64,000 bases of DNA from an uncultured delta proteobacterium (GTDB lineage: Bacteria; Desulfobacterota; Binatia; UBA9968). This document shows positions 1 to 64,000 of the stretch, piece after piece. Within the stretch, counting starts at the first letter, position 1; the number at the start of each line of letters is the position of its first letter. Location of the stretch: the NCBI GenBank assembly GCA_963727625.1, contig CAVSHR010000005.1, positions 96,001 through 160,000 of the forward strand, in the 5' to 3' direction. The notes below the pieces were generated by a model. That model worked only from the letters and a program-made list of their open reading frames with translations. It ran no database searches and had not been told where the DNA came from. Position numbers and translations under genes: made by a program.

Positions 1-8
1 AAGAGACG

Positions 9-344
9 GTGCTTATTGCCATTCACCCGAATCGTCGGGCTAATAACGCGGCCAAGCCGCGGCGAGAGAGAAGCCAGCAGCGGCGAATTTACGGCCCACG
101 CGATCTGCTGCCCGCGCATTTAACCTGCAAAGAAGAAGTCGACCTTATCAGCCACTATCTCGCCGCTGCGCTTGACAGTTCCGCTCTCCGCGCCTTTGAA
201 AGTCATCTTTCAATCTGTCCGGACTGCGCGGCTTTTTTTCACACCTATAAAAAAACCCTCGAGCTGACCAGAGGTTTTTTGGCGCGACCGAAGCGCCAGC
301 TCCGGCCGCTGGCACAGATCGGCAGACTCGCGAAGCAGCGCTAA
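9..344 (+). CDS. zf-HC2 (ZAS anti-sigma-type zinc finger) small protein
   Basis: LTCKEEVDLISHYL...FESHLSICPDC matches the C..HxxxCxxC zf-HC2 pattern; start uncertain at the window edge. Confidence 0.7.
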   Translation: MLIAIHPNRRANNAAKPRRERSQQRRIYGPRDLLPAHLTCKEEVDLISHYLAAALDSSALRAFESHLSICPDCAAFFHTYKKTLELTRGFLARPKRQLRPLAQIGRLAKQR

Positions 345-460
345 CATTGGGAGCGCACCCTTTCCGAAAGTTTCCGCATCTAACCAGGCAACAAGCAGTT
401 TCACCCCATTGAGAGGAAATCTAAACGAAGTCACCCTGGGCATAATACGAGGAGAAATCC

Positions 461-1573
461 ATGAGAGCCATTGCCGTTACACCAGCGACCAAGCAAATCG
501 CGATTATCGACCAGCCCGAGCCAAGCGCATCTCGACCTACCGACGTCAAGTTGCGCATGCTTGAAGCCGGAGTTTGCGGTACGGACAAAGAGATCTGCGC
601 CTTCGAATATGGCACGCCGCCCGCGGGCAGTGATCACCTGATCATCGGCCATGAATCGCTGGGCGAAGTCGTCGAGGTAGGCCCGCAGGTCGGCAGAGTG
701 AAAGTCGGCGATCTGGTCGTACCCATGGTACGGCGTCCCTGTCCGCATGATTATTGTATGGCTTGCACTAACGGCCGCCAGGATTTCTGTTTCACCGGCG
801 ATTTCACCGAGCGCGGCATCAAGCAGCAGCATGGCTTTATGGCGCAATATGTCGTCGATGACGAAATTTACATGAACCCCGTGGCCCGGGAACTGCGCGA
901 TGTGGCGGTACTGGTCGAGCCTTTGACGATTGCGGAGAAGGCTTTGATCCAAGTTTGGGACGTGCAGCAACGACTTCCCTGGAGTTGTCCGGTCTCCCCC
1001 GGCAAGGCGCACGCACACTGCCATCGCGCCGTGGTTCTCGGCGCCGGACCCGTTGGCTTATTGGGCGCCATGGCACTCGTGAACGCCGATTTCGATACCT
1101 ATGTTTATGCCCGCGAGCCGGTGCCTAATCCCAAAGCCGATGCCTTGAGGATGATCGGGGCGAAGTACATCTCGGCACAAAATCACTCCCTCGAGGATCT
1201 GGCGCAGAAAGTCGGCAACGTCGATCTCGTCTACGAGGCCACCGGCGCTTCGCGCCTCGCCTTCGCCATGATCGAAAATCTCGGCACCAACGGCATTTTT
1301 ATTTTCACCGGTGTCCCCGGGCGCAAAGGGCCGGTGGAGGTTGACACCGACCTGATGATGCGGAATTTGGTGCTCAAAAATCAGGTGATCTTCGGCACGG
1401 TCAACGCCGGCCGCGACGCCTTCGAAGCTTCGATTCGAGACCTCGCTGTATTCGCCAAGCGCTGGCCCGAAGCCGTCAGATCTCTCATTACCGGCCGCTA
1501 TCCGATGGAAGCGCACCGCGATCTGCTCACGGGAGCGGCCAGCGGCATCAAGAACGTCATCAAGCTAAACTAA
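461..1573 (+). CDS. Zn-dependent glucose 1-dehydrogenase (archaeal-type MDR family)
   Basis: GVCGTD, GHES, structural Zn Cys cluster (CPHDYCMAC...C), GAGPVG, GTVNA C-terminal motif; RBS GAGGAG. Confidence 0.85.
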   Translation: MRAIAVTPATKQIAIIDQPEPSASRPTDVKLRMLEAGVCGTDKEICAFEYGTPPAGSDHLIIGHESLGEVVEVGPQVGRVKVGDLVVPMVRRPCPHDYCMACTNGRQDFCFTGDFTERGIKQQHGFMAQYVVDDEIYMNPVARELRDVAVLVEPLTIAEKALIQVWDVQQRLPWSCPVSPGKAHAHCHRAVVLGAGPVGLLGAMALVNADFDTYVYAREPVPNPKADALRMIGAKYISAQNHSLEDLAQKVGNVDLVYEATGASRLAFAMIENLGTNGIFIFTGVPGRKGPVEVDTDLMMRNLVLKNQVIFGTVNAGRDAFEASIRDLAVFAKRWPEAVRSLITGRYPMEAHRDLLTGAASGIKNVIKLN

Positions 1574-1733
1574 AATTTGCCGCCACCGCGGTTAGACTGC
1601 TTTGGCTTCACACCGTTCAGACTATCTAGCCCGGGCAACCGAGCTGGAAGCGATTTACAATCGAGAGGGGAAAACTGACTTAGTCTAAAATTCCCCGATT
1701 AAACCGGCCTTTTCGCTCCTGTGCAAACATGCC

Positions 1734-1810
1734 CGAACGAAATCCGCGCGACGGTGCGTGGGATGTTCATTTTCCAACGCATGGAACTGCCCTCGAATGA
1801 AATCCGTGCG
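1734..1810. repeat. 17-bp imperfect direct repeat pair, 60 bp apart
   Basis: cgaacgaaatccgcgcg (1734-1750) and cgaatgaaatccgtgcg (1794-1810), 15/17 identical. Confidence 0.5.
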
Positions 1811-1958
1811 CCAATTGAGACAGTCGGATTCCACTCCGTCTAGCGTTTGAGACTCAGCCAAACACCGCAAAATTGCGTTCGATCCTGCGCGCACCTCTTC
1901 GGGCATGGACTCCGTTGCACGGTCGCATCTATTTAAAACTCACCGCCATCTAATAGCC

Positions 1959-2804
1959 ATGATGCACGCGCTGAAGCGCCACTGGCCGGAATTTTTGATT
2001 GAAGGCACCTGCCTCGGGATGTTTATGATCTCGGCGTTTACCTTCGGCGCGATCTTCGAATATCCGGCATCGCCGATACACAACGCAATTCCCAGCCCGC
2101 TGCTCCGCCGCTTGCTGATGGGTCTTGCCATGGGTGGCACCGCGATCGCCATAATCTACTCGCCATGGGGTAAACAATCCGGCGCGCATATCAACCCATC
2201 CACAACCCTCACCTTTTTCCGCCTCGGCAAAGTGCAAAGGTGGGACGCCACTTTCTATGTCATCGCGCAATTTATGGGCGGCCTGATCGGTGCAATCATC
2301 GCGGCGACGCTACTGTCACCGTGGGTATCGGATCCCGCGGTCAATTATGTCGTAACGGCGCCCGGTAACGCCGGCGCGCCCTTGGCGTTTCTTGCAGAAA
2401 CAGCCATTACATTCATTCTGATGACGGTCATATTGCAGGTATCGAACAACTCGCGCCTGCATCAATGGACTGGACTCTGCGCCGGCATTCTGGTCGCCGC
2501 TTATATAACTTTCGAAGCGCCGCTTTCCGGCATGAGCATGAATCCCGCTCGCACCCTCGCCTCCGCCGTGCCGGCGCGCCATTGGCTCGATCTCTGGGTT
2601 TATTTTACTGCGCCGCTTCTCGGCATGCTTGCCGCAGGCGAAGTTTACCTGCGCATTAACGGCGCGGCACATCTAAGTTGCGCCAAGCTGCATCATGAAA
2701 ATAGTCAGCGCTGTATTTTTTGCGGCAAACCGGCCGGTGAAGTTCTACCTATAAAAATCCCTCTTGACACGATGACACCGAGTTGTAGTCTTAAATGCAA
2801 ATGA
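1959..2804 (+). CDS. MIP-family aquaporin with a His/Cys-rich C-terminal tail
   Basis: SGAHINPS and GMSMNPAR loops, about 6 hydrophobic helices; tail CAKLHHENSQRCIFCG; alternative start 1905. Confidence 0.9.
   Translation: MMHALKRHWPEFLIEGTCLGMFMISAFTFGAIFEYPASPIHNAIPSPLLRRLLMGLAMGGTAIAIIYSPWGKQSGAHINPSTTLTFFRLGKVQRWDATFYVIAQFMGGLIGAIIAATLLSPWVSDPAVNYVVTAPGNAGAPLAFLAETAITFILMTVILQVSNNSRLHQWTGLCAGILVAAYITFEAPLSGMSMNPARTLASAVPARHWLDLWVYFTAPLLGMLAAGEVYLRINGAAHLSCAKLHHENSQRCIFCGKPAGEVLPIKIPLDTMTPSCSLKCK
2764..2791 (+). promoter_or_regulatory. Putative sigma70 promoter inside the aquaporin 3' end
   Basis: TTGACA-16 nt-TAGTCT, about 10 nt upstream of ATG 2801. Confidence 0.4.
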
Positions 2805-3169
2805 GTTCTCTCGCGCAATCGGCTAAGCAGAACTTATTCCTACGCGGCTTCATTGCCGCTCTCGTGGTCGCAACCGCGTTTGCGACGCTCATGTCTTACC
2901 GTCATCTCGTTCCAAAGGGCATTCCCAGGCTGCTCTCCCAGGAGCATGAAGTCCGGCGCGAGCTCGCGCGCGCCGAGCGCATCAATCTTCGAACCGGTGT
3001 CATTTGCGAAGAAGGCATCGTTCGATCCGAAGCGGGGCAGCAATCCTGCACCGGCGCAATTTGTTCTGAGACTTTCGACCAGGTGGTCGGCGCCGCACCG
3101 GCAGTCTTCAGCTTTCCAACCCAGCTCGGCATGGCCGACCTAAATCGTTTCACCGTCCTGAACCTGTGA
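2801..3169 (+). CDS. Hypothetical membrane-anchored protein
   Basis: N-terminal hydrophobic segment; ATG overlaps the aquaporin stop; upstream promoter-like motif. Confidence 0.45.
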   Translation: MSSLAQSAKQNLFLRGFIAALVVATAFATLMSYRHLVPKGIPRLLSQEHEVRRELARAERINLRTGVICEEGIVRSEAGQQSCTGAICSETFDQVVGAAPAVFSFPTQLGMADLNRFTVLNL

Positions 3170-3340
3170 TCCTTTCCGCTTAATTACCCGGCGCAATCGA
3201 GCCCGGGGGGCCTTCAGACACAATTCGCGATACTCGGCACTTCCTCATTGTAGGGGGAGGATTGGGGTCAATTCTCAATAGCGCCCCCACCAGCCGGGAG
3301 CCAAGAAAGGCTATTGAACCAGCCAAGAAGGATCATACCT

Positions 3341-3661
3341 ATGCATACGGTCAATTCACCAAAAGCGACATTTTCAGTTCTCCTCGTAGCTGCGGCCATT
3401 GCCGCCGGCGCCGCTAAAGCGACGCCCGCTAAAGGAGTGATTTCATCCACCCCGGCATCCGCCGTGGATTATTGTCACTTAGAATTTCCCGCAATCCGAC
3501 CAAGCACTCTGGGTACACCGAATCCCCGACTGAAAGAGGCGGCAAGCGGGGACATCGTGGATTACTACGGACCCTGCGACCACGATCCGCTGGGCAAGGA
3601 TGAAGTCGCGGAGCAGGAGCACGAAAATGAAGTGCGCCAGTCTCGCGACAATGGCCTTTAG
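3341..3661 (+). CDS. Small secreted protein with a two-Cys motif (YCHLEFPAI...YYGPCDHDP)
   Basis: Signal-peptide-like N-terminus, AAGAAGGA RBS, two Cys that could form a disulfide. Confidence 0.7.
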   Translation: MHTVNSPKATFSVLLVAAAIAAGAAKATPAKGVISSTPASAVDYCHLEFPAIRPSTLGTPNPRLKEAASGDIVDYYGPCDHDPLGKDEVAEQEHENEVRQSRDNGL

Positions 3662-3896
3662 GCAAACAGGAGGCTCTAAGCGCTAAACCGAGGCCGCCGC
3701 GCAGGTGAGACAAATTTGCCGCGCGGCGCTCTCCCCTTGCGTCTGCCGATGAAAACGAGGGTCAACGCCGTCAAAGGTCGAATCAGAAACGCTATCGCGC
3801 GACCTTTCGCTTTGACGGCGCATCCAAGCTTTAATCCCGGCGCAACGGGAATTTTATCGGCCTTATCTAAACTGAGAAACACTCGGAGGAAAAAGC

Positions 3897-4856
3897 ATGA
3901 ATCAACCAGCACTCCGGAAAGGGCCCGACGCCGACCATAGCGAGTGGGCGGTCATTCTCGCCGGCGGCAACGGCACGCGGCTAAAATCATTGACCCGAAA
4001 GATTGCCGGCGACGAGCGCCCGAAGCAATTCTGCTCAGTTCTTGGCGTCACCACACTGCTCGAAGAAACCCAAAGGCGGGTCACCTTGGAATTGGCCCGG
4101 GAGCGGACTCTCTACGTCGTCAATCGCAGCCACGAGCCGTTCTACGCAGAGATTCTCGGCGGTGAGCCGGACGCGAACCTGGTCGTACAGCCGCGCAATA
4201 TCGGCACCGCGCCGGCGATCCTTTACAGCCTCTTGAGAATTGCCGCTCAAGAACCGAATGCCATCGTCGCACTATTTCCCTCAGATCACTTTATTTCCGA
4301 CAACAAGAAATTCATGGCCCATATTCGCATCGCTCTCAACGCGGCGCGCCACAACCCGGAGGTTGTGATCCTGCTCGGGGTCGAGCCGAAGAGCCCCGAA
4401 GTCGAATATGGTTGGATCGAGCCCACCGGCTCGATGAAGGGACATCCGCGCGTCTTTGGCGTGCGGCGGTTTTGGGAGAAGCCCCATCAAATGCTCGCCC
4501 AGGTCCTGCAGCTGCGCGGCTGCCTCTGGAACAGTTTCGTAATGGTTGCTTCGGTACAGGCACTGCTTGAAATCATCGAGCGCGCCACTCCCGAGCTGTT
4601 TCGCGCTTTTGCGCCCGTGCAATCGCTCTTTCATACAAAAGCCGAGACTCGGGTGATCGACAAACTATACCAAAGGCTCGAGGAAATTAATTTCTCCCAT
4701 CGCGTCCTGGCGCTCTGTCCCGAAAGGCTAGCCGTGCTCAAAGTCAGCGGCGTGCGCTGGAGCGACCTCGGCGAACCCAAGCGGGTGATGGCGTCCCTCG
4801 ACATGGCCGGCATTCAGCCCTCCTGGGTAGATTCCGCGGCACGTCAGCTTGCCTAG
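3897..4856 (+). CDS. Mannose-1-phosphate guanylyltransferase-like sugar-phosphate nucleotidyltransferase
   Basis: ILAGGNGTRL, PKQF, PSDH, EYGWI, FWEKP, WNS and WSDLG motifs; no PMI domain. Confidence 0.85.
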   Translation: MNQPALRKGPDADHSEWAVILAGGNGTRLKSLTRKIAGDERPKQFCSVLGVTTLLEETQRRVTLELARERTLYVVNRSHEPFYAEILGGEPDANLVVQPRNIGTAPAILYSLLRIAAQEPNAIVALFPSDHFISDNKKFMAHIRIALNAARHNPEVVILLGVEPKSPEVEYGWIEPTGSMKGHPRVFGVRRFWEKPHQMLAQVLQLRGCLWNSFVMVASVQALLEIIERATPELFRAFAPVQSLFHTKAETRVIDKLYQRLEEINFSHRVLALCPERLAVLKVSGVRWSDLGEPKRVMASLDMAGIQPSWVDSAARQLA

Positions 4857-5343
4857 CTCGTCCCTTCCCGCGAAATGAAAAAACGACCCTGTCGCGGCCA
4901 ATCGCCGCGACAGGAATCCATTAAATTCCCATTGCTGGCCGAAGTCTTTGCGACAATCGTTTCCTGAGCAAACATTTTATTCTTTCTCTTCCGCTGTGAT
5001 CCGGAACTACATTGCTCGATAGCTCGCCTTCTTCTGTGTCCCCCACCCGACGCGTCGAAGTGCAAACCGAAGATGCGACCGAGCATGCTCGCCGAGTCGC
5101 TGCAACGCGCCAAAGGCATCAAGTCCGTTACGGCATTTAGCGCACCGCTAGACGCGAGCGCCCAGGGCCCGACCACGGTGTTTATCCAATCACGATCACG
5201 TCTTTGTTCCGACCCCCAATCACCCGTCACCGGCGAAATTGAACTCCCGTTGGCCTCGAGCAATTCGGTCGAATGAACTCGTGATAAATCGCTGCGCCGC
5301 AAGTCTCCCTGGCTTCTCAACGGTGCTGGTCCCCAACCGGCAA

Positions 5344-5371
5344 TTGACACAACCGGGTGGTTTGGTACCCT
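5344..5371 (+). promoter_or_regulatory. Putative sigma70 promoter for the solute-binding protein gene
   Basis: TTGACA-16 nt-(TGG)TACCCT, then AAGGAG RBS and ATG 5426. Confidence 0.45.
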
Positions 5372-5425
5372 TGAAGTATTATCGCAGAGGTTCGACAAAC
5401 ACCTTTCAACAAGGAGATCGCGACC

Positions 5426-6436
5426 ATGAAGACCATGAAACTTTGCTTAGCCACCATCTTGAGTTTGGCGTTTTACGGCGGTTTGGTCTCACCAAGCGCT
5501 GCGGACAGCTCGTTTTACGCCAAGAGCAAAGAAGAGGGACGGGTCCTGCTCTATACTTCGCTGGCAACTGCCGATACTAAAGGTTTTCGCAGCGCGTTTG
5601 AGAAAGCCAACCCGGGTGTGAAATTGGAAATCTATCGCGCCTCCGGGACGACGATTTTGCAAAAGGTTCTGACCGAAAACCGCGCCGGAGCGAACCTCGT
5701 CGATGCCGTTATGACGGAGGGCACCGTTTTGCACGCATTGAAGGACAAAAATTTGCTGGTTAAATTTGACTCCCCAGAGCGCAAGGCATTCGATGCCCGC
5801 TTCAAGGACCAGGATGGATACTGGACCGATGTCTATCCCACCGTGCACTCCATTCCTTATAATACAAAGCTCGTCGCGCAGCGGGAACTCCCAAAGCATT
5901 ACACCGATCTCTTGGACCCAAGATGGAAGGGCAAGCTCGGAGCCAATCGAAACAACTTTATGTTTCTAGCCGCAATGCTCAACTTATACGGTAAAGAGAA
6001 GGGTGAAGATTTTCTGCGCAAGCTGTCGCAACAAAACCCGCAGGTCCGGAGCGGAGGGACACTCACCGCTACTCTGGTGGGAGCCGGAGAATTACCGATT
6101 GCGTTTTCTGTCAACGCCAACAATGTCGAAAACGTAAAGGAATCAGGCAGCCCCGTCGATTGGGTCCGACTCGAAGACCCGCTTTATGCGGAACCCCATC
6201 CCGCAGCCGTCATGGCCCGAGCGCCTCATCCAAACGCGGCCCGGTTGGTCGTGGAATTCGCTATTTCCAAAGACGGACAGGAGCTGATACGCAAGTTCGG
6301 AAAAGTCCCGGGACGGAGCGATGTCCAGCCCACAATAGGGGTTGATCGCACAACTCTGCGTATTATTTCGCCCGAAGACGAGGCGAAGACCGCCTACTAT
6401 CAGAAAATGTTCGATGACTTGTTTGGGAAACGATAA
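5426..6436 (+). CDS. Orphan ABC extracellular solute-binding protein (Fe3+/thiamine/polyamine-like class)
   Basis: Signal peptide; EEGRVLLYTS, YNTKLV, DLLDPRWKGK and APHPNAARL motifs; no permease nearby. Confidence 0.9.
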   Translation: MKTMKLCLATILSLAFYGGLVSPSAADSSFYAKSKEEGRVLLYTSLATADTKGFRSAFEKANPGVKLEIYRASGTTILQKVLTENRAGANLVDAVMTEGTVLHALKDKNLLVKFDSPERKAFDARFKDQDGYWTDVYPTVHSIPYNTKLVAQRELPKHYTDLLDPRWKGKLGANRNNFMFLAAMLNLYGKEKGEDFLRKLSQQNPQVRSGGTLTATLVGAGELPIAFSVNANNVENVKESGSPVDWVRLEDPLYAEPHPAAVMARAPHPNAARLVVEFAISKDGQELIRKFGKVPGRSDVQPTIGVDRTTLRIISPEDEAKTAYYQKMFDDLFGKR

Positions 6437-6465
6437 TAGACTCATCCGCTTGGGCTTTTGAACCT

Positions 6466-6495
6466 CCCACGTTTCGAGGATTCCCGAAACGTGGG
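6466..6495 (+). terminator. Hairpin downstream of the solute-binding protein gene
   Basis: cccacgtttcg-8 nt loop-cgaaacgtggg, perfect 11-bp stem; weak U tract. Confidence 0.5.
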
Positions 6496-6640
6496 CCCCC
6501 CCTCTTGGGCTTGTCTTTTACTGAACGATAAATCCTAATTGGGGTGCTTTTCTCTATCGGCAAGTGGAAAATCTTGGAGGTCGCGTCTCTTGCTGGTTAA
6601 TTGCGATCGCCGGTCGCTGGATCCCCGCCATGCCGCAGGC

Positions 6641-6722
6641 CGTTCCAAACCTTTCAGTTGTTCCAATCGTTCAAAACGTTTCACCGCTTCGGTCTGTTCC
6701 GATCGTTTACGAAGTTCCAGAC
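6641..6722. repeat. Degenerate 9-nt-period tandem repeat (cGTTCCAAt-like)
   Basis: cgttccaaa cctttcagt tgttccaat cgttcaaaa cgtttcacc ... gttccgat cgtttacga agttccaga. Confidence 0.6.
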
Positions 6723-6985
6723 GACGGGAAACTTTTCACGTTTCGAAGCGCGGAAACCTTGTTCGCCGGAGTTGCCGAACCAACCCGCCTAATTTAGTAG
6801 CGTGATTCAGCGACGCGACGACAATGACCCGCGCACCTAAGGACCGCGCGCGACGTCTCGACCGTCGGTGGTTAATTCTCGCCGGGAATGATAATATTAA
6901 CGTTCATCCGCGTCTATGTCTCAATGCCTGGCGGCACCTGCCCGGTTTGCGAAGACTACAGGGCGCGCAAAAAGATGCGACGACA

Positions 6986-7219
6986 ATGAAACAATATAAA
7001 GGCCATCCTATTTACGGGGTAGCAGTTCCCGCGCCTGAGCATCGCTGGATCTCGCTCGGACTGGTTTTTGACCCGGACTTAAACCAGACAATAGAGATTC
7101 AACGAATCCAGTGTCCCGCGGATCTATCCTTTCAGGCCAAGCGACAAGCCGAGGAACACGGACTCAAGCTATGCAGGGATTGGATCGATGAGCAGACTTC
7201 CAGCGCGACCTCAAGATAA
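6986..7219 (+). CDS. Small hypothetical protein
   Basis: MKQYKGHPIYGVA...AEEHGLKLCRDWID reads as a compact globular protein. Confidence 0.55.
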   Translation: MKQYKGHPIYGVAVPAPEHRWISLGLVFDPDLNQTIEIQRIQCPADLSFQAKRQAEEHGLKLCRDWIDEQTSSATSR

Positions 7220-7451
7220 GGAGGTTGGGTAAATTTGTGCACATATTGAGTTGAACTGTCGTTTCCTGGGCCTGGCCCAACAATCCTATCAATTTTCCGA
7301 TTGCGCGGGCGATAACAGACCAGCGCGCCGTAAGCCAAGCAAAACTAAAAATGCCCAACAAAAACCGTGTGCGTGTGTTACTATAGTTGAAAGTTCTCGC
7401 CATTCACTCAAATTCTCCATTGACCAGTCCGGTTGTCTCGGTCCAGCAGAG

Positions 7452-7540
7452 AACTCACCGCGGAGGCGAGGAGTACGCCGAGGAAAGAGTTTTTTATCGA
7501 GGAATACTCCGAACTACGCGAACTCTGCGCCTCAGTGGTT
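7452..7540. repeat. REP-like imperfect palindrome
   Basis: aactcaccgcggaggcg ... cgcctcagtggtt arms; shares its start (gaactcacc) with the element at 46973. Confidence 0.55.
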
Positions 7541-7715
7541 AAATAAGGCTGTCTTCTTTGGTTGCGGCTCCGCCGCGCTGGGTTCGGCAAAGTAATTCGC
7601 CAAAGGCGCGGATGGTTTCTTCGGATTATTTTGATAATTCGCCACTACCCTAACTGAATAACGCAAGCCGATACCGCGGTTGACACCACGGGAATATATC
7701 CGATACTTGGCGCAT

Positions 7716-9107
<1,392 letters not shown>

Positions 9108-9277
9108 CCGTAGCGAGCTGCGGGAATTGTAGCCGCAGCGCCGGAAGCCCGAATTTGGATGGGTCGAGTCCAACAATCTCCATCATCGCTCGCCCTAAAG
9201 ACTTCCCCAAAAGCTAGCCAATCATTTGTGAAATAAGCGCTTGGCTGATAGGGCTGAGGATTGTTCCGACGATTGCG

Positions 9278-10507
9278 ATGGCTGCACTGTTCCAACTCAA
9301 CTCCATGACCCGCGGATTGACAACGCTCTATAGCAGCGCGTTGCTTGCCGGCATGTGGTCGATGATTGTTCCGGCGGTTCCGGTTATCGCCAAGGCTTTC
9401 GACATCAGTCCGGGCACGGCGGCCCAAATGATCACCGCGCTCGCCCTCGGGCGTTTTGTCGGCATGCCGCTCAGTGGCACGGTGCTCGATCGTATGGGCA
9501 CTCGCGCAGCGCTGACCTCTGGACCGGCGATATCATGCGGCGCCGCGGTGTTGGCCGGTTTCACCCCGGCGTTCAGCCTGATTTTAATCTTGGTATTCTT
9601 GATCGGCATCGGCGAGAGCATTTGGGTGATCGCCCGCGAGATTGCCGGCATCGATCTCGTCCGCTTGGATCAGCGCGGCCGCGTCTTGAGCGGCTTTCAC
9701 GGCATCAACAATCTCGGCCTTGCCTTGGGCCCGCTTTTCGGCGGCATGCTTACCGAAGCGATCAATTTTAGGGCGGTATTTTTCGGCTACGCGATATGTG
9801 CCTTCAGCGCGGTTTTCTTGGGCTCTGCGGTTTCCAGCGCGCACATTCCAACAGTCGCTCAACCGACGGCGCTGGGCGATTGGAGCCTCGCCGCACTGCG
9901 CCGCCGACTTCGCGCGTTGAAGGCTTTGTTTCACCAGATCGATCCGGGTCTGCGCACAACCTACGCCGTTTTGGTGTTCGCGACCTTCACCAGTTTTATG
10001 CACCGGGTAACGACCCAAAGCATGTTGCCCCTCTTGGCGACATCGAAGCTCGGCCTCTCACCTCGAGAAATCGGCCTGCTGTTTACGATCTCCGGGCTTT
10101 CGGTGTTCACGATGATCCTGCCTGCGGGATTCGTCATCGATAAAGTCGGGAGAAAATGGGCCACGGTGCCGAGCACCGGCATTCCGGCGTTGGCTTTTTT
10201 ATTCATTCCGTTCGCGCATAATTTTTTTCAGCTGGCGGTTTTAATATCATTCCTCGGCATCGCCAACGGCCTATCTCTCGGCTCTCTTGCGACGTCGACG
10301 TACGATGTCGTCCCGGCCAACGCGCGCGGCCGGCTGCAAGCTGCCCGGCGTACGATCGCGGAAATCGGCGGCGTCGGCGCGCCATTGGTCGGCGGCCTGC
10401 TAGCCGACAAGTTCAATCCCGGCGTGCCGTTTTTAGTTTACGCGCCACTGTTAATTCTCTCGGCGGTATTGCTGGCGATCATCGCGCGGGAAACTTTGAA
10501 GAAATAA
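9278..10507 (+). CDS. MFS transporter
   Basis: About 12 TM helices; GTVLDRMGTR and GFVIDKVGRK motif-A copies. Confidence 0.9.
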   Translation: MAALFQLNSMTRGLTTLYSSALLAGMWSMIVPAVPVIAKAFDISPGTAAQMITALALGRFVGMPLSGTVLDRMGTRAALTSGPAISCGAAVLAGFTPAFSLILILVFLIGIGESIWVIAREIAGIDLVRLDQRGRVLSGFHGINNLGLALGPLFGGMLTEAINFRAVFFGYAICAFSAVFLGSAVSSAHIPTVAQPTALGDWSLAALRRRLRALKALFHQIDPGLRTTYAVLVFATFTSFMHRVTTQSMLPLLATSKLGLSPREIGLLFTISGLSVFTMILPAGFVIDKVGRKWATVPSTGIPALAFLFIPFAHNFFQLAVLISFLGIANGLSLGSLATSTYDVVPANARGRLQAARRTIAEIGGVGAPLVGGLLADKFNPGVPFLVYAPLLILSAVLLAIIARETLKK

Positions 10508-10593
10508 GGTCGACCCCGCCGCGACTATTATATCGATTCGATTTCGCCGCGTTTTTGTTTATACTGGGTCGATTGAGCTGAATCGACGAATTT

Positions 10594-11673
10594 ATGAAGT
10601 ACCAAACCGACGACCTTAGAATCAAACAAATCAAAGAGTTAGTAACGCCAGCGCAACTGTTGGATGACTTTCCGATCAGCGAAAAGGCAGCCCTGACCGT
10701 TGTCGAAACGCGCCAGGCCATCCACCGCATTCTGCACGGCGCCGACGATCGCTTGCTGACCGTCATGGGCCCCTGTTCGATCCACGACGTGAAAGCGGCA
10801 AAGGAATATGCCGCCAGGCTCAAGGAAGCCAGGGAACGCTGCGCCGACGATTTGATGATAGTAATGCGCGTCTATTTCGAGAAACCGCGCACCACAGTAG
10901 GCTGGAAGGGCCTGATCAACGATCCCAATCTCGACGGCAGCTTTCAGATCAACGACGGGCTGCGCGTCGGCCGTCAACTGCTGCTCGATCTCAACGAGAG
11001 CGGCATGCCCGCCGGCTGCGAGTTTCTCGACATGATCACGCCGCAATACCTCGCCGACCTGGTCTCCTGGGGCGCCATCGGCGCGCGCACCACCGAAAGC
11101 CAGGTGCATCGCGAGCTCGCCTCGGGTCTCTCCTGCCCCGTGGGCTTCAAGAACGGCACCGACGGCAACGTGCGCATCGCCATGGACGCGATTCGCGCCG
11201 CGCAGGCGCCGCATCATTTTCTCTCGGTTACTAAAGCCGGCCATTCGGCCATCGTCTCCACCGCCGGCAACGAGGACTGCCACATCATTCTGCGCGGCGG
11301 CAAACAGCCGAACTACGATGCCGCCAACGTCGACGCGACAGCCAAGAGTCTAGCTGAAGCGGGCATACCGGCGCGCATCATGATCGACTGCAGCCACGGC
11401 AACAGCGGCAAAGAGCCGTCGAAACAAGTCGAGGCAGGCCGGAATGTTTCAGCGCAGATCGCCGGCGGCGATGCGCGCATCTTCGGCATCATGGTGGAAA
11501 GCCATCTCAAAGCCGGCCGCCAGGATCTGCTTCCCGGCAAAGCGCTCGTCTACGGCCAGAGCATCACCGACGCCTGCGTCGGTTGGGAAGACACCCGCAC
11601 CCTGATCGACTCCCTCGCCAACGCGGTGCGCCAGCGCCGCGCAAAAGCGGCGGCCAACGGGGATTCGGAATAG
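10594..11673 (+). CDS. aroG: 3-deoxy-7-phosphoheptulonate (DAHP) synthase, class I-alpha
   Basis: GPCSIHD, RVYFEKPRTTVGWKG, IGARTTESQVHRE, DCSHGNS, YGQSITDAC. Confidence 0.95.
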   Translation: MKYQTDDLRIKQIKELVTPAQLLDDFPISEKAALTVVETRQAIHRILHGADDRLLTVMGPCSIHDVKAAKEYAARLKEARERCADDLMIVMRVYFEKPRTTVGWKGLINDPNLDGSFQINDGLRVGRQLLLDLNESGMPAGCEFLDMITPQYLADLVSWGAIGARTTESQVHRELASGLSCPVGFKNGTDGNVRIAMDAIRAAQAPHHFLSVTKAGHSAIVSTAGNEDCHIILRGGKQPNYDAANVDATAKSLAEAGIPARIMIDCSHGNSGKEPSKQVEAGRNVSAQIAGGDARIFGIMVESHLKAGRQDLLPGKALVYGQSITDACVGWEDTRTLIDSLANAVRQRRAKAAANGDSE

Positions 11674-11849
11674 ATTTCGCCGGATCGTCCGATCATCAGT
11701 ACCAGATCGCGTCTTTCTCGGGGCAACAATCGATCCACAGAGTTGTTTCGTCGCGTAGTCAATTCGTGCCGGCTGATATAGAGCTGCCGTGAGGCTGTTT
11801 GCTGATTTACTGGATCTGAAGATCGTTACACAGGTCAACCGCCATTCTG

Positions 11850-12184
11850 TTCACCGCCAGCCTGTCAATTTTGTTTTTGCTCTTTGGCAACTCCATCGGC
11901 CATCTGTGGATTTTCATCCTGCTATTCACCACGGTTGAAGCGACCTATCCGGTCGCGTGGGCGATGGTCGGCGATATTTTCGGGCGCAAGCACTTCGCCA
12001 AGATTCGCAATTACATGAGCATGTTCTACGTCTGGGGCAGAGCGTTCTCGATCCAGTCACGGCCGGAGCGATTTGGGACCGCTGGCAAACTTACGAAACC
12101 ATGCTTTGGGTTTTGGTCGTCATGTTAAGTCTATCGGGAATTTTTTATAGCCTGCTCGGAAAGCCTTGGGCGCAATTAAAATAA
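11850..12184 (+). pseudogene. C-terminal remnant of an MFS transporter, frameshifted
   Basis: VGDIFGRKHFAKIR...YVWG, then a 2-nt AG insertion (~12039) switches to SVLDPVTAGAIWDRWQTY; no N-terminal half. Confidence 0.6.
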
Positions 12185-12194
12185 ATTTAACTTC

Positions 12195-12288
12195 CGTTCA
12201 AGGGTCAAGGGTAAAAGTTCAAGGCTCGACGAAAAGTCTTGAGCAGCGATCCGACACTTTGAACTTTAAATTTTTGAACTTTGAACGG
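12195..12288. repeat. Inverted repeat built from 7-nt tandem units (GTTCAAG / CTTTGAA)
   Basis: cgttcaagggtcaagggtaaaagttcaag ... ctttgaactttaaatttttgaactttgaacg, between convergent genes. Confidence 0.65.
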
Positions 12289-12296
12289 GCGTCGAT

Positions 12297-12617
12297 TTAT
12301 TTTACATGCACCGTGAGCCAAAGGGTTTCTGCGCCGGTTTGTGCGACTCGATGGCGCACGTGGCGCGGGATAACGAGGTAATCGCCCTCTTTCAATTCGA
12401 CGATCTCGCCGTCGGCGAATTCCAACACCGCGTTGCCGCGCAAGACGATCGCCCATTCATCTTCGTCCTGGTCGTACCAAAAGCCCGCGGGGCTGTTGTG
12501 CGAATGGGATAGGATGCGCTCGATTTTGACCGAAGAGTTTTGCCAAAGCGTCGAAAAATTTTCGCCGGCTGCGGCAGCGCCCAGATCGGTGTAAACATTT
12601 TTAACTGGAGCGGTCAT
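12297..12617 (-). CDS. Cupin domain protein
   Basis: IERILSHSH, WYDQDEDEW, GDYLVIPRHVRHRV. Confidence 0.85.
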   Translation of the reverse strand: MTAPVKNVYTDLGAAAAGENFSTLWQNSSVKIERILSHSHNSPAGFWYDQDEDEWAIVLRGNAVLEFADGEIVELKEGDYLVIPRHVRHRVAQTGAETLWLTVHVK

Positions 12618-12740
12618 AATCCTGATCGCGACGCCAACGGTCCCGTCACAAGCTGGCGGCCAGTCTTACCCACATCGCCAGTAAGACCAGGTTGCTAAGC
12701 GCAAAAAACAAAAAGCGCGGCGGAACTCTAATGAACACCA

Positions 12741-13427
12741 TCAGGGCAATGCGGCAGCGCCTTGGTCCATCCCCGCGGCGCGAATATCAGGCACTTCGAC
12801 GATGCGCCGCCGTCCGGGCATTGGCGCATGTTCAACGGCCCGGACCAAAGCCTGCGCCATTTCGTCGATAGTGACCGAGCCAAGCCGCTCAGCGGTCGCG
12901 CGGGTTATCGGAAACAGCTCGGCGAGCTTGTAGAATGACTTGATCAACAGCGGCCACTTCCGGCTCGGACCCAAAATAGACCAAGGGCGCAAGATTGTCG
13001 CGGTCAATTCCGCCTCGCGAATCATGGTTTCGCCAAGGGTACGCACCCAGAGATAGGACTGCATGAACGGCGCCGGCTGAGCGACGCTAACGTAGATCAA
13101 ATGCGCTGTGCCGCGGCGCTTAGCCGCACTCACGACGGCGCGAATTGAAACCAGATCGACCTTTTCAAACTGGTCGGCTTTGCTCGGGCTCGGATGCGCG
13201 GTGCCGACCAGATGAATCACCGCATCGATGCCGTCGAGGGCTGCAACCACGCACTCCGTGTCGAGCGCGTCGCCGAGCACCGGCGTCGCACCGGTGGGAA
13301 CACGCGCGACGGATTTCGCTCGGGCCAGCACTCGCACTCGATGCCCGCGATTCAACAACAGAGGAATCAAGTGGCGACCGATATAGCCGGTTCCTCCCGT
13401 AACTAGGACATTGAGCGGGGTGGGCAT
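12741..13427 (-). CDS. NAD(P)-binding atypical SDR / NmrA-like protein
   Basis: VLVTGGTGYIG Rossmann motif, TILRP. Confidence 0.85.
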   Translation of the reverse strand: MPTPLNVLVTGGTGYIGRHLIPLLLNRGHRVRVLARAKSVARVPTGATPVLGDALDTECVVAALDGIDAVIHLVGTAHPSPSKADQFEKVDLVSIRAVVSAAKRRGTAHLIYVSVAQPAPFMQSYLWVRTLGETMIREAELTATILRPWSILGPSRKWPLLIKSFYKLAELFPITRATAERLGSVTIDEMAQALVRAVEHAPMPGRRRIVEVPDIRAAGMDQGAAALP

Positions 13428-13767
13428 ATTTTTCCAGTTGGAAGACTTGTCAAATTAACGCTCGCCGTACACTTTTCCGTATGGCAGATAACGCCTACTT
13501 TGTCACGTTCCTGTTCAGAGCGATCACAGAGTCGATCGCATCATAGCCTATTGCCTATTGCCGCTACGGAGAGCTTTGGCGCTTCGCCGAGCCAATTCAG
13601 CGAGGGGCCTCGATCGGAGAATGGAATGACCGCCTTTCGAATGCGATTTCTGGAGAACGACGCGCAGGCTGTGAGTAGATCATCTCCGGACCGGAATGTC
13701 AAAAAATTTGCCCGGTATTTTCTACTCCGTCGGTTGCAATAAACGGGTCATTCGATAGTGTAAAAAA

Positions 13768-15096
13768 GTGAAGTCCCTAGCCAAGCTGCGTAACGATGCG
13801 ATGAGCATTTATCACGCCGGCCTGAAGGCTGCCGATCCCGCCAGCGCTATTCTGCGCCACGTCAAGCTTGTGGGAGACCAACTCGAGGTCGGCGAAAAGT
13901 GCTATCATCTCGCTCAGTGCAGTGCCCTTTATGTGGTCGGTGCTGGCAAAGCATCGGCGCAGATGGCGCTGGCCATAGAACAGATTCTCGGCAACCGATT
14001 GAGCGGCGTCGTTAACGTGAAGTACGGCCACGCCGTAGCTCTCAAAGCCATCAAAGTCAACGAAGCCGGCCATCCGTTGCCGGACGACGCGGGAGTGCGG
14101 GGCACCCAGGAGATCCTTCGGCTTCTGCAGCACTGCGACGAACGAAGCTTTGTGGTCTTTCTGGTTTCGGGAGGGGGATCCGCCCTCCTACCCTGCCCGG
14201 CGGACGGTTTGACCCTCCAGGATAAGCAACGAACAACGCAGGTTTTGCTCGAATGCGGCGCGGCCATTCAAGAGATCAACGCCGTGCGCAAACATATATC
14301 CCGAGTCAAAGGTGGCCGGTTAGCGAAGGCGGCATACCCGGCGACGGTCGTGTCGCTCATACTTTCCGATGTCGTGGGCGACACTCTCGACAGCATCGCT
14401 TCCGGTCCGACCGTCCCCGACTCCAGCACATTCCCGGATTGTATGCGCGTAATCGAACGGTATCGCATTCAAGAAAAGATTCCGCCCGCTGTAAGTCAGC
14501 ATTTGCAGAGGGGCGCGAAGGGCGAGATCGAAGAGACTCCTAAACCTGGCGATCCGGCGTTTCAAAGAGTCCAAAACCTGATTGTCGGAAGCAACCGACT
14601 TGCGCTGAGCGCTGCGAAGGAGCAAGCGGAAGAGTTAGGTTACCACGGGCTGATCCTTTCCAGCCTTATCCAGGGTGAAACAAGAGAAGCGGCGGGTATG
14701 CACGCGGCGATTGGCAAAGAGATTCTCGAAACCGGCAATCCCGTTTCCCGCCCCGCCTGCGTCATCTCCGGCGGCGAGACCACCGTGACAATCCGCGGCA
14801 AAGGCCTCGGCGGCCGTAACCAGGAATTCGCCCTGGCCGCAGCCATCGGCATAGACGGCTCGCAAGGGATCGTCATGCTAAGCGCCGGTACGGATGGCAC
14901 GGACGGGCCCACGGATGCGGCGGGCGCGATCGTCGATGGCACTACACTGCAAAGAGCGAAAGACAAAGGGCTGGATCCCGAACGGCATCTAGCCGCCAAC
15001 GATTCGTATCATTTTTTTCAACCGCTTGACGACCTGCTCGTCACCGGTCCGACATTCACGAATGTGATGGATCTTCGGTTGGTGCTGGTGGAATGA
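13768..15096 (+). CDS. Glycerate kinase type 2 (GckA/TtuD, DUF4147 + MOFRL)
   Basis: GAGKAS, AGHPLPD, SGGGSAL, SDVVGD, GGETTV, GGRNQE, GTDGTDG, TGPTFTNVMD. Confidence 0.93.
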   Translation: MKSLAKLRNDAMSIYHAGLKAADPASAILRHVKLVGDQLEVGEKCYHLAQCSALYVVGAGKASAQMALAIEQILGNRLSGVVNVKYGHAVALKAIKVNEAGHPLPDDAGVRGTQEILRLLQHCDERSFVVFLVSGGGSALLPCPADGLTLQDKQRTTQVLLECGAAIQEINAVRKHISRVKGGRLAKAAYPATVVSLILSDVVGDTLDSIASGPTVPDSSTFPDCMRVIERYRIQEKIPPAVSQHLQRGAKGEIEETPKPGDPAFQRVQNLIVGSNRLALSAAKEQAEELGYHGLILSSLIQGETREAAGMHAAIGKEILETGNPVSRPACVISGGETTVTIRGKGLGGRNQEFALAAAIGIDGSQGIVMLSAGTDGTDGPTDAAGAIVDGTTLQRAKDKGLDPERHLAANDSYHFFQPLDDLLVTGPTFTNVMDLRLVLVE

Positions 15097-15235
15097 GAGG
15101 GGAGTTTGGCGTCCCTCGGTGATCGCCGTCTTTTTGAGCGCATCAAGGGAGGGAAACGGAGCGAAATGAGTTGAGCTTCGTGAATTCATCGACCGCGGCG
15201 ATTGCCGCTGATTAGACTATCTTCTGGGGGATCAT

Positions 15236-15886
15236 GTGAAAATCAGACCGGTCCTTATGGTCGTGGACATGCAAAACGGCTTTTGCGGCTTGGGCGGGAC
15301 CTTCGACAAGTTCGGTTTCAACATCGCTCCCTACCGCGCGATCATTCCCGCTTTGCAAAACCTTATCGCCGAGATGCGCCGCTTCGGCATGCCGGTGTAC
15401 TACTCGAAAGCGATCCGGGAAAAGTCGGGCTTGGACTGCATAGACAGGGTCCATCGGATTATTCCCGAGAGCCGGCGCGAGCGAATCGAGAAACTGCCGC
15501 TCTGTATCCGCGGGACCTGGGATAGTGACGTCATCGATGAACTCCGACCCGAACCCAACGACTTCATCGTCGAGAAGAGACGGGATTCCGTTTTTCAGGA
15601 CACAGAGTTCGATCTCTGGCTCAAGGCTTTTCGAGCCGATACGGTGATCTTCTGCGGCATCGATACCTACGTATGCGTCGAGAGTTCGGTCAGGGAAGCC
15701 TTCAACAAAGGGTACGACGTGATCGTCGCAAAAGACTGCGTCGCGTCGCGAAATCCGCGGCACCACGAAACCTCCCTCGATCAAGTCGAAGAAGCTTTCG
15801 GGTGGGTTTTGAATTCCGCCGAGCTGATCGAAAAAATCCAAACCGGCCAATTCGTTGTATCATCGGACGAGGAGGCGTCGGCCTGA
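15236..15886 (+). CDS. Isochorismatase-family cysteine hydrolase (amidase-like)
   Basis: Triad motifs VVDMQNGF, EKRRDSVF, GIDTYVCVESS. Confidence 0.9.
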   Translation: MKIRPVLMVVDMQNGFCGLGGTFDKFGFNIAPYRAIIPALQNLIAEMRRFGMPVYYSKAIREKSGLDCIDRVHRIIPESRRERIEKLPLCIRGTWDSDVIDELRPEPNDFIVEKRRDSVFQDTEFDLWLKAFRADTVIFCGIDTYVCVESSVREAFNKGYDVIVAKDCVASRNPRHHETSLDQVEEAFGWVLNSAELIEKIQTGQFVVSSDEEASA

Positions 15887-15936
15887 GAGATTGGGTTTCG
15901 GCGACTCACTAAACTATCGCGGGAAGGACAATCAGC

Positions 15937-17247
15937 ATGGCGATTAGAAAATACGATTCCGCTCTCAGGGAAAACGTCCACATGTGGGTCAATAAGATCA
16001 AGACCGTCGACGTTCTGGTGGGCATTCCCTGCTTTAATAACGAGGATACCATTGGATTCGTGATCGAGCAGGTCAGCCGGGGATTGGCCGAGCATTTTCC
16101 CGATCTGAACACCGCGGTGTTTGTCTCCGACGGCGGGTCGCTGGACAACACACGGGAGTACGCTTATCAAGCCGCCGGGCCTGAAAACGTGCAGCGGCGT
16201 GTTACCATTTACCGGGGCATGCCTGGAAAGGGCACCGCCTTTCGCGCGATCTTCGAAGTCGCCACGTTGTTGCGGGCCAAAGCGGTGGCCGTCGTGGATT
16301 CCGATTTGCGTAGCATTACGCCGGAATGGGTCAAACTGCTGATCGAACCGATCCTCAATAAATCTGCCGGATTTGTGGTGCCGTTTTACCGGCGCCACAA
16401 GTTTGACGGCACCATCACCAATCAAATCGTTTACCCGATGACCCGCGCCCTATATGGCGTTGACGTTCGCCAGCCGATCGGCGGAGATTTCGGCTTCTCG
16501 CCTGAGCTCGCAGCGTTCTATATGAAGGAGGATGTTTGGGACACTGACATCGTGCGCTTCGGCATCGACATCTGGATGACCACCTGCGCCATCAACGAGG
16601 GCTATCCGGTGGTTCAAACTTATTTGGGGACAAAGGTGCATGATGCCAAGGACCCGGCGGCCGATCTTGGCCCCATGTTCCACCAGGTGATCAGCACGCT
16701 TTTTTATCTCATGGGCAAGTACGACCGCAATTGGCGCCGAGAAAACACCCTTAAGTTGATTCCGGTAAATAGCAAGAAGGACAGCGATGCCGAGTTGGCG
16801 CCGATTTCCGTGAGTCTGAACAGCCTCCATACGGAATTCGTTGAGGGATTCAACCACTTTCGTCCCATCTACGAGCAGATTCTCAGCCCCGAGAACTACG
16901 CCGCACTGGCCGACATCCACAAGGCATGGCAAGCAAACCAAGACCGAGAGATTCAACCCGAACTGTGGAGCAAGGTCCTGTACGACTTCGCTTGCGTGTA
17001 TCAACTGTGGAACCGAAACCGGCGCCACTTGGTGGATATGATCACGCCGCTGTACTTTGGCCGCACCAAAAGTTTTTGTCAGCAGGTGATGGATATGAAC
17101 TATGCCCAGGCCGAAGAGATGGTTTTGGCGCAGGCTAAAGTGTTCGAGCAGAACAAACCTTATCTCCTGCGCCGCTTCGCTGAGTGGAAGGCGAAAGAAG
17201 CGGAGGAACAGAAAACGGAAATCGAGGCATCCATCACAGGGGCCTAA
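15937..17247 (+). CDS. Glucosyl-/mannosylglycerate synthase-like glycosyltransferase (Ggs/Mgs-like, GT-A fold)
   Basis: VGIPCFNNEDTI, DGGS, GKG, DSD, RHKFDGTITN, RQPIGGDFG, FGIDIWMT; AAGGA RBS. Confidence 0.8.
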   Translation: MAIRKYDSALRENVHMWVNKIKTVDVLVGIPCFNNEDTIGFVIEQVSRGLAEHFPDLNTAVFVSDGGSLDNTREYAYQAAGPENVQRRVTIYRGMPGKGTAFRAIFEVATLLRAKAVAVVDSDLRSITPEWVKLLIEPILNKSAGFVVPFYRRHKFDGTITNQIVYPMTRALYGVDVRQPIGGDFGFSPELAAFYMKEDVWDTDIVRFGIDIWMTTCAINEGYPVVQTYLGTKVHDAKDPAADLGPMFHQVISTLFYLMGKYDRNWRRENTLKLIPVNSKKDSDAELAPISVSLNSLHTEFVEGFNHFRPIYEQILSPENYAALADIHKAWQANQDREIQPELWSKVLYDFACVYQLWNRNRRHLVDMITPLYFGRTKSFCQQVMDMNYAQAEEMVLAQAKVFEQNKPYLLRRFAEWKAKEAEEQKTEIEASITGA

Positions 17248-18260
17248 TCCCGCAACGGCAAGGCTATCGGCCCACGGGTCTCGGCCGAGCGATAGGCCGC
17301 AATCATGATTTCGAGCGCCGCCCGCGCGTCTGCCCCGGTGATTGCGGGCTCGTGATCTTCCTCGACGGCGGAAATAAACTCGTTGACCAACCAGCTTATA
17401 TCGGCGCGCCACCAGGGTACTCGCTCGCCCTTGCTCCCGTCGGCCAGTTCGAAATCATGATAGGGTTTGCTGATCAGAGCGGCTCCTTGCGTGCCCAACA
17501 CTTCAAAGCTTACGCTAAGCCAGGTCGGATTTCCCGCGGGGTTGGCCCAGCCGCTTTGCTGGGAAGCAACCACCCCGTTTTGAAATTCGATCAGCATCGT
17601 GCCGATATCGTCGAGATCGATGTCGGTGTGAATCATTCGGTCGATCCTGGCGTAGACACTTTTCGCTTCCGCTCCCGCCAACCAGCGCAGTGCATCGATG
17701 GCATGAATACCGATGTCGCCGAACCCCCCGAAGCCCGCCCGGGTCTTGTCGAAAAACCAGCTGGTGTCGAGCCCCGCAATACCACGGGGAATTTTGCCGT
17801 ACTTGGTCGCATGGATATGCTTGAGCTCTCCGAGCTCGCCCCGATCAATCAGTTCTTTGAGTTTTATCACCGGCAGCTGATAGCGAGGATTAAAGGGGAC
17901 CATCAACTTGACGCGGTGCTTGTGGGTGAGATCGAGGATCTTATCTGCGTCTTGCAGCGTGGTAGCCAGAGGCTTATCGCACAAGATGTGAATTCCCCGC
18001 GGCGCCAGCTCTTGGACAACACTGAGGTGTTGGTCGGGAGGGGTGCCGACGTAGGCGGCGTCAATCCTCTCTCCGTCCCGTAGCGGCCCGAGCGCTTCGA
18101 GATATCTTGCCCCGAACCGTGTGGCATCCTGCCGAGCGAGCGGCCGATTAAGTCCCGGAGCTACGATCGCCGCAAGCCGGGCCCGCGGATGTTCCGCGAT
18201 TGCTGGGACATAGCGCGGCAGGTGCGCATGGTCGTATCCAACGATGGCAAAATTCAGCAT
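17244..18260 (-). CDS. Gfo/Idh/MocA family oxidoreductase
   Basis: ILCDKPLA, FNPRY, GFGGFGDIGIHAID. Confidence 0.9.
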   Translation of the reverse strand: MLNFAIVGYDHAHLPRYVPAIAEHPRARLAAIVAPGLNRPLARQDATRFGARYLEALGPLRDGERIDAAYVGTPPDQHLSVVQELAPRGIHILCDKPLATTLQDADKILDLTHKHRVKLMVPFNPRYQLPVIKLKELIDRGELGELKHIHATKYGKIPRGIAGLDTSWFFDKTRAGFGGFGDIGIHAIDALRWLAGAEAKSVYARIDRMIHTDIDLDDIGTMLIEFQNGVVASQQSGWANPAGNPTWLSVSFEVLGTQGAALISKPYHDFELADGSKGERVPWWRADISWLVNEFISAVEEDHEPAITGADARAALEIMIAAYRSAETRGPIALPLRD

Positions 18261-19282
18261 GGTACGGCTCCCCTGAGCGCGACCGGTTGTCCGGTGGCGG
18301 CGGATTCGAGAGCTTTGGCGATTACTTCGACGGCGCGGTAGGCATCATCGAGAGTGATTCTCGGTGCGATCTTACGGGAGATACCGTCGATGAAATGGGC
18401 CAACTCGCCGACAAAGGCTTCAGGATATGTGCTGAGCAGCGGCGAGTATCGCGGCACCTCGGGTCTCTCTTTAATCACCAGCAGCGGCGCGGAGTCATGG
18501 TCCGTGAGCGTCAGTTTTCCTTTGGTCCCAATAATTTCGAGCGAGGAATAAAACGGGGCATATTCTTTAGGGTGCGCCCAGCTCACCTCCATGAGCCCTT
18601 GCTGTCCCTTGGAAAAGCCGACTTGCACGAGCGCAAAATCGAGGCAGCCTTTCTTGCGCGCCTCTGCGCGCACCGAGAGACCTTTCGTGTACACTTCGGT
18701 AGCGTCCGAATCGAAAAACCACGCGAAAAGATCGGCGACATGGACACCGAGATCCATAAGCACGCCGCCGTTGTGCGGATCCCACCGCCAGCTGTCTTCG
18801 GCGAATCCCGCCCAGCTGCGCTCGCTCCAGTGCATAGAGACCGGTTCGCCAATACGACCGGCTGCAAGTTGCTCTTTCACCCCGACCCAGCGGCGGTCGA
18901 AGCGGCGGGTGTGGCCGATGTAGAGATGGCGGCCGGATTCTTTGGCCGCCTCGATCATGCGCGCGGCATCCTCGATCTTCAGGGCCATGGGTTTTTCACA
19001 GATGACATGCTTGCCGGCGCGCAGCGCTTTGATCGCCAGCTCCGCATGGCTGGGATGAGGCGTGCAGATGTCGACGAGATCGATACCATCGCTGGCCAGC
19101 AGCTCATCGAGGGAAGAAAAAGACTTCGTGATACCCAGCTCCGCCCTGGCCTGATCCGCCCGTTCCTTGATGATATCGCAGGTCGCGATCACCCGCGCCT
19201 GTGGAATTTGCCGCCAGGCGGGGGCGTGCGCTAGGCGGAAGATACCTCCGGTGCCGAGAATCGCGACCTTGAGATCGTTCAT
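18254..19282 (-). CDS. Gfo/Idh/MocA family oxidoreductase
   Basis: GTGGI, HVICEKP, GHTRRF, GGVLMDLGVH. Confidence 0.92.
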   Translation of the reverse strand: MNDLKVAILGTGGIFRLAHAPAWRQIPQARVIATCDIIKERADQARAELGITKSFSSLDELLASDGIDLVDICTPHPSHAELAIKALRAGKHVICEKPMALKIEDAARMIEAAKESGRHLYIGHTRRFDRRWVGVKEQLAAGRIGEPVSMHWSERSWAGFAEDSWRWDPHNGGVLMDLGVHVADLFAWFFDSDATEVYTKGLSVRAEARKKGCLDFALVQVGFSKGQQGLMEVSWAHPKEYAPFYSSLEIIGTKGKLTLTDHDSAPLLVIKERPEVPRYSPLLSTYPEAFVGELAHFIDGISRKIAPRITLDDAYRAVEVIAKALESAATGQPVALRGAVPC

Positions 19283-20892
19283 TGAGCTAGGCCCTTCGCT
19301 TCGCTCGTGCCGTCGAAAATGTGAATCTGGTGTTGACGGGTGATCTCGACCAAGAACGCGGCCATCTCCGGAGTACCGTATTTTTCTTCCAGGTAACGAT
19401 AATTGCTGCCGTAGTCAGTTACCGAGATATCGGGCACTTCGCGGCCGGAAAAATGCTTTTCAGCTAGAGATTGAATGATGGCGGGAATCGCGCTGCCGTC
19501 CTGAGCCCGGACCTTTTCGCCTTTGGCGATAAAGGGCGGGACCCCCTGCCGCAGGGCGAATTCCCGATGCACCCACTTGCGCACCGCGTCCTCGGCGTCT
19601 TTGACCTTGAGCCGAGGCGAAATCTGCATGGCCGTGCGGATGACATCCCGATCCAAAAACGGAGCTCGCAGCTCGATGCTGTGCGCCATAGTCATCCGAT
19701 CCTCCCGCTCCAAAGTGTCCAGATATAATTGGCTGATGTCCTCCCACATGCGCTTATGCAGAGTCAGGTGGCCGTGCTCGGCGACGACGTTGCAGTACCA
19801 GGAATAACCACCGAACAGCTCGTCCGCACCCTGCCCGCTCAATAAAACTTTATGGCCGTCCGCAGCGGCCATTCTCGCCGCCAAGAACATCGGCACCGCC
19901 GCTTCGACCTGTACCATGCCGTTAAGCTCAATGGCTTCGATGACCGCGGGCAGCACATCCTCAACGACCTCGTCGCTGAGGTAAGTCGTCCGCAGAGGAA
20001 TATTCATTAGCTCTGCGGACTGTGTCGCGTTCTCCACGTCCAGAGAGCCGCGCACACCGGCGCAGTAACCGGTGACGTCGACGCCGCGGTTCTTGACCGC
20101 CTTGGCGACCAGGGTGCTGTCAACTCCGCCCGACAGCAACACCGCTGCCCGGTTCAGTCCAAATACCCGCTTATCCATCGCTCGATCGAAGACGATACCG
20201 TACTCGCGGATCGCGCTTTCCATATCGGTCAAGCGGATCGCAGATTCCTCGACCCGATAGCCTTCTTGCACTGAAATGCGATTGCAGTCGACGATAAGCA
20301 TATCGCCGGGATGAAGCCTCTCGATTTCACGGCCCGCTCCCCTGAGCGCTTTGGGCTCAGAAGCGAAATAGAACGGAAATCCCTCAACGTAATAGACCGG
20401 CTTCTTGCCGACGGGATCGCGGGCGACGACAACACATCTCCCGTCCGTCACCGCAAAGGCGTACATCCCGTCGAGCAGCGGCATGGCCTGCTTCACGGCC
20501 GCGGGCAGATCTCCCTGATAAAACTCCTCGATCAAATGCACGAGTATTTCGCTATCGCTATCCGTGAGGACGCGGTGATGCGCGAGCAGCTGGCGCAGTT
20601 CGCGGTAATTGTAGATTTCACCGTTGTGGATGAGCGACAACTTTCCATGGCAGGAAGAAAGCGGCTGCAATCCCGTCGGACCGCCGACGATTTCGAGCCG
20701 GGCGTGACCGAGACAAATCATGCCGGTGCGCGGCGGCTTGGAAATTTGCGACAATCCTTCTCCCTGTTCGATTCTCCCATCGACGTATAAGCCCACCGCG
20801 TCCGGCCCGCGGTGGCGGGTCTGAGTGAGCATGGACAGAGCCTCTCCAACATTCCTTGGCCGCTTATCGACAAAACCGATAATCGAACACAT
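19279..20892 (-). CDS. AsnB-like glutamine-dependent amidotransferase (asparagine synthetase B family)
   Basis: N-terminal nucleophile Cys (MCSI), HRGPD, HNGEIYN, DSDSE, LSGGVDS, SGQGADELFGGY, RAPFLD; AAGGAGG RBS. Confidence 0.9.
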   Translation of the reverse strand: MCSIIGFVDKRPRNVGEALSMLTQTRHRGPDAVGLYVDGRIEQGEGLSQISKPPRTGMICLGHARLEIVGGPTGLQPLSSCHGKLSLIHNGEIYNYRELRQLLAHHRVLTDSDSEILVHLIEEFYQGDLPAAVKQAMPLLDGMYAFAVTDGRCVVVARDPVGKKPVYYVEGFPFYFASEPKALRGAGREIERLHPGDMLIVDCNRISVQEGYRVEESAIRLTDMESAIREYGIVFDRAMDKRVFGLNRAAVLLSGGVDSTLVAKAVKNRGVDVTGYCAGVRGSLDVENATQSAELMNIPLRTTYLSDEVVEDVLPAVIEAIELNGMVQVEAAVPMFLAARMAAADGHKVLLSGQGADELFGGYSWYCNVVAEHGHLTLHKRMWEDISQLYLDTLEREDRMTMAHSIELRAPFLDRDVIRTAMQISPRLKVKDAEDAVRKWVHREFALRQGVPPFIAKGEKVRAQDGSAIPAIIQSLAEKHFSGREVPDISVTDYGSNYRYLEEKYGTPEMAAFLVEITRQHQIHIFDGTSEAKGLAQ

Positions 20893-20993
20893 GGGCTGAC
20901 GCCTCCTTGTTTAATCGTTGGCAGATCAAGGTGAATTTATTCGTAATCATGATCTTTAGGGGAAGAACCCGATAGCGTGCGATAATCAGGCGT

Positions 20994-21055
20994 AAAAAAA
21001 TTCAGGGCTTTTCTCACTTCCGGAAAAACAGCGCCGGAACGGGAAAAGCCCTGAA
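20994..21055 (-). terminator. Terminator-like hairpin with a U7 tract in the leader of the AsnB-like operon
   Basis: 13-bp perfect stem ttcagggcttttc/gaaaagccctgaa plus inner ttccgg/ccggaa, followed on the minus strand by T7; T-rich on the plus side too. Confidence 0.6.
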
Positions 21056-21090
21056 ATAATTTTTTAGAAACTAATTCACGAGACCTTTTT

Positions 21091-21119
21091 AAGCTAACAT
21101 CTCGACTCTGGCCTGTCAA
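21091..21119 (-). promoter_or_regulatory. Putative sigma70 promoter for the AsnB-like operon
   Basis: Minus strand TTGACA-17 nt-(TGt)TAGCTT. Confidence 0.55.
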
Positions 21120-21595
21120 ACTAAACATCCTTCGAGTCGTGGCTCAGTTTGAGCGCACCGAGCAATCCTTTTGTCACAAACGTTGCACCGCGGATTCGAT
21201 CCTGAGCCCCACCGGAAGACCCCGAATGACAAAGAAGGCGAACCGTCGTTTCGAACTCTTCGATCGGGACACAGGGTAAACTTCATGGGCGAGCTTGAAC
21301 TAACTCAATCACGAGTATCCCTCGCCGCGACGCCGCGGCATTTCAAACATCTCCGCAAGGCAGATTACGTTGCTGCAGAGCCGCAGCTTCAACGCCGCCG
21401 AGAAACAAATTTTGCGCGATCGCGCCGTCGTTTTTTTCTTCTTTCAGGTTGTATAAACCCAGGCGATTAAATATAACCGATGAAGAAACTTCTTTGGCCG
21501 TGCGTCGCAGACGTTTCCGTCTATTTATTCCTCGCTGTTGCATTTATCGGGTACAGTGCCTGCGCCGCAAATCAGGCGGCATCGATGGATGATCC

Positions 21596-23458
21596 ATGGA
21601 ACTGTTTAAGAAGATTCTCATTCCTCTGACCGGTCCCGACCAGGTTTTGCCGTACTTCAAGCTGGCGGCGGCGCTGCTGCCGCCGGAGGGAAAAATTTTG
21701 GCGCTCGGCGTCGTGCGGGTTCCGGAAGAAAACTCCCTCAGTGAGGGAGCTGAAGAGGCGCTGCGCTTTCGGGCAACCCTGGAAGAGTGCAAACCGCAGT
21801 TTCCGGACGAACGGGTCGAGTTGAAAACAATCGTGCGGGTGACTCACCATCTCTCCGAAGGAATCGCGGAAACAGCCAAGCAGGAGTCCTGTGATCTTTT
21901 GTTGCTGCCCTGGAAGGGCTATGCCGCTTCGCAAGAACATCTCTTCGGGGCGACGATCGATCGCTTGCTCGATCAACCCCCGTGCGCGATCGCGGTTGTG
22001 CGATTGGAAGGATTCGCGGAGTGTCGCAATATCCTTCTTCCGGTTCGCGGCGGGCCTTATGCGGAATTCGCCCTCGCGGTCGCGAGTGGCCTGGCTCAGT
22101 CTTTGGGCGCTGAAGTAACCGTGCTGCATTGCGAGACAACATTCTCTGAAGCAGAAATCGAGGATTACCCTTATCGCTCGTTTTTGCACAAACTGCGGGG
22201 CCATCCTCAGGTCAGACGGCTGCTTACCGTTCAAGGCGATCCGAAGCATGCGATCGTCCAAGAAGCAAAAAGACATGACATGGTCGTGGTCGGTGCGGGC
22301 GCGAGCACCGAGCCGACCGCTTCGTTTTTGGGTCCGGTCGTGGAGCGGATCGCAATCGAGTCGCAGACACCCCTGCTCGTGATCAAAACGCCGGGCTCTC
22401 TCAAGCCGTGGCTGCGGCCAGAGCATGACTTGGGCAGTCGGCCCAAACCTCTGTCCGAAAGGGTGGACAAATGGTTTGCCGAAAACACTTTTCATCGCGG
22501 CGAGTTCAACGATCTGCAAAAACTGGTGGACCTTAAGCTTAAGCAACAATTGACCGTTAGCCTTGGCTTGCCTGCTTTGAACGAAGCGGAGACCGTGGGA
22601 AGGATCATCGGCACTATCAAAAAAGCCCTTGTGGACGAAGTACCGCTGTTGGACGAAATTGTCCTGATTGACTCCCGTTCCACCGACGATACCGTCGCGA
22701 TTGCCCGCGATCTTGGCATCGACGCCTTCGCGCATCAGGACATTCTGCCGCAGTACGGGGAGAGACGAGGCAAGGGTGAAGCTTTGTGGAAGAGCCTCCA
22801 TCTGCTCAAGGGCGACCTGATCGTTTGGATCGACACCGACATCAAGAACATTCACCCGGGCTTCGTCTACGGTATCCTCGGGCCACTCCTGACGGAACCG
22901 GAAATCCAGTACGTCAAAGGTTTTTATCGCCGCCCGATCAATGTCGGGGACAAAACCTACGCGGAAGGTGGCGGGCGCGTCACCGAGCTTACGGCCCGGC
23001 CGCTCTTCAATCTCTTTTTTCCCGAACTATCGGGAATCATCCAGCCGCTGGCCGGCGAATACGGAGGGCGCAGGTCGGTGCTCGAACGGGTTCCTTTTTT
23101 TGTCGGATACGGCGTCGAGACCGGCCTATTGATTGATCTTTTCAGTCAGTACGGCCTGCAGGCAATTGCTCAGGTCGATCTAGAAGAGCGCATCCACCGT
23201 AATCAGTCTCTCCCAGCGCTGAGCCAGATGGCGTTTGCGATCATCCAGGTGTTCATTCAGCGGCTTGAGGAAAAGAACCGGATCAAGTTGATGGAAGAAG
23301 TCAATCAAAGTATGAAGCTCATCCGGCACAAAGAATCCACCTACGCGCTCGACGTCAAAGACATTCGAGACCAGGAGCGTCCGCCGATAATTTCGGTTCC
23401 AGAATACCGTGAGCAACGCCGGCAATCGTCCGCCGCCGGAGGCGCCACGCGCATTTGA
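21596..23458 (+). CDS. gpgS: Glucosyl-3-phosphoglycerate synthase fused to two N-terminal universal stress protein (USP) domains
   Basis: N-terminal KKILIPL...LFGATIDRLL and ILLPVRGGP...FLGPVVERI (USP x2); C-terminal LPALNE, DSRSTD, GKGEALW, DTD, KGFYRRP, GGRVTEL, QPLAGEY, YGVE, HRNQ. Confidence 0.88.
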   Translation: MELFKKILIPLTGPDQVLPYFKLAAALLPPEGKILALGVVRVPEENSLSEGAEEALRFRATLEECKPQFPDERVELKTIVRVTHHLSEGIAETAKQESCDLLLLPWKGYAASQEHLFGATIDRLLDQPPCAIAVVRLEGFAECRNILLPVRGGPYAEFALAVASGLAQSLGAEVTVLHCETTFSEAEIEDYPYRSFLHKLRGHPQVRRLLTVQGDPKHAIVQEAKRHDMVVVGAGASTEPTASFLGPVVERIAIESQTPLLVIKTPGSLKPWLRPEHDLGSRPKPLSERVDKWFAENTFHRGEFNDLQKLVDLKLKQQLTVSLGLPALNEAETVGRIIGTIKKALVDEVPLLDEIVLIDSRSTDDTVAIARDLGIDAFAHQDILPQYGERRGKGEALWKSLHLLKGDLIVWIDTDIKNIHPGFVYGILGPLLTEPEIQYVKGFYRRPINVGDKTYAEGGGRVTELTARPLFNLFFPELSGIIQPLAGEYGGRRSVLERVPFFVGYGVETGLLIDLFSQYGLQAIAQVDLEERIHRNQSLPALSQMAFAIIQVFIQRLEEKNRIKLMEEVNQSMKLIRHKESTYALDVKDIRDQERPPIISVPEYREQRRQSSAAGGATRI

Positions 23459-24306
23459 ACACCGCGCACCTCATCGTTATCACCGACCTCGATGGCACCC
23501 TTTTGGATGCCGATAGCTACCGGTACGACGCCAGCTTGCCGGCCGTGCGCAGACTTCAGGCGCTAGGAATCCCTCTCATCCTCTGTTCGAGCAAGACGGC
23601 GAGCGAGATCAAACGTTTGCGGCGGGAGTTGGGGCTCAGAGATCCGTTCATCTGCGAAAACGGCGGCGCCGTGTATTTTCCAAAAGGCTATTTCCCCTTT
23701 CCCGTCGCCGACGCGAAAGTTCAAGGAGATCTGGAAACGATCGCCCTCGGAACGGAAATCACAGTCCTGCGCCGCGCGTTGAAAGAAAGCATCCATGGCC
23801 TGACCCTGCGCGTTCGCTCCTTCGGCGAGATGAGCGTCGAGGACGTTTCGCAATTGACGGGACTTCCAAGGGAGCAGGCCTCATTGGCCCTGCAGCGCGA
23901 GTATGACGAGCCGTTTACCCTTGAAGGCAAAGACTCGGAGCGGCTGTTCGCGGTTCTCCGAAGCAGAGGCTTGCCCGTGACCTTTGGGGGGCGACTGTAC
24001 CATCTGACCGGAGGACACGACAAAGGTCACGCGGTGAGACGGCTTCACGCACTCTATCGCAAGCTCGATCCCGCTTGCGTCAGCGTGGGACTTGGCAACT
24101 CGGCGAACGATCTGCCGCTGCTTCGGGAAGTCGATCGTCCGATCCTGATTCGAAACGCCGATGGGTCCTATGACAAAGACGTGCTACGGGCGATGCCGCA
24201 GGTCGACAGACCGCTGGAGCGCGGCCCCGTTGGCTGGAGCGCGGCTATCGCGAAAATTCTCGCCGAAAACGAGCCGCAAGGCAGAACAAGCCAACCGGAA
24301 AAATAA
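23455..24306 (+). CDS. mpgP: Mannosyl/glucosyl-3-phosphoglycerate phosphatase (HAD IIB)
   Basis: TDLDGTLL, CSSKT, ENGG, REYDEPF, DKG, GNSAND; start overlaps the gpgS stop. Confidence 0.85.
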   Translation: MNTAHLIVITDLDGTLLDADSYRYDASLPAVRRLQALGIPLILCSSKTASEIKRLRRELGLRDPFICENGGAVYFPKGYFPFPVADAKVQGDLETIALGTEITVLRRALKESIHGLTLRVRSFGEMSVEDVSQLTGLPREQASLALQREYDEPFTLEGKDSERLFAVLRSRGLPVTFGGRLYHLTGGHDKGHAVRRLHALYRKLDPACVSVGLGNSANDLPLLREVDRPILIRNADGSYDKDVLRAMPQVDRPLERGPVGWSAAIAKILAENEPQGRTSQPEK

Positions 24307-24499
24307 GCTTGAGAACTCCGACGGTAACAGCGCATAACAATCCGTCTCTTTTTCAAAGCGAATCTCGGTTGGCGCATTTTCAACGACTCGGCCGAATTAG
24401 AATACGCCGCGCCAATCCCGGAAAGTATCGTATCGCACCGCCCCTATATCAACTTCGGCAGGCCGTTGTTCTGCGGTTCGTAGCCGGGAGCTTCCTTGC

Positions 24500-24750
24500 G
24501 GCGCCGATGGCGCCGCCGATCTATTGATCGTACCACTTCGTGCCCACCTCCTCGTTGTACCATTTCACCTGCTCGGTTCCGTCCGCGGCCTGATCCTTGA
24601 CCGACTCGTCAAATCGCCGCACGTTGGTTTCCACTTGCGGTTCGGCGGTAAAGCTTCGTCCGCGGGCTTGTTCCAGGTACCGTCGAAGCACAAAACGACT
24701 CTCTTCCTGGCAAAACCTCTTCGTCGGACTAGTTTACTTTTTCGCGGCAA
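24500..24750 (-). pseudogene. DUF2235 (Tle1-like alpha/beta hydrolase) N-terminal remnant
   Basis: KRVVLCFDGTWN, then a frameshift (~24638) to ETNVRRF...QVKWYNEEVGTKWYDQ*IGGAIG with an in-frame TAG at 24521-24523. Confidence 0.65.
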
Positions 24751-24896
24751 CTCATGCGACCACCGCGGTCGGTAGCGACCCGCAGCTCAGCTGCGACTTA
24801 TCGACGCAGCTTCGTTATCCGGACCAATGGTTTTCCCGAGCTTCGCAGGAAAGCGACAATTGCGATTGGACGCGAGCGCTCCGGCCAGCCGATTAA

Positions 24897-26597
24897 TCAG
24901 GCGAACCACTGCTTTTGCTTGAGGATATATTCCGCCGTGCGATAGCTCAACGCCGCCACCGTCGCCGTCGGCGGATAACCGGCCATGGTGGGAAACACCG
25001 ATGAGCCGACGATAAACAGATTCGCAATATCATGAGTCTGGCAATATTCGTTAACCACCGAGTTTTTCGGCTCGGCACCCATCCGGGTGCCGCCGGCCCA
25101 GCGGTTGGGACGGCCTTTTTCCTCAGTCCACACTTTGCTTGCACCGGTCGCCTTCATGATCTTCTCGCCGACGCCGGCCATGAATTTTTGCAAACGCCGC
25201 TCGTTCTGGTGGAACTCGAACGTAACTCTGGGCAACGGCAAACCCCAGCGGTCGCGATGACGTGGGTCGAGGTCGACGCGATTGTTGGGGTGCGGCAAGG
25301 TTTCCGGCTGCATGTTGAGATCCATCGTCCGACTGTAGTAGCGGGTGAAAAATTCTTTGAACTCTCTGCCCCAGGGCCGGACGTCGGGCGGCAACACATC
25401 GATTCTCGTCACCGGCGAGCCGTCACCGCTGGTGCCAATGGTACCGCCGCGAATGAAGCCCACCCCGGTGTGATCGAAGTTGTTGCCGTTGAAGTCGTCG
25501 ATGCGCATCGCCGCCGACCCCGGTCCGATGAAACCGTTGATGATGTAATCGTCGAATACACCCATGGCGCGCACATCACCGTGCGCCAAAATGTTGCGGC
25601 CGACGTAACCGCTGCTGTTGGCCATGCCTTTGGCAAATCGGCCTCGACCCGTCTTCGACAGCAGCAACAGACGCACATGCTCGAAAACAAAAGCGCTTAA
25701 GATGACCACCCGGGCTTGCTGTTCGTGCGGCCGGCCGTCGGCGTCGAAATAACTCACCCCCGTCACCTGCCCGTTACCATCGCTATTGATATGATAAACT
25801 TTCGCTTTAGTTTTGAGATCGAAATTACCGGTCTCAAGCGCCACAGGGATGACGGTATAAAGGGAAGCTGATTTGGCGTGGACATGGCAGCCGTAGAAAT
25901 TGCAATGGCCGCAGTAGACGCACGCCGGCCGCTCGGGAATGCGCGTGTCGAACGGCTCGGGCGGTCGATAAGGTTGGGAGAGAATACCAGCGGAAGTGTC
26001 GTAAGCGTGATAGCCCAATTTCGCGCATGCCGCGGCGAACAGCTTCATGCGTGCCGAGTGGCGCAGCGGCGGCAGCGGAAAACCGCGCTTGCGCGGCCCG
26101 GCGAACGGATTGGCCCCGGCCACGCCGGATACGCCGAACTCCCACTCAAATCGCTCATAGTAGGGTTCCAAGTCGTCGTAGCTGAGAGGCCAATCGATGA
26201 TATCGTAACCAGATAAATCCGCTCCGGCGCGCGCGGCGTTGCCGTTTTCAACCTCGTTGGTGAAAAGCTTGAAGTCGCCCGGCATATAGCGCGACGACTG
26301 TCCGGTCCAGTGCAGCAATGCGCCGCCGAGCACATTGAGCGGGCTGGTGCGATACTGCACTCTGGTCTTTTCGTCGGCCTTGCTCCGCGTCGTGGTGGGT
26401 TCGTCGCGCACCCACTCCAGCTGTTCGGGGCGGATAAGAAAACGAATCGAATCGCGCGGCGCGTAGTCTTCATGCTTGGGCGCTGGCCCGCGCTCGAAGC
26501 CTACGACCTTCAACCCGGCCGAGGCAAGTTCCTTCGCCATGATTCCACCCAATCCGCCAACGCCGACAATGCATACATCCGCGATTGTTTTGCTCAT
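24897..26597 (-). CDS. GMC oxidoreductase, gluconate 2-dehydrogenase flavoprotein-like
   Basis: VGVGGLGG, DWPLSYDDLEPYY, CVYCGHCNFYGC, GGTRMG, NLFIVGSSVFPT, PTATV. Confidence 0.88.
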   Translation of the reverse strand: MSKTIADVCIVGVGGLGGIMAKELASAGLKVVGFERGPAPKHEDYAPRDSIRFLIRPEQLEWVRDEPTTTRSKADEKTRVQYRTSPLNVLGGALLHWTGQSSRYMPGDFKLFTNEVENGNAARAGADLSGYDIIDWPLSYDDLEPYYERFEWEFGVSGVAGANPFAGPRKRGFPLPPLRHSARMKLFAAACAKLGYHAYDTSAGILSQPYRPPEPFDTRIPERPACVYCGHCNFYGCHVHAKSASLYTVIPVALETGNFDLKTKAKVYHINSDGNGQVTGVSYFDADGRPHEQQARVVILSAFVFEHVRLLLLSKTGRGRFAKGMANSSGYVGRNILAHGDVRAMGVFDDYIINGFIGPGSAAMRIDDFNGNNFDHTGVGFIRGGTIGTSGDGSPVTRIDVLPPDVRPWGREFKEFFTRYYSRTMDLNMQPETLPHPNNRVDLDPRHRDRWGLPLPRVTFEFHQNERRLQKFMAGVGEKIMKATGASKVWTEEKGRPNRWAGGTRMGAEPKNSVVNEYCQTHDIANLFIVGSSVFPTMAGYPPTATVAALSYRTAEYILKQKQWFA

Positions 26598-27121
26598 GAT
26601 TTTTTTGCTTGGTTCTTGGCGGAGTCCACCGCGACGGGCTCCAGATCGACTCGTTGATTGATGTACGCATCGGTGTAACCGAACTGCTGGCCGGGGAAGT
26701 CCACCAAGCGCCAGCCAGTCATGTTCTCGTTGCCGCCGTACTGCGGCTCACAGAACACGCCTTCCAGGATATGATAACGCAGGGTCTCGAAAAACTCCGC
26801 GGCTCGTTTATAACCAACCACCGCACCGGATTCGAAATCGATCAAGATCGCGTCCTTTTGCTCGTCGGTCAATGCGATGAAATTGCGGCCGAAGTTGTTC
26901 TGCGCATGACGGTTGATAGCAAGCAGCCCCTGGCGGTAAAGCGCCAATAGACTGGCGTAGTCGCCCGCCAGGGCGACGTCGATGTATTCGAGCGCGCCGA
27001 TTTCCACGGCGCCCGGCGTATCGGTCTTGGGGAAAATCCGGTCGGCGACCGCTTCGAGAATAACCGCTTCATCCCCAGTTAAGATTTTGAATGCTCGAGG
27101 CTGGTGCTTGTTCGTAGGCAT
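26594..27121 (-). CDS. Gluconate 2-dehydrogenase subunit 3 family protein
   Basis: DRIFPKTDTPGA, FFETLR, EGVFCEPQYGGN, GWRLVDFPG; overlaps the GMC start; no Tat signal. Confidence 0.85.
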   Translation of the reverse strand: MPTNKHQPRAFKILTGDEAVILEAVADRIFPKTDTPGAVEIGALEYIDVALAGDYASLLALYRQGLLAINRHAQNNFGRNFIALTDEQKDAILIDFESGAVVGYKRAAEFFETLRYHILEGVFCEPQYGGNENMTGWRLVDFPGQQFGYTDAYINQRVDLEPVAVDSAKNQAKKS

Positions 27122-27287
27122 CGGCGCGTTGAATCTCCTGTGCGAAGTTGTCCTTCCTCCATAGCAGAAATCGGCAGCAAAAAGGTAGCGGTAGCCGAGC
27201 CCGACCATCTACCCTAGACGCAATCAACTCGTTGCCTGCGGATAAATTTAAAAACAGGGAATGATTACGGCAAGTCCGTCATGATGT

Positions 27288-27869
27288 TCAGGTGACGGTC
27301 GGGTCGAATTGCTTGGGCAAGCGCTTAAGCCAAACTTTTTCAAAACAATCGAGCAATTTACCCGGCTCGGCTTCGACGATCATCAGCGCGCGGTGTTTCG
27401 GCTTGATAAAATCCTCCGCCACCGCGCGATCTAAGAATTCGATCAATGGGTCGTAGTAACCGCCCACGTTGAGCAGTCCACAGGGTTTCTCGTGCAATCC
27501 GAGCTGCGCCCAGCTCAGCACTTCGAAAAATTCTTCCATGGTGCCGATGCCGCCCGGCAGGGCGACAAAACCGTCGGACAGCTTGGCCATCAGCGCTTTG
27601 CGCGCGTGCATCGAGCCCACGACGTGCAGCTTCGAAAGGCCTCGATGCGCCACTTCCTTGCTGACCAAGGAATCCGGAATCACTCCGGTTACATTACCGC
27701 CAAGAGTCAAGACCGTATCGGCGATCACGGTCATCAAGCCGACATTGCCGCCGCCGTAAACTAGCGCCATATCACGGTTGACCAGAATTTCACCAAGCCG
27801 TCGCGCCGCGTCAGAATATTCGGCTGACGCGCCATGACGCGAACCTGTAAAAACACAAATTTTTCTCAT
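27288..27869 (-). CDS. LOG-family (TIGR00730) phosphoribohydrolase
   Basis: LVYGGGNVGLM, MHARK, PGGIGTMEE. Confidence 0.92.
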   Translation of the reverse strand: MRKICVFTGSRHGASAEYSDAARRLGEILVNRDMALVYGGGNVGLMTVIADTVLTLGGNVTGVIPDSLVSKEVAHRGLSKLHVVGSMHARKALMAKLSDGFVALPGGIGTMEEFFEVLSWAQLGLHEKPCGLLNVGGYYDPLIEFLDRAVAEDFIKPKHRALMIVEAEPGKLLDCFEKVWLKRLPKQFDPTVT

Positions 27870-27952
27870 GTTCTGATTCGCCGAACTACAGTTGCAGCTG
27901 CTTACTCATGTTTTAACGGCAACTCTTGCGCCACTGTGGAAAGATGGAGAGT

Positions 27953-29584
27953 TTACTCTACCGCCGCAACCCTTTCCCGCGCGGCGCAGCCGTGCCGTAA
28001 GAGATCCAGTGCGCCGTCGGCGTCCGGTGCCATCACCACAGTGATGCGCATATAGGCTTCCAAACGCGTGGTCGCCGCCGGCACCCACTCCCGACCGTCC
28101 ACATGGCAACGCACCAACACGCAGCCCGAAGGCAAGCCAAGCTCGCGCACGAGCAGGCCGGCAAACGGTGAGTTTGGTTCGACCTCGAACTCCACGACGA
28201 TCGGCTCGTCGTGGCTGGCGCCGATGCCCTCGCGCGACAGGTCGCGTTCAAGCAGCGCTTCATAGATCGGGAAATCTTTTAGATACTCCGCCACCGCATA
28301 GGCGCAAAAGCTGGCGGCGAGAAGCGGCAGCATTTGCTCGTAGCTGCCGGTCATCTCGGTAATCAAGAGAATCCCCGTCAACGGCGCGCGCACGATCGCG
28401 GTGAAATAAGCGGCCATGCCGACCACCGCGAAGACGCCGGGTTCGGCGGCGAGAGCAGGCATGAAGATATGAACCATCCGGCCGACGCCCAAGCCGAGCA
28501 GAGCGCCCAGCGCCAGCAGCGGCGCAAAGATTCCGCCTGCCGCGCCGGTTCCATAGCTCGTCACCGTCAATCCGAAGCGTACGATAAACAACAGGGGAAT
28601 CGCCATGAGAGGGGTTTTGTTCATCAGCACGGTTTCGGCCAATTCATGACCGCCGCCGACCGCTAGCGGTGAAAACCACGCTAGCAGCCCGGCCGATGCG
28701 CCCACGGCGGCGCAAATACCGAGGCTCCAGTTCCGGGGAACCCGCGCCATCAAATTGAGGGTACCGAGCAGACCGCGATTATAAGCCACGCCGAGCAAGC
28801 CGGCAAAAACTCCAAGCAATGCAAACGCCGGCAGCGCCGATAACGGCGGCATCGCGTAGCTCGGCACGGTAAACACCGGCAGCTGCCCGGACACCGAGCG
28901 TGCCACCACATCCGCGGCGGCGGCGGCCACGAAAGAGGCGCCGAACACAGCCGGCCTAAAATCGCGTTGCATTTCTTCGAGGACGAAAGCCAATCCCGAC
29001 AGCGGCGCGTTGAACGCCGCCGCGAGCCCCGCCCCCGCGCCAGCCGCCGTCAGCGTCAAACGGTCTTGGGGCGAAACCTTCAAGCCGCGCGAGATGCCGT
29101 CAGCCACCGCTCCGCCCATCTGCACAGTCGGGCCCTCGCGGCCGAGCGCCAAACCACTGCCGATCGCCAACACGCCGCTAAACATCTTGACAACTAAAAC
29201 GCGGCCCCAGCTGAGATCGCGGAAGCGATGCAGGACCGCTTTGAGATGGGGGATGCCGCTGCCGCTCGCTTCCGGAGCGTATTGAAGCACCAGCGCCGTC
29301 GCAATCAACGCGCCGATGGCGCTGAACAGCATGGGAAAAATCCAGCCGAAAATCGGCACCGTGTAAGCCCAATGGATGAGCAGATTACGCAGGCCGTCGG
29401 CCGCTGCAAGCAAGGCGCGGAAGATAACCGCGATGCCGCCGGCGCAAAGCCCAACCAAGGCAGCGCGCGGGAACAGCTTGTGCCGTTCTTGACTGACCTC
29501 AAGATACTCTTGAATCTCGGATCTGGCTTCGACGCTGGCGTTTTTTAACGGAAGAGATTGGTTACCATCGGACTCTGTTTCCAT
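27953..29584 (-). CDS. clcA: H+/Cl- exchange transporter with a C-terminal TrkA-C (RCK_C) domain
   Basis: GSGIP, GREGP (gating Glu), FVLEE (proton Glu), GIFAP, PIY; C-terminal SPFAG..VRELGLP. Confidence 0.9.
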   Translation of the reverse strand: METESDGNQSLPLKNASVEARSEIQEYLEVSQERHKLFPRAALVGLCAGGIAVIFRALLAAADGLRNLLIHWAYTVPIFGWIFPMLFSAIGALIATALVLQYAPEASGSGIPHLKAVLHRFRDLSWGRVLVVKMFSGVLAIGSGLALGREGPTVQMGGAVADGISRGLKVSPQDRLTLTAAGAGAGLAAAFNAPLSGLAFVLEEMQRDFRPAVFGASFVAAAAADVVARSVSGQLPVFTVPSYAMPPLSALPAFALLGVFAGLLGVAYNRGLLGTLNLMARVPRNWSLGICAAVGASAGLLAWFSPLAVGGGHELAETVLMNKTPLMAIPLLFIVRFGLTVTSYGTGAAGGIFAPLLALGALLGLGVGRMVHIFMPALAAEPGVFAVVGMAAYFTAIVRAPLTGILLITEMTGSYEQMLPLLAASFCAYAVAEYLKDFPIYEALLERDLSREGIGASHDEPIVVEFEVEPNSPFAGLLVRELGLPSGCVLVRCHVDGREWVPAATTRLEAYMRITVVMAPDADGALDLLRHGCAARERVAAVE

Positions 29585-29850
29585 TACACTCCGATTAGTT
29601 TAACGGATACGAGCACAAAATTCTACGGGGTTTGAAAAAAATCACCGCTCACGGAGGCAAAAGCCGATATTTTCGGCACCCCGTTAGCCGGCGAAAAAAG
29701 TTTTGTCGTCGCCAGTTGAGACTGAACAATCTCGGAAAGATCGCGAAACACCTCGACCACGCCTGCTGCTGCCGGCGTGCCGTCGGTTTCGAAAATCACC
29801 AAGCGCAGCGAGGTGCTCCGAAAATTTGACGGCGTGCTAGTGCGGCACGC

Positions 29851-30400
29851 TCATTTCCACAGTTTCTGAATAAACCCTTCTTTATCGAGTTCCTGAAAAA
29901 AACGCGCATCGATGAATTGCTCGGACTTGAGATCGGCGACGCGCGGATCGGTCTCGGCCATTTGATCCAGGACGGTCTTGAGCGACTCCGGCGACGGCCG
30001 CGGAATGCGCGGGATGTTGCGCAGGATATACATATCGTAAAGCTCGTCGAACACCGCCGAATCGCTGCTGCGCAGGTATTATTTCTTAATGGTGATCGCA
30101 GCAACCCGCTGGGTCTTGGCAAAGTGGACGCCCTCGACGAAGCCGCGGATAAATTTTCTCACCGTGTTTTCGTTGCGCTTGATGAACGAGCGCGTCGTCA
30201 CCGCCGAAGAAGTGGGAAAGTTGATACCCATCTTGGCGATATCCGACAGCTCGCGAAATCCTTCGCGCCGCCCGAGAATCGCCAGCTCAGCGTTAATGAC
30301 CGCGGCGTCCAGGGCGCCGGCGCCCAACGCGTTGAAGACATCGGTGACGCCGCCTACCTGGATCACGGCGAAATCGCGTTGGCGCTTGACCGGCCACTTC
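29851..30400 (-). pseudogene. Truncated NitT/TauT-type solute-binding protein with an in-frame TAA
   Basis: ...VHFAKTQRVAAITIKK*YLRSSDSAVFDELY...QELDKEGFIQKLWK, same frame either side of TAA 30079-30081; N-terminal half absent. Confidence 0.7.
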
Positions 30401-30448
30401 GGCCCGTGACAAGAGCTGTCGCAAAGATTCTTCCATCAACGAATGCAT

Positions 30449-30560
30449 TCAATGGTCGGCAAGCTCGAGCGCCCGACGCTCGGTGATTGGGTTCGGCACG
30501 GCGACGCAGAAGATCCCTGCGGCGCGCGCGGCGGTGACGCCGCCGGGCGGATCTTCATCA
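30449..30560 (-). pseudogene. C-terminal remnant of a HAD-family (beta-PGM/CbbY-like) phosphatase
   Basis: EDPPGGVTAARAAGIFCVAVPNPIT matches motif IV (EDSxxGxxAAxxAG); no motif I upstream. Confidence 0.55.
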
Positions 30561-30661
30561 GCGCCTTGATCCTCGGAGAGATTAGTTAAGGCAAGCCCAA
30601 TGCCGTGGGGAAACTTTTCCCTGACCTTTACGAACACGAGCCACGATCGCGCACCACGACA

Positions 30662-31045
30662 TCAGGCCGCGCCCAGATCCGTTTTCCTTCCCGCCACTTT
30701 TTCAACCAGGTCTCTGAAGGTCGTATCGGGATCGCACTTCACGCTGAACGCGACGAGAAACAACGTAATTAGATCCTTGGCGTAAATCTCGTTATCGGCC
30801 CATTCGGCAATTTGGCTCAAAGTGTGCTCTGGCTTAAGCTGTTTGATTTTCATGCCGACGATTTCGGCCAGGCCGGCGGCAAGCTGCTGGGCTACCAAGC
30901 GCTTTTCAGGTGGAAATTCGAGCCGGATAAATGCGACCTCCAACGCCCAGTCGATCCCTTTCGGAGCGGGGCGAAAAATTACCCGGGCAAAAGTCATGCC
31001 CAGCAAGATCACGCCGATCAATAATAAATAAAGCGGTGACATCAT
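30662..31045 (-). CDS. Hypothetical membrane-anchored protein
   Basis: N-terminal TM helix; helical C-terminus ending TFRDLVEKV. Confidence 0.6.
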   Translation of the reverse strand: MMSPLYLLLIGVILLGMTFARVIFRPAPKGIDWALEVAFIRLEFPPEKRLVAQQLAAGLAEIVGMKIKQLKPEHTLSQIAEWADNEIYAKDLITLFLVAFSVKCDPDTTFRDLVEKVAGRKTDLGAA

Positions 31046-31235
31046 CGACGTTGCGGAAGCAGCTTCAGAATTCGTTTACCAAAACGGCTCTCAACGTCAC
31101 CAGCGCGCCGACCGGATGCTCTGAAATCAATCGGTGCAACATCTCGATGCGCGGTTCCGCGAAATGTGCCGCAATATACATCGCCTTTAATCAGTGCAAG
31201 AACGGTTCCGATCTTGCTAATTCAGCGCCGTTGGC

Positions 31236-32117
31236 TCAGAGCCCCAACGCGCGCAAATCCAATTTTCCTCGCTGCATCGGCGGACACCAGAAATAACTCC
31301 CCGACACCGGCTGGGTAAATTTGAAGAGGGCGTCGGCGATGCCGTCTTCGGCGCCGACCATGCGCTTGAGTTGAGCTTCAAAGGCATCGAACGATTTGCC
31401 GAACGCGACGAAGTTGAGACCGCCGCGCGTGCCCTCAGCCCACGGCATCGACCGGCGCACGACAAAGGCTTCCGGTTCGAAGCTTTCCTGTGCCGTACGT
31501 TTGACATGCGACGAGGCTGGCGCGTTGGTCAATTCTTTGTCATCTTTCTTGCGCCGGCCGATCGCGTTATCCTGATCCTTCTTCTCCATTGCCTGAAAAG
31601 CGGCAAAATCATGGACCCACTGCTGGACGGCGACGAAGCTCGAACCATCCATGCCCGCCCCCAGGCCGCGCACGATCGCCGCGGCAACCGCCTTGTTTCC
31701 TTTGGGATTCTCGGTGCCATCGACATAGCCGGTCAGATCGCGGCCGGTGCCGAACATGAATGCATCGATCACCTCGTCGAGACGAAAAGCTGCGGCTACG
31801 GAATCGGCGACATTCCTCGACAGGTGTAATGAATCGCCGCGATCGTCGCCGCGCAGCCAGCACCACAGCGCCGAAGGCGTCGACGGCAAAACCAGACCGG
31901 CGCCAAACTGGGTCGGAAACGTGCGCAACCCCGCAATTTTCTTGCCCAACGCCAGCGCCGCCGGTTGGCCGACGCCGACGACGACTTTGCTGCCATCCGC
32001 GTGCCTCGCCAGTTCGCGTAAGGCCGCCCGCGGTTTGACGCCGGCCTTGAGCGAAAACTTTAGATAGCGCGCCAGTTTCGGCACTGGCGCTAAAATACCC
32101 GATTGAGTATTGTTCAA
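31236..32117 (-). CDS. Dyp-type heme peroxidase
   Basis: RDLTGYVDGTENP (GxxDG), GSSFVAVQQWVHD, SHVKRT, RRSMP; AGGAGG RBS and TTG start. Confidence 0.93.
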   Translation of the reverse strand: MNNTQSGILAPVPKLARYLKFSLKAGVKPRAALRELARHADGSKVVVGVGQPAALALGKKIAGLRTFPTQFGAGLVLPSTPSALWCWLRGDDRGDSLHLSRNVADSVAAAFRLDEVIDAFMFGTGRDLTGYVDGTENPKGNKAVAAAIVRGLGAGMDGSSFVAVQQWVHDFAAFQAMEKKDQDNAIGRRKKDDKELTNAPASSHVKRTAQESFEPEAFVVRRSMPWAEGTRGGLNFVAFGKSFDAFEAQLKRMVGAEDGIADALFKFTQPVSGSYFWCPPMQRGKLDLRALGL

Positions 32118-32374
32118 CGTTCCTCCTAGTGAGAAATCATTTTTTTAGCGCGAATATCGCCTCCGGCCAATGGACTGTCAAGCGCCCGGATCAAAGCCAG
32201 GATTTAGTTTTGTACGATCGACTATACGGTTCGGAATGGCCGACCCACTCAAGTACTGGAGCGGATCGAATCATCGATTATAGACAGCTATGAAGAATGC
32301 CGGGTTGCGCCAGGTGGGGATGCGTTGGGGCGCAAGGTATTGGGAATCCCGCCACCAGCGCTCGCTGGCCGCGC

Positions 32375-32812
32375 CTAAGGTTTGCCCTGCTGCTCCAGCT
32401 CTGCCAAACGCCGGCGCAGATCGCGATCCTCGTTCCAACGCGCGGTTTCATCGCGCACAGTTGCCGCGATCACTCGACCGCTGCCATCCGGCGCGTCGAG
32501 CAGAGTGACCGTAAAGGCGATAGACAACGACTTGCCGTCGCGGTGCAGCGCCGGAACCCGAAGCACGTCGGACTGATATCTGGTCCGGCCCGACGCCATG
32601 ACATCGTGATAACCTTCCCAGTGCCGGGCACGAAACCGTTCGGGGATGATTAAATCGAGCGACTGCCCAAGGGCCTCTTCCGCGGTGAAGCCAAAAATCC
32701 GCGCCGCCGCCGGGTTCCAGAAAAGGATTTTCCCGTCCGCTCCGGCGGCGATAATCGCGTCGGCCGCAGACCGGACAAAGGCGTCTAAATCGAGCAAACT
32801 ATTGGATGGCAT
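32375..32812 (-). CDS. Stand-alone PAS domain protein
   Basis: DAII, WNPAAARIFGF, EALGQSLDLIIP, HRDG. Confidence 0.88.
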   Translation of the reverse strand: MPSNSLLDLDAFVRSAADAIIAAGADGKILFWNPAAARIFGFTAEEALGQSLDLIIPERFRARHWEGYHDVMASGRTRYQSDVLRVPALHRDGKSLSIAFTVTLLDAPDGSGRVIAATVRDETARWNEDRDLRRRLAELEQQGKP

Positions 32813-32827
32813 ACAATTCCTCTAAGC

Positions 32828-32862
32828 AAGAAAACCGGCACCCGCGAATGAGCGCGCCGGCG
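32828..32862 (-). terminator. Probable intrinsic terminator after the DEAD-box helicase
   Basis: Minus strand ccggcgcgc-loop-gcgggtgccgg followed by ttttctt. Confidence 0.45.
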
Positions 32863-32909
32863 CAAAAACTTTCCCCCGTGAATTTGTAATCGGTGAATTG
32901 CCGGCAACG

Positions 32910-34121
32910 TTACCAGCGGCGCCGGCCGGCGCCGTAGGATCGCCGGCCTGACGAACGGCCGCCGCCAAAGGTCGGTTTCGGATTGGGATCGAGCAGACGA
33001 TTGTAAGCGTAGCTGAACCCTTCCAGTTTCACCCGCGGAATTTTTTGTCCGATGAAGTGCTCGATGGACGCCACTTCCTGGAGGTCTTCAGCCGTCATGA
33101 TGGTAAACGCATCGCCGACGCTTTGGGCACGACCGGTGCGACCGATGCGGTGAACGTAATCCTCCGGATGATGCGGCACGTCGAAATTGATCACGTGGCT
33201 GATCTGCTCGACGTCGATGCCCCGGGCGGCGATGTCAGTGGCTACCATGACTTCGTATCTGCCGTTGCGAAAACCGTTGAGCGCCTCCTCGCGCTCGCGC
33301 TGCGTTCGGCTGGAGTGCAGCACCGCCACGGCATGGCCCGCTTGGTGCAGCTTGCGTGCCACCCGATCCGCGCCGTTCTTGGTTCGGCAGAAAATCAGTA
33401 CCTGATCGTAGTCGGTCCGGCGCAACAGTTCTTCGAGCAATTCTTGTTTTTGCGCCACATCGATAGGATACAACGCATGCGTCACCGTTTCCGCCGGCGA
33501 GCGGCGTTGACCGATCTCGATGGTTTCCGGCTTGCGCAACGCCCAGCGGCAAACCTGCTCGATTTCAGGCGGTACCGTGGCGGAGAGCAACAGCGTCTGG
33601 CGCGTGCGCGGGCAGCGCTCGACGATCTTACGCACGTCGGGCATGAAACCCATGTCCAACATCCGATCCGCTTCATCCAGCACTAGGATTTCTATCTGGT
33701 CGAGCCGCAGCATGCGCCGCTGCAGCTGATCGAGCAAACGGCCCGGCGTCGCCACGACAATATCGGCGCCCTGGCGGAGCTGCTGATCCTGCCGCCCATA
33801 GCCGGTGCCGCCGAACAGCACCACGGTGCGTAAATTGGTAAAGCGCGCGTAATCGCGAATCGCGGTCTCCACCTGCGCGGCGAGCTCGCGCGTCGGTTCG
33901 AGAACCAGCGCGCGCAATTTGCCGCGCTGGGCAAGGCGCGAAATGATCGGCAAGGCGAAGGCGGCGGTCTTACCGGTTCCGGTCTGGGCCGAACCAATGA
34001 GGTCGCGGCCTTCTAGAATCAGTGGAATAGCCCGTATTTGGATCGCCGTAGGCTCGGCGTAGCCCGCAGCTTTAACGCCTTCGAGTACTTTGGGGCCGAG
34101 TCCTAATGTAGAAAATGGCAC
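32910..34121 (-). CDS. rhlE: DEAD-box RNA helicase (RhlE-like)
   Basis: Q motif, AQTGTGKT, PTRELA, TPGRL, DEAD, SAT, ARGID, HRIGRTGR; RG-rich tail. Confidence 0.92.
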   Translation of the reverse strand: MPFSTLGLGPKVLEGVKAAGYAEPTAIQIRAIPLILEGRDLIGSAQTGTGKTAAFALPIISRLAQRGKLRALVLEPTRELAAQVETAIRDYARFTNLRTVVLFGGTGYGRQDQQLRQGADIVVATPGRLLDQLQRRMLRLDQIEILVLDEADRMLDMGFMPDVRKIVERCPRTRQTLLLSATVPPEIEQVCRWALRKPETIEIGQRRSPAETVTHALYPIDVAQKQELLEELLRRTDYDQVLIFCRTKNGADRVARKLHQAGHAVAVLHSSRTQREREEALNGFRNGRYEVMVATDIAARGIDVEQISHVINFDVPHHPEDYVHRIGRTGRAQSVGDAFTIMTAEDLQEVASIEHFIGQKIPRVKLEGFSYAYNRLLDPNPKPTFGGGRSSGRRSYGAGRRRW

Positions 34122-34235
34122 TCAATATTTATTTCATAATAGGCGGGGATTCTCAAACGATCGCGCAGAAAAGTCCCGCTACCCGTTTGCCAAACGACTG
34201 GCGCCGCAACCCGGCGCCGTTCGCCTGGCTTGAAT

Positions 34236-34853
34236 TCAATACTCGGGAGTCGATGCCAGCACGCGGCGAATGAACTCGCCCTTGGCGTTGGAATACTCGG
34301 TGCCCTTGGTGATGCCGCACGCGAGGATCATGCGTTTTTCAGCTTCGTAGTCTCGGCGCAGACCTTCGTTGCCGCGCAGAAGATCGCGGAATCTTATGAG
34401 ATCACGCGCTTCGCTGCTGCCCTTTTCGAGAACATGGGCATGGACGCGATATAAACGACTTAAGTATTCGACGCTGCCAACACGCATCGGTCGCGACTCC
34501 GGAAAGGGATCGGGACCGCCCTGGCGCTGAAATCCTAGTGTATCCAGGGTGCGGCGCGCTGCATCCAAGCCGCCAGGCTGATACATGACCAGCAAATCGA
34601 TAATCCCCTTGCCCCAGCATCCCGCAACGGACGTGCTGCCGATATGTTCAACGACAAAATCCGATGCTGCCTCGATGATCAGATCGCCGACCAATTTGGC
34701 GACCAGGCGCGCTTGGAAGTTATAAGGCAAATACTCAACCGGCTTGGGCGCATACAGATAAATTTTTACCTGTCGCTTATATTCCCCTGCGATCGCTTGC
34801 GATGGCAAAGGCAGAAACGCTAACTGAATGATTGGGCGCGGATTACGTGTCAT
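34236..34853 (-). CDS. GrpB/UPF0157 family nucleotidyltransferase-like protein
   Basis: VEHIGSTSV, KGIIDL, FRDLLR, YEAEK, YSNAKGEFI; start uncertain. Confidence 0.8.
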   Translation of the reverse strand: MTRNPRPIIQLAFLPLPSQAIAGEYKRQVKIYLYAPKPVEYLPYNFQARLVAKLVGDLIIEAASDFVVEHIGSTSVAGCWGKGIIDLLVMYQPGGLDAARRTLDTLGFQRQGGPDPFPESRPMRVGSVEYLSRLYRVHAHVLEKGSSEARDLIRFRDLLRGNEGLRRDYEAEKRMILACGITKGTEYSNAKGEFIRRVLASTPEY

Positions 34854-35587
34854 CGGTCTAACAATCATTCCCCCTAATTGAGCACAGTCCCATCGAATCG
34901 AATTGCACCGAACTTGCCGTTCCAAGCGGTGATCAAGTTGGCCAGACCGCGGCGCGGATGCCGAAGCGCGAATCGTAGCCAACGCTTGGCCAGATTTATT
35001 GATTAGCAATCTAGGGGCCAAAAAATTTCCGTTCATTGGTAAATTCGAAGTAGCGAAATTAACTGGAGAACCAGAGGGGGCGAAAATTGGGCGGCAGGCC
35101 CGGCGCTACCAATGGAGACAGCGACCGTAAACAAGGTTGCCATGACCCCAGCGGGCCGTGCCGATTCGTTGGCGCGGCCTAGCGGTTCACGCGCTTCTTG
35201 ATCGCCGCGACCAAGCCCTGTTCGTCGGCCGGAGAAACAATTCGCTCACCGTCTCCGCACCAGCAATTTCCCGACGGATTTAATGATATGACCGAGCGAA
35301 ACGACAATATCGGCCACGTGCGAAATTAATTAAGCCGGCACCGCGGTCGCCTCGCTGCGGCTCGTGACTCGGCAGATTGAGCAGCGCCGCGATCATCGTC
35401 ACCGTCAACATCGCCGCCGCGGCGATAGCGAGAAAGAGCCGGGATTTTTCGGCTCGCCAGAACACTGATTTGCGTGATCAGCGCGGCGGGAGAATCGATC
35501 CAGGAAGCAAGACTCCGAAAGACCAAGATGAACGGGATCCTCCGTTGTACGATTCGACGCATAGTCAAACCCGCAACTGACATTGCC

Positions 35588-36640
35588 TCAGATCTGTGCG
35601 ACCACTCGCCCAACAATCGATCCCACTTTCAACTCATCCAGCGTCCGGCTGACCTCGGCGAGCGGCCGAGTTTGAATCGGGATCGGTTGAATTTTACCCG
35701 CGCACGCCAAGGTGACGACGGCCTTGAGTTCGTCCACACTGCCCAGATGAGAGCCTTGGATCGCGATCGCGCGCAGGATCGTGCTGCCAATTGACAATAG
35801 AATCTCGCCGCCGAACAAACCCACGAGAACCAGCTTGCCGCCTTTGCGCAGCGCACCGAGCGCCAGCCCTGCCGTCTCCACAGTGCCGACAAAATCCACC
35901 GCGCCGTAGAGAGCGCCACCGGTAAGATCTTGCAATTTTTGTTGCGGGTCGCCACGATGGCCATTGAGCGTCGCTTCGGCGCCGGCGCCGCTCGCGGCCG
36001 CCAGTTTCCTATCGTCGACATCGATGACGACGATCCGCTTATGTCCGAGCGCTCGCAACATGCCGACCGCCGCTAGGCCCAGACCTCCCGCACCCATGAC
36101 GGCAACCCACTCGGCGCTCGGTATGGGCTGTAGCTTCGACGCCGCCGAATAGGTGGATAGCCCGGAACAGGAGAGCGTCGCCGCCCAAACCGGATCAATG
36201 CCACCCGGGGCGATCAGATAACGCGGGTGCGGCACCAGCAAGTGATCGGCGTAGCCGCCCGGCCGCTGAATACCGATCATTCGCGGAGCCATACAGTAAT
36301 TGTCCAAACCTTCGTCGCAGCGTGCGCATGCGCCACAGCCGATCCAAGGATAGACAAGGCGATCCGCGCCGATCGGGACACCGCCCGCATTTGGACCAGC
36401 GGCGATCACGGTTCCGAAAGGCTCGTGCCCCAGTGTCACCGGCGGCGCCATACCACGCTCGCTCATATGCAAGCGCTTCCCTCCCCCGAGATCGAAAAAA
36501 CCATCGCGGATATGCACATCGCTATGGCACACACCGCAATACTTAAGTCGAACGAGAACCTCGGTGCCCTGTGGCTTCGGTGTTTCGCGATCGATCCTCT
36601 CGAGTGGCATGCCCCACTCGACAACGTCGTAACTGAGCAT
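35588..36640 (-). CDS. Zn-dependent alcohol dehydrogenase
   Basis: GVCHSD, GHE, CGACARC...C, GAGGLG. Confidence 0.92.
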   Translation of the reverse strand: MLSYDVVEWGMPLERIDRETPKPQGTEVLVRLKYCGVCHSDVHIRDGFFDLGGGKRLHMSERGMAPPVTLGHEPFGTVIAAGPNAGGVPIGADRLVYPWIGCGACARCDEGLDNYCMAPRMIGIQRPGGYADHLLVPHPRYLIAPGGIDPVWAATLSCSGLSTYSAASKLQPIPSAEWVAVMGAGGLGLAAVGMLRALGHKRIVVIDVDDRKLAAASGAGAEATLNGHRGDPQQKLQDLTGGALYGAVDFVGTVETAGLALGALRKGGKLVLVGLFGGEILLSIGSTILRAIAIQGSHLGSVDELKAVVTLACAGKIQPIPIQTRPLAEVSRTLDELKVGSIVGRVVAQI

Positions 36641-36686
36641 AGCTTTTAGCTTGCGGGAATGCTTCGCATAGTAAATCCTCTCGATA

Positions 36687-37136
36687 TCAGCGCACGATGC
36701 CTTGGTTTATCAGCGAAGCCCGTAACTTCTCCACGCGCCGGCGATTCACGCCCAAATCGCTATATCCCAAGCGCGACGCCGAGCGAACGGCGATGAGGTT
36801 TTGCGCCGGGCGCAAATGGAGTTCCAGATCATCGATAAAGCCGAACAAAGCGCTGGCGCACTCGGCGTGAAGATAGCCGTCGCTTTCGCTAACGATCTTG
36901 GTTCGCGGCAGAGCAACCACCGCCGACCGCGCCGCCTGCCACGCTTGAGCGGCCGGTACGGCGACCTCAAATGCGGCGATGCGATGCGCCGAGTCGGCAA
37001 CGTCGCTCGAAACGCAATTCGGCGATGACGGACACGGCGCGAGCCGCGAGTCATGCACGCCGAGATTGGGCGGCCGACTGCCGGCGCAGGAGAAGAACGG
37101 CATAAAAATTAAACTCCAAACGACAAGGCGCGACAT
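36687..37136 (-). CDS. DUF1499 family (lipo)protein
   Basis: LAPCPSSPNCVSS, FGFIDDLE, RSASRLGYSDLGVNRRR. Confidence 0.88.
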   Translation of the reverse strand: MSRLVVWSLIFMPFFSCAGSRPPNLGVHDSRLAPCPSSPNCVSSDVADSAHRIAAFEVAVPAAQAWQAARSAVVALPRTKIVSESDGYLHAECASALFGFIDDLELHLRPAQNLIAVRSASRLGYSDLGVNRRRVEKLRASLINQGIVR

Positions 37137-37171
37137 TGCCTTCAAAACAAATCCTGACACATCAACCGGTC

Positions 37172-37522
37172 TCACTCCTTCTTTGATACCGCTTGCTTGT
37201 CGAAAAATCTGAGCGCCATGGCGCCGTGCGTGGCCGCCGCTCCCGCGCGCAACGCTGCGGCGATTAACGAGCCCTCGACTACTTCTTCTCGGGTGGCGCC
37301 CGCGGTATGCGCCGCCTTGGCGTGCGGTTCCATGCAATAGGGACATTGAGTGGTCGCGGATACCGCAATGGCGATCAGCTCGCGATATTTTTTCGGGATA
37401 GCGCCGCTGTCGCGCCCGACGATGCTGTTGAGTCCCAACCAGGCGTTGAAATCCTCCGGTGACAACTTGCGCATCTCGCGCATCAGTTTCAAATCGTTCT
37501 CGTCGTGAGAGTGTTCCGCCAT
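37172..37522 (-). CDS. AhpD/carboxymuconolactone decarboxylase family protein
   Basis: KYRELIAIAV...QCPYCMEPH (CxxC) motif; AGGAGG RBS. Confidence 0.9.
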   Translation of the reverse strand: MAEHSHDENDLKLMREMRKLSPEDFNAWLGLNSIVGRDSGAIPKKYRELIAIAVSATTQCPYCMEPHAKAAHTAGATREEVVEGSLIAAALRAGAAATHGAMALRFFDKQAVSKKE

Positions 37523-37621
37523 TACAAAACGCCTCCTGAATGTCGCCGCATTATTCCTGCATTCAGATCGCGATTGCAATCGCATTGACAGCGGCGCAGC
37601 GCGTAGGCTAGTCGTAACTCG

Positions 37622-38734
37622 ATGCAGGTCCGATCCGACGCTCACCTCGCCGCTCAATGCGGCATTTGCGGCACGCTGCTGTCCGGCTCGGCCAGCGCGC
37701 TCTACCGAATTTTCGGCATACGACGAAGCCCCCGCAATCCGAATATCTGCACGCGCTGCAGCACTCATATCGAAGAGGGACGAATGGTGGAGATCACGGT
37801 GCTGTTCGCCGATCTTTCATCGTTCACGGAGTTGACCCAGAATCTGGGCGCGGAAAAAAGCCACGAAGTGGTCGACGCTTTCCTACGCATGGCCACGGAG
37901 GTTTTGGTCAGACACGGCGCCTTCATCGATAAATACGTAGGCGACGCGGTCATGGCCTTATTCAACGTGCCGATTCGGCAGGACGATCATGCCCGCCGCG
38001 CCGTCGCCGCCGCCACCGAGGTCGGCGCCGGTCTCAAAAACCTGGCCGCGCGCCTCGGACTGCCCCTCGAAGCTTCCGTCGGCGTCGCCACCGGTCATGC
38101 TCATGTCGGCCGGCTCGGCTCCGACGACAGCAAGGACTACACAGCCATCGGCGACGTGGTAAATCTGGCCGCGCGGCTTCAAGGCAAAGCGGGCGCCGGA
38201 GAGATACTGATCAGCGCGGAAAGCTACGGCAAAGATCCGCGGGAATTTGCCGATGCTCAACCGGAACAAATCGCGCTCAAGGGCTTTCGCCAGCCCGTCA
38301 CCGCCTATCGGTTAAATGGCCGCGAATCGCGCTCACTCGCCAAGAATTTGCCGGAAACCCCGGTGAACCAGCGCACCAGCCTGGGAGCGATCATTTTTAG
38401 CATCCTCGGCGCGCCCTGCGCCGTCGCGACTCTCATCGGCCCGCTCGCCGTGGCTTTGGGCGCCAGCAGCCTGTTCGGTTTGGTGGGAATACTCACATTC
38501 CTCGATCAAAGCGTGGTTCGTGTGCCGATTCTGATTCTAACGACATTGGCTGCGCTCGCCAATCTCTACACGCTCCGTCGCGCCCAGAAGCTGAGAAATG
38601 AGTCAAAGATACCCGCCCATCTCAAAACGATGACCACTTTGGAAAAACGCCGCACGACGTTTGTACTCGGCGCTTCGATTGTGACTCTAGGGATCGTCGC
38701 GTCCGAAGTGATCGCTCACGCCTTGCTGCACTGA
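37622..38734 (+). CDS. Class III adenylate cyclase with an N-terminal CxxC..CxxC motif and a C-terminal membrane domain
   Basis: LFADLSSFT, DKYVGDAVMA, YTAIGDVVNLAARLQ, LKG; CGIC...CTRC; 3-4 TM helices including GAPCAV. Confidence 0.88.
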   Translation: MQVRSDAHLAAQCGICGTLLSGSASALYRIFGIRRSPRNPNICTRCSTHIEEGRMVEITVLFADLSSFTELTQNLGAEKSHEVVDAFLRMATEVLVRHGAFIDKYVGDAVMALFNVPIRQDDHARRAVAAATEVGAGLKNLAARLGLPLEASVGVATGHAHVGRLGSDDSKDYTAIGDVVNLAARLQGKAGAGEILISAESYGKDPREFADAQPEQIALKGFRQPVTAYRLNGRESRSLAKNLPETPVNQRTSLGAIIFSILGAPCAVATLIGPLAVALGASSLFGLVGILTFLDQSVVRVPILILTTLAALANLYTLRRAQKLRNESKIPAHLKTMTTLEKRRTTFVLGASIVTLGIVASEVIAHALLH

Positions 38735-38872
38735 ATTAGATAAAATGCGCGTCGGCGAAGGACAAGGCGAAATAGCCCATCGGCGGCGGCGCCGAATTGT
38801 CGCCGCCGGTGCGCCGGGACTTAAGCCGGCGGACGAACCTCGACCGCGAGTCCAGTCCACAGCCCACTGTGG

Positions 38873-39277
38873 TCAATTCTCGCAGGGCAACTCGGATTCG
38901 TCGATCTCCACCCATGGGACTCGGCTGTTCCAGTGACCATGGGCCGACGGCTTTCCCGGCGGCACGTCGTCGAGCGTCCCGGCGGGAACGATGACCCGGG
39001 TGCGGTCGCGCGAAGCGTGCGGTACCGGGCAGTTGCAGTTGCTGCAGATCTGCCGAGCAAAACTCTTGGCTTCCGGCAGGTCAAAACGGCGGATCAACTC
39101 CTCCCCCTGGGTCCAGCGAAACTGCGCGATGGGCACGGCGATGTTGGTCGCGCGCACGCCGCCGGTCGCCTTGCGGCACCGCGAACAGTAGCAGTGGCCG
39201 AATCTCATGAACGGCGTGCTCACCTCATAGCGCACCGACTTGCACAAACAACTTCCATGCAGGGTTTGTTCGGACAT
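38873..39277 (-). CDS. GFA/CENP-V family Zn protein
   Basis: GSCLC, CYCSRCRK, CSNC; AAGGAGG RBS. Confidence 0.9.
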   Translation of the reverse strand: MSEQTLHGSCLCKSVRYEVSTPFMRFGHCYCSRCRKATGGVRATNIAVPIAQFRWTQGEELIRRFDLPEAKSFARQICSNCNCPVPHASRDRTRVIVPAGTLDDVPPGKPSAHGHWNSRVPWVEIDESELPCEN

Positions 39278-39401
39278 GATGCCTCCTTGCGAATGGTTTG
39301 CGATGAAACTCGCTCGGATGATTTTTCAACGGCCGCATTCTACGGTCGTCAACGCATATTCGCAACTATACGTGCAGTCGGCAATCTTGGCTTTGGGAAA
39401 T

Positions 39402-39856
39402 TCAGAACCAGGATTGCAATTCAATGATGTTGCCTTCGGGGTCGGTGACATAGCACCAGTTACGCGGGCGCCGGCCGCCGTCGCGAGCGTAACAATCTCA
39501 CCGACCGCGCGACCGCCCGCGCCGAGCACTTCATCGCGCGCCTGAGTCACCGAGTCCACTGTAAACGCAACGTGGCCCAAGCCGGCCTGGTTGGCTGCCG
39601 TAGAGCCGCGCTCAAGCTGCGGCGCATAGCTGAAAATTTCTAGCGTCGGACCGTTATTGCCGAACCCAGGCAAGCGCAGATGAATGCCGCGCACCCGCGC
39701 GCCCCGGACTCGGGTGCCGGCTTCGAGTTCCGGGCCGGCGTAATCGCGCTCTGGCGGCACGGGAACACAACCGAAATGAATTTCGTAAAAGCGCGCGAGC
39801 GCCAGCCAATCGCGGGCGATGAGATTGGTATGGACGTACCGAACACCCGTAATCAT
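39402..39856 (-). pseudogene. VOC/glyoxalase family protein with a 1-nt frameshift near its C-terminus
   Basis: HTNL, LEIF, GLGHVAF in frame; the terminal WCYVTDPEGNIIELQSW lies in another frame after ~39459. Confidence 0.75.
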
Positions 39857-40119
39857 GAGTTTTCTCCCGTTTCTCCTTCGCCCTTTCTCGCTGCGCAGCC
39901 ATCTGTTTGTTGATTGAGTTGCTTCTGACCTTCAGGCGGCAGCGCTATTTCCAAGCGGTCAGTCCGCATCAGCGTCGTCGTCTCCGACGAGAAACGACTG
40001 CGAACCTCGAATTCCTCGGATGAACGCTCGGTTCGCTTGCCACAGCGCTATAAAAGCACAGGCGCGACGGTTTGAGTCAAGCGCCCTAACGGAGTGGCGG
40101 AAACGCTGTTGCCGGTCCG

Positions 40120-40149
40120 TTGACAATGCGCACGCAGCTCTTCTAAAGT
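40120..40149 (+). promoter_or_regulatory. Putative sigma70 promoter for the ECH-OsmC pair
   Basis: TTGACA-18 nt-TAAAGT, then AGGAGG RBS. Confidence 0.5.
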
Positions 40150-40177
40150 CGGAGCGCAAAAATAGGAGGATAGTTCA

Positions 40178-40906
40178 ATGCCAGATCCGGTGCTTATGCA
40201 AAACAACGGTGACATCACGACGATAACATTGAATCGGCCCGAAGCGGGCAATCGCCAAACCGACGCCACTTGGGCCCAGGTAACGCATATGTTCGACGAC
40301 GCGGCAAAGAGCGCGCGGTTGATCCTATTCAAGGGCGCGGGCGAAGATTTTTGCATGGGTCGCGAAGCGATGGGCCAACAGCCAGCCACACCTCCCGAAG
40401 CCTACGCGGTGCGCGATCGCGCCCAGACTATATTCAATCTCTACGGCGCCTTTCGCAACGCCAAAGCGCCGATCATCGGCGTCGTGCAGGGCCGTGCCGT
40501 CGGCCTCGGCTGCGCGCTGGCGGCGTTGTGCGATATTACGATCGCCAGCGAAAAAGCGCGGTTTTCCTTTCCCGAGACGGCGCACCGGATCATGCCGACC
40601 ATCGCCTTTTCCGCCCTGGTGGACCGCGTGCCGCGCAAGGCCGCAACCTTCATGATGTACTCGGCGCAAGAAATCGACGCGCACAAAGCGCTCATGTTCG
40701 GTCTCGCAAGCAATGTCGTGCCGGCCAACGAGCTCGATAGCGCTGTGTCAACTCTTATCGACCATATGAAAAAAATGCCGTTCGCCGCGGTGCTCGCGCT
40801 CAAAGAGTACGCCGGCGCCGCGTTCGGCATGAGCACGCAAGGCGCCACCGACTTCGCACGCAACTTGCACGCAACGGTAAATAGTTTTTCGGGCATGCGA
40901 TCGTAG
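40178..40906 (+). CDS. Enoyl-CoA hydratase/isomerase (crotonase) family protein
   Basis: ITLNRPEAGN, FCMG, VQGRAVGLG, CDITIA, FSFPE. Confidence 0.88.
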   Translation: MPDPVLMQNNGDITTITLNRPEAGNRQTDATWAQVTHMFDDAAKSARLILFKGAGEDFCMGREAMGQQPATPPEAYAVRDRAQTIFNLYGAFRNAKAPIIGVVQGRAVGLGCALAALCDITIASEKARFSFPETAHRIMPTIAFSALVDRVPRKAATFMMYSAQEIDAHKALMFGLASNVVPANELDSAVSTLIDHMKKMPFAAVLALKEYAGAAFGMSTQGATDFARNLHATVNSFSGMRS

Positions 40907-40993
40907 GACGAGTTTTTCAAGAAGGTCGTAGCGCGCAGGCGTTGTGCCGATCTAACCCTAACAAACAATCCGTAGCAACAGAGGAGTGACCCA

Positions 40994-41503
40994 ATGAAAC
41001 TTCCCGATTTTCCGAAACCGCCGGTGTCATTGGACCCGAGCGTGACCTATCGCGAAAACCTGATCGAAGCCGACTGCGAGTCGCTTGAGCGCATGCGCAA
41101 AGTCGCCGAGGTGCAGGGTTTCACCATTTATTGCGACGAATCCGAGCGCGTCGGCGGCGAGCACACGGCGCCCTCGCCGCTCGGCTATTTCACCGCCGGC
41201 ATCGGCTTTTGACTGCTCACGCAGATTGCCCGGTACGGGCATATGCTGAAAATCTCGGTCAATAAGGCGCGCGTGCATGTGAGCATGCGCAACAAGCAGG
41301 AAGGCTCGGTTCTCCAAGGCACGGTGAAAGCCAATTGCCTGGGAATCGACACACGCGTGGAGTTGGAATCCACCGAGCCGCCCGAGCGCATCTCGGCGCT
41401 GATCAAAAATGCCGAGAACGGCTGCTTCACCATGCAGGCGCTGTTGGCCCCGGTGCCGTTTACCACCACGGTATCGCTGAACGGCGCACCGTTGGCGCGG
41501 TGA
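40994..41503 (+). CDS. OsmC/Ohr-family peroxiredoxin-like protein, probable selenoprotein (in-frame UGA 41210-41212)
   Basis: ORFs 40994-41212 and 41243-41503 share one frame: ...APSPLGYFTAGIGF-UGA-LLTQIARY...AENGCFTMQAL; the UGA sits at the first catalytic Cys; GAGGAG RBS. Confidence 0.8.
41221..41246 (+). promoter_or_regulatory. Bacterial SECIS-like stem-loop
   Basis: GCAGAU-UGCCC-GGUAC-GGGCA-UAUGC: GC-rich upper stem, G-initiated 5-nt loop 19 nt after the UGA, bulged U. Confidence 0.7.
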
Positions 41504-41513
41504 CGAACGCCCC

Positions 41514-41885
41514 TCACGCAAACACCGACCACAAGAGAAACAGGCCGAAAGCCAAGGCCACAACGCACCACACTCGCACGAACCACGCGCTCTGTCGCTG
41601 CCACCAAGTTAGCAGCGATTCATAACGGGAGTACCCCATCAATGGAATCGAAATGCCGGCCGCTAGAGAAATTACCGCGAGGATTTGCAGAGTGAGCGGC
41701 GCGCGCGATGCGGGGGCGACAATCCATAGCGCTATGCCTAATACCAATCGTAGCGCAGCGGCAAACCAAAACCCGCCTTGGGACTGCCAATAGCGAACAA
41801 AGCTGACGAGCCCGGCAGGAGAGATAACACCATATAGGCCGACGGCCACCACGAATATTGCGACCGCCGCAATGAACAGGATCAC
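41514..41885 (-). CDS. Small 4-TM membrane protein
   Basis: Four hydrophobic segments; AGGAGG RBS. Confidence 0.75.
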   Translation of the reverse strand: MILFIAAVAIFVVAVGLYGVISPAGLVSFVRYWQSQGGFWFAAALRLVLGIALWIVAPASRAPLTLQILAVISLAAGISIPLMGYSRYESLLTWWQRQSAWFVRVWCVVALAFGLFLLWSVFA

Positions 41886-41980
41886 GGTTCACCCTCCTGT
41901 AAATGCGTTTGTGTGACGCCGTGCCGTCTAGCACAACACCCTATGCCTTTTGACGACGACAACCCTGTAACGGGCCAAAG

Positions 41981-43282
41981 CTACGGTGCGACTTCCCCAT
42001 TAGCGTTGAATTTGATTTTGTGCAGCAAGACGTTCTTGTCGGTGCGTATTTCGACCGCGACGTAGGATTGCGCGCCGGCGGCGTGGACATGGACCAGACC
42101 GTAATTCAAGAAAAGCTTATTGAAGTACTCGAAGCGCTTTGCGGTCCCGCTGCCTTTACCCATCCGGGCTGCCAACGGGCCGACAATGATCTCGCGTAAA
42201 ACCGGGTTACCCGGCACGCGGACGACGGCGGCATAGTGCACGTCGGCGGTGAGAAAAATGACGCCGCAAATCCGTTCCTCTTCGATAACTTTGAGCACCG
42301 CCTCGCGGTCCGCCGGATAGCCGCCCCATTTATCGGTGCCCGGACTGGAAAACGGCACCGAGGTACAAACAAACTTGAAGCGCGCACTGGATTTGGCAAG
42401 ACCGTACAGAAGCCACTCCCTCTGCCGCGCGCCGAGGATCGTCCCGGCGCTGTCATCTCGGTACTGGCGGGTGTCGAGGATGAACAGTTCGGTAGCGCTT
42501 CCCCAGCGCGCCGAGCGATAAATGCGCTGCGGGTCGATCGAATCTTGACGCACCGGCCAATAATCCATGAAAGCGCGCCGCCCCACCGGCGCCAGCGGGT
42601 TCGTCGCCAGGAAGTTGTCCGCTACTTCGTGATCATCCCACACCACTAACAAACTGGTTTCGGCAAAAAGCCTCTGCGTCGGCGCGTCTTGGCGATTGTT
42701 GACGTACTTCTCGCGGAATTGAGAAAGTTGTTTTGCGCGGCCTTCCCGATCTGCGTAAATCGTATCGCCCAAGTGAAGAAAAAAGTCCGGGTTCTGCGCG
42801 CGGATGGCGTCCATGATATTAAATGGCCGATAAGTCTGCCGCGTGTCGCCGCTAAAGGCGAAGCGAATGTCGGATTGCTGATCTGCCCGCGGCGCCGTGA
42901 CAAATCGTTGGATCGGTCCGGGCTTCCTCCCCGAGGCCAAACACCGATAATAATAAACCGAATGGGCATCGAGATCCGCGAGAAAAATTTTCCCAGCATA
43001 GTCATTTTCATCGACGACACGAATCGGCGTTGATTTCAAAGCGGTTTGAAACGCCGGATCCTTGCCGTACTCGATCGCGAGCGAATTTTCCCGCTCGGCG
43101 CGCAGCCAGATGACCGCGCTGTCCTCGGTCACGTCGCCGGCGGCGCAGGGAAGCGATAGCCCCGTCCCATCGAGCGCCGTCGTCGCGCTGAATGCCGGCG
43201 CTGCCCAGGGCAGGAGCGCGGCCCCCATCGCGGTCGTTGCCGTCAGACGCAAAAATTTTCTGCGCGAGAGTTTACGCCTCAT
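41981..43282 (-). CDS. phoD: Alkaline phosphatase D family protein, Tat-exported
   Basis: SRRKFL Tat motif; HLGDTIYAD, WDDHEV, LDTRQYR, LTADVH. Confidence 0.88.
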   Translation of the reverse strand: MRRKLSRRKFLRLTATTAMGAALLPWAAPAFSATTALDGTGLSLPCAAGDVTEDSAVIWLRAERENSLAIEYGKDPAFQTALKSTPIRVVDENDYAGKIFLADLDAHSVYYYRCLASGRKPGPIQRFVTAPRADQQSDIRFAFSGDTRQTYRPFNIMDAIRAQNPDFFLHLGDTIYADREGRAKQLSQFREKYVNNRQDAPTQRLFAETSLLVVWDDHEVADNFLATNPLAPVGRRAFMDYWPVRQDSIDPQRIYRSARWGSATELFILDTRQYRDDSAGTILGARQREWLLYGLAKSSARFKFVCTSVPFSSPGTDKWGGYPADREAVLKVIEEERICGVIFLTADVHYAAVVRVPGNPVLREIIVGPLAARMGKGSGTAKRFEYFNKLFLNYGLVHVHAAGAQSYVAVEIRTDKNVLLHKIKFNANGEVAP

Positions 43283-43416
43283 CGGGTCTCTTTTTATCTG
43301 TCGCGTCGCCCCGGGCCGAGCCTGCACGACGCGCCGAGCGCCGCCGCGATCGTTGCGCGCGGCAGATTATTTTCAGTCGAAGCATCGGAATGGTTCAACA
43401 TCGGTTGATCGTGCGG

Positions 43417-44292
43417 TTAGCGACTGTCGGTCGTTTTGTCGCCGAGATAGCGGTCAAGAAATTCGACGGCGTCCCTTTCCCAAAGTTTAACGCCCTGCAC
43501 TGAGAACACTCTGTGCCCGGGCGGAGTCGCGGAAGCGGCACCTTGCGGGGTAAAAGGCTCGTAGATCACCGCACGGTGCGGCACATCGCGCCGTTTATAA
43601 ATTCCGGCCAGCGTGGTGATGGAATCGGTGGTACGGTCGTTCTGGGCGACCATGAAAAGCGTCGGCGTCGTCGATTTTTCCGCAGCCGCGATGAGCGCAG
43701 CGCGAATGCGCGGGCTCCCATTCCAGGTCAATGCACCACCGGCCTGGTCGATGGCGACGGCAAAGTCCCGACCTCGGCTCACCACGAACATGGTGACGAT
43801 TCCGCCGTACGACCAACCCATGACACCGATCCGCTTGGAGTCGACGAAAGATTGCGCGCCGAGAAATACACGAGCCGCCAACACATCGCCACACTCCGCC
43901 TCGAGCCGTGGCACCAGGCGCCGCCAATTTTCGTTTACCTCTTCAGACAACGTCGGACCATCCGAGCGCCCGTAACCGCGCCGCTCGACGACCAGCGCCA
44001 GGTAGCCCGCCCTGGTCAGCAGGTTGCCGATGGTGCGCAGCGGAGTCGGGCGTCGCTCGTTTCCCCGCCGCGAGCCATGATTGTAAATTACCGCCGGGAA
44101 CGGCCCATCGCCTGCCGGCTTGTAAAGATAAGCCTGTATCTTGAGGTCTCCGCTGGGATAGAAAATTTCCGTATAAGCGGATCTGCTCGCCGATTCGCTC
44201 GTCCCTGCCCCGAGGAGACAACAGAAAATGCCGAACAGCGCTCTCACCGCAAAAATCGAAGCGCGTCGGCGCAAGGTTGAGATTGACGTCAT
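43417..44292 (-). CDS. Secreted alpha/beta hydrolase (dienelactone hydrolase / S9 type)
   Basis: GPFPAVIYNHG, RRGYGRS, GWSYGG, QND, GH. Confidence 0.85.
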   Translation of the reverse strand: MTSISTLRRRASIFAVRALFGIFCCLLGAGTSESASRSAYTEIFYPSGDLKIQAYLYKPAGDGPFPAVIYNHGSRRGNERRPTPLRTIGNLLTRAGYLALVVERRGYGRSDGPTLSEEVNENWRRLVPRLEAECGDVLAARVFLGAQSFVDSKRIGVMGWSYGGIVTMFVVSRGRDFAVAIDQAGGALTWNGSPRIRAALIAAAEKSTTPTLFMVAQNDRTTDSITTLAGIYKRRDVPHRAVIYEPFTPQGAASATPPGHRVFSVQGVKLWERDAVEFLDRYLGDKTTDSR

Positions 44293-44303
44293 TGTGAATC
44301 CCC

Positions 44304-44711
44304 TCAAGGCGGCGGAGCTTTGCCTATCAAGTAGGCTCGCCAAGGCGTCCAGTAATATTTCTCCCAACCTTGGCTCACTCCGGCAAAGTCCTCATCCGCA
44401 ACGTTTATATGAGCGAGCTCGATCCGAGCGCCATCCTCCGCGGGCCAGAATGAAAGGGTCAGCACCGAGTCCATCGCCGTAAGCGGCCAGTTCGCCGAGC
44501 GCCAGGTTTGCACGATCAGCGTCTTCGGTTCGATGTGCAAAATGATGCCCGATAGCATGCCGTCGAAGGCGCGAAACACTCCGCCCGCATGCGGCTCGAG
44601 AGTCACGGGCAAACCGGTAAAAGCCGCGTGCTCGGCCCCATCGAGATACATGTCGAACAGCTTATCCGGCGGTGCCGGAAGTGTAGCTGCCATGATTATG
44701 TTTCGTGGCAT
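44304..44711 (-). CDS. SRPBCC / AHSA1-like protein
   Basis: HAAFTG, LIVQTWR, GWEKYYW; AAGGAG RBS. Confidence 0.85.
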   Translation of the reverse strand: MPRNIIMAATLPAPPDKLFDMYLDGAEHAAFTGLPVTLEPHAGGVFRAFDGMLSGIILHIEPKTLIVQTWRSANWPLTAMDSVLTLSFWPAEDGARIELAHINVADEDFAGVSQGWEKYYWTPWRAYLIGKAPPP

Positions 44712-44820
44712 TTGCGAAAGCTCCTTTTTACGACGCTTATGATCGGCTCATTCGGTGAGGGTGGACGATCGGACAGTCGAGCTCGGAAGGTAGAACCATA
44801 ATCCCCACGCCCCCGGCATC

Positions 44821-45327
44821 CTACTTAACCTCAATTGACACTTCGGTAGTGGATCCCTTGACGACAAACTTGGACTGCTGCCATTTCGGTGGCCCAAACC
44901 TAACTCTCACATTATTTGAAAAACCGTATGGTTCTAGCGGTATTCCCAAAAAGTTTTTATCCATCTTGCCGTTCTTGTTTTCGTCATGAAATACCGCAAC
45001 CCCGTAATCCCCGTGGGAAACGTCGTTAAGTTTCCATGTAACCGATGGACTGTCCACCTTGATCGTCGATGAGTATAAGGGTTCTTCGCCTAGCCATTTC
45101 GCGGAGGAATTGAATACGGCGATCTTCACCTGTCCTTTCTCAGAGCGAAGCCCGGTGACCTTGATAATCACCGCGGCCTGTCCACCCGACTGCGCGAGCA
45201 CTGGCGGGATAAATCTGACGCTGACCGAAAGCGAAACAATGGACCCAATTAAAAGCACCATTCGGACGCGGCTAGCCAGCATGATTATCTCGCATCTCAA
45301 TCGAAGATTGGTTCTGTATAACGACAC
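44821..45327 (-). CDS. DUF2141 family protein
   Basis: Signal peptide; YGVAVFHDENKNGKMDKNFLGIPLEPYGFSNN, FGPP. Confidence 0.88.
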   Translation of the reverse strand: MSLYRTNLRLRCEIIMLASRVRMVLLIGSIVSLSVSVRFIPPVLAQSGGQAAVIIKVTGLRSEKGQVKIAVFNSSAKWLGEEPLYSSTIKVDSPSVTWKLNDVSHGDYGVAVFHDENKNGKMDKNFLGIPLEPYGFSNNVRVRFGPPKWQQSKFVVKGSTTEVSIEVK

Positions 45328-45356
45328 GCGGGCGCAGTGATTCTATCACAATCATT

Positions 45357-45581
45357 TCACAGTCTAAAAAAGTAGGGAATTAGGGACAGCGCCAGTCCCA
45401 CAACGACGAGGAGAACGTTATTGGACACGAAGTAAGGAAAGGCCATCAGTCCAATTCCACAGAACAAAGGAACAAATCTTTGCTGTTTCTTCCCGTAAAC
45501 AAAGTAAGCAAGGCCCACCGCGCCGAAAACCACTCCCCAAAGTAATGACGATTCGCTACCCATCGGTGGCTGAAGCTTCAA
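45357..45581 (-). CDS. Small conserved membrane protein
   Basis: GVVFGAVGLAYFVYGKKQ...LMAFPYFV. Confidence 0.7.
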   Translation of the reverse strand: MKLQPPMGSESSLLWGVVFGAVGLAYFVYGKKQQRFVPLFCGIGLMAFPYFVSNNVLLVVVGLALSLIPYFFRL

Positions 45582-46119
45582 TCCGGCGATAAAACATGAC
45601 TGTTATCCGAGCCTCTTAGCAATTATCGCGATCCAGCAACTTGAATATCGTACGTCAATCTTTCTACTCATACCGTAAAATGAAGCGCCAGTCGCCCGCT
45701 GCGTTGATACACCCAGAAATACAACCGATGAACCCAACACTTTGTTTAGCGGGATTCATTAGAAGAGCGAACAAATCCGAGAATAAAGAGGCTAGTCAGC
45801 GGATAACGTCTCGCTAATTTATGCATTACACGAGATTTTACGGTTACCGCTAAGTCTTGGCAAGCAATTTTCTCTCCCCTCTTAAGGATCCGGAAACGCT
45901 GCAAACATCATCGGTCTTTATCATGACGTGATCTAGCCGTTACACATAACCCGCCCGGAATTCGAAGCATGCTTTATCAAGAGCCCGCGACGAATCAGCA
46001 TCCTTTCTCCGCTCGCAAACATCTAACAAGCCGATTGTAGCGATCACTCGGCTGGGACACCGGCTGTAACGGAAAGCAGGCCATATCAACTACCGACATT
46101 ATGCTGGGAGGGTTTTGCC

Positions 46120-46968
46120 ATGAGTAAGCGTAATATCATTATCGGCGTGGGCTTCGTCGTACTAGCGATCATCTGGTACGCGTTTCGGCCGGAGTTGTTG
46201 TTCATCAACAAGACTGTCAACGAGGAATTTCCCGGCGGGGCCGCGATGGCGTCGATCGAGAAGGCGCCGATGGCTGTGACCAAAGGCAATTTTAAAAGTC
46301 TAGCACACGAAACCAAAGGGCTCGCCTCGATTTACCAACTGGCCGACGGCAAACGCACGCTGAGATTGACCGACTTTGAAACATCCAACGGGCCGGACGT
46401 TCATGTTTACCTGGCCGCCGCGGAAGTCGAAAAGGGCAATGACGCGATCAAGGAAGCCGGCTTCATCGACCTGGGCTCGATGAAAGGCAACAAGGGCGAT
46501 CAAAACTACGACGTGCCCGCGGACATTGACCTAAACAAATTTAAGAACGTGACGATCTGGTGCGCGCGCTTCGGCGTCAACTTTGCGCAGGCCGCCCTTG
46601 AGTCACCCACTTTGCTGCCCGTGAAGGTAGCCGAGGGTTTGTTCAAGGGTTTGGCCCATGAGACCAAGGGCCAGGCATCTGTCTATCAGCTTCCCGACGG
46701 CAAAAAAGTGTTGCGCTTCAGCGGATTCGAAACATCCAACGGCCCCGACGTCCATGTCTACCTGGTCACCGCCGAAATCGAAAAAGGCAACGATTCCGTC
46801 AAGCAGGCGGGCTTTATCGATCTCGGTTCATTGAAAGGCAACATGGGCGATCAAAACTACGACGTGCCCGCCGGCGTGGATCTGAGCAAATACAAAACCG
46901 TCAGCGTTTGGTGCGCCCGCTTCGGCGTCAATTTCGCCACCGCTCCGTTGGCGTCGGCAAAAGGTTAA
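46120..46968 (+). CDS. Membrane-anchored protein with two tandem DM13 domains
   Basis: Two near-identical repeats of AHETKG..FETSNGPDVHVYL..DLGSxKGN.GDQNY..WCARFGVNF; GGGAGG RBS. Confidence 0.9.
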   Translation: MSKRNIIIGVGFVVLAIIWYAFRPELLFINKTVNEEFPGGAAMASIEKAPMAVTKGNFKSLAHETKGLASIYQLADGKRTLRLTDFETSNGPDVHVYLAAAEVEKGNDAIKEAGFIDLGSMKGNKGDQNYDVPADIDLNKFKNVTIWCARFGVNFAQAALESPTLLPVKVAEGLFKGLAHETKGQASVYQLPDGKKVLRFSGFETSNGPDVHVYLVTAEIEKGNDSVKQAGFIDLGSLKGNMGDQNYDVPAGVDLSKYKTVSVWCARFGVNFATAPLASAKG

Positions 46969-46972
46969 GAAG

Positions 46973-47038
46973 AACTCACCACGATGGGCGCAAATTTTGG
47001 ATTACCTAAATGACAAATGCTTCGTGGCCTTCGTGGTG
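46973..47038. repeat. REP-like imperfect palindrome
   Basis: aactcaccacga ... cttcgtggccttcgtggtg. Confidence 0.5.
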
Positions 47039-47061
47039 CAAAATCCAAGGAAATTATCCCC

Positions 47062-48417
47062 ATGCAACCCAGCGCAAAAATCCTAATTCTCGGCGGCGGT
47101 TTCGGTGGGCTCTATACCGCGCTCGCATTGGAAAAACAGTGTCGCCGCGATCCCGGCGTCGCGATCACCCTGGTCAACCGCGAGAATTTCTTCCTATTCA
47201 CTCCGATGCTTCACGAAGTGGCGGCCAGCGACTTGGACAGCAGCACCATCGTCAACCCGATCCGCAAGATGCTCGGCAAGACCCAGTTTTTCGCCGGCGA
47301 AATCCAGGCTATCGATTTGGCACGCAAGCGAGTGACCGTCGTTCACGGCATCGACGGTAGCCATGCGCATGATCTTGAATACGATCATCTCGTGCTCGGC
47401 CTCGGATCGGTGACAAATTTTTACGGCATCCCGGGGCTCGCCGCACTGGGCCTGACGATGAAGACCCTGAGTGACGCGGTCTACTTACGTAACCGGCTTA
47501 TCGAGCATCTCGAAGAAGCGGACTTCGAGTGCTCGACCGTGCCGCCAGAACAGTTGCTCACATTCGTCGTCGCCGGCGGCGGCTTCGCCGGTGTAGAGAC
47601 GATCGCGGCGATCAATGATTTCCTGCGCGAAGCGTTGAAGTTTTACCCAAACCTAAAGGAAGAGATGCTCCGTATCGTGCTGGTCGAGAGCAATCTGACC
47701 ATCCTGCCCGAACTTGGCGGCGCGCTCGGCCGCTACGCGCAGAAAAAGCTCGCGGAGCGGAAAATCGAGTTCCGCCTTGGCGTCAAAGTTACTGACGTCT
47801 CTGAGGATCGCGTGGAATTGAGCGACGGGACGATTCTTCCGGCTCGAACCCTCATCTGGACTGCCGGTACGGCCCCCTGTCCATTGCTCAAGGCGCTCGA
47901 ATGCGCCAAAGAACGGGGCCGCGTCGCAGTCAATGAATTTCTCGAAGTTCCCGGCCGCCCCGGTGTCTGGGCGCTCGGTGATTGCGCGTCGGTCGTGGAC
48001 GAATCCACCGGCAGACCCTACCCGCCTACGGCGCAGCACGCCTTACGCCAAGGTAAAATACTCGGGCAAAACATCGCAGCCACACTCAGAGGCGAAGCAA
48101 AGCGGCCTTTCGTTTTCAAAACCATCGGCCATCTGGCGGCCATCGGCCGGCGCACGGGCGTAGCAAGAATCTTCGGATTCAAGTTTTCCGGCTTCATCGC
48201 CTGGTGGCTGTGGCGGACCATCTACCTGAGCAAGCTGCCGCGCCTGGAGAAAAAATTGCGGGTGACACTGGATTGGACTCTCGATCTGGTTTTTTCAAAA
48301 GATCTGGTGCAGTATACGCCGCTGCGCTCTTCCGGTTTGCCAACCGCGATCCCGGATTCCTTACCCCAAACGCTGGCGACGGCAACGACGCAACCCTATC
48401 AAAGGCCCGCCGCTTGA
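47062..48417 (+). CDS. Type II NADH:quinone oxidoreductase (NDH-2)-like flavoprotein
   Basis: GGGFGG, FTPML, AGGGFAGVE, WTAG, WALGD, PPTAQHA, GFIAWWLW. Confidence 0.88.
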   Translation: MQPSAKILILGGGFGGLYTALALEKQCRRDPGVAITLVNRENFFLFTPMLHEVAASDLDSSTIVNPIRKMLGKTQFFAGEIQAIDLARKRVTVVHGIDGSHAHDLEYDHLVLGLGSVTNFYGIPGLAALGLTMKTLSDAVYLRNRLIEHLEEADFECSTVPPEQLLTFVVAGGGFAGVETIAAINDFLREALKFYPNLKEEMLRIVLVESNLTILPELGGALGRYAQKKLAERKIEFRLGVKVTDVSEDRVELSDGTILPARTLIWTAGTAPCPLLKALECAKERGRVAVNEFLEVPGRPGVWALGDCASVVDESTGRPYPPTAQHALRQGKILGQNIAATLRGEAKRPFVFKTIGHLAAIGRRTGVARIFGFKFSGFIAWWLWRTIYLSKLPRLEKKLRVTLDWTLDLVFSKDLVQYTPLRSSGLPTAIPDSLPQTLATATTQPYQRPAA

Positions 48418-48549
48418 CGGAAGGTGAGCCGCAGTGAGCGCATCCATTCCCGCTTGATTGACATCTAAATTGCAAAGGAGGAAAAGCACGAGGAGAGTTC
48501 ACCGAACCGTGCCGACCCCGATCCCGTAGCCACGCTCGGAGGAAGTACT

Positions 48550-50121
48550 ATGGCGCAAAGCAACCATTACGACGTGATCATTATCGGCAGCGGCGCCGGC
48601 GGCGGTACCCTAGCCCACAAGCTCGCTCCCACCGGCAAAAAGATCCTCATGGTCGAACGCGGCGGCTACGTGCCGCGGGAAAAGGACAACTGGAACCCCC
48701 GCGCCGTCAATCTCGAAGGGAAATACCAGACCAAAGAGAAATGGCGCGACAAGGACGGCAAAGAGCTGCACCCGCATACCAACTACTATGTCGGCGGCAA
48801 TACCAAATTTTTCGGAGCGGCGCTGTTTCGTCTGCGCAAGGAAGATTTCGGCGAGATCAAGCATCACGGCGGGCTGTCGCCCGCCTGGCCGATCGGGTAC
48901 GAAGATCTGGAACCGTATTACGGCGAAGCCGAAAAGCTCTATCACGTGCACGGCAACGCCGGTGAGGATCCCTACGAGCCACGCCGCAGCGCGCCCTACC
49001 CGCACCCGGCGGTGAGCCACGAACCCAGGTTGCAGCAGCTCTCCGACGACTTCGAGCACCTCGGCCTCCATCCCTTTCACACGCCGCTCGGCATCATGCT
49101 CGACGAGATCAATCCTCAATCGAGCAAATGTATCCGCTGCGATACCTGCGACGGCTTTCCGTGCCTCGTCTACGCCAAGTCCGACGCACAGGTGTGCGCC
49201 GTCGATCCGGCGCTGCAGCACCCGAATGTGACCCTGATGACCGACGCCTACGTCGCAAGGCTGGAGACCGACAGTTCCGGCCGTACTGTTGCCAAAGTCA
49301 TTGTCCGTCAAAACGGCCGCCGCGAAGAGCTCGGCGCCGACATCGTGGTGTCGTCCTGCGGCGCGATCAATTCGGCGGCGCTCTTGCTGCGCTCGCGCAA
49401 TGAAAAACATCCGCGCGGTCTCGCCAACGGCTCGGACATCGTCGGCCGCCACTACATGGGCCACACCAACTCAGTTTTGATGGCACTATCGAAGTGTCCG
49501 AACCCGACGATCTTTCAAAAATCGCTCTCGCTCAACGATTTTTACTTTGGCGCGCCGGGCTGGAACTATCCGATGGGCCATATTTCCTTCGTCGGCAAGC
49601 TCGACGGCGAGACGCTCAAAGGCGGCGCGCCCGCGCTTACGCCGGGCTGGACGCTCGATCTGATGGCCAAGCACTCCCTCGATTTCTGGCTGACCTCGGA
49701 GGATTTGCCGGACCCGGACAATCGGATGACCCTGGACGGCGAAGGTAACATCGTGCTCAGCTACACGCCCAACAACGAAGAAGGGCACAAGCGTTTGATC
49801 GCCAAGCTCAAGGAGCTCATGCAGCAGCAGACCCGATGCAAGGTGCACGGCCACGACTGCCACGAAGGCCTGTTCGCGCGCAATCTGTTCGTCGGCCAAA
49901 GAATTCCGCTGGCCGGCGTCGCCCATCAGGTCGGCACCGTGCGTTTCGGCAATGATCCGAAATCGAGCGCCCTCGACGTGAACTGCAAGGCTCACGAGCT
50001 CGACAATCTCTACGTCGTCGACGGCAGCTTCTTCGTCTCCAGCGGCGCGGTCAACCCGGCGCTCACGATCATGGCCAACGCGCTGCGGGTCGGCCACCAC
50101 CTGATCGAAAGAATGAACTAG
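48550..50121 (+). CDS. GMC oxidoreductase with an Fe-S-type Cys cluster
   Basis: GSGAGGG, VGGNTK, CIRCDTCDGFPC, AHQVGT, NLYVVDGSFF, VNPALT; GGAGG RBS. Confidence 0.92.
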   Translation: MAQSNHYDVIIIGSGAGGGTLAHKLAPTGKKILMVERGGYVPREKDNWNPRAVNLEGKYQTKEKWRDKDGKELHPHTNYYVGGNTKFFGAALFRLRKEDFGEIKHHGGLSPAWPIGYEDLEPYYGEAEKLYHVHGNAGEDPYEPRRSAPYPHPAVSHEPRLQQLSDDFEHLGLHPFHTPLGIMLDEINPQSSKCIRCDTCDGFPCLVYAKSDAQVCAVDPALQHPNVTLMTDAYVARLETDSSGRTVAKVIVRQNGRREELGADIVVSSCGAINSAALLLRSRNEKHPRGLANGSDIVGRHYMGHTNSVLMALSKCPNPTIFQKSLSLNDFYFGAPGWNYPMGHISFVGKLDGETLKGGAPALTPGWTLDLMAKHSLDFWLTSEDLPDPDNRMTLDGEGNIVLSYTPNNEEGHKRLIAKLKELMQQQTRCKVHGHDCHEGLFARNLFVGQRIPLAGVAHQVGTVRFGNDPKSSALDVNCKAHELDNLYVVDGSFFVSSGAVNPALTIMANALRVGHHLIERMN

Positions 50122-50137
50122 AAGAAAGGCATGAGGC

Positions 50138-51145
50138 GTGAGGCTGAGATTATTCGTGCTCGTGTTCGTGGGCGTGATCACGAGCGCCGCGCACACAGCT
50201 TTTGGGCAATTGGTGAAGTCCGTAGAAACTGTCGGCATGACGGTCTCGGACATGGACCGCTCCATCGAGTTTTTCAATAAAGTATTGACCTTTGAAAAAG
50301 TCAGCGATGCCGAAGTGCACGGCGCGGAATACGAGAAACTGCGGGGCGTCTTCGGTTTACGCATGCGCGTCGTGCGGATGAAGCTCGGCGCCGAGACCGT
50401 CGAGTTGACTCAGTATCTGGCGCCCGAAGGGCGGCCGATTCCCGCCGATTGGCGCAACAACGATCGTGCATTTCAGCATATTGCCATCGTCGTCAGCGAC
50501 ATGGACAAGGCCTATGCGCAGCTGCGTTCGCATAAGGTGCGCCATGCCTCCACCGGACCCCAGACCATCCCCGCGAGCAACAAAGCAGCGGCGGAAATCC
50601 GCGCCTTTTATTTCAAAGACGCCGACGGCCACAACCTGGAGATCATCTATTTTCCTCAAGGCAAGGGCGATCCGCGCTGGCAGCAAACCGGCAACAAACT
50701 TTTTCTCGGCATCGACCACACCGCCATCGTCGTATCGAATACCGGGCGCGCCTTGCAGTTCTATCGCGATCTTCTAGGCTTAAAAGTGGCGGGAGAAAGC
50801 ATGAACTACGGCACCGAACAGGAGCATTTGAATAACGTCGCGGGCGCCTGCTTGCATATCACTGGCCTGCGGGCCGAGCGCGGACCCGGCATTGAATTTC
50901 TCGAGTATTTTACGCCGCGCGACGGCCGTCCCGCGCCCAAGGACAGCCGCGCCAACGACTTTTGGCATTGGCAGACCACCCTCGCGACCGCGGACGCGGC
51001 GAAAGCTGAAAAAACTCTGCGGCAAAGGATGTTCCGCGTGATATCCCCCGGCGTTGCGGCGATCCCCGATAGAAATTTCGGATTCATGAAAGGTTTTCTC
51101 GCCCGCGACCCCGACGGTCACGGTCTGCAGATCATTGAGAAATAA
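50138..51145 (+). CDS. Exported tandem VOC/glyoxalase-fold protein
   Basis: Signal peptide; FQHIAIVV..DADGHNLE and IDHTAIVV..DPDGH repeats. Confidence 0.88.
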   Translation: MRLRLFVLVFVGVITSAAHTAFGQLVKSVETVGMTVSDMDRSIEFFNKVLTFEKVSDAEVHGAEYEKLRGVFGLRMRVVRMKLGAETVELTQYLAPEGRPIPADWRNNDRAFQHIAIVVSDMDKAYAQLRSHKVRHASTGPQTIPASNKAAAEIRAFYFKDADGHNLEIIYFPQGKGDPRWQQTGNKLFLGIDHTAIVVSNTGRALQFYRDLLGLKVAGESMNYGTEQEHLNNVAGACLHITGLRAERGPGIEFLEYFTPRDGRPAPKDSRANDFWHWQTTLATADAAKAEKTLRQRMFRVISPGVAAIPDRNFGFMKGFLARDPDGHGLQIIEK

Positions 51146-51265
51146 AATCTTGGCAGGGCGTGGAATGGCATCGGCGGGACGAACCTCCTGCAGCAAGTGA
51201 AACATCCGTAAATATGCTTCAGGGACCGACACGATAGCGCGATCGCGTGCTCCGAGGAACTGCAA

Positions 51266-53245
51266 ATGAAATACCCATCGACTCTGAAGCAGGACGAATG
51301 GCTCGAAGCCGACGGCCTCGGCGGCTTCGCATCGGGCACCGTCTCGGGCATTCGCACGCGCCGCTACCACGCCCTGCTGCTGGCCGCCACCAAACCGCCG
51401 GCCGGACGGCTGGTGCTCGTCAACGGGTTGGACGCCTCGGTCGAAACCGCCGGCGGAATCTGCGCTCTCTCGTCACAGCTTTACCCGCCCGATGTCATCC
51501 ATCCCGACGGCGTAAAGCGAATTGCCCAATTCGCCCGCGATCCTTGGCCGAAATGGACCTTCGCTTGCGACGACGGCAGCCGGATTGAGCAGGAAATTTT
51601 CGCCGTCAACGGTGCTTCGATGGTCGCTCTATCCTGGCGCGCCCTCAGTCCGACCGGCAAAACGACGGTAACCATCAGACCTTTTCTCTCCGGGCGCGAC
51701 TACCACTCGCTGCACCATGAAAATTCCGCCTTTCGATTTCAGCCGGAGATGGACGGGCAGCGGCTTGTTTGGCATCCCTACCCAGACATTCCTGGCATCA
51801 TCGCCATGCACAACGGCGTCTACCGTCATCAGCCCGGCTGGTACCGAAACTTCGTCTATGAACAGGAACGGGAGCGCGGCCTCGATTTCACCGAAGATCT
51901 CGCCGCGCCGGGCAGTTTTCAATTCAATCTCGCCGCCGGTCAGGCAGTGTTAATTTTAGCCGCCGAAGGTCTTACCGACGACGAGCTCGGGCAAGACTTA
52001 TCGCCGGATGAGCTCTTCGCGAAACTTCGCGCGCGCGAAACAAAACGGCGGGCCGCTTTCGCCGCGCCCCTCGATCGCGCCGCGGATAGCTATCTGGTGA
52101 AACGCAGCGAGGGCAAGACCATCGTCGCCGGCTATCCCTGGTTCACCGACTGGGGCCGCGACACTTTTATTTCTTTGCGCGGGCTCTGCCTCGCCACCGG
52201 CCGCCTCGATGACGCCCGCAACATTCTGATCGAGTGGTCCAGCGTCGTGTCGGAAGGCATGCTGCCCAATCTGTTTCCCGATCAGGGCGACCGGCCGGAG
52301 TACAATTCGGTCGACGCCTCGCTCTGGTACATCGTCGCCGTGCATGATCTTCTCGAAGCAGTGGAAAGTCACGCTGGCAAACTTTCTCAGAGCCAATCAA
52401 AAGCGCTGCAAAAAGCCGTCGATGCCATTCTCGCCGGCTACACGCAAGGCACGTGCTACGGCATTCGCATGGACGATGACGCTCTGCTCGCCGCCGGCGT
52501 TGCCGGCGTGCAACTCACCTGGATGGACGCCAAGGTCGGCGATTGGGTTGTCACGCCGCGCATCGGCAAGCCGGTGGAAGTTCAGGCGCTCTGGCTGAAC
52601 GCATTGTCGATCGGCAGTCACTTCAACACCCGTTGGCAAGAACCCCTGGAGCGCGGTCTGGAAAGTTTTCGCCGCCGTTTTTGGAACGCTCAAGCCGGGT
52701 GCCTATACGACGTCATCGACGCCGACCATGAAGCGGGCAAGCTCGATCCAAGCTTTCGGCCCAATCAAATCTTCGCCGTCGGCGGCTTGCCCCTGCCGTT
52801 GCTCGATGGGGAGGTCGCGAAAAAAATTGTCGACGCGGTCGAGCGCCGACTGTGGACGCCCCTCGGGCTGCGCTCCCTGGGGCCGGACCAACCCGGCTAC
52901 ACGCCGCTGTATCTTGGCGGCGTGCGCGAGCGCGACGGCGCCTATCATCAAGGCACGGTTTGGCCATGGCTCATCGGCGCTTTTGTCGAAGCCTGGCTCC
53001 GGGTGCGAGGCAATACCGATGACGCCAAGCGGGAAGCCCGCACGCGCTTCCTGGCGCCGCTAATGGAACACTTGGACCATGCCGGCCTCGGCCATGTCTC
53101 CGAGATCGCCGACGCGGACGCGCCGCACATACCGCGCGGCTGCCCCTTTCAAGCCTGGTCCCTCGCCGAGTTGATCCGGATCGATCGTACTGTGCTGGCG
53201 GCCGATGTAATTCAACCGACGGCGCAACGAAGCGCCGCGCGCTGA
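51266..53245 (+). CDS. Amylo-alpha-1,6-glucosidase (glycogen debranching enzyme, archaeal-type)
   Basis: EWLEADGLGGFASGT, TRRYH, AGYPWFTDWGRDT, LTWMD, RPNQ, YHQGTVWPW, QAWS. Confidence 0.92.
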   Translation: MKYPSTLKQDEWLEADGLGGFASGTVSGIRTRRYHALLLAATKPPAGRLVLVNGLDASVETAGGICALSSQLYPPDVIHPDGVKRIAQFARDPWPKWTFACDDGSRIEQEIFAVNGASMVALSWRALSPTGKTTVTIRPFLSGRDYHSLHHENSAFRFQPEMDGQRLVWHPYPDIPGIIAMHNGVYRHQPGWYRNFVYEQERERGLDFTEDLAAPGSFQFNLAAGQAVLILAAEGLTDDELGQDLSPDELFAKLRARETKRRAAFAAPLDRAADSYLVKRSEGKTIVAGYPWFTDWGRDTFISLRGLCLATGRLDDARNILIEWSSVVSEGMLPNLFPDQGDRPEYNSVDASLWYIVAVHDLLEAVESHAGKLSQSQSKALQKAVDAILAGYTQGTCYGIRMDDDALLAAGVAGVQLTWMDAKVGDWVVTPRIGKPVEVQALWLNALSIGSHFNTRWQEPLERGLESFRRRFWNAQAGCLYDVIDADHEAGKLDPSFRPNQIFAVGGLPLPLLDGEVAKKIVDAVERRLWTPLGLRSLGPDQPGYTPLYLGGVRERDGAYHQGTVWPWLIGAFVEAWLRVRGNTDDAKREARTRFLAPLMEHLDHAGLGHVSEIADADAPHIPRGCPFQAWSLAELIRIDRTVLAADVIQPTAQRSAAR

Positions 53246-53258
53246 CATCTAAACGCCG

Positions 53259-53906
53259 ATGCATGTCGTATCCGTCAACGTGGGGCTGCCACGGGAAATT
53301 TTTCACGAAGGCAGAATGATTCGCACGGGAATCTTCAAAGCGCCGGTGGCCGGGCGCTTGCGCGTGAACGCGCTCAATCTCGCCGGCGACCGCCAGGCCG
53401 ATCTCACGGTTCACGGCGGGCCGAGCAAGGCGATCTACGCCTATCCGCTCGAGCATTACGATTTCTGGCGCAAAGAAATACCCGCCGTCGAATTCCCGAT
53501 GGGCAGTTTTGGCGAAAACCTCACCACCGCGGGCTTGCTCGAAAAAGAGCTCCATATCGGCGACCGCCTTTGCGTCGGCTCGGTGGAGCTAATTGCGACC
53601 GAGCCGCGCCTGCCCTGTTACAAGCTCAACGCCAAGTTCCAGCGCGAAGACATGGTAAAGAAATTTTTAAAGAGCCGGCGCACTGGATTTTATTTTGCGG
53701 TGGCCCGCGAGGGCGAGATCGGCGCGGGCGATCGGATGCAGATGTTGCGCCGCGAGGAGAAGCGCGTCAGCGTCGCCGATATCACGCGGCTCTATGCCTT
53801 TGATAGAAACGATTTTGACGGTATGCGGCGCGCCGTCGAAGTCCCAACCCTGCCCGACAGCTGGCGCGACTATTTTCGCGAACGGCTGCAATCGGCGGCG
53901 GGATGA
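53259..53906 (+). CDS. MOSC + 3-alpha domain protein (YiiM-like)
   Basis: GDRQADLTVHGG, FGENLT, PRLPCYKL, TGFY, LPDSW. Confidence 0.9.
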   Translation: MHVVSVNVGLPREIFHEGRMIRTGIFKAPVAGRLRVNALNLAGDRQADLTVHGGPSKAIYAYPLEHYDFWRKEIPAVEFPMGSFGENLTTAGLLEKELHIGDRLCVGSVELIATEPRLPCYKLNAKFQREDMVKKFLKSRRTGFYFAVAREGEIGAGDRMQMLRREEKRVSVADITRLYAFDRNDFDGMRRAVEVPTLPDSWRDYFRERLQSAAG

Positions 53907-53925
53907 AAATTAAGGATGTGCTAAA

Positions 53926-56601
53926 ATGGCCGATAATAAAGTAGCCAGGCACTCAAAGAAAGCCATGACCCAAGAGGAACTTAGACTCCAGGAAGACCGA
54001 GAGCGCAAGGCTAACTGGAAGCGCTGGGGGCCGTACTTGTCCGAGCGCCAGTGGGGCACCGTGCGCGAAGACTACAGTCCCTACGGCACCGCTTGGGATT
54101 ATTTTCCGCACGACCATGCGCGCAACCGCGCCTATCGCTGGGGCGAGGATGGTCTGGGCGGACTCTGCGATCGCCATCAATTTATCTGCTTCGCCCTCGC
54201 GCTGTGGAACGGCCGGGATCCGATCCTCAAGGAGCGGCTGTTCGGACTCACCGGCAACGAGGGCAACCACGGTGAAGACGTCAAGGAATATTATTATTAT
54301 CTCGACTCGACGCCGACCCATTCCTACATGAAGTTTCTCTACAAGTATCCCCAGCGCGAGTTCCCCTACACCCGACTCGCCGAGGAGAACCACAAGCGCG
54401 ACAAACACGCGCTCGAGTTCGAGCTGATCGACACGGGGGTGTTCGACGATGACCGCTACTTCGACGTCGTCATCGAATATGCCAAAGCCAGTCCGGAGGA
54501 TATCTTGATCCGCATCGAAGCGCTGAATCACGGCACCGAAGCCGCCGAGCTGCACCTGCTGCCGACCCTGTGGTTTCGCAACACTTGGTCCTGGGGTCTC
54601 GACGAGCGCAAGCCGAAGTTGCGCCGGGATCCTTCCACGGAAGTCGCGGCGCTTGAGCTCGATCATTACTATTACGGTTCGCGTTGGCTTTATTTCGAGG
54701 GCAATCCGAATCTGCTGTTTACTGAAAACGAGACCAACAACCAGCGTTTGTTCAACGGCGCCAACGACCGGCCCTTCGTGAAGGACAGCATCAACGATTA
54801 CGTGGTTCATGGCGCGAAGAACGCCGTCAATCCCGACGGCCACGGCACGAAGGCCGCCGGTCATTACGTCGCCACCGTCCAGCACGGTGAGAAATTTACC
54901 GTCCGGCTCCGGCTCTCCTCCGCGGCGCCGTCCGGCGCTCAGGCCAACGGCGCTTTCGACAAGCAGATCAGCCAGCGGCGCGACGATGCGGACGAGTTCT
55001 ATTGCACCGTGGTGCCGGAAAATCTTTCCGCCGACCGCCGGAACGTCATGCGCCAGGCGCTCGGCGGCCTGCTCTGGAGCAAGCAGTTTTACCATTACGA
55101 TCTCAACCGCTGGCTCAAAGGCGACCCCGCCGGACCCGAGCCGCCGCGCGAACGACTCAACGGCCGCAATAAAGAGTGGCGTCACCTTTACAATGCCGAC
55201 GTGATCTCGATGCCGGATAAGTGGGAGTATCCCTGGTACGCCGCCTGGGATCTGGCGTTTCACTGCATCGCGCTTGCACTGGTCGACGCCGACTTCGCTA
55301 AAGAACAGCTGCTGCTCATGACCCGGGAGTGGTACATGCACCCGAATGGCCAACTGCCCGCTTACGAGTGGGCCTTTGGCGACGTCAACCCGCCGGTGCA
55401 CGCCTGGGCGGCCTGGCGCGTGTACAAGGTCGAAATGAAACGGCGCGGCGAAGGCGATAGAAACTTTCTCGAACGCATCTTCCACAAGCTTTTACTCAAC
55501 TTCACCTGGTGGGTGAACCGCAAGGACGCCGAAGGGCGCAACGTATTTCAAGGAGGGTTTCTCGGCCTCGATAACATCGGCGTGTTCGATCGCAGCGCGC
55601 CGCTCCCCACCGGCGGGCACTTGGAGCAGTCCGACGGCACCAGCTGGATGGGCATGTACTGCCTCAACATGCTCGCCATCGCCTTGGAGCTTGCCAAGGA
55701 AAACTCCGCCTACGAGGACGTCGCCAGCAAGTTTTTTGAGCATTTTGTTTACATCTGCGAAGCGATGAACAACCTCGGCGGCCAGAAGATCGAACTATGG
55801 GATCGCCAAGACGGCTTCTATTACGACGTGCTGCACCACGACAACGGCTCCAACATGCCTCTCAAAGTCCGCTCCATGGTCGGCCTGATTCCGTTGTTCG
55901 CGGTGGAAACCCTCGACCCGAAAATCGTTGATGAGCTCCCGGGATTCAAGCGCCGCATGCAATGGTTTATCGAAAACCGGCCCGCGTTGAGCGAGCACAT
56001 TGAAACTGAAACGACCGAAGCTGGCCCGCGCCGTTTTCTGTCCCTGGTCAATCGCCACCGGCTTAAGCGGGTGTTGGGCTACATGCTCGATGAGAACGAG
56101 TTCTTGTCGGACTACGGCATCCGCGCGCTGTCGCGTTATCACCTCGACCATCCCTATGAACTGCGCGTCAACGGCTCGGTTTATCGAGTCGACTACGAGC
56201 CGGCAGAGTCGAGCACGGGTCTATTCGGCGGCAACTCCAACTGGCGCGGGCCGATCTGGTTTCCGGTCAACTACCTGCTCATCGAATCACTGCAAAAGTT
56301 TCATTTCTACCTCGGCGATCAATACAAGATCGAGTGCCCCACCGGCTCGGGCGTTGAACTGAACCTTTGGCAGATCGCCGGTGAAATTTCCCAGCGCCTG
56401 ACGCGCATCTTCGCGCTCGATAATAACGGCCGGCGCCCGGTTTTCGGCGGCACCGAGAAATTTCAAAAAGACCCGCATTGGCGCGATCTGATTCCGTTTC
56501 ACGAGTATTTCCACGGCGACAACGGCGCCGGCATCGGCGCCAGCCATCAAACCGGCTGGACCGCGCTGGTGGCGAAGCTGATTCAGCAATACGGAGAGTG
56601 A
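53926..56601 (+). CDS. GH63/MGH1-like glucosidase
   Basis: [63 protein letters not shown]. Confidence 0.9.
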
Positions 56602-56850
56602 CGGGAACTTTTTGCCAATCTCCGAGTTTGGTTTTCATGGGCCGGACCGGTAAACCAGTAGCAAACTGACAGGCAGGGTGATCGAGAAGTCGATGATCGT
56701 CTTGCCGTGGGCGGAGGGCGATGGAGTAGTCGCTGCGGACGCTTATGATGTAAATCGATAGCCGACGTCGCGCTCAGTAAATAAAATCTTATAAAATGGC
56801 CACGGACACTCACGATCGGCCGTCTTGAAACCTCGAGTCTCTAAATTCTT

Positions 56851-58215
56851 ATGACAAAGCAGCACCAAGGCGTTGCCATCAAAAGGACAGAAACCGGTAG
56901 CCAAACGTTGCTGCCCGCCCTCGCCCTCGGCCTGACCACCCTCGCGTTCATCATCGCTAAGACCGGCCGGGACGCGCTGTTTTTTCAAGGCAGCGGCGGA
57001 TTGCTCCAATTGCCGCTCGTCTACATCAACATCGCGGGCGCCGCTTTGCCGCTGGCAATTATTTTCGTCAAGGTCATGAAGGTCTGGGGCGCCCGCCCGG
57101 CGCGCCTCGCCATTCTGACCCTGGCAGCCGCCGTGCTCGCCGTCGCCGCACCGTACCTGCAGCCCGGCAATAATAATTTGCTGCTCGCGATCTTCATGTT
57201 CATCCCGGCTATTTTCGGCCCGCTCTTCGCCAGCCTCTGGTTGCTCGCCTCGGATATTTTCGAGAATAGTGAAAAGCAAGCAGCGGCACGTGCCTTCAGC
57301 AAGATCGGCGCCGCCACTCTCGCCGGCGGAATGACCGGCGGGCTGATTTCCAAAGGGCTGGCCCCCCATCTTGACCCCAAGTGGCTCATTCTGCTGGCGG
57401 CTTGCATTCTCATCGGCGTCGTCGCTCTGGTGCGTTATATCCACCTCCGTTTCCCAACCAACCTGACTGCCAAAAAAGCTAGCGAACAAAAGAAACCAGG
57501 ATTTTTCGAGCCATTGAAGGATCACTACGCCCTCACGCTGCTGTTCATATCGATGACCGGCGCGCTTGCTGGGCTGCTCATCGATTTTCAGTTTTACGCG
57601 GCCGCCGCCGGCGCCCGCATGGGGGCGAAAGGCAACGCCAATTTCTTTGCCAATTTTTATATTCTGTTGAATTTCAGCGCGCTGTTGTTGCAACTTTTCG
57701 CGACGCCGAGGATCCAGGACAAAATCGGCCTGCGCGGCGGCTTGATGGTCTTACCCGTGGCCTTGATCGGCGGCGCGACCTTTGCCACAGCCGCAGCCAC
57801 CGCGCTCAGCCGCTCGGTGCTGCGCGTCACCGAAGGCGGCTTGCGCTCCTCGGTGCACCGCTCGATCTGGGAACAAGCTTTCATTCCGGTCGACTCCGCC
57901 GATCGATCGTCGGTGAAAATTGTCGTCGACGGCGTCGCGTCGCGCGTCGCCGAAGCGCTCGGCGCAGTGGCGATTCTCCTCTGGATCAAACAGGCGGTTC
58001 CCGATGGCGTGATCAAGATGCCGCTCGATACCCGCTGGATCTCTTTGGTGATCCTCGGCACCGTCGCCACCTGGTTGCTGATCACCCAGAAACTCAGCCT
58101 GCAAGTAAAGCGGAGCGAGGTGCGCACGCAGCCGAAAACGGTTGAGGATATCCAGTGTGAAAGATTTCCCGACCAGTGTCCTTGCACCACCGAGCTTGGA
58201 AAAGGCGTGCCCTAA
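56851..58215 (+). CDS. Npt1/Npt2-like (TLC/NTT-related) MFS transporter
   Basis: AKTGRDALFF, W..ASDIF...A.R.F..IG, IDFQF, GLRSSVHRS; about 12 TM helices. Confidence 0.7.
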   Translation: MTKQHQGVAIKRTETGSQTLLPALALGLTTLAFIIAKTGRDALFFQGSGGLLQLPLVYINIAGAALPLAIIFVKVMKVWGARPARLAILTLAAAVLAVAAPYLQPGNNNLLLAIFMFIPAIFGPLFASLWLLASDIFENSEKQAAARAFSKIGAATLAGGMTGGLISKGLAPHLDPKWLILLAACILIGVVALVRYIHLRFPTNLTAKKASEQKKPGFFEPLKDHYALTLLFISMTGALAGLLIDFQFYAAAAGARMGAKGNANFFANFYILLNFSALLLQLFATPRIQDKIGLRGGLMVLPVALIGGATFATAAATALSRSVLRVTEGGLRSSVHRSIWEQAFIPVDSADRSSVKIVVDGVASRVAEALGAVAILLWIKQAVPDGVIKMPLDTRWISLVILGTVATWLLITQKLSLQVKRSEVRTQPKTVEDIQCERFPDQCPCTTELGKGVP

Positions 58216-58332
58216 CGAGAGTAGAATTCCCGTGATCTTTGTTGTCGCCGCTTTTCTTGCCAACCCGTGTTTCGAGTGGTGTAATCAAATCAACCTGATC
58301 GATCGTAAAACTATTTGTTGGAGCGCCATTTT

Positions 58333-59346
58333 GTGAAAAACACAGGGACCGGAAACCTGGTCTACCGTCATAATCGCGTCACGCGCTCGACCCACTGGAT
58401 CAACGCCCTTGCGTTGATGATCCTGTTTATGAGCGGCCTGCAGATTTTCAATGCCCACCCGCGGCTTTACTGGGGCAGCACTTCGGAGCCGGAGCGGGCG
58501 TTTTTTACCATTGCCGCCGGCGGCGACGACGGCGATGTGCGCGGCTACGTCCGACTGTATGGCATCGAGGTAGACACCACCGGTTATCTCGGCGTTCAAC
58601 AAGGTGTGTTCGGACCCTCGGCACGAGCTTTTCCCAGTTGGCTGACCGTGCCTGGTTACTATTCCCTCGCCGACGCGCGCCGCTGGCATTTCTTTTTCGG
58701 CTGGCTGTTCGCGCTCAACGGCTTGCTCTATGTTAGTTACAACTCCGCCATCGGTCACCTGCGCAAATTCTTGTTCACCTTCGCCGACGCCAAAACGGTC
58801 CCGGCGATGATAGCCTACTACCTCCACATAAGAAAACAATCGCCCCAGCAAGGCGACTACAATCCGCTGCAAAAAATGGCCTACACCAGTGTATTCGTCA
58901 TTCTTACGCCGGCGATTCTCTTGAGCGGCATGGCGATGTCGCCGCAATTGGACGTGGCATTCAACTGGCTGCCGGCGCTGTTCGGCGGCCGGCAATCGGC
59001 GCGCGCATTTCATTTTATTCTCGCTTTCGGTTTTCTATTTTTTGTCTTCGGCCATGTGTTCATGGTGCTAACTCAGGGCGTTTTCAATAACCTGCGTTCC
59101 ATGATTACCGGCTGGTACCGTGAGAGAGTGTTGCCGGAAACGCAACCGGCTCGCGCCCCGGTCGAGCCTGTGGCCAAAATCGAGCAAGACACTGCGCCAG
59201 CGGTGATTGGGGAATCCGTAGTGCTAACGAAACAAGAGGTAGATGCAACCGAAGCACCCGCGCCGATCTCCTCCAACGAAACACCGTCGGTCGCGCTGCC
59301 TGCGGTCGAGAAAGGAGAGAAAAAAGATGCCGAAGATAAATCCTGA
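58333..59346 (+). CDS. Cytochrome b/b6-type (Ni/Fe-hydrogenase cyt b-like) membrane protein
   Basis: THWINA, SGLQIFNAHP, RWHFF, YNPLQK, RAFHF, GHVFMV heme His ligands. Confidence 0.88.
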   Translation: MKNTGTGNLVYRHNRVTRSTHWINALALMILFMSGLQIFNAHPRLYWGSTSEPERAFFTIAAGGDDGDVRGYVRLYGIEVDTTGYLGVQQGVFGPSARAFPSWLTVPGYYSLADARRWHFFFGWLFALNGLLYVSYNSAIGHLRKFLFTFADAKTVPAMIAYYLHIRKQSPQQGDYNPLQKMAYTSVFVILTPAILLSGMAMSPQLDVAFNWLPALFGGRQSARAFHFILAFGFLFFVFGHVFMVLTQGVFNNLRSMITGWYRERVLPETQPARAPVEPVAKIEQDTAPAVIGESVVLTKQEVDATEAPAPISSNETPSVALPAVEKGEKKDAEDKS

Positions 59347-60112
59347 CCTGTGGCGCCGCAGGCTGCTCCTCGGCGCCATCAACGGCGCCGCCCTGTTCGG
59401 CTTGAGCGGCTGTCAGAAAATTTTTGACAGTCTTAGCCAAAATGAAACCGTGCAGTCGATTTTGGCGTCCGCCGAGAGCGCCAATCGCCGCGTTCAGCGA
59501 GCGCTAGCGGGCAGAAACAAGCTGGCGCAGGAATTCTCCGAGAGCGATATCTCGCCCGCCTTTCGCGCCAACGGCAACCCGCCGCCGATCACCCTGGACT
59601 ACGCCGAGGATGCGAAACTTGAGTGGTCGAAGTGGCGTCTCGAAGTCGGCGGTCTGGTGCGCCAGCCGGCGCGCTTTTCGCTTGCCGAGCTCAAGGCCAT
59701 GCCCTCGCGGAGCCAGATCACGCGCCACGACTGTGTCGAAGGCTGGAGCGTCATCGGCAAATGGAAGGGGGTTCGTCTGGAAGAAATTATGCGCAAGGTC
59801 CAGCCTACCGACCATGCTAAATATGTGGTGTTTCGCTGTATGGACACGGACGGCGACGGCAATCATTACTTCGAAAGCATCGACTTGATCGACGCCGTGC
59901 ATCCGCAAACCATCCTCGCCTACGAGCTCAACGATCGCCCGCTGCCGGTCGACAACGGCGCGCCGCTCCGTTTGCGCGTCGAGAATCAACTGGGCTACAA
60001 ACACGCCAAATACATCCGCGCTCTCGAATTCGTCGCCAGCCTGGACAAGCTCGGCAAAGGTAAAGGCGGCTACTGGGAAGATCAGGGTTACGCATGGTAC
60101 GCCGGAATTTAA
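59327..60112 (+). CDS. Molybdopterin-dependent oxidoreductase (sulfite oxidase / MsrP-like), lipoprotein-like
   Basis: RRRLL plus LSGC N-terminus; HDCVEGWS, NGAPLRL, LGYKHAK, GGYWEDQGY. Confidence 0.88.
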   Translation: MPKINPDLWRRRLLLGAINGAALFGLSGCQKIFDSLSQNETVQSILASAESANRRVQRALAGRNKLAQEFSESDISPAFRANGNPPPITLDYAEDAKLEWSKWRLEVGGLVRQPARFSLAELKAMPSRSQITRHDCVEGWSVIGKWKGVRLEEIMRKVQPTDHAKYVVFRCMDTDGDGNHYFESIDLIDAVHPQTILAYELNDRPLPVDNGAPLRLRVENQLGYKHAKYIRALEFVASLDKLGKGKGGYWEDQGYAWYAGI

Positions 60113-60203
60113 CGGTCGGCGCGAAATACGAATCGGCAATCCACACAACGATTTGATCGCGCGCCCTGTGGCATAACCCGCGCGGTTACGCTATGCATCG
60201 ACC

Positions 60204-61112
60204 ATGCGTATCTGCTCATTGCTGCCCGGAGCCACCGAGATTGCTTACCTGCTCGGTCTCGGCGATCAGATCGTCGGCGTCACTCACGAATGCGATTATC
60301 CGTCTGACGCCAAGCAAAAGCCTGTCGTCGTGCGCAGCGTCATCGACTCCAACCGCATGTCGAGCGAAGAAATCGACCATAAAGTCGGCGAACTCCTACA
60401 AGCCGGCAAAGGTCTGTACAGCATCGACGAGCAACGTTTCATGGAGGCCGCGCCCGATATCATTCTCACTCAAGGACTCTGCGACGTTTGCGCACTCGAC
60501 TACACCGAAGTCGCCAAGGCCGCCCAGGCACTACCGCATGCGCCGGTCATCTTATCGCTCAACCCACATTCGCTGAGCGACATTTTGGAAGATATCCTGC
60601 GAGTGGGGGCCGCGACCCAGCGCGAAGGCGCTGCTGATAGAATAGTCGCGGAGCTGCGTGGGCGCATCGACCATGTCGGCGTTTGCGAACCTTCCTACCG
60701 TCCGCGTGTGGTTTGTCTCGAATGGTTCGATCCGCTCTACGTCGCCGGTCATTGGGTTCCCGAAATCGTAGCGCTTGCCGGTGGATTCGACGTTCTGGGA
60801 CGCAAAGGCGAAGTATCGTTCAAGATCGAATGGGGCGAAGTCAGAGCGGCGACGCCCGACGTGATCTTGCTCATGCCCTGCGGTTTCGACGTGCGCCGCA
60901 CCGTTCGAGAAGCGACACCGCTCCGGAGCCTCGAAGGTTGGAAGGGATTACCCGCTGTAAAAACCGGCAATGTCTACGCTCTCAACGGCAACGCCTACTT
61001 CAGCCGTCCCGGTCCGCGCTTGGTCAACGGATTGGAAATCCTCGCGCGGATACTGCACCCTGGGCGGACCGCTGAAGCTTTATCGCCAGCGGATTCTTTA
61101 CAGCTGAATTAG
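60204..61112 (+). CDS. BtuF-like (helical-backbone) binding protein lacking a signal peptide
   Basis: RICSLLPGATE, VGVTHECDYP, TQGLCDVCA, GHWVPE, PCGF, FSRPGPRL. Confidence 0.85.
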   Translation: MRICSLLPGATEIAYLLGLGDQIVGVTHECDYPSDAKQKPVVVRSVIDSNRMSSEEIDHKVGELLQAGKGLYSIDEQRFMEAAPDIILTQGLCDVCALDYTEVAKAAQALPHAPVILSLNPHSLSDILEDILRVGAATQREGAADRIVAELRGRIDHVGVCEPSYRPRVVCLEWFDPLYVAGHWVPEIVALAGGFDVLGRKGEVSFKIEWGEVRAATPDVILLMPCGFDVRRTVREATPLRSLEGWKGLPAVKTGNVYALNGNAYFSRPGPRLVNGLEILARILHPGRTAEALSPADSLQLN

Positions 61113-61260
61113 TTCCGCTAGAACACCACCCGGTCAAATATCGCAGCGATGCGATTGATCCACACCAAATTCACTGCGCCGCCTTTGCCAGGATCATTGA
61201 CCGGCGCGCGGAGGTGGTGATAGCGTCGCTTAAGAATTCTACGTAAACAGGAGGGCGCAC

Positions 61261-61992
61261 ATGGGTAAGAGCATCGTGGTCACCGGCGGCGCCGGCGGGA
61301 TCTGTTCGGAAATTTGTCGCGGTCTAGCCGCGGATGGTTTGAACGTCGTCGTTGCCGACTACGCCAAAGAAGCGGCCGAGAAGGTCGCCGCGGAGATTTG
61401 CGACAGCAAGGGCGAGGCCATCGCCGTACAGGTCGATGTCGGCGATCCGGCTAGTGTCAACACGATGATGAATCAGGCGATTGCCAAGTACGGTCAGGTC
61501 GATTATGCCTTTTGCGGCGCGGGAATTATGGATCGCGTCGCCGTCATCGATATGCCGGAGGAAGTGTGGGACCGATTGATGCGCATCAATTTGAAAGGCG
61601 TCTTTCTCTGTGCCCAAGCGGCGGCGAAACACATGATACCGAGAAGAGAGGGCAGAATTCTGAGCATCGCTTCGGGCCGCGGCGTGGCCGGCGCGCCGCG
61701 ATCCGCGCATTACGCGGCGTCCAAGGCCGGCGTCATCGCCTTTACCAAATCCCTGGCCGTCGAACTGGCGGCCGACAATATCACCGTCAACTGCGTTTGC
61801 CCCGGCGCAACCGACACCCCCATGTCGCGGATCGGCTTCACCCCGGACCAATTCAAAAAGCGCGAAGAAATTCCGCCTTTGATGGACGGCCTCACCCATA
61901 AATTCGAAATCGTCGCCCTGGTGCGCTATCTGCTTTCCGACGCAACGAAGTTCGTCACCGGCCAAACATTCTTCCTGCGCACGCCAAAATAA
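61261..61992 (+). CDS. SDR family oxidoreductase
   Basis: TGGAGGI, YAASK, VNCVCPG; AGGAGG RBS. Confidence 0.92.
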   Translation: MGKSIVVTGGAGGICSEICRGLAADGLNVVVADYAKEAAEKVAAEICDSKGEAIAVQVDVGDPASVNTMMNQAIAKYGQVDYAFCGAGIMDRVAVIDMPEEVWDRLMRINLKGVFLCAQAAAKHMIPRREGRILSIASGRGVAGAPRSAHYAASKAGVIAFTKSLAVELAADNITVNCVCPGATDTPMSRIGFTPDQFKKREEIPPLMDGLTHKFEIVALVRYLLSDATKFVTGQTFFLRTPK

Positions 61993-62121
61993 CCGCGACG
62001 GGGCAGACGGCGCGCCATGGTAAAGCGTGCGTACGCATCGACCGATGCACTCTGCGCTGAGGTGGAGGAACTTATCCATCCTCGGGTCGGCGAACGCGCT
62101 CTCCAAGAAAAGACTTGGCCG

Positions 62122-62499
62122 TCAGTTGATCAAGCCGGTAGTGCTGTCGAAACTGAAGTTCGGCTTGGTGCCGTTTGGCTTAGCCGCGGTAAGCGTGAAA
62201 GTGGATGGAGTGGTCACGTTGATCGTCAGGGTAACCCCGCTGGTTTGTCTGTATCCTACCAGTTGGATGGCGCTCAAACTCCCGGGATACGCCAAGAACT
62301 CACCGTAGTAACTTTCCATCGCGAGGGCGGCGTTTTTGAGATCCGAGCGCATGGCTGCGTCGATGGCGCGGCCGCGCAAAAGCGAAAATTGTTGCATCGC
62401 AATCGCCGCCAGAATTCCTAAAACCGCGACGACGACAATCAGCTCAAGAAGGGTGAATCCTTCGTCGGATGAGGCCTTTTTCAGTGGTTTGATCCGCAT
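62122..62499 (-). CDS. Type IV pilin-like protein (class III signal peptide)
   Basis: G|FTLLELIVVVAVLGILAAIA with E5; SDLKN...ESYY. Confidence 0.88.
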   Translation of the reverse strand: MRIKPLKKASSDEGFTLLELIVVVAVLGILAAIAMQQFSLLRGRAIDAAMRSDLKNAALAMESYYGEFLAYPGSLSAIQLVGYRQTSGVTLTINVTTPSTFTLTAAKPNGTKPNFSFDSTTGLIN

Positions 62500-62761
62500 T
62501 CCCTATTAAAACCCGGTATATTTTTTTCGAAGAAAATAACACAAGATTCTAAAAATCGCCAGGCATAACCGCGACTGGCTGTAGACGAGTTAGCTCAATT
62601 TTCATAAGAACAGGCTCTCCATGCCCGCCCGGTCAGTCGAACGCACATGGAGAGAGGCATTGCTCTCTGCGGCGAATTGACCGGTGCGTCGCAATCTTTC
62701 AACATCGACGCCGGGGTCGCACCCCCACCGTAAAGCCAATTTCAACGCAAGCGGTCGACGC

Positions 62762-63844
62762 TCACATCCCAAACATCGGCATGCGCGGCTCCGCGCCGCG
62801 CCGGCTGCACTCGTTCATGAACAGCTGATGGATCTCCGGGTTTTGATCCTGGTATTCGATTTGCGCGCCGCCGTTTTTTACATCTTCGCCGGTGTCCTTC
62901 AAGTCTTCCACCTTGAACTTGAAGCCCCACGGTTTGAGCGCCAGATAGCGCGCCGGCTCCGGGCCGGGGTTGAAATGCTGGTGCCACCACTGCATCGGCG
63001 GCGTGAACATGCTCATTCGTCCCCATTCGACGCGTTTCTTGGTACCGTACTCTCCTTCCGGCCAAAGAAAAGAATAGCCTGAACCGGTCAGCATCACGAT
63101 ATGCGCGCCGGCGCCGTGGCGGTGCGCCTTTTTGTATTTGCCGACGGGGAACTCGGAGATATGCGCGCTCATCGTGTTGTCGACGAACTCGAACAGAGTG
63201 GTGCGGTTGTCGCCGCCCCGTTCTTTGTAGTCCTTCGGCTGAAAACCCCAGAGATCGGCAATGAAGTTCGACTCCCACACGCGCCCCTTCTTCACCTCCG
63301 GAATATAGCGGCCGCCCTTGCCCCACTCGTCGGCGCCACCGCTATAGCGGTCGGAGAAGATAAAATTATTATTGAAAATATAGTCGAGATTGCGATAGCG
63401 GTTAACGACCAGCGGAGCATCGGTCAGAGAGATCATCCGCACCGGTTCGCCGCCCTGGGCGTTGAAGTGCTGGTGCCAGGTATTGAGCGGCGTGGAAAAT
63501 AAGCTTCCCTTCTGCCATTCCAAAGTGTGTTTTTTCCCGCCCTCGTTCCAGATCGTCGTTGCGCCCTGGCCTTGCAGGATGAAGACTGCCTTTTCATACA
63601 TGTGGCGCTGCGGCTTGAGCTGGCCGCCCGGCGCGATCTCCTCGACCACCGCATCGCACATGCCGCCGGCCCCGTCTTGGTTGACGAAGGCCGCCTTGCC
63701 GCCGCTGCGTTGCCAGTCGCCCAACTCGAGGGTCAAAAGATCCGGCACGATGAAGCCTTTGTGTACGGGTATCTCCTCCCACTCCTGGTAAATCTCGTAA
63801 GGGCTCTTCTCCGAAAACGCCGACGCTTCGTTCAATGATCTCAT
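62762..63844 (-). CDS. Bicupin protein (gentisate 1,2-dioxygenase-like)
   Basis: QRHMYE..PLNTWHQHFN and KAHRHG..WWHQHFN cupin motifs. Confidence 0.85.
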   Translation of the reverse strand: MRSLNEASAFSEKSPYEIYQEWEEIPVHKGFIVPDLLTLELGDWQRSGGKAAFVNQDGAGGMCDAVVEEIAPGGQLKPQRHMYEKAVFILQGQGATTIWNEGGKKHTLEWQKGSLFSTPLNTWHQHFNAQGGEPVRMISLTDAPLVVNRYRNLDYIFNNNFIFSDRYSGGADEWGKGGRYIPEVKKGRVWESNFIADLWGFQPKDYKERGGDNRTTLFEFVDNTMSAHISEFPVGKYKKAHRHGAGAHIVMLTGSGYSFLWPEGEYGTKKRVEWGRMSMFTPPMQWWHQHFNPGPEPARYLALKPWGFKFKVEDLKDTGEDVKNGGAQIEYQDQNPEIHQLFMNECSRRGAEPRMPMFGM

Positions 63845-63890
63845 GATTTTTCCTTTCATCTTGGCCGACGATGGAGTCGTCTATAATAAT

Positions 63891-64000
63891 TCAAGCCGCC
63901 TCTTCCCAGTAAAGCCCCAGGGCCGCCTTCGCCGGCCGGTCGTTGATCGAAAACAGCACCGCCTCATCCTCTGCACAGTTTTCATGTCGGTGCCAGGACC
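63891..64000 (-). CDS. C-terminal end of a gentisate 1,2-dioxygenase-like cupin (partial)
   Basis: Reads SWHRHENCAEDEAVLFSINDRPAKAALGLYWEEAA*; runs off the window end. Confidence 0.7.
   Translation of the reverse strand, partial: SWHRHENCAEDEAVLFSINDRPAKAALGLYWEEAA

What the first reader, a model, noticed from the sequence alone, without database searches (positions are those of the whole stretch)
13768..24306. Glycosylglycerate locus with an amide-forming and an amide-hydrolysing enzyme: candidate glycosylglyceramide cycle
Seen: glycerate kinase, isochorismatase-type hydrolase and Ggs/Mgs-like GT on +; AsnB-like amidotransferase and two Gfo/Idh/MocA genes on -; USP-GpgS and phosphatase on +. 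Established: Ggs/Mgs and GpgS/GpgP make glucosyl/mannosylglycerate, an osmolyte linked to nitrogen limitation; mannosylglyceramide exists in Rhodothermus; AsnB-like enzymes amidate carboxylates; isochorismatase-family enzymes include amidases. Inference: the AsnB-like enzyme converts the glycerate carboxyl to an amide (a neutral solute or N store), the amidase reverses it, and glycerate kinase recycles glycerate. I do not know this as a described pathway.
Basis: partly seen in the sequence, partly recalled or inferred. Interest (0 to 1): 0.8.

Follow-up and report, generated by a model that had tools for sequence, protein, structure and literature searches.

The report
Candidate glycosylglyceramide synthase and amidase locus
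A gene cluster for the stress solute glucosylglycerate also encodes an unusual asparagine-synthetase-like enzyme and an amidase that probably switch the solute between its acid and amide forms, and the closest relatives of that enzyme include one in Rhodothermus marinus, the only organism known to make such an amide by an unknown gene.

Summary

The 537-aa AsnB-like protein is not a canonical asparagine synthetase:
- It fails the AsnB equivalog cut-off (268 against 499 bits).
- It sits in a clade split from E. coli AsnB by a long, fully supported branch.
- It keeps the glutaminase and ATP motifs but changes the aspartate-site positions (T322Q, R324E, E348Q, K376D, D384T).

The neighbourhood is conserved:
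- The whole cluster recurs at 86% and 73% identity.
- Of 62 family loci, 40 hold a cysteine amidohydrolase, either isochorismatase-type or the unrelated CN-hydrolase type.
- 13 of the 62 hold glucosyl- or mannosylglycerate genes, in at least four different arrangements, in bacteria and in ANME-1 archaea.

Phyletic pattern:
- In the window's phylum, all 3 of 201 genomes with MpgS have this gene next to it.
- In Bacteroidota, only 2 of 401 genomes carry the family. Both proteins are identical to Rhodothermus marinus records.
- R. marinus is the one known mannosylglyceramide producer.

No enzyme activity is shown, and I found no paper naming such a gene.

The parts
13768..15096 (+). Glycerate 2-kinase-type protein (DUF4147 + MOFRL), 442 aa. 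Proposed role: returns free glycerate to 2-phosphoglycerate.
   Evidence: Pfam 299 and 147 bits. NCBIfam glycerate 2-kinase models are hit below their cut-offs. The gene is kept in L106, L107, L115 and L019, and in L019 a pyruvate kinase lies beside it.
15236..15886 (+). Isochorismatase-family cysteine amidohydrolase, 216 aa. Proposed role: glycosylglyceramide amidase.
   Evidence: PF00857, 156 bits. Nearest solved relatives are RutB, biuret hydrolase and N-carbamoylsarcosine amidase, with the Asp-Lys-Cys positions aligned. An orthologue lies 53-153 nt from the AsnB-like gene in L017, L018, L020, L022, L144 and L145.
15937..17247 (+). GT2 glycosyltransferase, 436 aa, distantly GpgS-like. Probably a single-step glucosylglycerate synthase (Ggs-like).
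   Evidence: PF00535. NF010496 scores 70.9 bits, below its cut-off. PDB GpgS chains match at E 2e-12. JGI names some homologues 'glucosylglycerate synthase'. The family is common: 95 of 201 genomes of the phylum.
17244..18260 (-). Gfo/Idh/MocA oxidoreductase A, 338 aa; role open.
   Evidence: Pfam. It overlaps the upstream gene by 7 bases. It is kept directly after the AsnB-like gene, together with its partner, in 11 of 62 family loci.
18254..19282 (-). Gfo/Idh/MocA oxidoreductase B, 342 aa; role open. Weak likeness to sugar C3 dehydrogenases.
   Evidence: Pfam. PDB hits include DgpA glycoside 3-oxidoreductases at E 3e-34 over the N-terminal half, and inositol dehydrogenases.
19279..20892 (-). 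AsnB-type glutamine amidotransferase of a distinct clade, 537 aa. Proposed role: glycosylglycerate amidotransferase (glycosylglyceramide synthase).
   Evidence: Family assignment. Residue signature. Trees. Synteny. Rhodothermus marinus orthologue.
20893..21595 (.). 703-nt divergent intergenic region between the AsnB-like operon and the USP-GpgS operon.
   Evidence: Coordinates. No Rfam family reaches its gathering score in 11500-25500. Promoters were not examined.
21596..23458 (+). Universal-stress-protein domains fused to glucosyl-3-phosphoglycerate synthase, 620 aa.
   Evidence: Usp 81.5 bits. NF010496 scores 386.3 bits against a cut-off of 262. The same fusion is found in L107, L115 and L133.
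23455..24306 (+). MPGP-family HAD phosphatase, 283 aa (glucosyl- or mannosyl-3-phosphoglycerate phosphatase).
   Evidence: TIGR01486 scores 234.6 bits against a cut-off of 164.75. It overlaps the GpgS stop codon by 4 bases.

Best explanation
The locus makes glucosylglycerate by two routes.
- Two-step route: USP-GpgS plus the MPGP-type phosphatase.
- Probable one-step route: the Ggs-like GT2.

The AsnB-type enzyme then adenylates the glycerate carboxyl group with ATP and replaces it with ammonia taken from glutamine. The product is the uncharged glucosylglyceramide. Relatives that sit beside MpgS, and the Rhodothermus marinus orthologue, would make mannosylglyceramide in the same way.

The isochorismatase-type cysteine hydrolase returns the amide to the acid and ammonia. 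In other lineages a CN-hydrolase takes its place. The pair would therefore set the ratio of charged to uncharged solute. The glycerate kinase feeds released glycerate back to glycolysis.

Shown:
- the gene families;
- the distinct clade and its altered substrate-site residues;
- the conserved pairing with amidohydrolases;
- the repeated co-location with glycosylglycerate genes;
- the presence of the family in R. marinus.

Inferred:
- the substrate and the product;
- the direction in which the hydrolase acts;
- the roles of the kinase, the transporters and the two Gfo/Idh/MocA enzymes.
For: (a) The enzyme looks like an active amidotransferase.
- Cys1, R49, N74, E76, D98, the SGGxDS loop, D351, E352, R387 and K449 (E. 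coli numbering) are kept.

(b) It is not an aspartate enzyme by sequence.
- T322Q, R324E, E348Q, K376D and D384T are found in all context-linked groups. E. coli AsnB and 7 of the 8 Flavobacterium-type rows keep R324, E348 and D384, with T or S at 322 and K or R at 376. The eighth row (L091) keeps R324 and E348 only.
- NF006949 scores 268 bits against a cut-off of 499. E. coli AsnB, run as a control, scores 1050.

(c) It forms a separate clade with SH-aLRT 100.

(d) Synteny over 62 family loci.
- 40 loci hold an IsoC or CN-hydrolase gene in the flank held, 33 of them within 300 nt. Three further ANME-1 loci hold one by clustering.
- 13 loci hold MpgS, GpgS, Ggs-like or MPGP genes. That is 11 of the 28 loci with at least 5 kb on both sides. 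Two of the 13 (L052, L053) hold only a generic GT2.
- The arrangements differ: GpgS-MPGP / AsnBl-Gfo-Gfo / Ggs-IsoC-GlyK (window, L106, L107, L115); MpgS-MPGP-GH38-CNhyd-AsnC-AsnBl-MscS (ANME-1 loci L025, L029, L055); AsnBl-MpgS-transporter-MPGP-GH38 (G167, G141, G074).

(e) Phyletic pattern in the window's phylum.
- The family is in 8 of 201 genomes and MpgS in 3 of 201. All 3 MpgS genes are adjacent to a family member.
- 4 of the 8 family genomes hold MpgS or GpgS, against 5 of the 193 genomes without the family.

(f) Phyletic pattern in Bacteroidota.
- The family is in 2 of 401 genomes and MpgS in 11 of 401.
- The two family proteins are letter for letter NCBI records named Rhodothermus marinus, among them Rmar_2386.
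- They sit in an AsnBl-IsoC-SSF operon.
- They are sister to the window's subclade with SH-aLRT 98.
- R. marinus accumulates mannosylglyceramide at high salt (PMC1224877, passages read).

(g) The accompanying genes fit an osmolyte.
- MscS channels, sugar-type ABC transporters and SSF transporters accompany the pair.
Against: - No activity, metabolite or expression data exist for any member.
- In 4 of the 8 family genomes of the window's phylum (G049, G059, G164, G191) neither MpgS nor GpgS was found with the models used. Three of those four do hold an MPGP-family phosphatase.
- Most CN-hydrolase-type loci show only the pair plus an ABC transporter. Their substrate could therefore differ.
- Five genomes of the window's phylum with GpgS, and 9 of the 11 Bacteroidota genomes with MpgS, lack the family. 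This fits an optional modification but gives no positive support.
- Placing a synthetase and a hydrolase for the same bond in one cluster would be a futile cycle unless it is regulated.
- The three MpgS-adjacent bacterial loci show no amidohydrolase within the flank held.
- The R. marinus protein has Gly, not Glu, at position 324.
- The functional meaning of the changed positions rests on my recall of the AsnB literature, not on a call.
- Many of the loci come from related genomes, so the counts are not independent.
Confidence: 0.6

Rival explanations
1. The AsnB-like gene is simply the organism's asparagine synthetase. It would supply free asparagine for the AsnRS encoded 10 kb away, and its position beside osmolyte genes would be incidental.
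For: - It passes the broad TIGR01536 asparagine synthase cut-off (303.6 against 267.1 bits).
- asnS is present and no AsnA was found in the genome.
- None of the six other paralogues reaches the E. coli-type AsnB cut-off.
- In ANME-1 loci an AsnC-type regulator is transcribed divergently from the gene.
Against: - Five other paralogues match TIGR01536 over its full length at 484-530 bits.
- The family is found in only 8 of 201 genomes of the phylum and 2 of 401 Bacteroidota genomes. That is too patchy for a housekeeping enzyme.
- The aspartate-site positions are changed.
- The protein belongs to a separate clade.
- It is paired consistently with amidohydrolases and repeatedly lies beside MpgS or GpgS.
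Confidence: 0.06
2. The family does belong to glycosylglycerate metabolism, but the step differs. It might amidate free glycerate or the phosphorylated intermediate before glycosylation or dephosphorylation. Alternatively it might amidate another carboxylate solute that is made together with glycosylglycerate.
For: - The genomic evidence ties the enzyme to the pathway, not to a particular intermediate.
- A Ggs-like GT2 and a glycerate kinase sit in the window-type cluster.
- The CN-hydrolase-type loci carry only a carbohydrate-type ABC transporter.
Against: - The only amide solute reported from R. marinus is mannosylglyceramide (PMC1224877). It could arise by either order of steps, so this rival is a variant of the main reading rather than a contradiction.
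- No second carboxylate-solute pathway was seen in the loci.
Confidence: 0.17
3. The partner hydrolase does not reverse the amidation. It could release ammonia from another amide donor for the synthetase, as the CN-hydrolase domain does in glutamine-dependent NAD synthetase. It could also remove a different group, such as a carbamoyl or ureido group, from the substrate or product.
For: - The nearest characterised relatives of the isochorismatase-type protein act on ureido and carbamoyl compounds.
- The CN-hydrolase has weak hits to N-carbamoylputrescine amidase and to the NAD synthase domain.
- Several ANME-1 and Methanosarcinales members have R49E and D98N/S/G in the glutamine site.
- Co-transcribing true opposing enzymes looks wasteful.
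Against: - Most members, the window's among them, keep all the glutaminase residues, so a second ammonia source seems unnecessary.
- Two unrelated hydrolase folds fill the same slot. This argues for a shared simple chemistry on the same small amide.
- The ANME-1 loci also place a GH38 mannosidase with MpgS, so synthesis and breakdown genes do share these clusters.
Confidence: 0.2

Closest known systems
Asparagine synthetase B (E. coli AsnB, PDB 1CT9; human ASNS)
   Same: - Same two-domain architecture: an N-terminal Cys glutaminase plus a PP-loop synthetase.
- It aligns over residues 3-489.
- Cys1, R49, N74, E76, D98, SGGxDS, D351, E352, R387 and K449 are kept.
- The chemistry is therefore probably the same: acyl-adenylate, then amide.
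   Different: - It fails the AsnB equivalog cut-off.
- It belongs to a separate clade.
- T322Q, R324E, E348Q, K376D and D384T are changed.
- Its distribution is patchy.
- It is always accompanied by an amidohydrolase and often by glycosylglycerate genes.
Mannosylglycerate / mannosylglyceramide of Rhodothermus marinus
   Same: - R. marinus holds MpgS and MPGP.
- It also holds an orthologue of the window's AsnB-like gene with an isochorismatase-type neighbour.
- The amide solute is documented there (PMC1224877).
   Different: - The window encodes glucosyl-type synthases (GpgS, Ggs-like), not mannosyl-type, so its product would be glucosylglyceramide. I know of no report of that compound (recall).
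- In R. marinus the pair is not next to the synthase genes.
- No paper in the library names the amidating gene.
AsnO of the N-acetylglutaminylglutamine amide (NAGGN) pathway, TIGR03104
   Same: It is an AsnB-type amidotransferase that puts a terminal amide on an osmoprotectant.
   Different: The window protein scores 156.5 bits against a cut-off of 570.1. No Ngg-type partner is present. The role of AsnO is recalled from memory, not taken from a call.
Two-route glucosylglycerate synthesis (GpgS/GpgP plus Ggs) as described for Persephonella marina
   Same: A GpgS passing its cut-off, an MPGP-family phosphatase and a Ggs-named GT2 family sit in one locus.
   Different: The identity of the GT2 with Ggs rests on JGI names for homologues only. 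The USP fusion, the amidotransferase, the hydrolase and the Gfo pair are additions. The P. marina details are recalled from memory.
Glutathionylspermidine synthetase/amidase
   Same: It is a precedent for an amide-forming and an amide-splitting activity on the same bond being kept together, with a cysteine amidase as the regulated half.
   Different: The folds are unrelated and the substrate is unrelated. This comparison is recalled from memory and was not tested here.

Membership tests
Canonical asparagine synthetase B (NCBIfam NF006949) | Whole-protein score over the curated equivalog cut-off. | tested here: not met
   268.1 bits against a cut-off of 499. The E. coli AsnB control scores 1050.3. 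The R. marinus orthologue scores 281.5 and the MpgS-adjacent G141 protein 266.2.
Canonical asparagine synthetase B | Residues at the acyl-substrate site: E. coli T322, R324, E348, K376, D384. Their roles are recalled from the literature. | tested here: not met
   Q, E, Q, D and T in the window protein, and the same or similar in all context-linked groups. E. coli AsnB and 7 of the 8 Flavobacterium-type rows keep R324, E348 and D384, with T or S at 322 and K or R at 376.
Canonical asparagine synthetase B | Groups with characterised AsnB in a tree. | tested here: not met
   A 58-row clade is separated from the 10-row clade holding E. coli AsnB by a branch of 1.21 with SH-aLRT 100, rooted on the genome's long paralogues.
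Broad glutamine-hydrolysing asparagine synthase model TIGR01536 | Score over the cut-off. | tested here: met
   303.6 bits against 267.1, but only model positions 1-379 of 517 are matched. The model also takes in the genome's five long paralogues at 484-530 bits, so it does not fix the substrate.
Class II (N-terminal Cys) glutamine amidotransferase with PP-loop synthetase domain | Cys directly after the start Met, the glutamine-site residues and the SGGxDS loop. | tested here: met
   Cys2 is invariant in 17 of 17 aligned members. C1, R49, N74, E76, D98, G235, D238 and S239 are kept. PF13537 and PF00733 are matched.
Glucosyl-3-phosphoglycerate synthase, GT81 type (NF010496) | Score over the curated cut-off. 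| tested here: met
   The protein at 21596-23458 scores 386.3 bits against 262. The GT2 at 15937-17247 scores only 70.9 and is not a member.
Mannosyl-3-phosphoglycerate phosphatase family (TIGR01486) | Score over the curated cut-off. | tested here: met
   234.6 bits against 164.75. The narrower TIGR02461 model scores 240.1 against 244.35, just under its cut-off.
Isochorismatase-family cysteine hydrolase | The domain plus the Asp-Lys-Cys catalytic positions. | tested here: met
   PF00857, 156 bits. D, K and C align with those of RutB in the printed alignment. The RutB and BiuH equivalog cut-offs are not met (110.9 against 378; 99.2 against 370).
Single-step glucosylglycerate synthase (Ggs) | Homology to the characterised enzyme, and transfer of glucose to free glycerate. 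| not testable with these tools
   No curated model or reference sequence was at hand. The only support is that JGI names four of the 120 listed homologues 'glucosylglycerate synthase'.
Mannosylglyceramide / glucosylglyceramide synthase (proposed, no described family) | ATP- and glutamine-dependent amidation of the glycerate carboxyl group of the glycoside. | not testable with these tools
   The evidence is genomic association only.

The most novel reading that the evidence does not exclude
A widespread but patchy clade of AsnB-type enzymes may be the long-missing glycosylglycerate amidotransferases.

- The clade occurs in bacteria, ANME-1 and other archaea.
- It would include the gene that makes mannosylglyceramide in Rhodothermus marinus (Rmar_2386).
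- It would predict glucosylglyceramide as a natural solute not yet described.
- Each member works with a cysteine amidase, recruited at least twice from unrelated folds, as a switch between the anionic and the neutral form of the solute. The switch would also link osmotic balance to nitrogen supply.
Probability: 0.5. Interest if true: 0.85.

Novelty: new variant of a known kind. Interest (0 to 1): 0.8.

Why it matters
Mannosylglyceramide has been known from R. marinus since the 1990s. It replaces the anionic mannosylglycerate at high salt (PMC1224877). In the papers I could search, no gene for the amidation is named.

This locus and its relatives give a concrete and cheaply testable candidate pair: a synthetase and an amidase. 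Their distribution suggests that the acid/amide switch is used far beyond Rhodothermus, including in uncultured methane-oxidising archaea and sediment bacteria.

It would also assign a function to a large group of proteins now annotated as asparagine synthetase. And it would provide enzymes for making neutral glycosylglyceramides, whose protein-stabilising properties differ from those of the acids (PMC6240254, passage read).

Tried and rejected
- A first ORF-clustering script suggested fusions of the AsnB-like protein to the CN-hydrolase in L030, L039 and L042. Re-extraction showed that the AsnB-like genes end at a stop codon (541-549 aa). The long ORFs were an out-of-frame read-through of my ORF picker. 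I claim no fusion.
- I tested whether the Ggs-like GT2 tracks the AsnB-like family. It does not. It is found in 95 of 201 genomes of the phylum, so its presence in all 5 of the genomes checked says nothing.
- I looked around the lone MPGP genes of four CN-hydrolase-type genomes (L148-L151) for a hidden synthase. tblastn found no synthase in any of the four. The ORFs I scanned in two of them (L148, L149) were unrelated: a PAS histidine kinase, panB, lgt and a radical SAM protein.
- The IsoC-type genomes behind L018, L019, L020 and L022 showed no MpgS and no GpgS over cut-off. L019 holds the Ggs-like GT2 in the locus itself.
- Rfam found nothing in 11500-25500.
- The PDB matches of the two Gfo/Idh/MocA proteins (inositol dehydrogenases, DgpA, anhydrofructose reductase, aldose-aldose oxidoreductase) do not fix a substrate.
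- MggA of the mannosylglucosylglycerate pathway was considered for the GT2 and dropped. The paper describes MggA as a 530-aa GT4 enzyme (PMC3736172, sections 4 and 8 and passages read).
- One old paper (PMC1388471) is not held.
- Supplements are closed. The locus-tag tables of PMC11730185 could have settled whether RMAR_RS11910 is Rmar_2386.
- No structure or complex prediction was run. The tools return no coordinates from which the pocket could be read.

Full report
**Observation**

The region 13768-24306 holds eight genes in three transcription units.

Plus strand, first unit:
- a DUF4147/MOFRL glycerate-kinase-type protein;
- an isochorismatase-family hydrolase;
- a 436-aa GT2.

Minus strand, with 4- and 7-base overlaps between the genes:
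- a 537-aa GATase_7/Asn_synthase protein;
- two Gfo/Idh/MocA oxidoreductases.

Plus strand, second unit:
- a USP-GpgS fusion, which passes the GpgS equivalog cut-off (386 against 262 bits);
- an MPGP-family phosphatase (234.6 against 164.75 bits).

The GT2 is only distantly GpgS-like (70.9 bits; PDB GpgS chains at E 2e-12). JGI names some of its homologues glucosylglycerate synthase. The hydrolase is nearest to RutB, biuret hydrolase and N-carbamoylsarcosine amidase, and keeps the Asp-Lys-Cys positions. asnS at 7680-9107 is real.

**Is the AsnB-like protein an ordinary asparagine synthetase?**

Several lines say it is not.

- The genome has seven Asn_synthase-domain genes. Five long paralogues match the broad TIGR01536 model over its full length at 484-530 bits, and one of them passes the XrtA/PEP-CTERM amidotransferase cut-off. 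No AsnA was found.
- The window protein passes TIGR01536 narrowly (303.6 against 267.1 bits) over two thirds of the model. It fails the AsnB equivalog (268 against 499 bits), while E. coli AsnB scores 1050 as a control.
- In an alignment with E. coli AsnB, fetched from the K-12 record, the glutaminase residues, the PP-loop, D351, E352, R387 and K449 are kept.
- In the same alignment T322, R324, E348, K376 and D384 become Q, E, Q, D and T. This holds in every group of the family that I defined by gene context. E. coli AsnB and 7 of the 8 Flavobacterium-type rows keep R324, E348 and D384, with T or S at 322 and K or R at 376.
- That these positions shape aspartate binding and adenylate formation is my recollection of the AsnB literature. 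It is not a tool result.

I built a tree of 73 rows. Rows left out before the tree:
- 23 of 31 Flavobacterium-type loci;
- seven fragments;
- two exact duplicates;
- paralogue L006.

The tree puts the family in a 58-row clade. A branch of 1.21 changes per column with SH-aLRT 100 separates it from the clade that holds E. coli AsnB.

**Conservation of the neighbourhood**

Close relatives keep the cluster.
- L107 (86% identity) and L115 (73%) keep all eight genes in order.
- L106 keeps six of them, and short contigs keep the AsnB-like-Gfo-Gfo unit.

At 50-54% identity the cluster is partly kept.
- L019 keeps the glycerate kinase, a pyruvate kinase, the GT2, the AsnB-like-Gfo-Gfo unit, an SSF transporter and two mechanosensitive channels.
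- L022 keeps the hydrolase and the AsnB-like-Gfo-Gfo unit.
- L017, L018 and L020 have the hydrolase 53-95 nt downstream of the AsnB-like gene, followed in L017 and L020 by an SSF transporter and in all three by a protein with no Pfam match (L018 has no SSF).

At 45-50% identity, in Desulfobacterota-type, Nitrospirota-type and archaeal records, the same slot is filled by a CN-hydrolase. This is an unrelated cysteine amidohydrolase fold. It is usually followed by a carbohydrate-type ABC transporter.

Counts over 62 family loci:
- 40 hold one of the two hydrolase types in the flank held, 33 of them within 300 nt.
- Three more ANME-1 loci hold a CN-hydrolase by clustering only.
- These counts are lower bounds on short contigs. 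They include related genomes and are not independent.

**Link to glycosylglycerate**

- Three ANME-1 loci (L025, L029, L055) combine the gene with MpgS (PF09488, 495.6 bits). Two of them (L025, L029) also show an MPGP-type phosphatase. All three hold a GH38 mannosidase, a CN-hydrolase and an AsnC-type regulator, and L025 also holds an MscS channel.
- I sampled 201 genomes of the window's phylum. The family occurs in 8, MpgS in 3 and GpgS over cut-off in 7.
- All three MpgS genes lie 99-255 nt from a family member, in the order AsnB-like, MpgS, transporter, MPGP, GH38.
- Four of the eight family genomes hold MpgS or GpgS, against five of the 193 others.
- The other four family genomes have the CN-hydrolase form, or in G049 only the ABC transporter, and no MpgS or GpgS with these models. 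Three of these four hold an MPGP-family phosphatase elsewhere.
- Two Thaumarchaeota loci have a short GT2, the AsnB-like gene and a HAD phosphatase in a row, next to an MscS channel. That GT2 is not shown to be a GpgS.
- In all, 13 of the 62 loci hold such genes in the flank held, or 11 of the 28 loci with at least 5 kb on both sides.

**Rhodothermus**

- I sampled 401 Bacteroidota genomes around the genome of L067. The family was found in two, at 53% identity. MpgS was found in 11, including those two.
- An exact-sequence look-up names both proteins as asparagine synthase of Rhodothermus marinus (ACY49264.1 / WP_012844874.1, Rmar_2386; BBM70705.1) and lists a further member from strain SG0.5JP17-172.
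- Their loci read AsnB-like, isochorismatase-type hydrolase (50% identical to the window's), SSF transporter, all on one strand. MpgS-MPGP lie elsewhere in the genome.
- In a 75-row tree they are sister to the window's subclade (SH-aLRT 98), inside the isochorismatase-type clade (SH-aLRT 100).
- R. marinus is the organism in which alpha-mannosylglyceramide replaces mannosylglycerate as salt rises (PMC1224877, passages read).
- A 2024 metabolic reconstruction treats mannosylglycerate only. It lists an asparagine synthase, RMAR_RS11910, as missing from strain ISCaR-493 (PMC11730185, passages read).
- From the order of the three Asn_synthase-domain genes on the chromosome, I infer that this tag is the family member. 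The supplement that could confirm the mapping is closed.

**Mechanism proposed**

- The enzyme has everything needed for glutamine hydrolysis and acyl-adenylate formation. Its acyl-substrate site has lost two basic residues and gained acidic and polar ones.
- The only carboxylate in glucosyl- or mannosylglycerate is that of the glycerate. Its amidation gives the documented Rhodothermus solute.
- I therefore read the window's enzyme as a glucosylglycerate amidotransferase and the hydrolase as the amidase that reverses it.
- The glycerate kinase would be the salvage step.
- The transporters and channels of related loci would serve re-uptake and release.
- The two Gfo/Idh/MocA enzymes remain unexplained. 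They occur only in the glucose-type clusters, whereas the mannose-type clusters have a GH38 hydrolase. Their weak likeness to glycoside 3-dehydrogenases suggests an oxidative route acting on the glucoside. That is a guess.

**Rivals**

- A housekeeping asparagine synthetase is unlikely, given the distribution, the residues and the context.
- The order of steps is open. Amidation could come before or after glycosylation or dephosphorylation.
- The hydrolase could instead feed ammonia to the synthetase or remove another group. Some archaeal members with an altered glutamine site keep that possibility alive.

**Novelty**

Five searches of the paper library found no gene assigned to mannosylglyceramide synthesis and no report of glucosylglyceramide:
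- 'mannosylglyceramide';
- 'glyceramide' anywhere in a word;
- 'mannosylglycerate' with 'asparagine synth';
- the locus tags and accessions;
- 'Rhodothermus' with 'amidotransferase' and 'compatible solute'.

Subscription journals are largely outside that library, so an existing report cannot be excluded.

The kind of enzyme is known. The substrate, the conserved amidase partner and the distribution would be new.

**Verdict**

- Confidence is about 0.85 that the family belongs to glycosylglycerate metabolism.
- Confidence is about 0.6 for the specific amidation.
- Confidence is about 0.45 for the reversing amidase.

Noticed in passing
window 24897-27208 (-): A GMC oxidoreductase (566 aa) and a gluconate 2-dehydrogenase subunit-3-type protein lie directly after the phosphatase gene. 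They are not found in the corresponding flanks of L107, L115 or L133, so they are probably not part of the module.
   Followed up: partly
G000 contigs C4, C5, C8, C11 (L001-L006): There are six further Asn_synthase paralogues of 606-680 aa. Three of them lie within about 50 kb on C11 among GT2 genes. One (L002) passes the XrtA/PEP-CTERM amidotransferase cut-off. This looks like an exopolysaccharide region.
   Followed up: partly
window 19279-20892: The window's AsnB-like protein is 71-92% identical to metagenome proteins, some of which are labelled Verrucomicrobiae, Binatia, Terriglobales or Methylomirabilia. It is at most 49% identical to any of the 200 sampled genomes of its own phylum, and none of the five class-mates has the gene. 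The cluster was probably acquired by transfer.
   Followed up: no
L023-L027 (ANME-1 / Methanosarcinales-type records): Family members here keep Cys1 but have Glu in place of R49 and Asn or Ser in place of D98, both in the glutamine-binding site. L028 and L055 have Gly at position 98. They may use a different nitrogen donor.
   Followed up: no
G000:C9:152491-156491: The window's genome holds, on another contig, the carbohydrate-type ABC transporter (binding protein 53%, permeases 60-61%, ATPase 52% identical) that follows the AsnB-like/CN-hydrolase pair in other genomes. The SSF transporter present in L106 and L115 is missing from the window's locus and was not found in the genome at E 1e-20.
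   Followed up: partly
L052 7423-12312 and L053: The Thaumarchaeota-labelled loci read MscS, DUF432, then GT2 (238 aa), an AsnB-like gene (35-39% identical to the window's) and a HAD phosphatase in a row. This may be a minimal version of the same pathway in ammonia-oxidiser relatives.
   Followed up: partly
L044 16056-17405: A second, more distant AsnB-like gene (31% identical) lies 4.5 kb downstream of the family member in a Scalinduaceae-labelled contig.
   Followed up: no
L115 15095-16555 (+): In this relative a glycogen/starch-synthase-type GT5 gene is inserted between the Ggs-like GT2 and the hydrolase. It may supply or compete for ADP-glucose.
   Followed up: no

Follow-up and report, generated by a model that had tools for sequence, protein, structure and literature searches.

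The stretch from 40994 to 41503 on the forward strand of the window (the whole 64-kb stretch of DNA that was analysed, corresponding to positions 96001–160000 of contig C5) is very probably a single intact selenoprotein gene of a known family, and not a broken gene. The complete gene of this 169-aa OsmC-like selenoprotein runs from an ATG at 40994, with GAGGAG sitting 5′ of it, to a TGA stop codon at 41501–41503. Its codon 73, an in-frame UGA at 41210–41212 on the same strand, is predicted to be read as selenocysteine (Sec; U73), the first residue of the UxxT motif, here U-L-L-T.

Read-through frame and conservation of the UGA

In the open reading frame (ORF) list produced with translation table 11, the frame is broken into two pieces, 40994–41212 (72 aa) and 41243–41503 (86 aa). 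Translation through the TGA at 41210–41212 was found to yield 169 aa, including ...DESERVGGEHTAPSPLGYFTAGIGF-U-LLTQ...AENGCF, confirming a preliminary description of this DNA in which both parts had been placed in one frame and joined by the TGA into a product of about 169 aa. Two separate small genes, of 72 and 86 aa, could share the frame by chance, as the split list and an ATG at 41243 able to open the second piece might suggest, but the probability of this is vanishingly small: both the Pfam OsmC model PF02566 (residues 55–158; E 3.1e-13, 50.4 bits against 27.5) and the NCBIfam model NF041052, named "OsmC-related (seleno)protein" (residues 24–164, model positions 2–144 of 144; E 1.3e-52, 177.6 bits against a cut-off of 95), span the TGA; an AlphaFold2 model built on a 27-sequence alignment is one compact domain (mean pLDDT 91.1, pTM 0.82), with a helix of residues 62–84 passing through residue 73; and the Cys-type homologues described below are single ORFs.

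The earlier statement that other genes here use TGA as a true stop also proved correct, with TGA terminating 18 of the 44 ORFs in the 64-kb window that reach 250 aa (overlapping shadow ORFs counted) as well as the OsmC-like gene. With TGA serving as a normal stop both in other parts of the window and at 41501–41503, the code is not reassigned. Nor is the internal TGA an assembly error, because contigs of the DNA runs X1, X2, and X3, which belong to three studies, span 41210–41212 and all read TGA there, with neither TGC nor TGT nor any other letter being present. Record 3 of X1 covers 41201–41372 with 0 other letters, record 6 of X2 covers 41117–41572 with 2, both outside 41210–41212, and record 8 of X3 covers 41135–41285 with 0; the source sample may be among these runs. 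The runs contain at most 0.40 of the sampled words, the habitat being taken from run labels alone, and the RNA run X5 reaches only 40768–40996, outside the gene body. Across the whole window, an Rfam scan at gathering thresholds returned 0 families and a tRNA scan returned none, and promoter and terminator consensus scans of 40600–41900 returned nothing.

Conservation of the UGA was followed by a six-frame, stop-tolerant search of the window genome and 40 relatives (41 genomes from one order, 3 families, and 5 genera), giving 110 matches. Each of the best 72 of the 110 carries one in-frame TGA, down to 29% identity, with 2 of these 72 also having a TAG or TAA; the remaining matches comprise 2 weaker ones with TGA and 36 without. 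A TGA-bearing match was found in 37 of the 41 genomes, and although three rows come from an unpublished genome, nothing depends on that genome alone. Of 40 loci extracted, 38 share one alignment column for the TGA, within GF-U-[LM]xx[TS]Q, the exceptions being L044, with TGC, and L056, which is unalignable; the TGA occupies the same column in 11 of 11 loci from public metagenome-assembled genomes (MAGs) labelled Candidatus Binatia, 'Deltaproteobacteria', Thermodesulfobacteriota, Syntrophobacteraceae, Chloroflexota, and Dehalococcoidia. Residues U73, C144, D48, P62, Y65, and N163 are each shared by all 27 aligned members, so that selection is seen to act on both sides of the 'stop'. The counterpart of the UGA in other homologues is Cys: a TGC or TGT codon stands at the Sec column in 14 Cys-type homologues (21 loci were scanned, and the 7 without a match to the motif expression, L068, L069, L075, L076, and L079–L081, were left out), and the solved chains 3cje, 2opl, 2onf, 9wo1, and 1lql have Cys at the column of U73. 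Homologues with Cys or UGA at this column, proposed beforehand as a check of the Sec reading, were thus what the alignments contained.

These counts bear directly on the reading of the gene as a decaying pseudogene of a Cys-type OsmC-like gene, created by a nonsense mutation. The frame split under table 11, the fragmentary public gene calls, one orthologue (L091) spread across three frames, and the two relatives with an extra TAG or TAA would all fit such decay; a TGA held at one column by 38 of the 40 extracted loci and by all 11 public ones, a conserved protein downstream of it, a hairpin that co-varies (see below), and a word-based search of 5.8 billion proteins in which no full-length Cys orthologue was found would not, and the pseudogene reading is hardly credible at all.

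Individual copies do show irregularities. The L091 orthologue, in a complete-chromosome MAG (OZ244621.1, 4136799–4143294 reversed; match at approximately 3001–3496), lies in three reading frames with the TGA column kept, and is either a decaying copy or the product of indel errors in a long-read assembly. The copies L054 (G004:C5) and L061 (G007:C9) look broken; alignment A2 and the tree described below were made without L054, which is frameshifted, and L061, which has an internal TAG, and L056 was dropped because its motif could not be aligned. Four orthologues carrying Chloroflexota or Dehalococcoidia labels (L088, L089, L090, and L092) are 74–78% identical to the window protein, with the same TGA and hairpin, and could reflect inter-phylum transfer, mis-binning, or mislabelling.

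Selenocysteine machinery and the candidate SECIS hairpin

A search for the Sec machinery, the absence of which had been named in advance as counting against a selenoprotein, found all of its parts on the window's own contig. The genes selA (607.5 bits), selB (397.5 bits), and selD (377 bits) are adjacent at C5:715112–719466, all above their cut-offs, and a tRNA-Sec gene lies approximately 50 kb from them at C5:768830 (76.7 bits, likewise above its cut-off), identified by ARAGORN as tRNA-SeC with anticodon TCA, that is, tRNA-Sec(UCA). The selD gene (C5:718540–719466, forward strand) itself has one in-frame TGA, which marks it as encoding a Sec-containing selenophosphate synthetase.

Downstream of the UGA, a core hairpin at 41227–41241 on the forward strand pairs UGCCC (41227–41231) with GGGCA (41237–41241) in a 5-bp stem around the loop GGUAC (41232–41236), the G at the first base of the loop lying 19 nt past the A of the UGA; both sequence and spacing agree with those first described. 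The 66-nt stretch 41205–41270 has a folding energy of −24.1 kcal/mol (z = −3.4); none of 200 shuffles was as stable. An extended stem-loop at 41205–41268, with the UGA in its base stem, was derived as the minimum-free-energy fold of the window sequence only, and is tentative because lower stems differ among clades and lie outside the consensus, the lower stem being missing from the RNAalifold consensus of 35 homologous stretches. The lower stem with a bulged U that had originally been assigned to the hairpin was therefore not borne out; in the minimum-energy fold, the lower-stem bulge is C41220, accompanied by an internal loop, with U41226 unpaired directly beneath the upper helix.

The upper helix, by contrast with the lower stem, is a family feature. 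A gap-free alignment (A1) was assembled from 60-nt stretches (6 nt upstream, the TGA, and 51 nt downstream) of 35 distinct Sec-type sequences, with L029, L036, and L038 omitted as identical over this stretch to L027. From it RNAalifold, unprompted, returned one 6-bp helix, pairing columns 23–28 with 34–39, which correspond to 41226–41231 and 41237–41242. Five of the 6 pairs have changed on both sides in at least one sequence, and stems of different sequence are used by different clades: UGCCC/GGGCA in that of the window gene, and UUUCCC/GGGGAA, GACGC/GCGUC, GCGC/GCGC, and UCGC/GCGA elsewhere. Standard pairs were observed in 92.9% of 210 cells, against a shuffled mean of 68.9%, and the covariation score was 0.531 against 0.139, with 0 of 500 shuffles reaching either value; these shuffle statistics overstate the significance, the sequences being related and the helix lying within coding sequence. 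As a control, sliding the 3′ arm by 1–3 columns left at most 61.4% paired, and the shifted registers of some clades (L048, L052, and L057) were scored as mismatches. Loop positions G30 and U31 (41233–41234) are at least 90% conserved. The compensatory changes in the helix are also amino-acid changes (ARYGH vs. SRYGE vs. TRYAS). In the Cys-type homologues, 27 of 84 cells (32%) are paired in the same register. Scoring each sequence by its best hairpin, whatever the register, gave 5–6 of 6 pairs in Cys forms too; being non-discriminating, this measure was abandoned for the fixed register. Conservation of the hairpin, another check set out at the start, was accordingly found in the form of compensatory changes among the UGA forms, and the interpretation of 41227–41241 as a putative bacterial SECIS-like element specific to those forms is supported.

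The SECIS element of Escherichia coli fdhF is a short stem-loop within approximately 11–20 nt of the UGA, located inside the coding sequence, with G and U in its apical loop and a bulged U. The window hairpin is alike in its G/U apical loop, its short distance to the UGA, and its position in the coding sequence, but it has another sequence, the bulged U of fdhF cannot be made out in it, and clades differ from one another in spacing and lower stem.

Modelled on the established bacterial pathway, decoding would proceed with the hairpin, which starts 14 nt after the UGA, serving as the SECIS: SelB would bind it and bring Sec-tRNA(Sec) to the UGA at 41210–41212, which would be decoded as Sec, and the second TGA, at 41501 and without such a hairpin, would end the protein. 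The codon might instead be read as another amino acid, either through a reassigned code (Trp or Gly) or through near-cognate read-through giving Trp or Cys. A UGA followed by C is a leaky stop context, and in one JGI protein (P0002) the Sec column is filled by W, presumably because the gene caller translated TGA as Trp. This reading is nonetheless highly improbable: TGA ends 18 of 44 long ORFs in the window and the gene itself, the column is that of the catalytic Cys in the Cys-type homologues, the full Sec machinery is present, and the hairpin is specific to UGA forms.

Family placement and proposed chemistry

The protein belongs to a family that is already on record. The parts of the Sargasso Sea study that deal with it (Zhang, Fomenko & Gladyshev 2005, PMC1088965) describe an 'OsmC-like protein' (COG1765/PF02566, motif UxxT) as a new selenoprotein family with 3 sequences and count it among thiol-dependent redox selenoproteins; the corresponding entry of the GOS survey (2008) gives 5 Sec sequences, and the family and its UxxT motif are tabulated in PMC1088965, PMC2398784, PMC9312934, and PMC13188914, including reviews of 2022 and 2026. 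The preliminary description had called the selenoprotein hidden, a term that does not apply, because the family has been listed since 2005 and is covered by the curated NCBI model NF041052; the window gene is an ordinary member of it and not a new kind. The protein scores above the cut-off of that model (168.9 bits in a six-frame genome search) and carries the UxxT motif as U73-L-L-T76, with a UGA-encoded U at the Cys column of homologues. As far as the family's entries in these sources extend, the window gene agrees with them in having Sec for the first conserved Cys of the OsmC domain and, after the UGA, a SECIS-type hairpin whose small apical loop includes G, and no essential difference is seen. 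Its host is a Binatia-type MAG from soil or salt marsh, according to run labels, and not marine plankton, and its genome holds 3 Sec paralogues and 1 Cys paralogue, compared with the 3 and 5 Sec sequences given in the 2005 and 2008 surveys.

Within the OsmC superfamily, the position of the protein is more specific than had been proposed. A Foldseek comparison of the model with the PDB returned 64 matches at E ≤ 0.001, of which the top ranks listed are all OsmC/Ohr-type or structural-genomics relatives, with 2onf the best (E 5.4e-11, TM 0.72/0.86), followed by 1lql, 6mjn, 1vla, and Ohr entries. Among Ohr and OsmC subfamily or equivalog models, only NF052637 (Ohr, Vibrio type) was found at E ≤ 1, with 13.1 bits against a cut-off of 240. 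The protein is a member of a third, poorly characterised branch of the OsmC superfamily, together with 3cje, 2opl, 2onf, and 1lql, and not Ohr or OsmC proper; of the initial assignment to the OsmC/Ohr family, membership of the superfamily stood (PF02566, NF041052, and the fold), and membership of Ohr/OsmC proper did not.

By sequence, the best solved match is 3cje, the Cys-form OsmC-like protein Jann_2040 from Jannaschia sp. CCS1; the single sequence finds it at E 1e-9 and a 27-member profile at E 3.7e-20. Its Cys in G-C-VMTQ stands in the column of U73, and its KGCF in that of NGCF of the window protein; its whole chain superposes poorly on the model (rmsd 17.5, TMq 0.51). The four solved branch members named above have Cys and not Sec, and were named 'OsmC-like' or 'hypothetical' by their depositors. 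The Ohr/OsmC peroxidases (Pseudomonas aeruginosa Ohr, 1n2f; Xylella fastidiosa Ohr, 1zb9; and Thermotoga maritima OsmC, 1vla) share the fold, with a Foldseek probability of 1.00, and the same two redox positions, but their sequence likeness is weak, the profile reaching E 2e-6 with 1vla and E 1e-4 with Ohr entries. Where Ohr and OsmC carry a catalytic Glu, 10 residues ahead of the catalytic position, the window protein has Leu63 (P-S-P-L).

Ohr and OsmC operate by a two-step mechanism, involving first a peroxidatic and then a resolving residue. By analogy, Sec73 would take the place of the peroxidatic Cys of the OsmC fold, its selenolate reducing a hydroperoxide; the resulting selenenic acid at Sec73 would form a selenenyl-sulfide with Cys144, and a thiol reductant, for example thioredoxin, a lipoyl protein, or glutathione, would regenerate the enzyme. 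Cys144, in AENGCF (codon 41423–41425, forward strand), is the likely resolving residue from its role in the OsmC/Ohr mechanism; it is invariant in 27 of 27 members and aligns with the second Cys of 3cje, 2onf, 9wo1, and 1lql, with 2opl lacking a second Cys. On balance, the protein may be regarded as a likely hydroperoxide reductase acting through Sec73 and Cys144. Since it belongs to the third OsmC branch and no model of Ohr or OsmC proper is matched (NF052637 being far below its cut-off), its designation as an organic peroxide reductase is one that we infer; of the Sec-dependent organic peroxide reductase originally described, the Sec reading is upheld by the conserved UGA, the hairpin, and the machinery, and the peroxide reductase part has the standing of this analogy.

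A genuine selenoprotein could also use the Sec73/Cys144 pair for another thiol/selenol redox task, such as disulfide or persulfide reduction, or action on a protein or lipoyl partner. The names under which 3cje, 2opl, 2onf, and 1lql were deposited, the second Cys missing from 2opl, the unmatched Ohr and OsmC equivalog models, and the name of NF041052, which states no activity, leave room for such a role, and it is possible, at a probability clearly below an even chance. The fold and both redox positions agree instead with Ohr/OsmC peroxidases, genes for an AhpD-like peroxidase-related protein and for a thioredoxin lie next to paralogues of the window gene, and the thiol-dependent redox grouping in the relevant part of PMC1088965 is likewise set against it.

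The relationship between Sec and Cys forms was examined by maximum likelihood; the tree, with 37 Sec rows and 14 Cys rows (4 of 55 ids being without a row), requires at least 2 changes of Sec/Cys label. The window gene falls in a clade with L023–L025 (support 98/98), within an all-Sec clade of 25 rows (100/99). A Cys clade of 10 rows, including L044 with GF-C-MFSQ, is sister to a Sec clade with GF-U-MFSQ (99/94). The tree was rooted at its midpoint, so that no direction is assigned to the Sec/Cys changes.

Paralogues, gene neighbourhoods, and annotation

The genome contains four NF041052 members above the cut-off, three with Sec, including the window gene, and one with Cys. The second Sec copy lies on the reverse strand at C6:209199–209621 (L093:2967–3470; NF041052, 173.1 bits), and 3′ of it, on the same strand, is a gene for a 284-aa thioredoxin-TPR protein with WCGPC (L093:1849–2703; TIGR01068, 98.2 bits against 96.8). 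A cluster of thioredoxin-containing ORFs was seen in 16 of 31 loci, by a crude stop-to-stop ORF clustering that is swamped by shadow ORFs of GC-rich DNA and from which nothing but this thioredoxin association could be used. The third Sec copy, also an NF041052 member, is on the forward strand at C2:390566–390994 (L094:2971–3516). Directly upstream of it, on the same strand, is a gene for an AhpD-like 'peroxidase-related enzyme' (C2:389873–390424, equivalent to L094:2374–2925; TIGR01926, 141.1 bits against 81.8), whose NHCSYU motif (CxxU) includes an in-frame TGA, and a GST-fold gene lies 3′ of it (L094:3743–4528). The AhpD-like gene is, as predicted from its reading frame, a second kind of selenoprotein; the NHCSYU motif was found upstream, within approximately 500 nt, in 3 of 5 loci of the clade of the third Sec copy. 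The Cys copy, with GF-C-MFSQ, a TGC codon, and no hairpin, is the forward-strand NF041052 member at C2:45807–46187 (L044).

The surroundings of the window copy are of another kind, comprising an enoyl-CoA hydratase gene upstream and, on the other strand, a small membrane ORF and a PhoD phosphatase gene. No conserved redox partner was found to adjoin this copy in 14 loci. The hydratase gene is kept only in the closest relatives (L082 and L024/L085, the latter two on one contig), and the PhoD gene and membrane ORF are kept in 0 of the 14; a conserved operon partner of the window copy was thus considered and rejected.

Several distinct Sec clades of OsmC-like proteins occur in the order of the window genome. 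A lineage-wide expansion of Sec-containing OsmC-like proteins in Binatia can tentatively be envisaged, in which copies would be tied to different reductant partners (thioredoxin-TPR in one case, the Sec AhpD-like and GST-fold proteins in another) in a selenium-based peroxide-defence network with repeated Sec/Cys switching, a proposal to which we give somewhat under an even chance. A narrow search of the literature on Binatota and selenocysteine, a weak basis for novelty, found no account of such a network, and novelty, if any, is confined to how far the paralogues have multiplied in Binatia and how they are wired to partners there.

The main value of the gene is for annotation, and here the expectation that standard annotation would mishandle it was realised. 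The word-based search of 5.8 billion proteins recovered 33 relatives, in 32 of which coverage of the query is 55% or less: P0003 begins just past the TGA, P0034 stops just before it, and the longer protein P0002 is the one with W at the Sec column. Such fragments, together with the W protein, are the footprint of gene callers cutting or mistranslating a Sec gene, so that public protein sets contain 93–103-aa fragments or a Trp-containing mistranslation. Cutting the gene at the UGA in this way distorts the numbers of domains, orthologues, and selenoproteins counted in Binatia MAGs. The present gene and its two Sec paralogues add a well-supported member and two further copies to a family known mostly from few marine metagenome reads, and the natural Sec and Cys sister clades provide material for studying SECIS evolution within coding sequence, with no new question being opened. 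Elsewhere in the window, the forward-strand gene at 37622–38734 encodes a protein of 370 aa that has a catalytic domain of the adenylate/guanylate cyclase type (PF00211, E 3.9e-16); only the loci of the closest relatives retain it in the vicinity of the OsmC-like gene.
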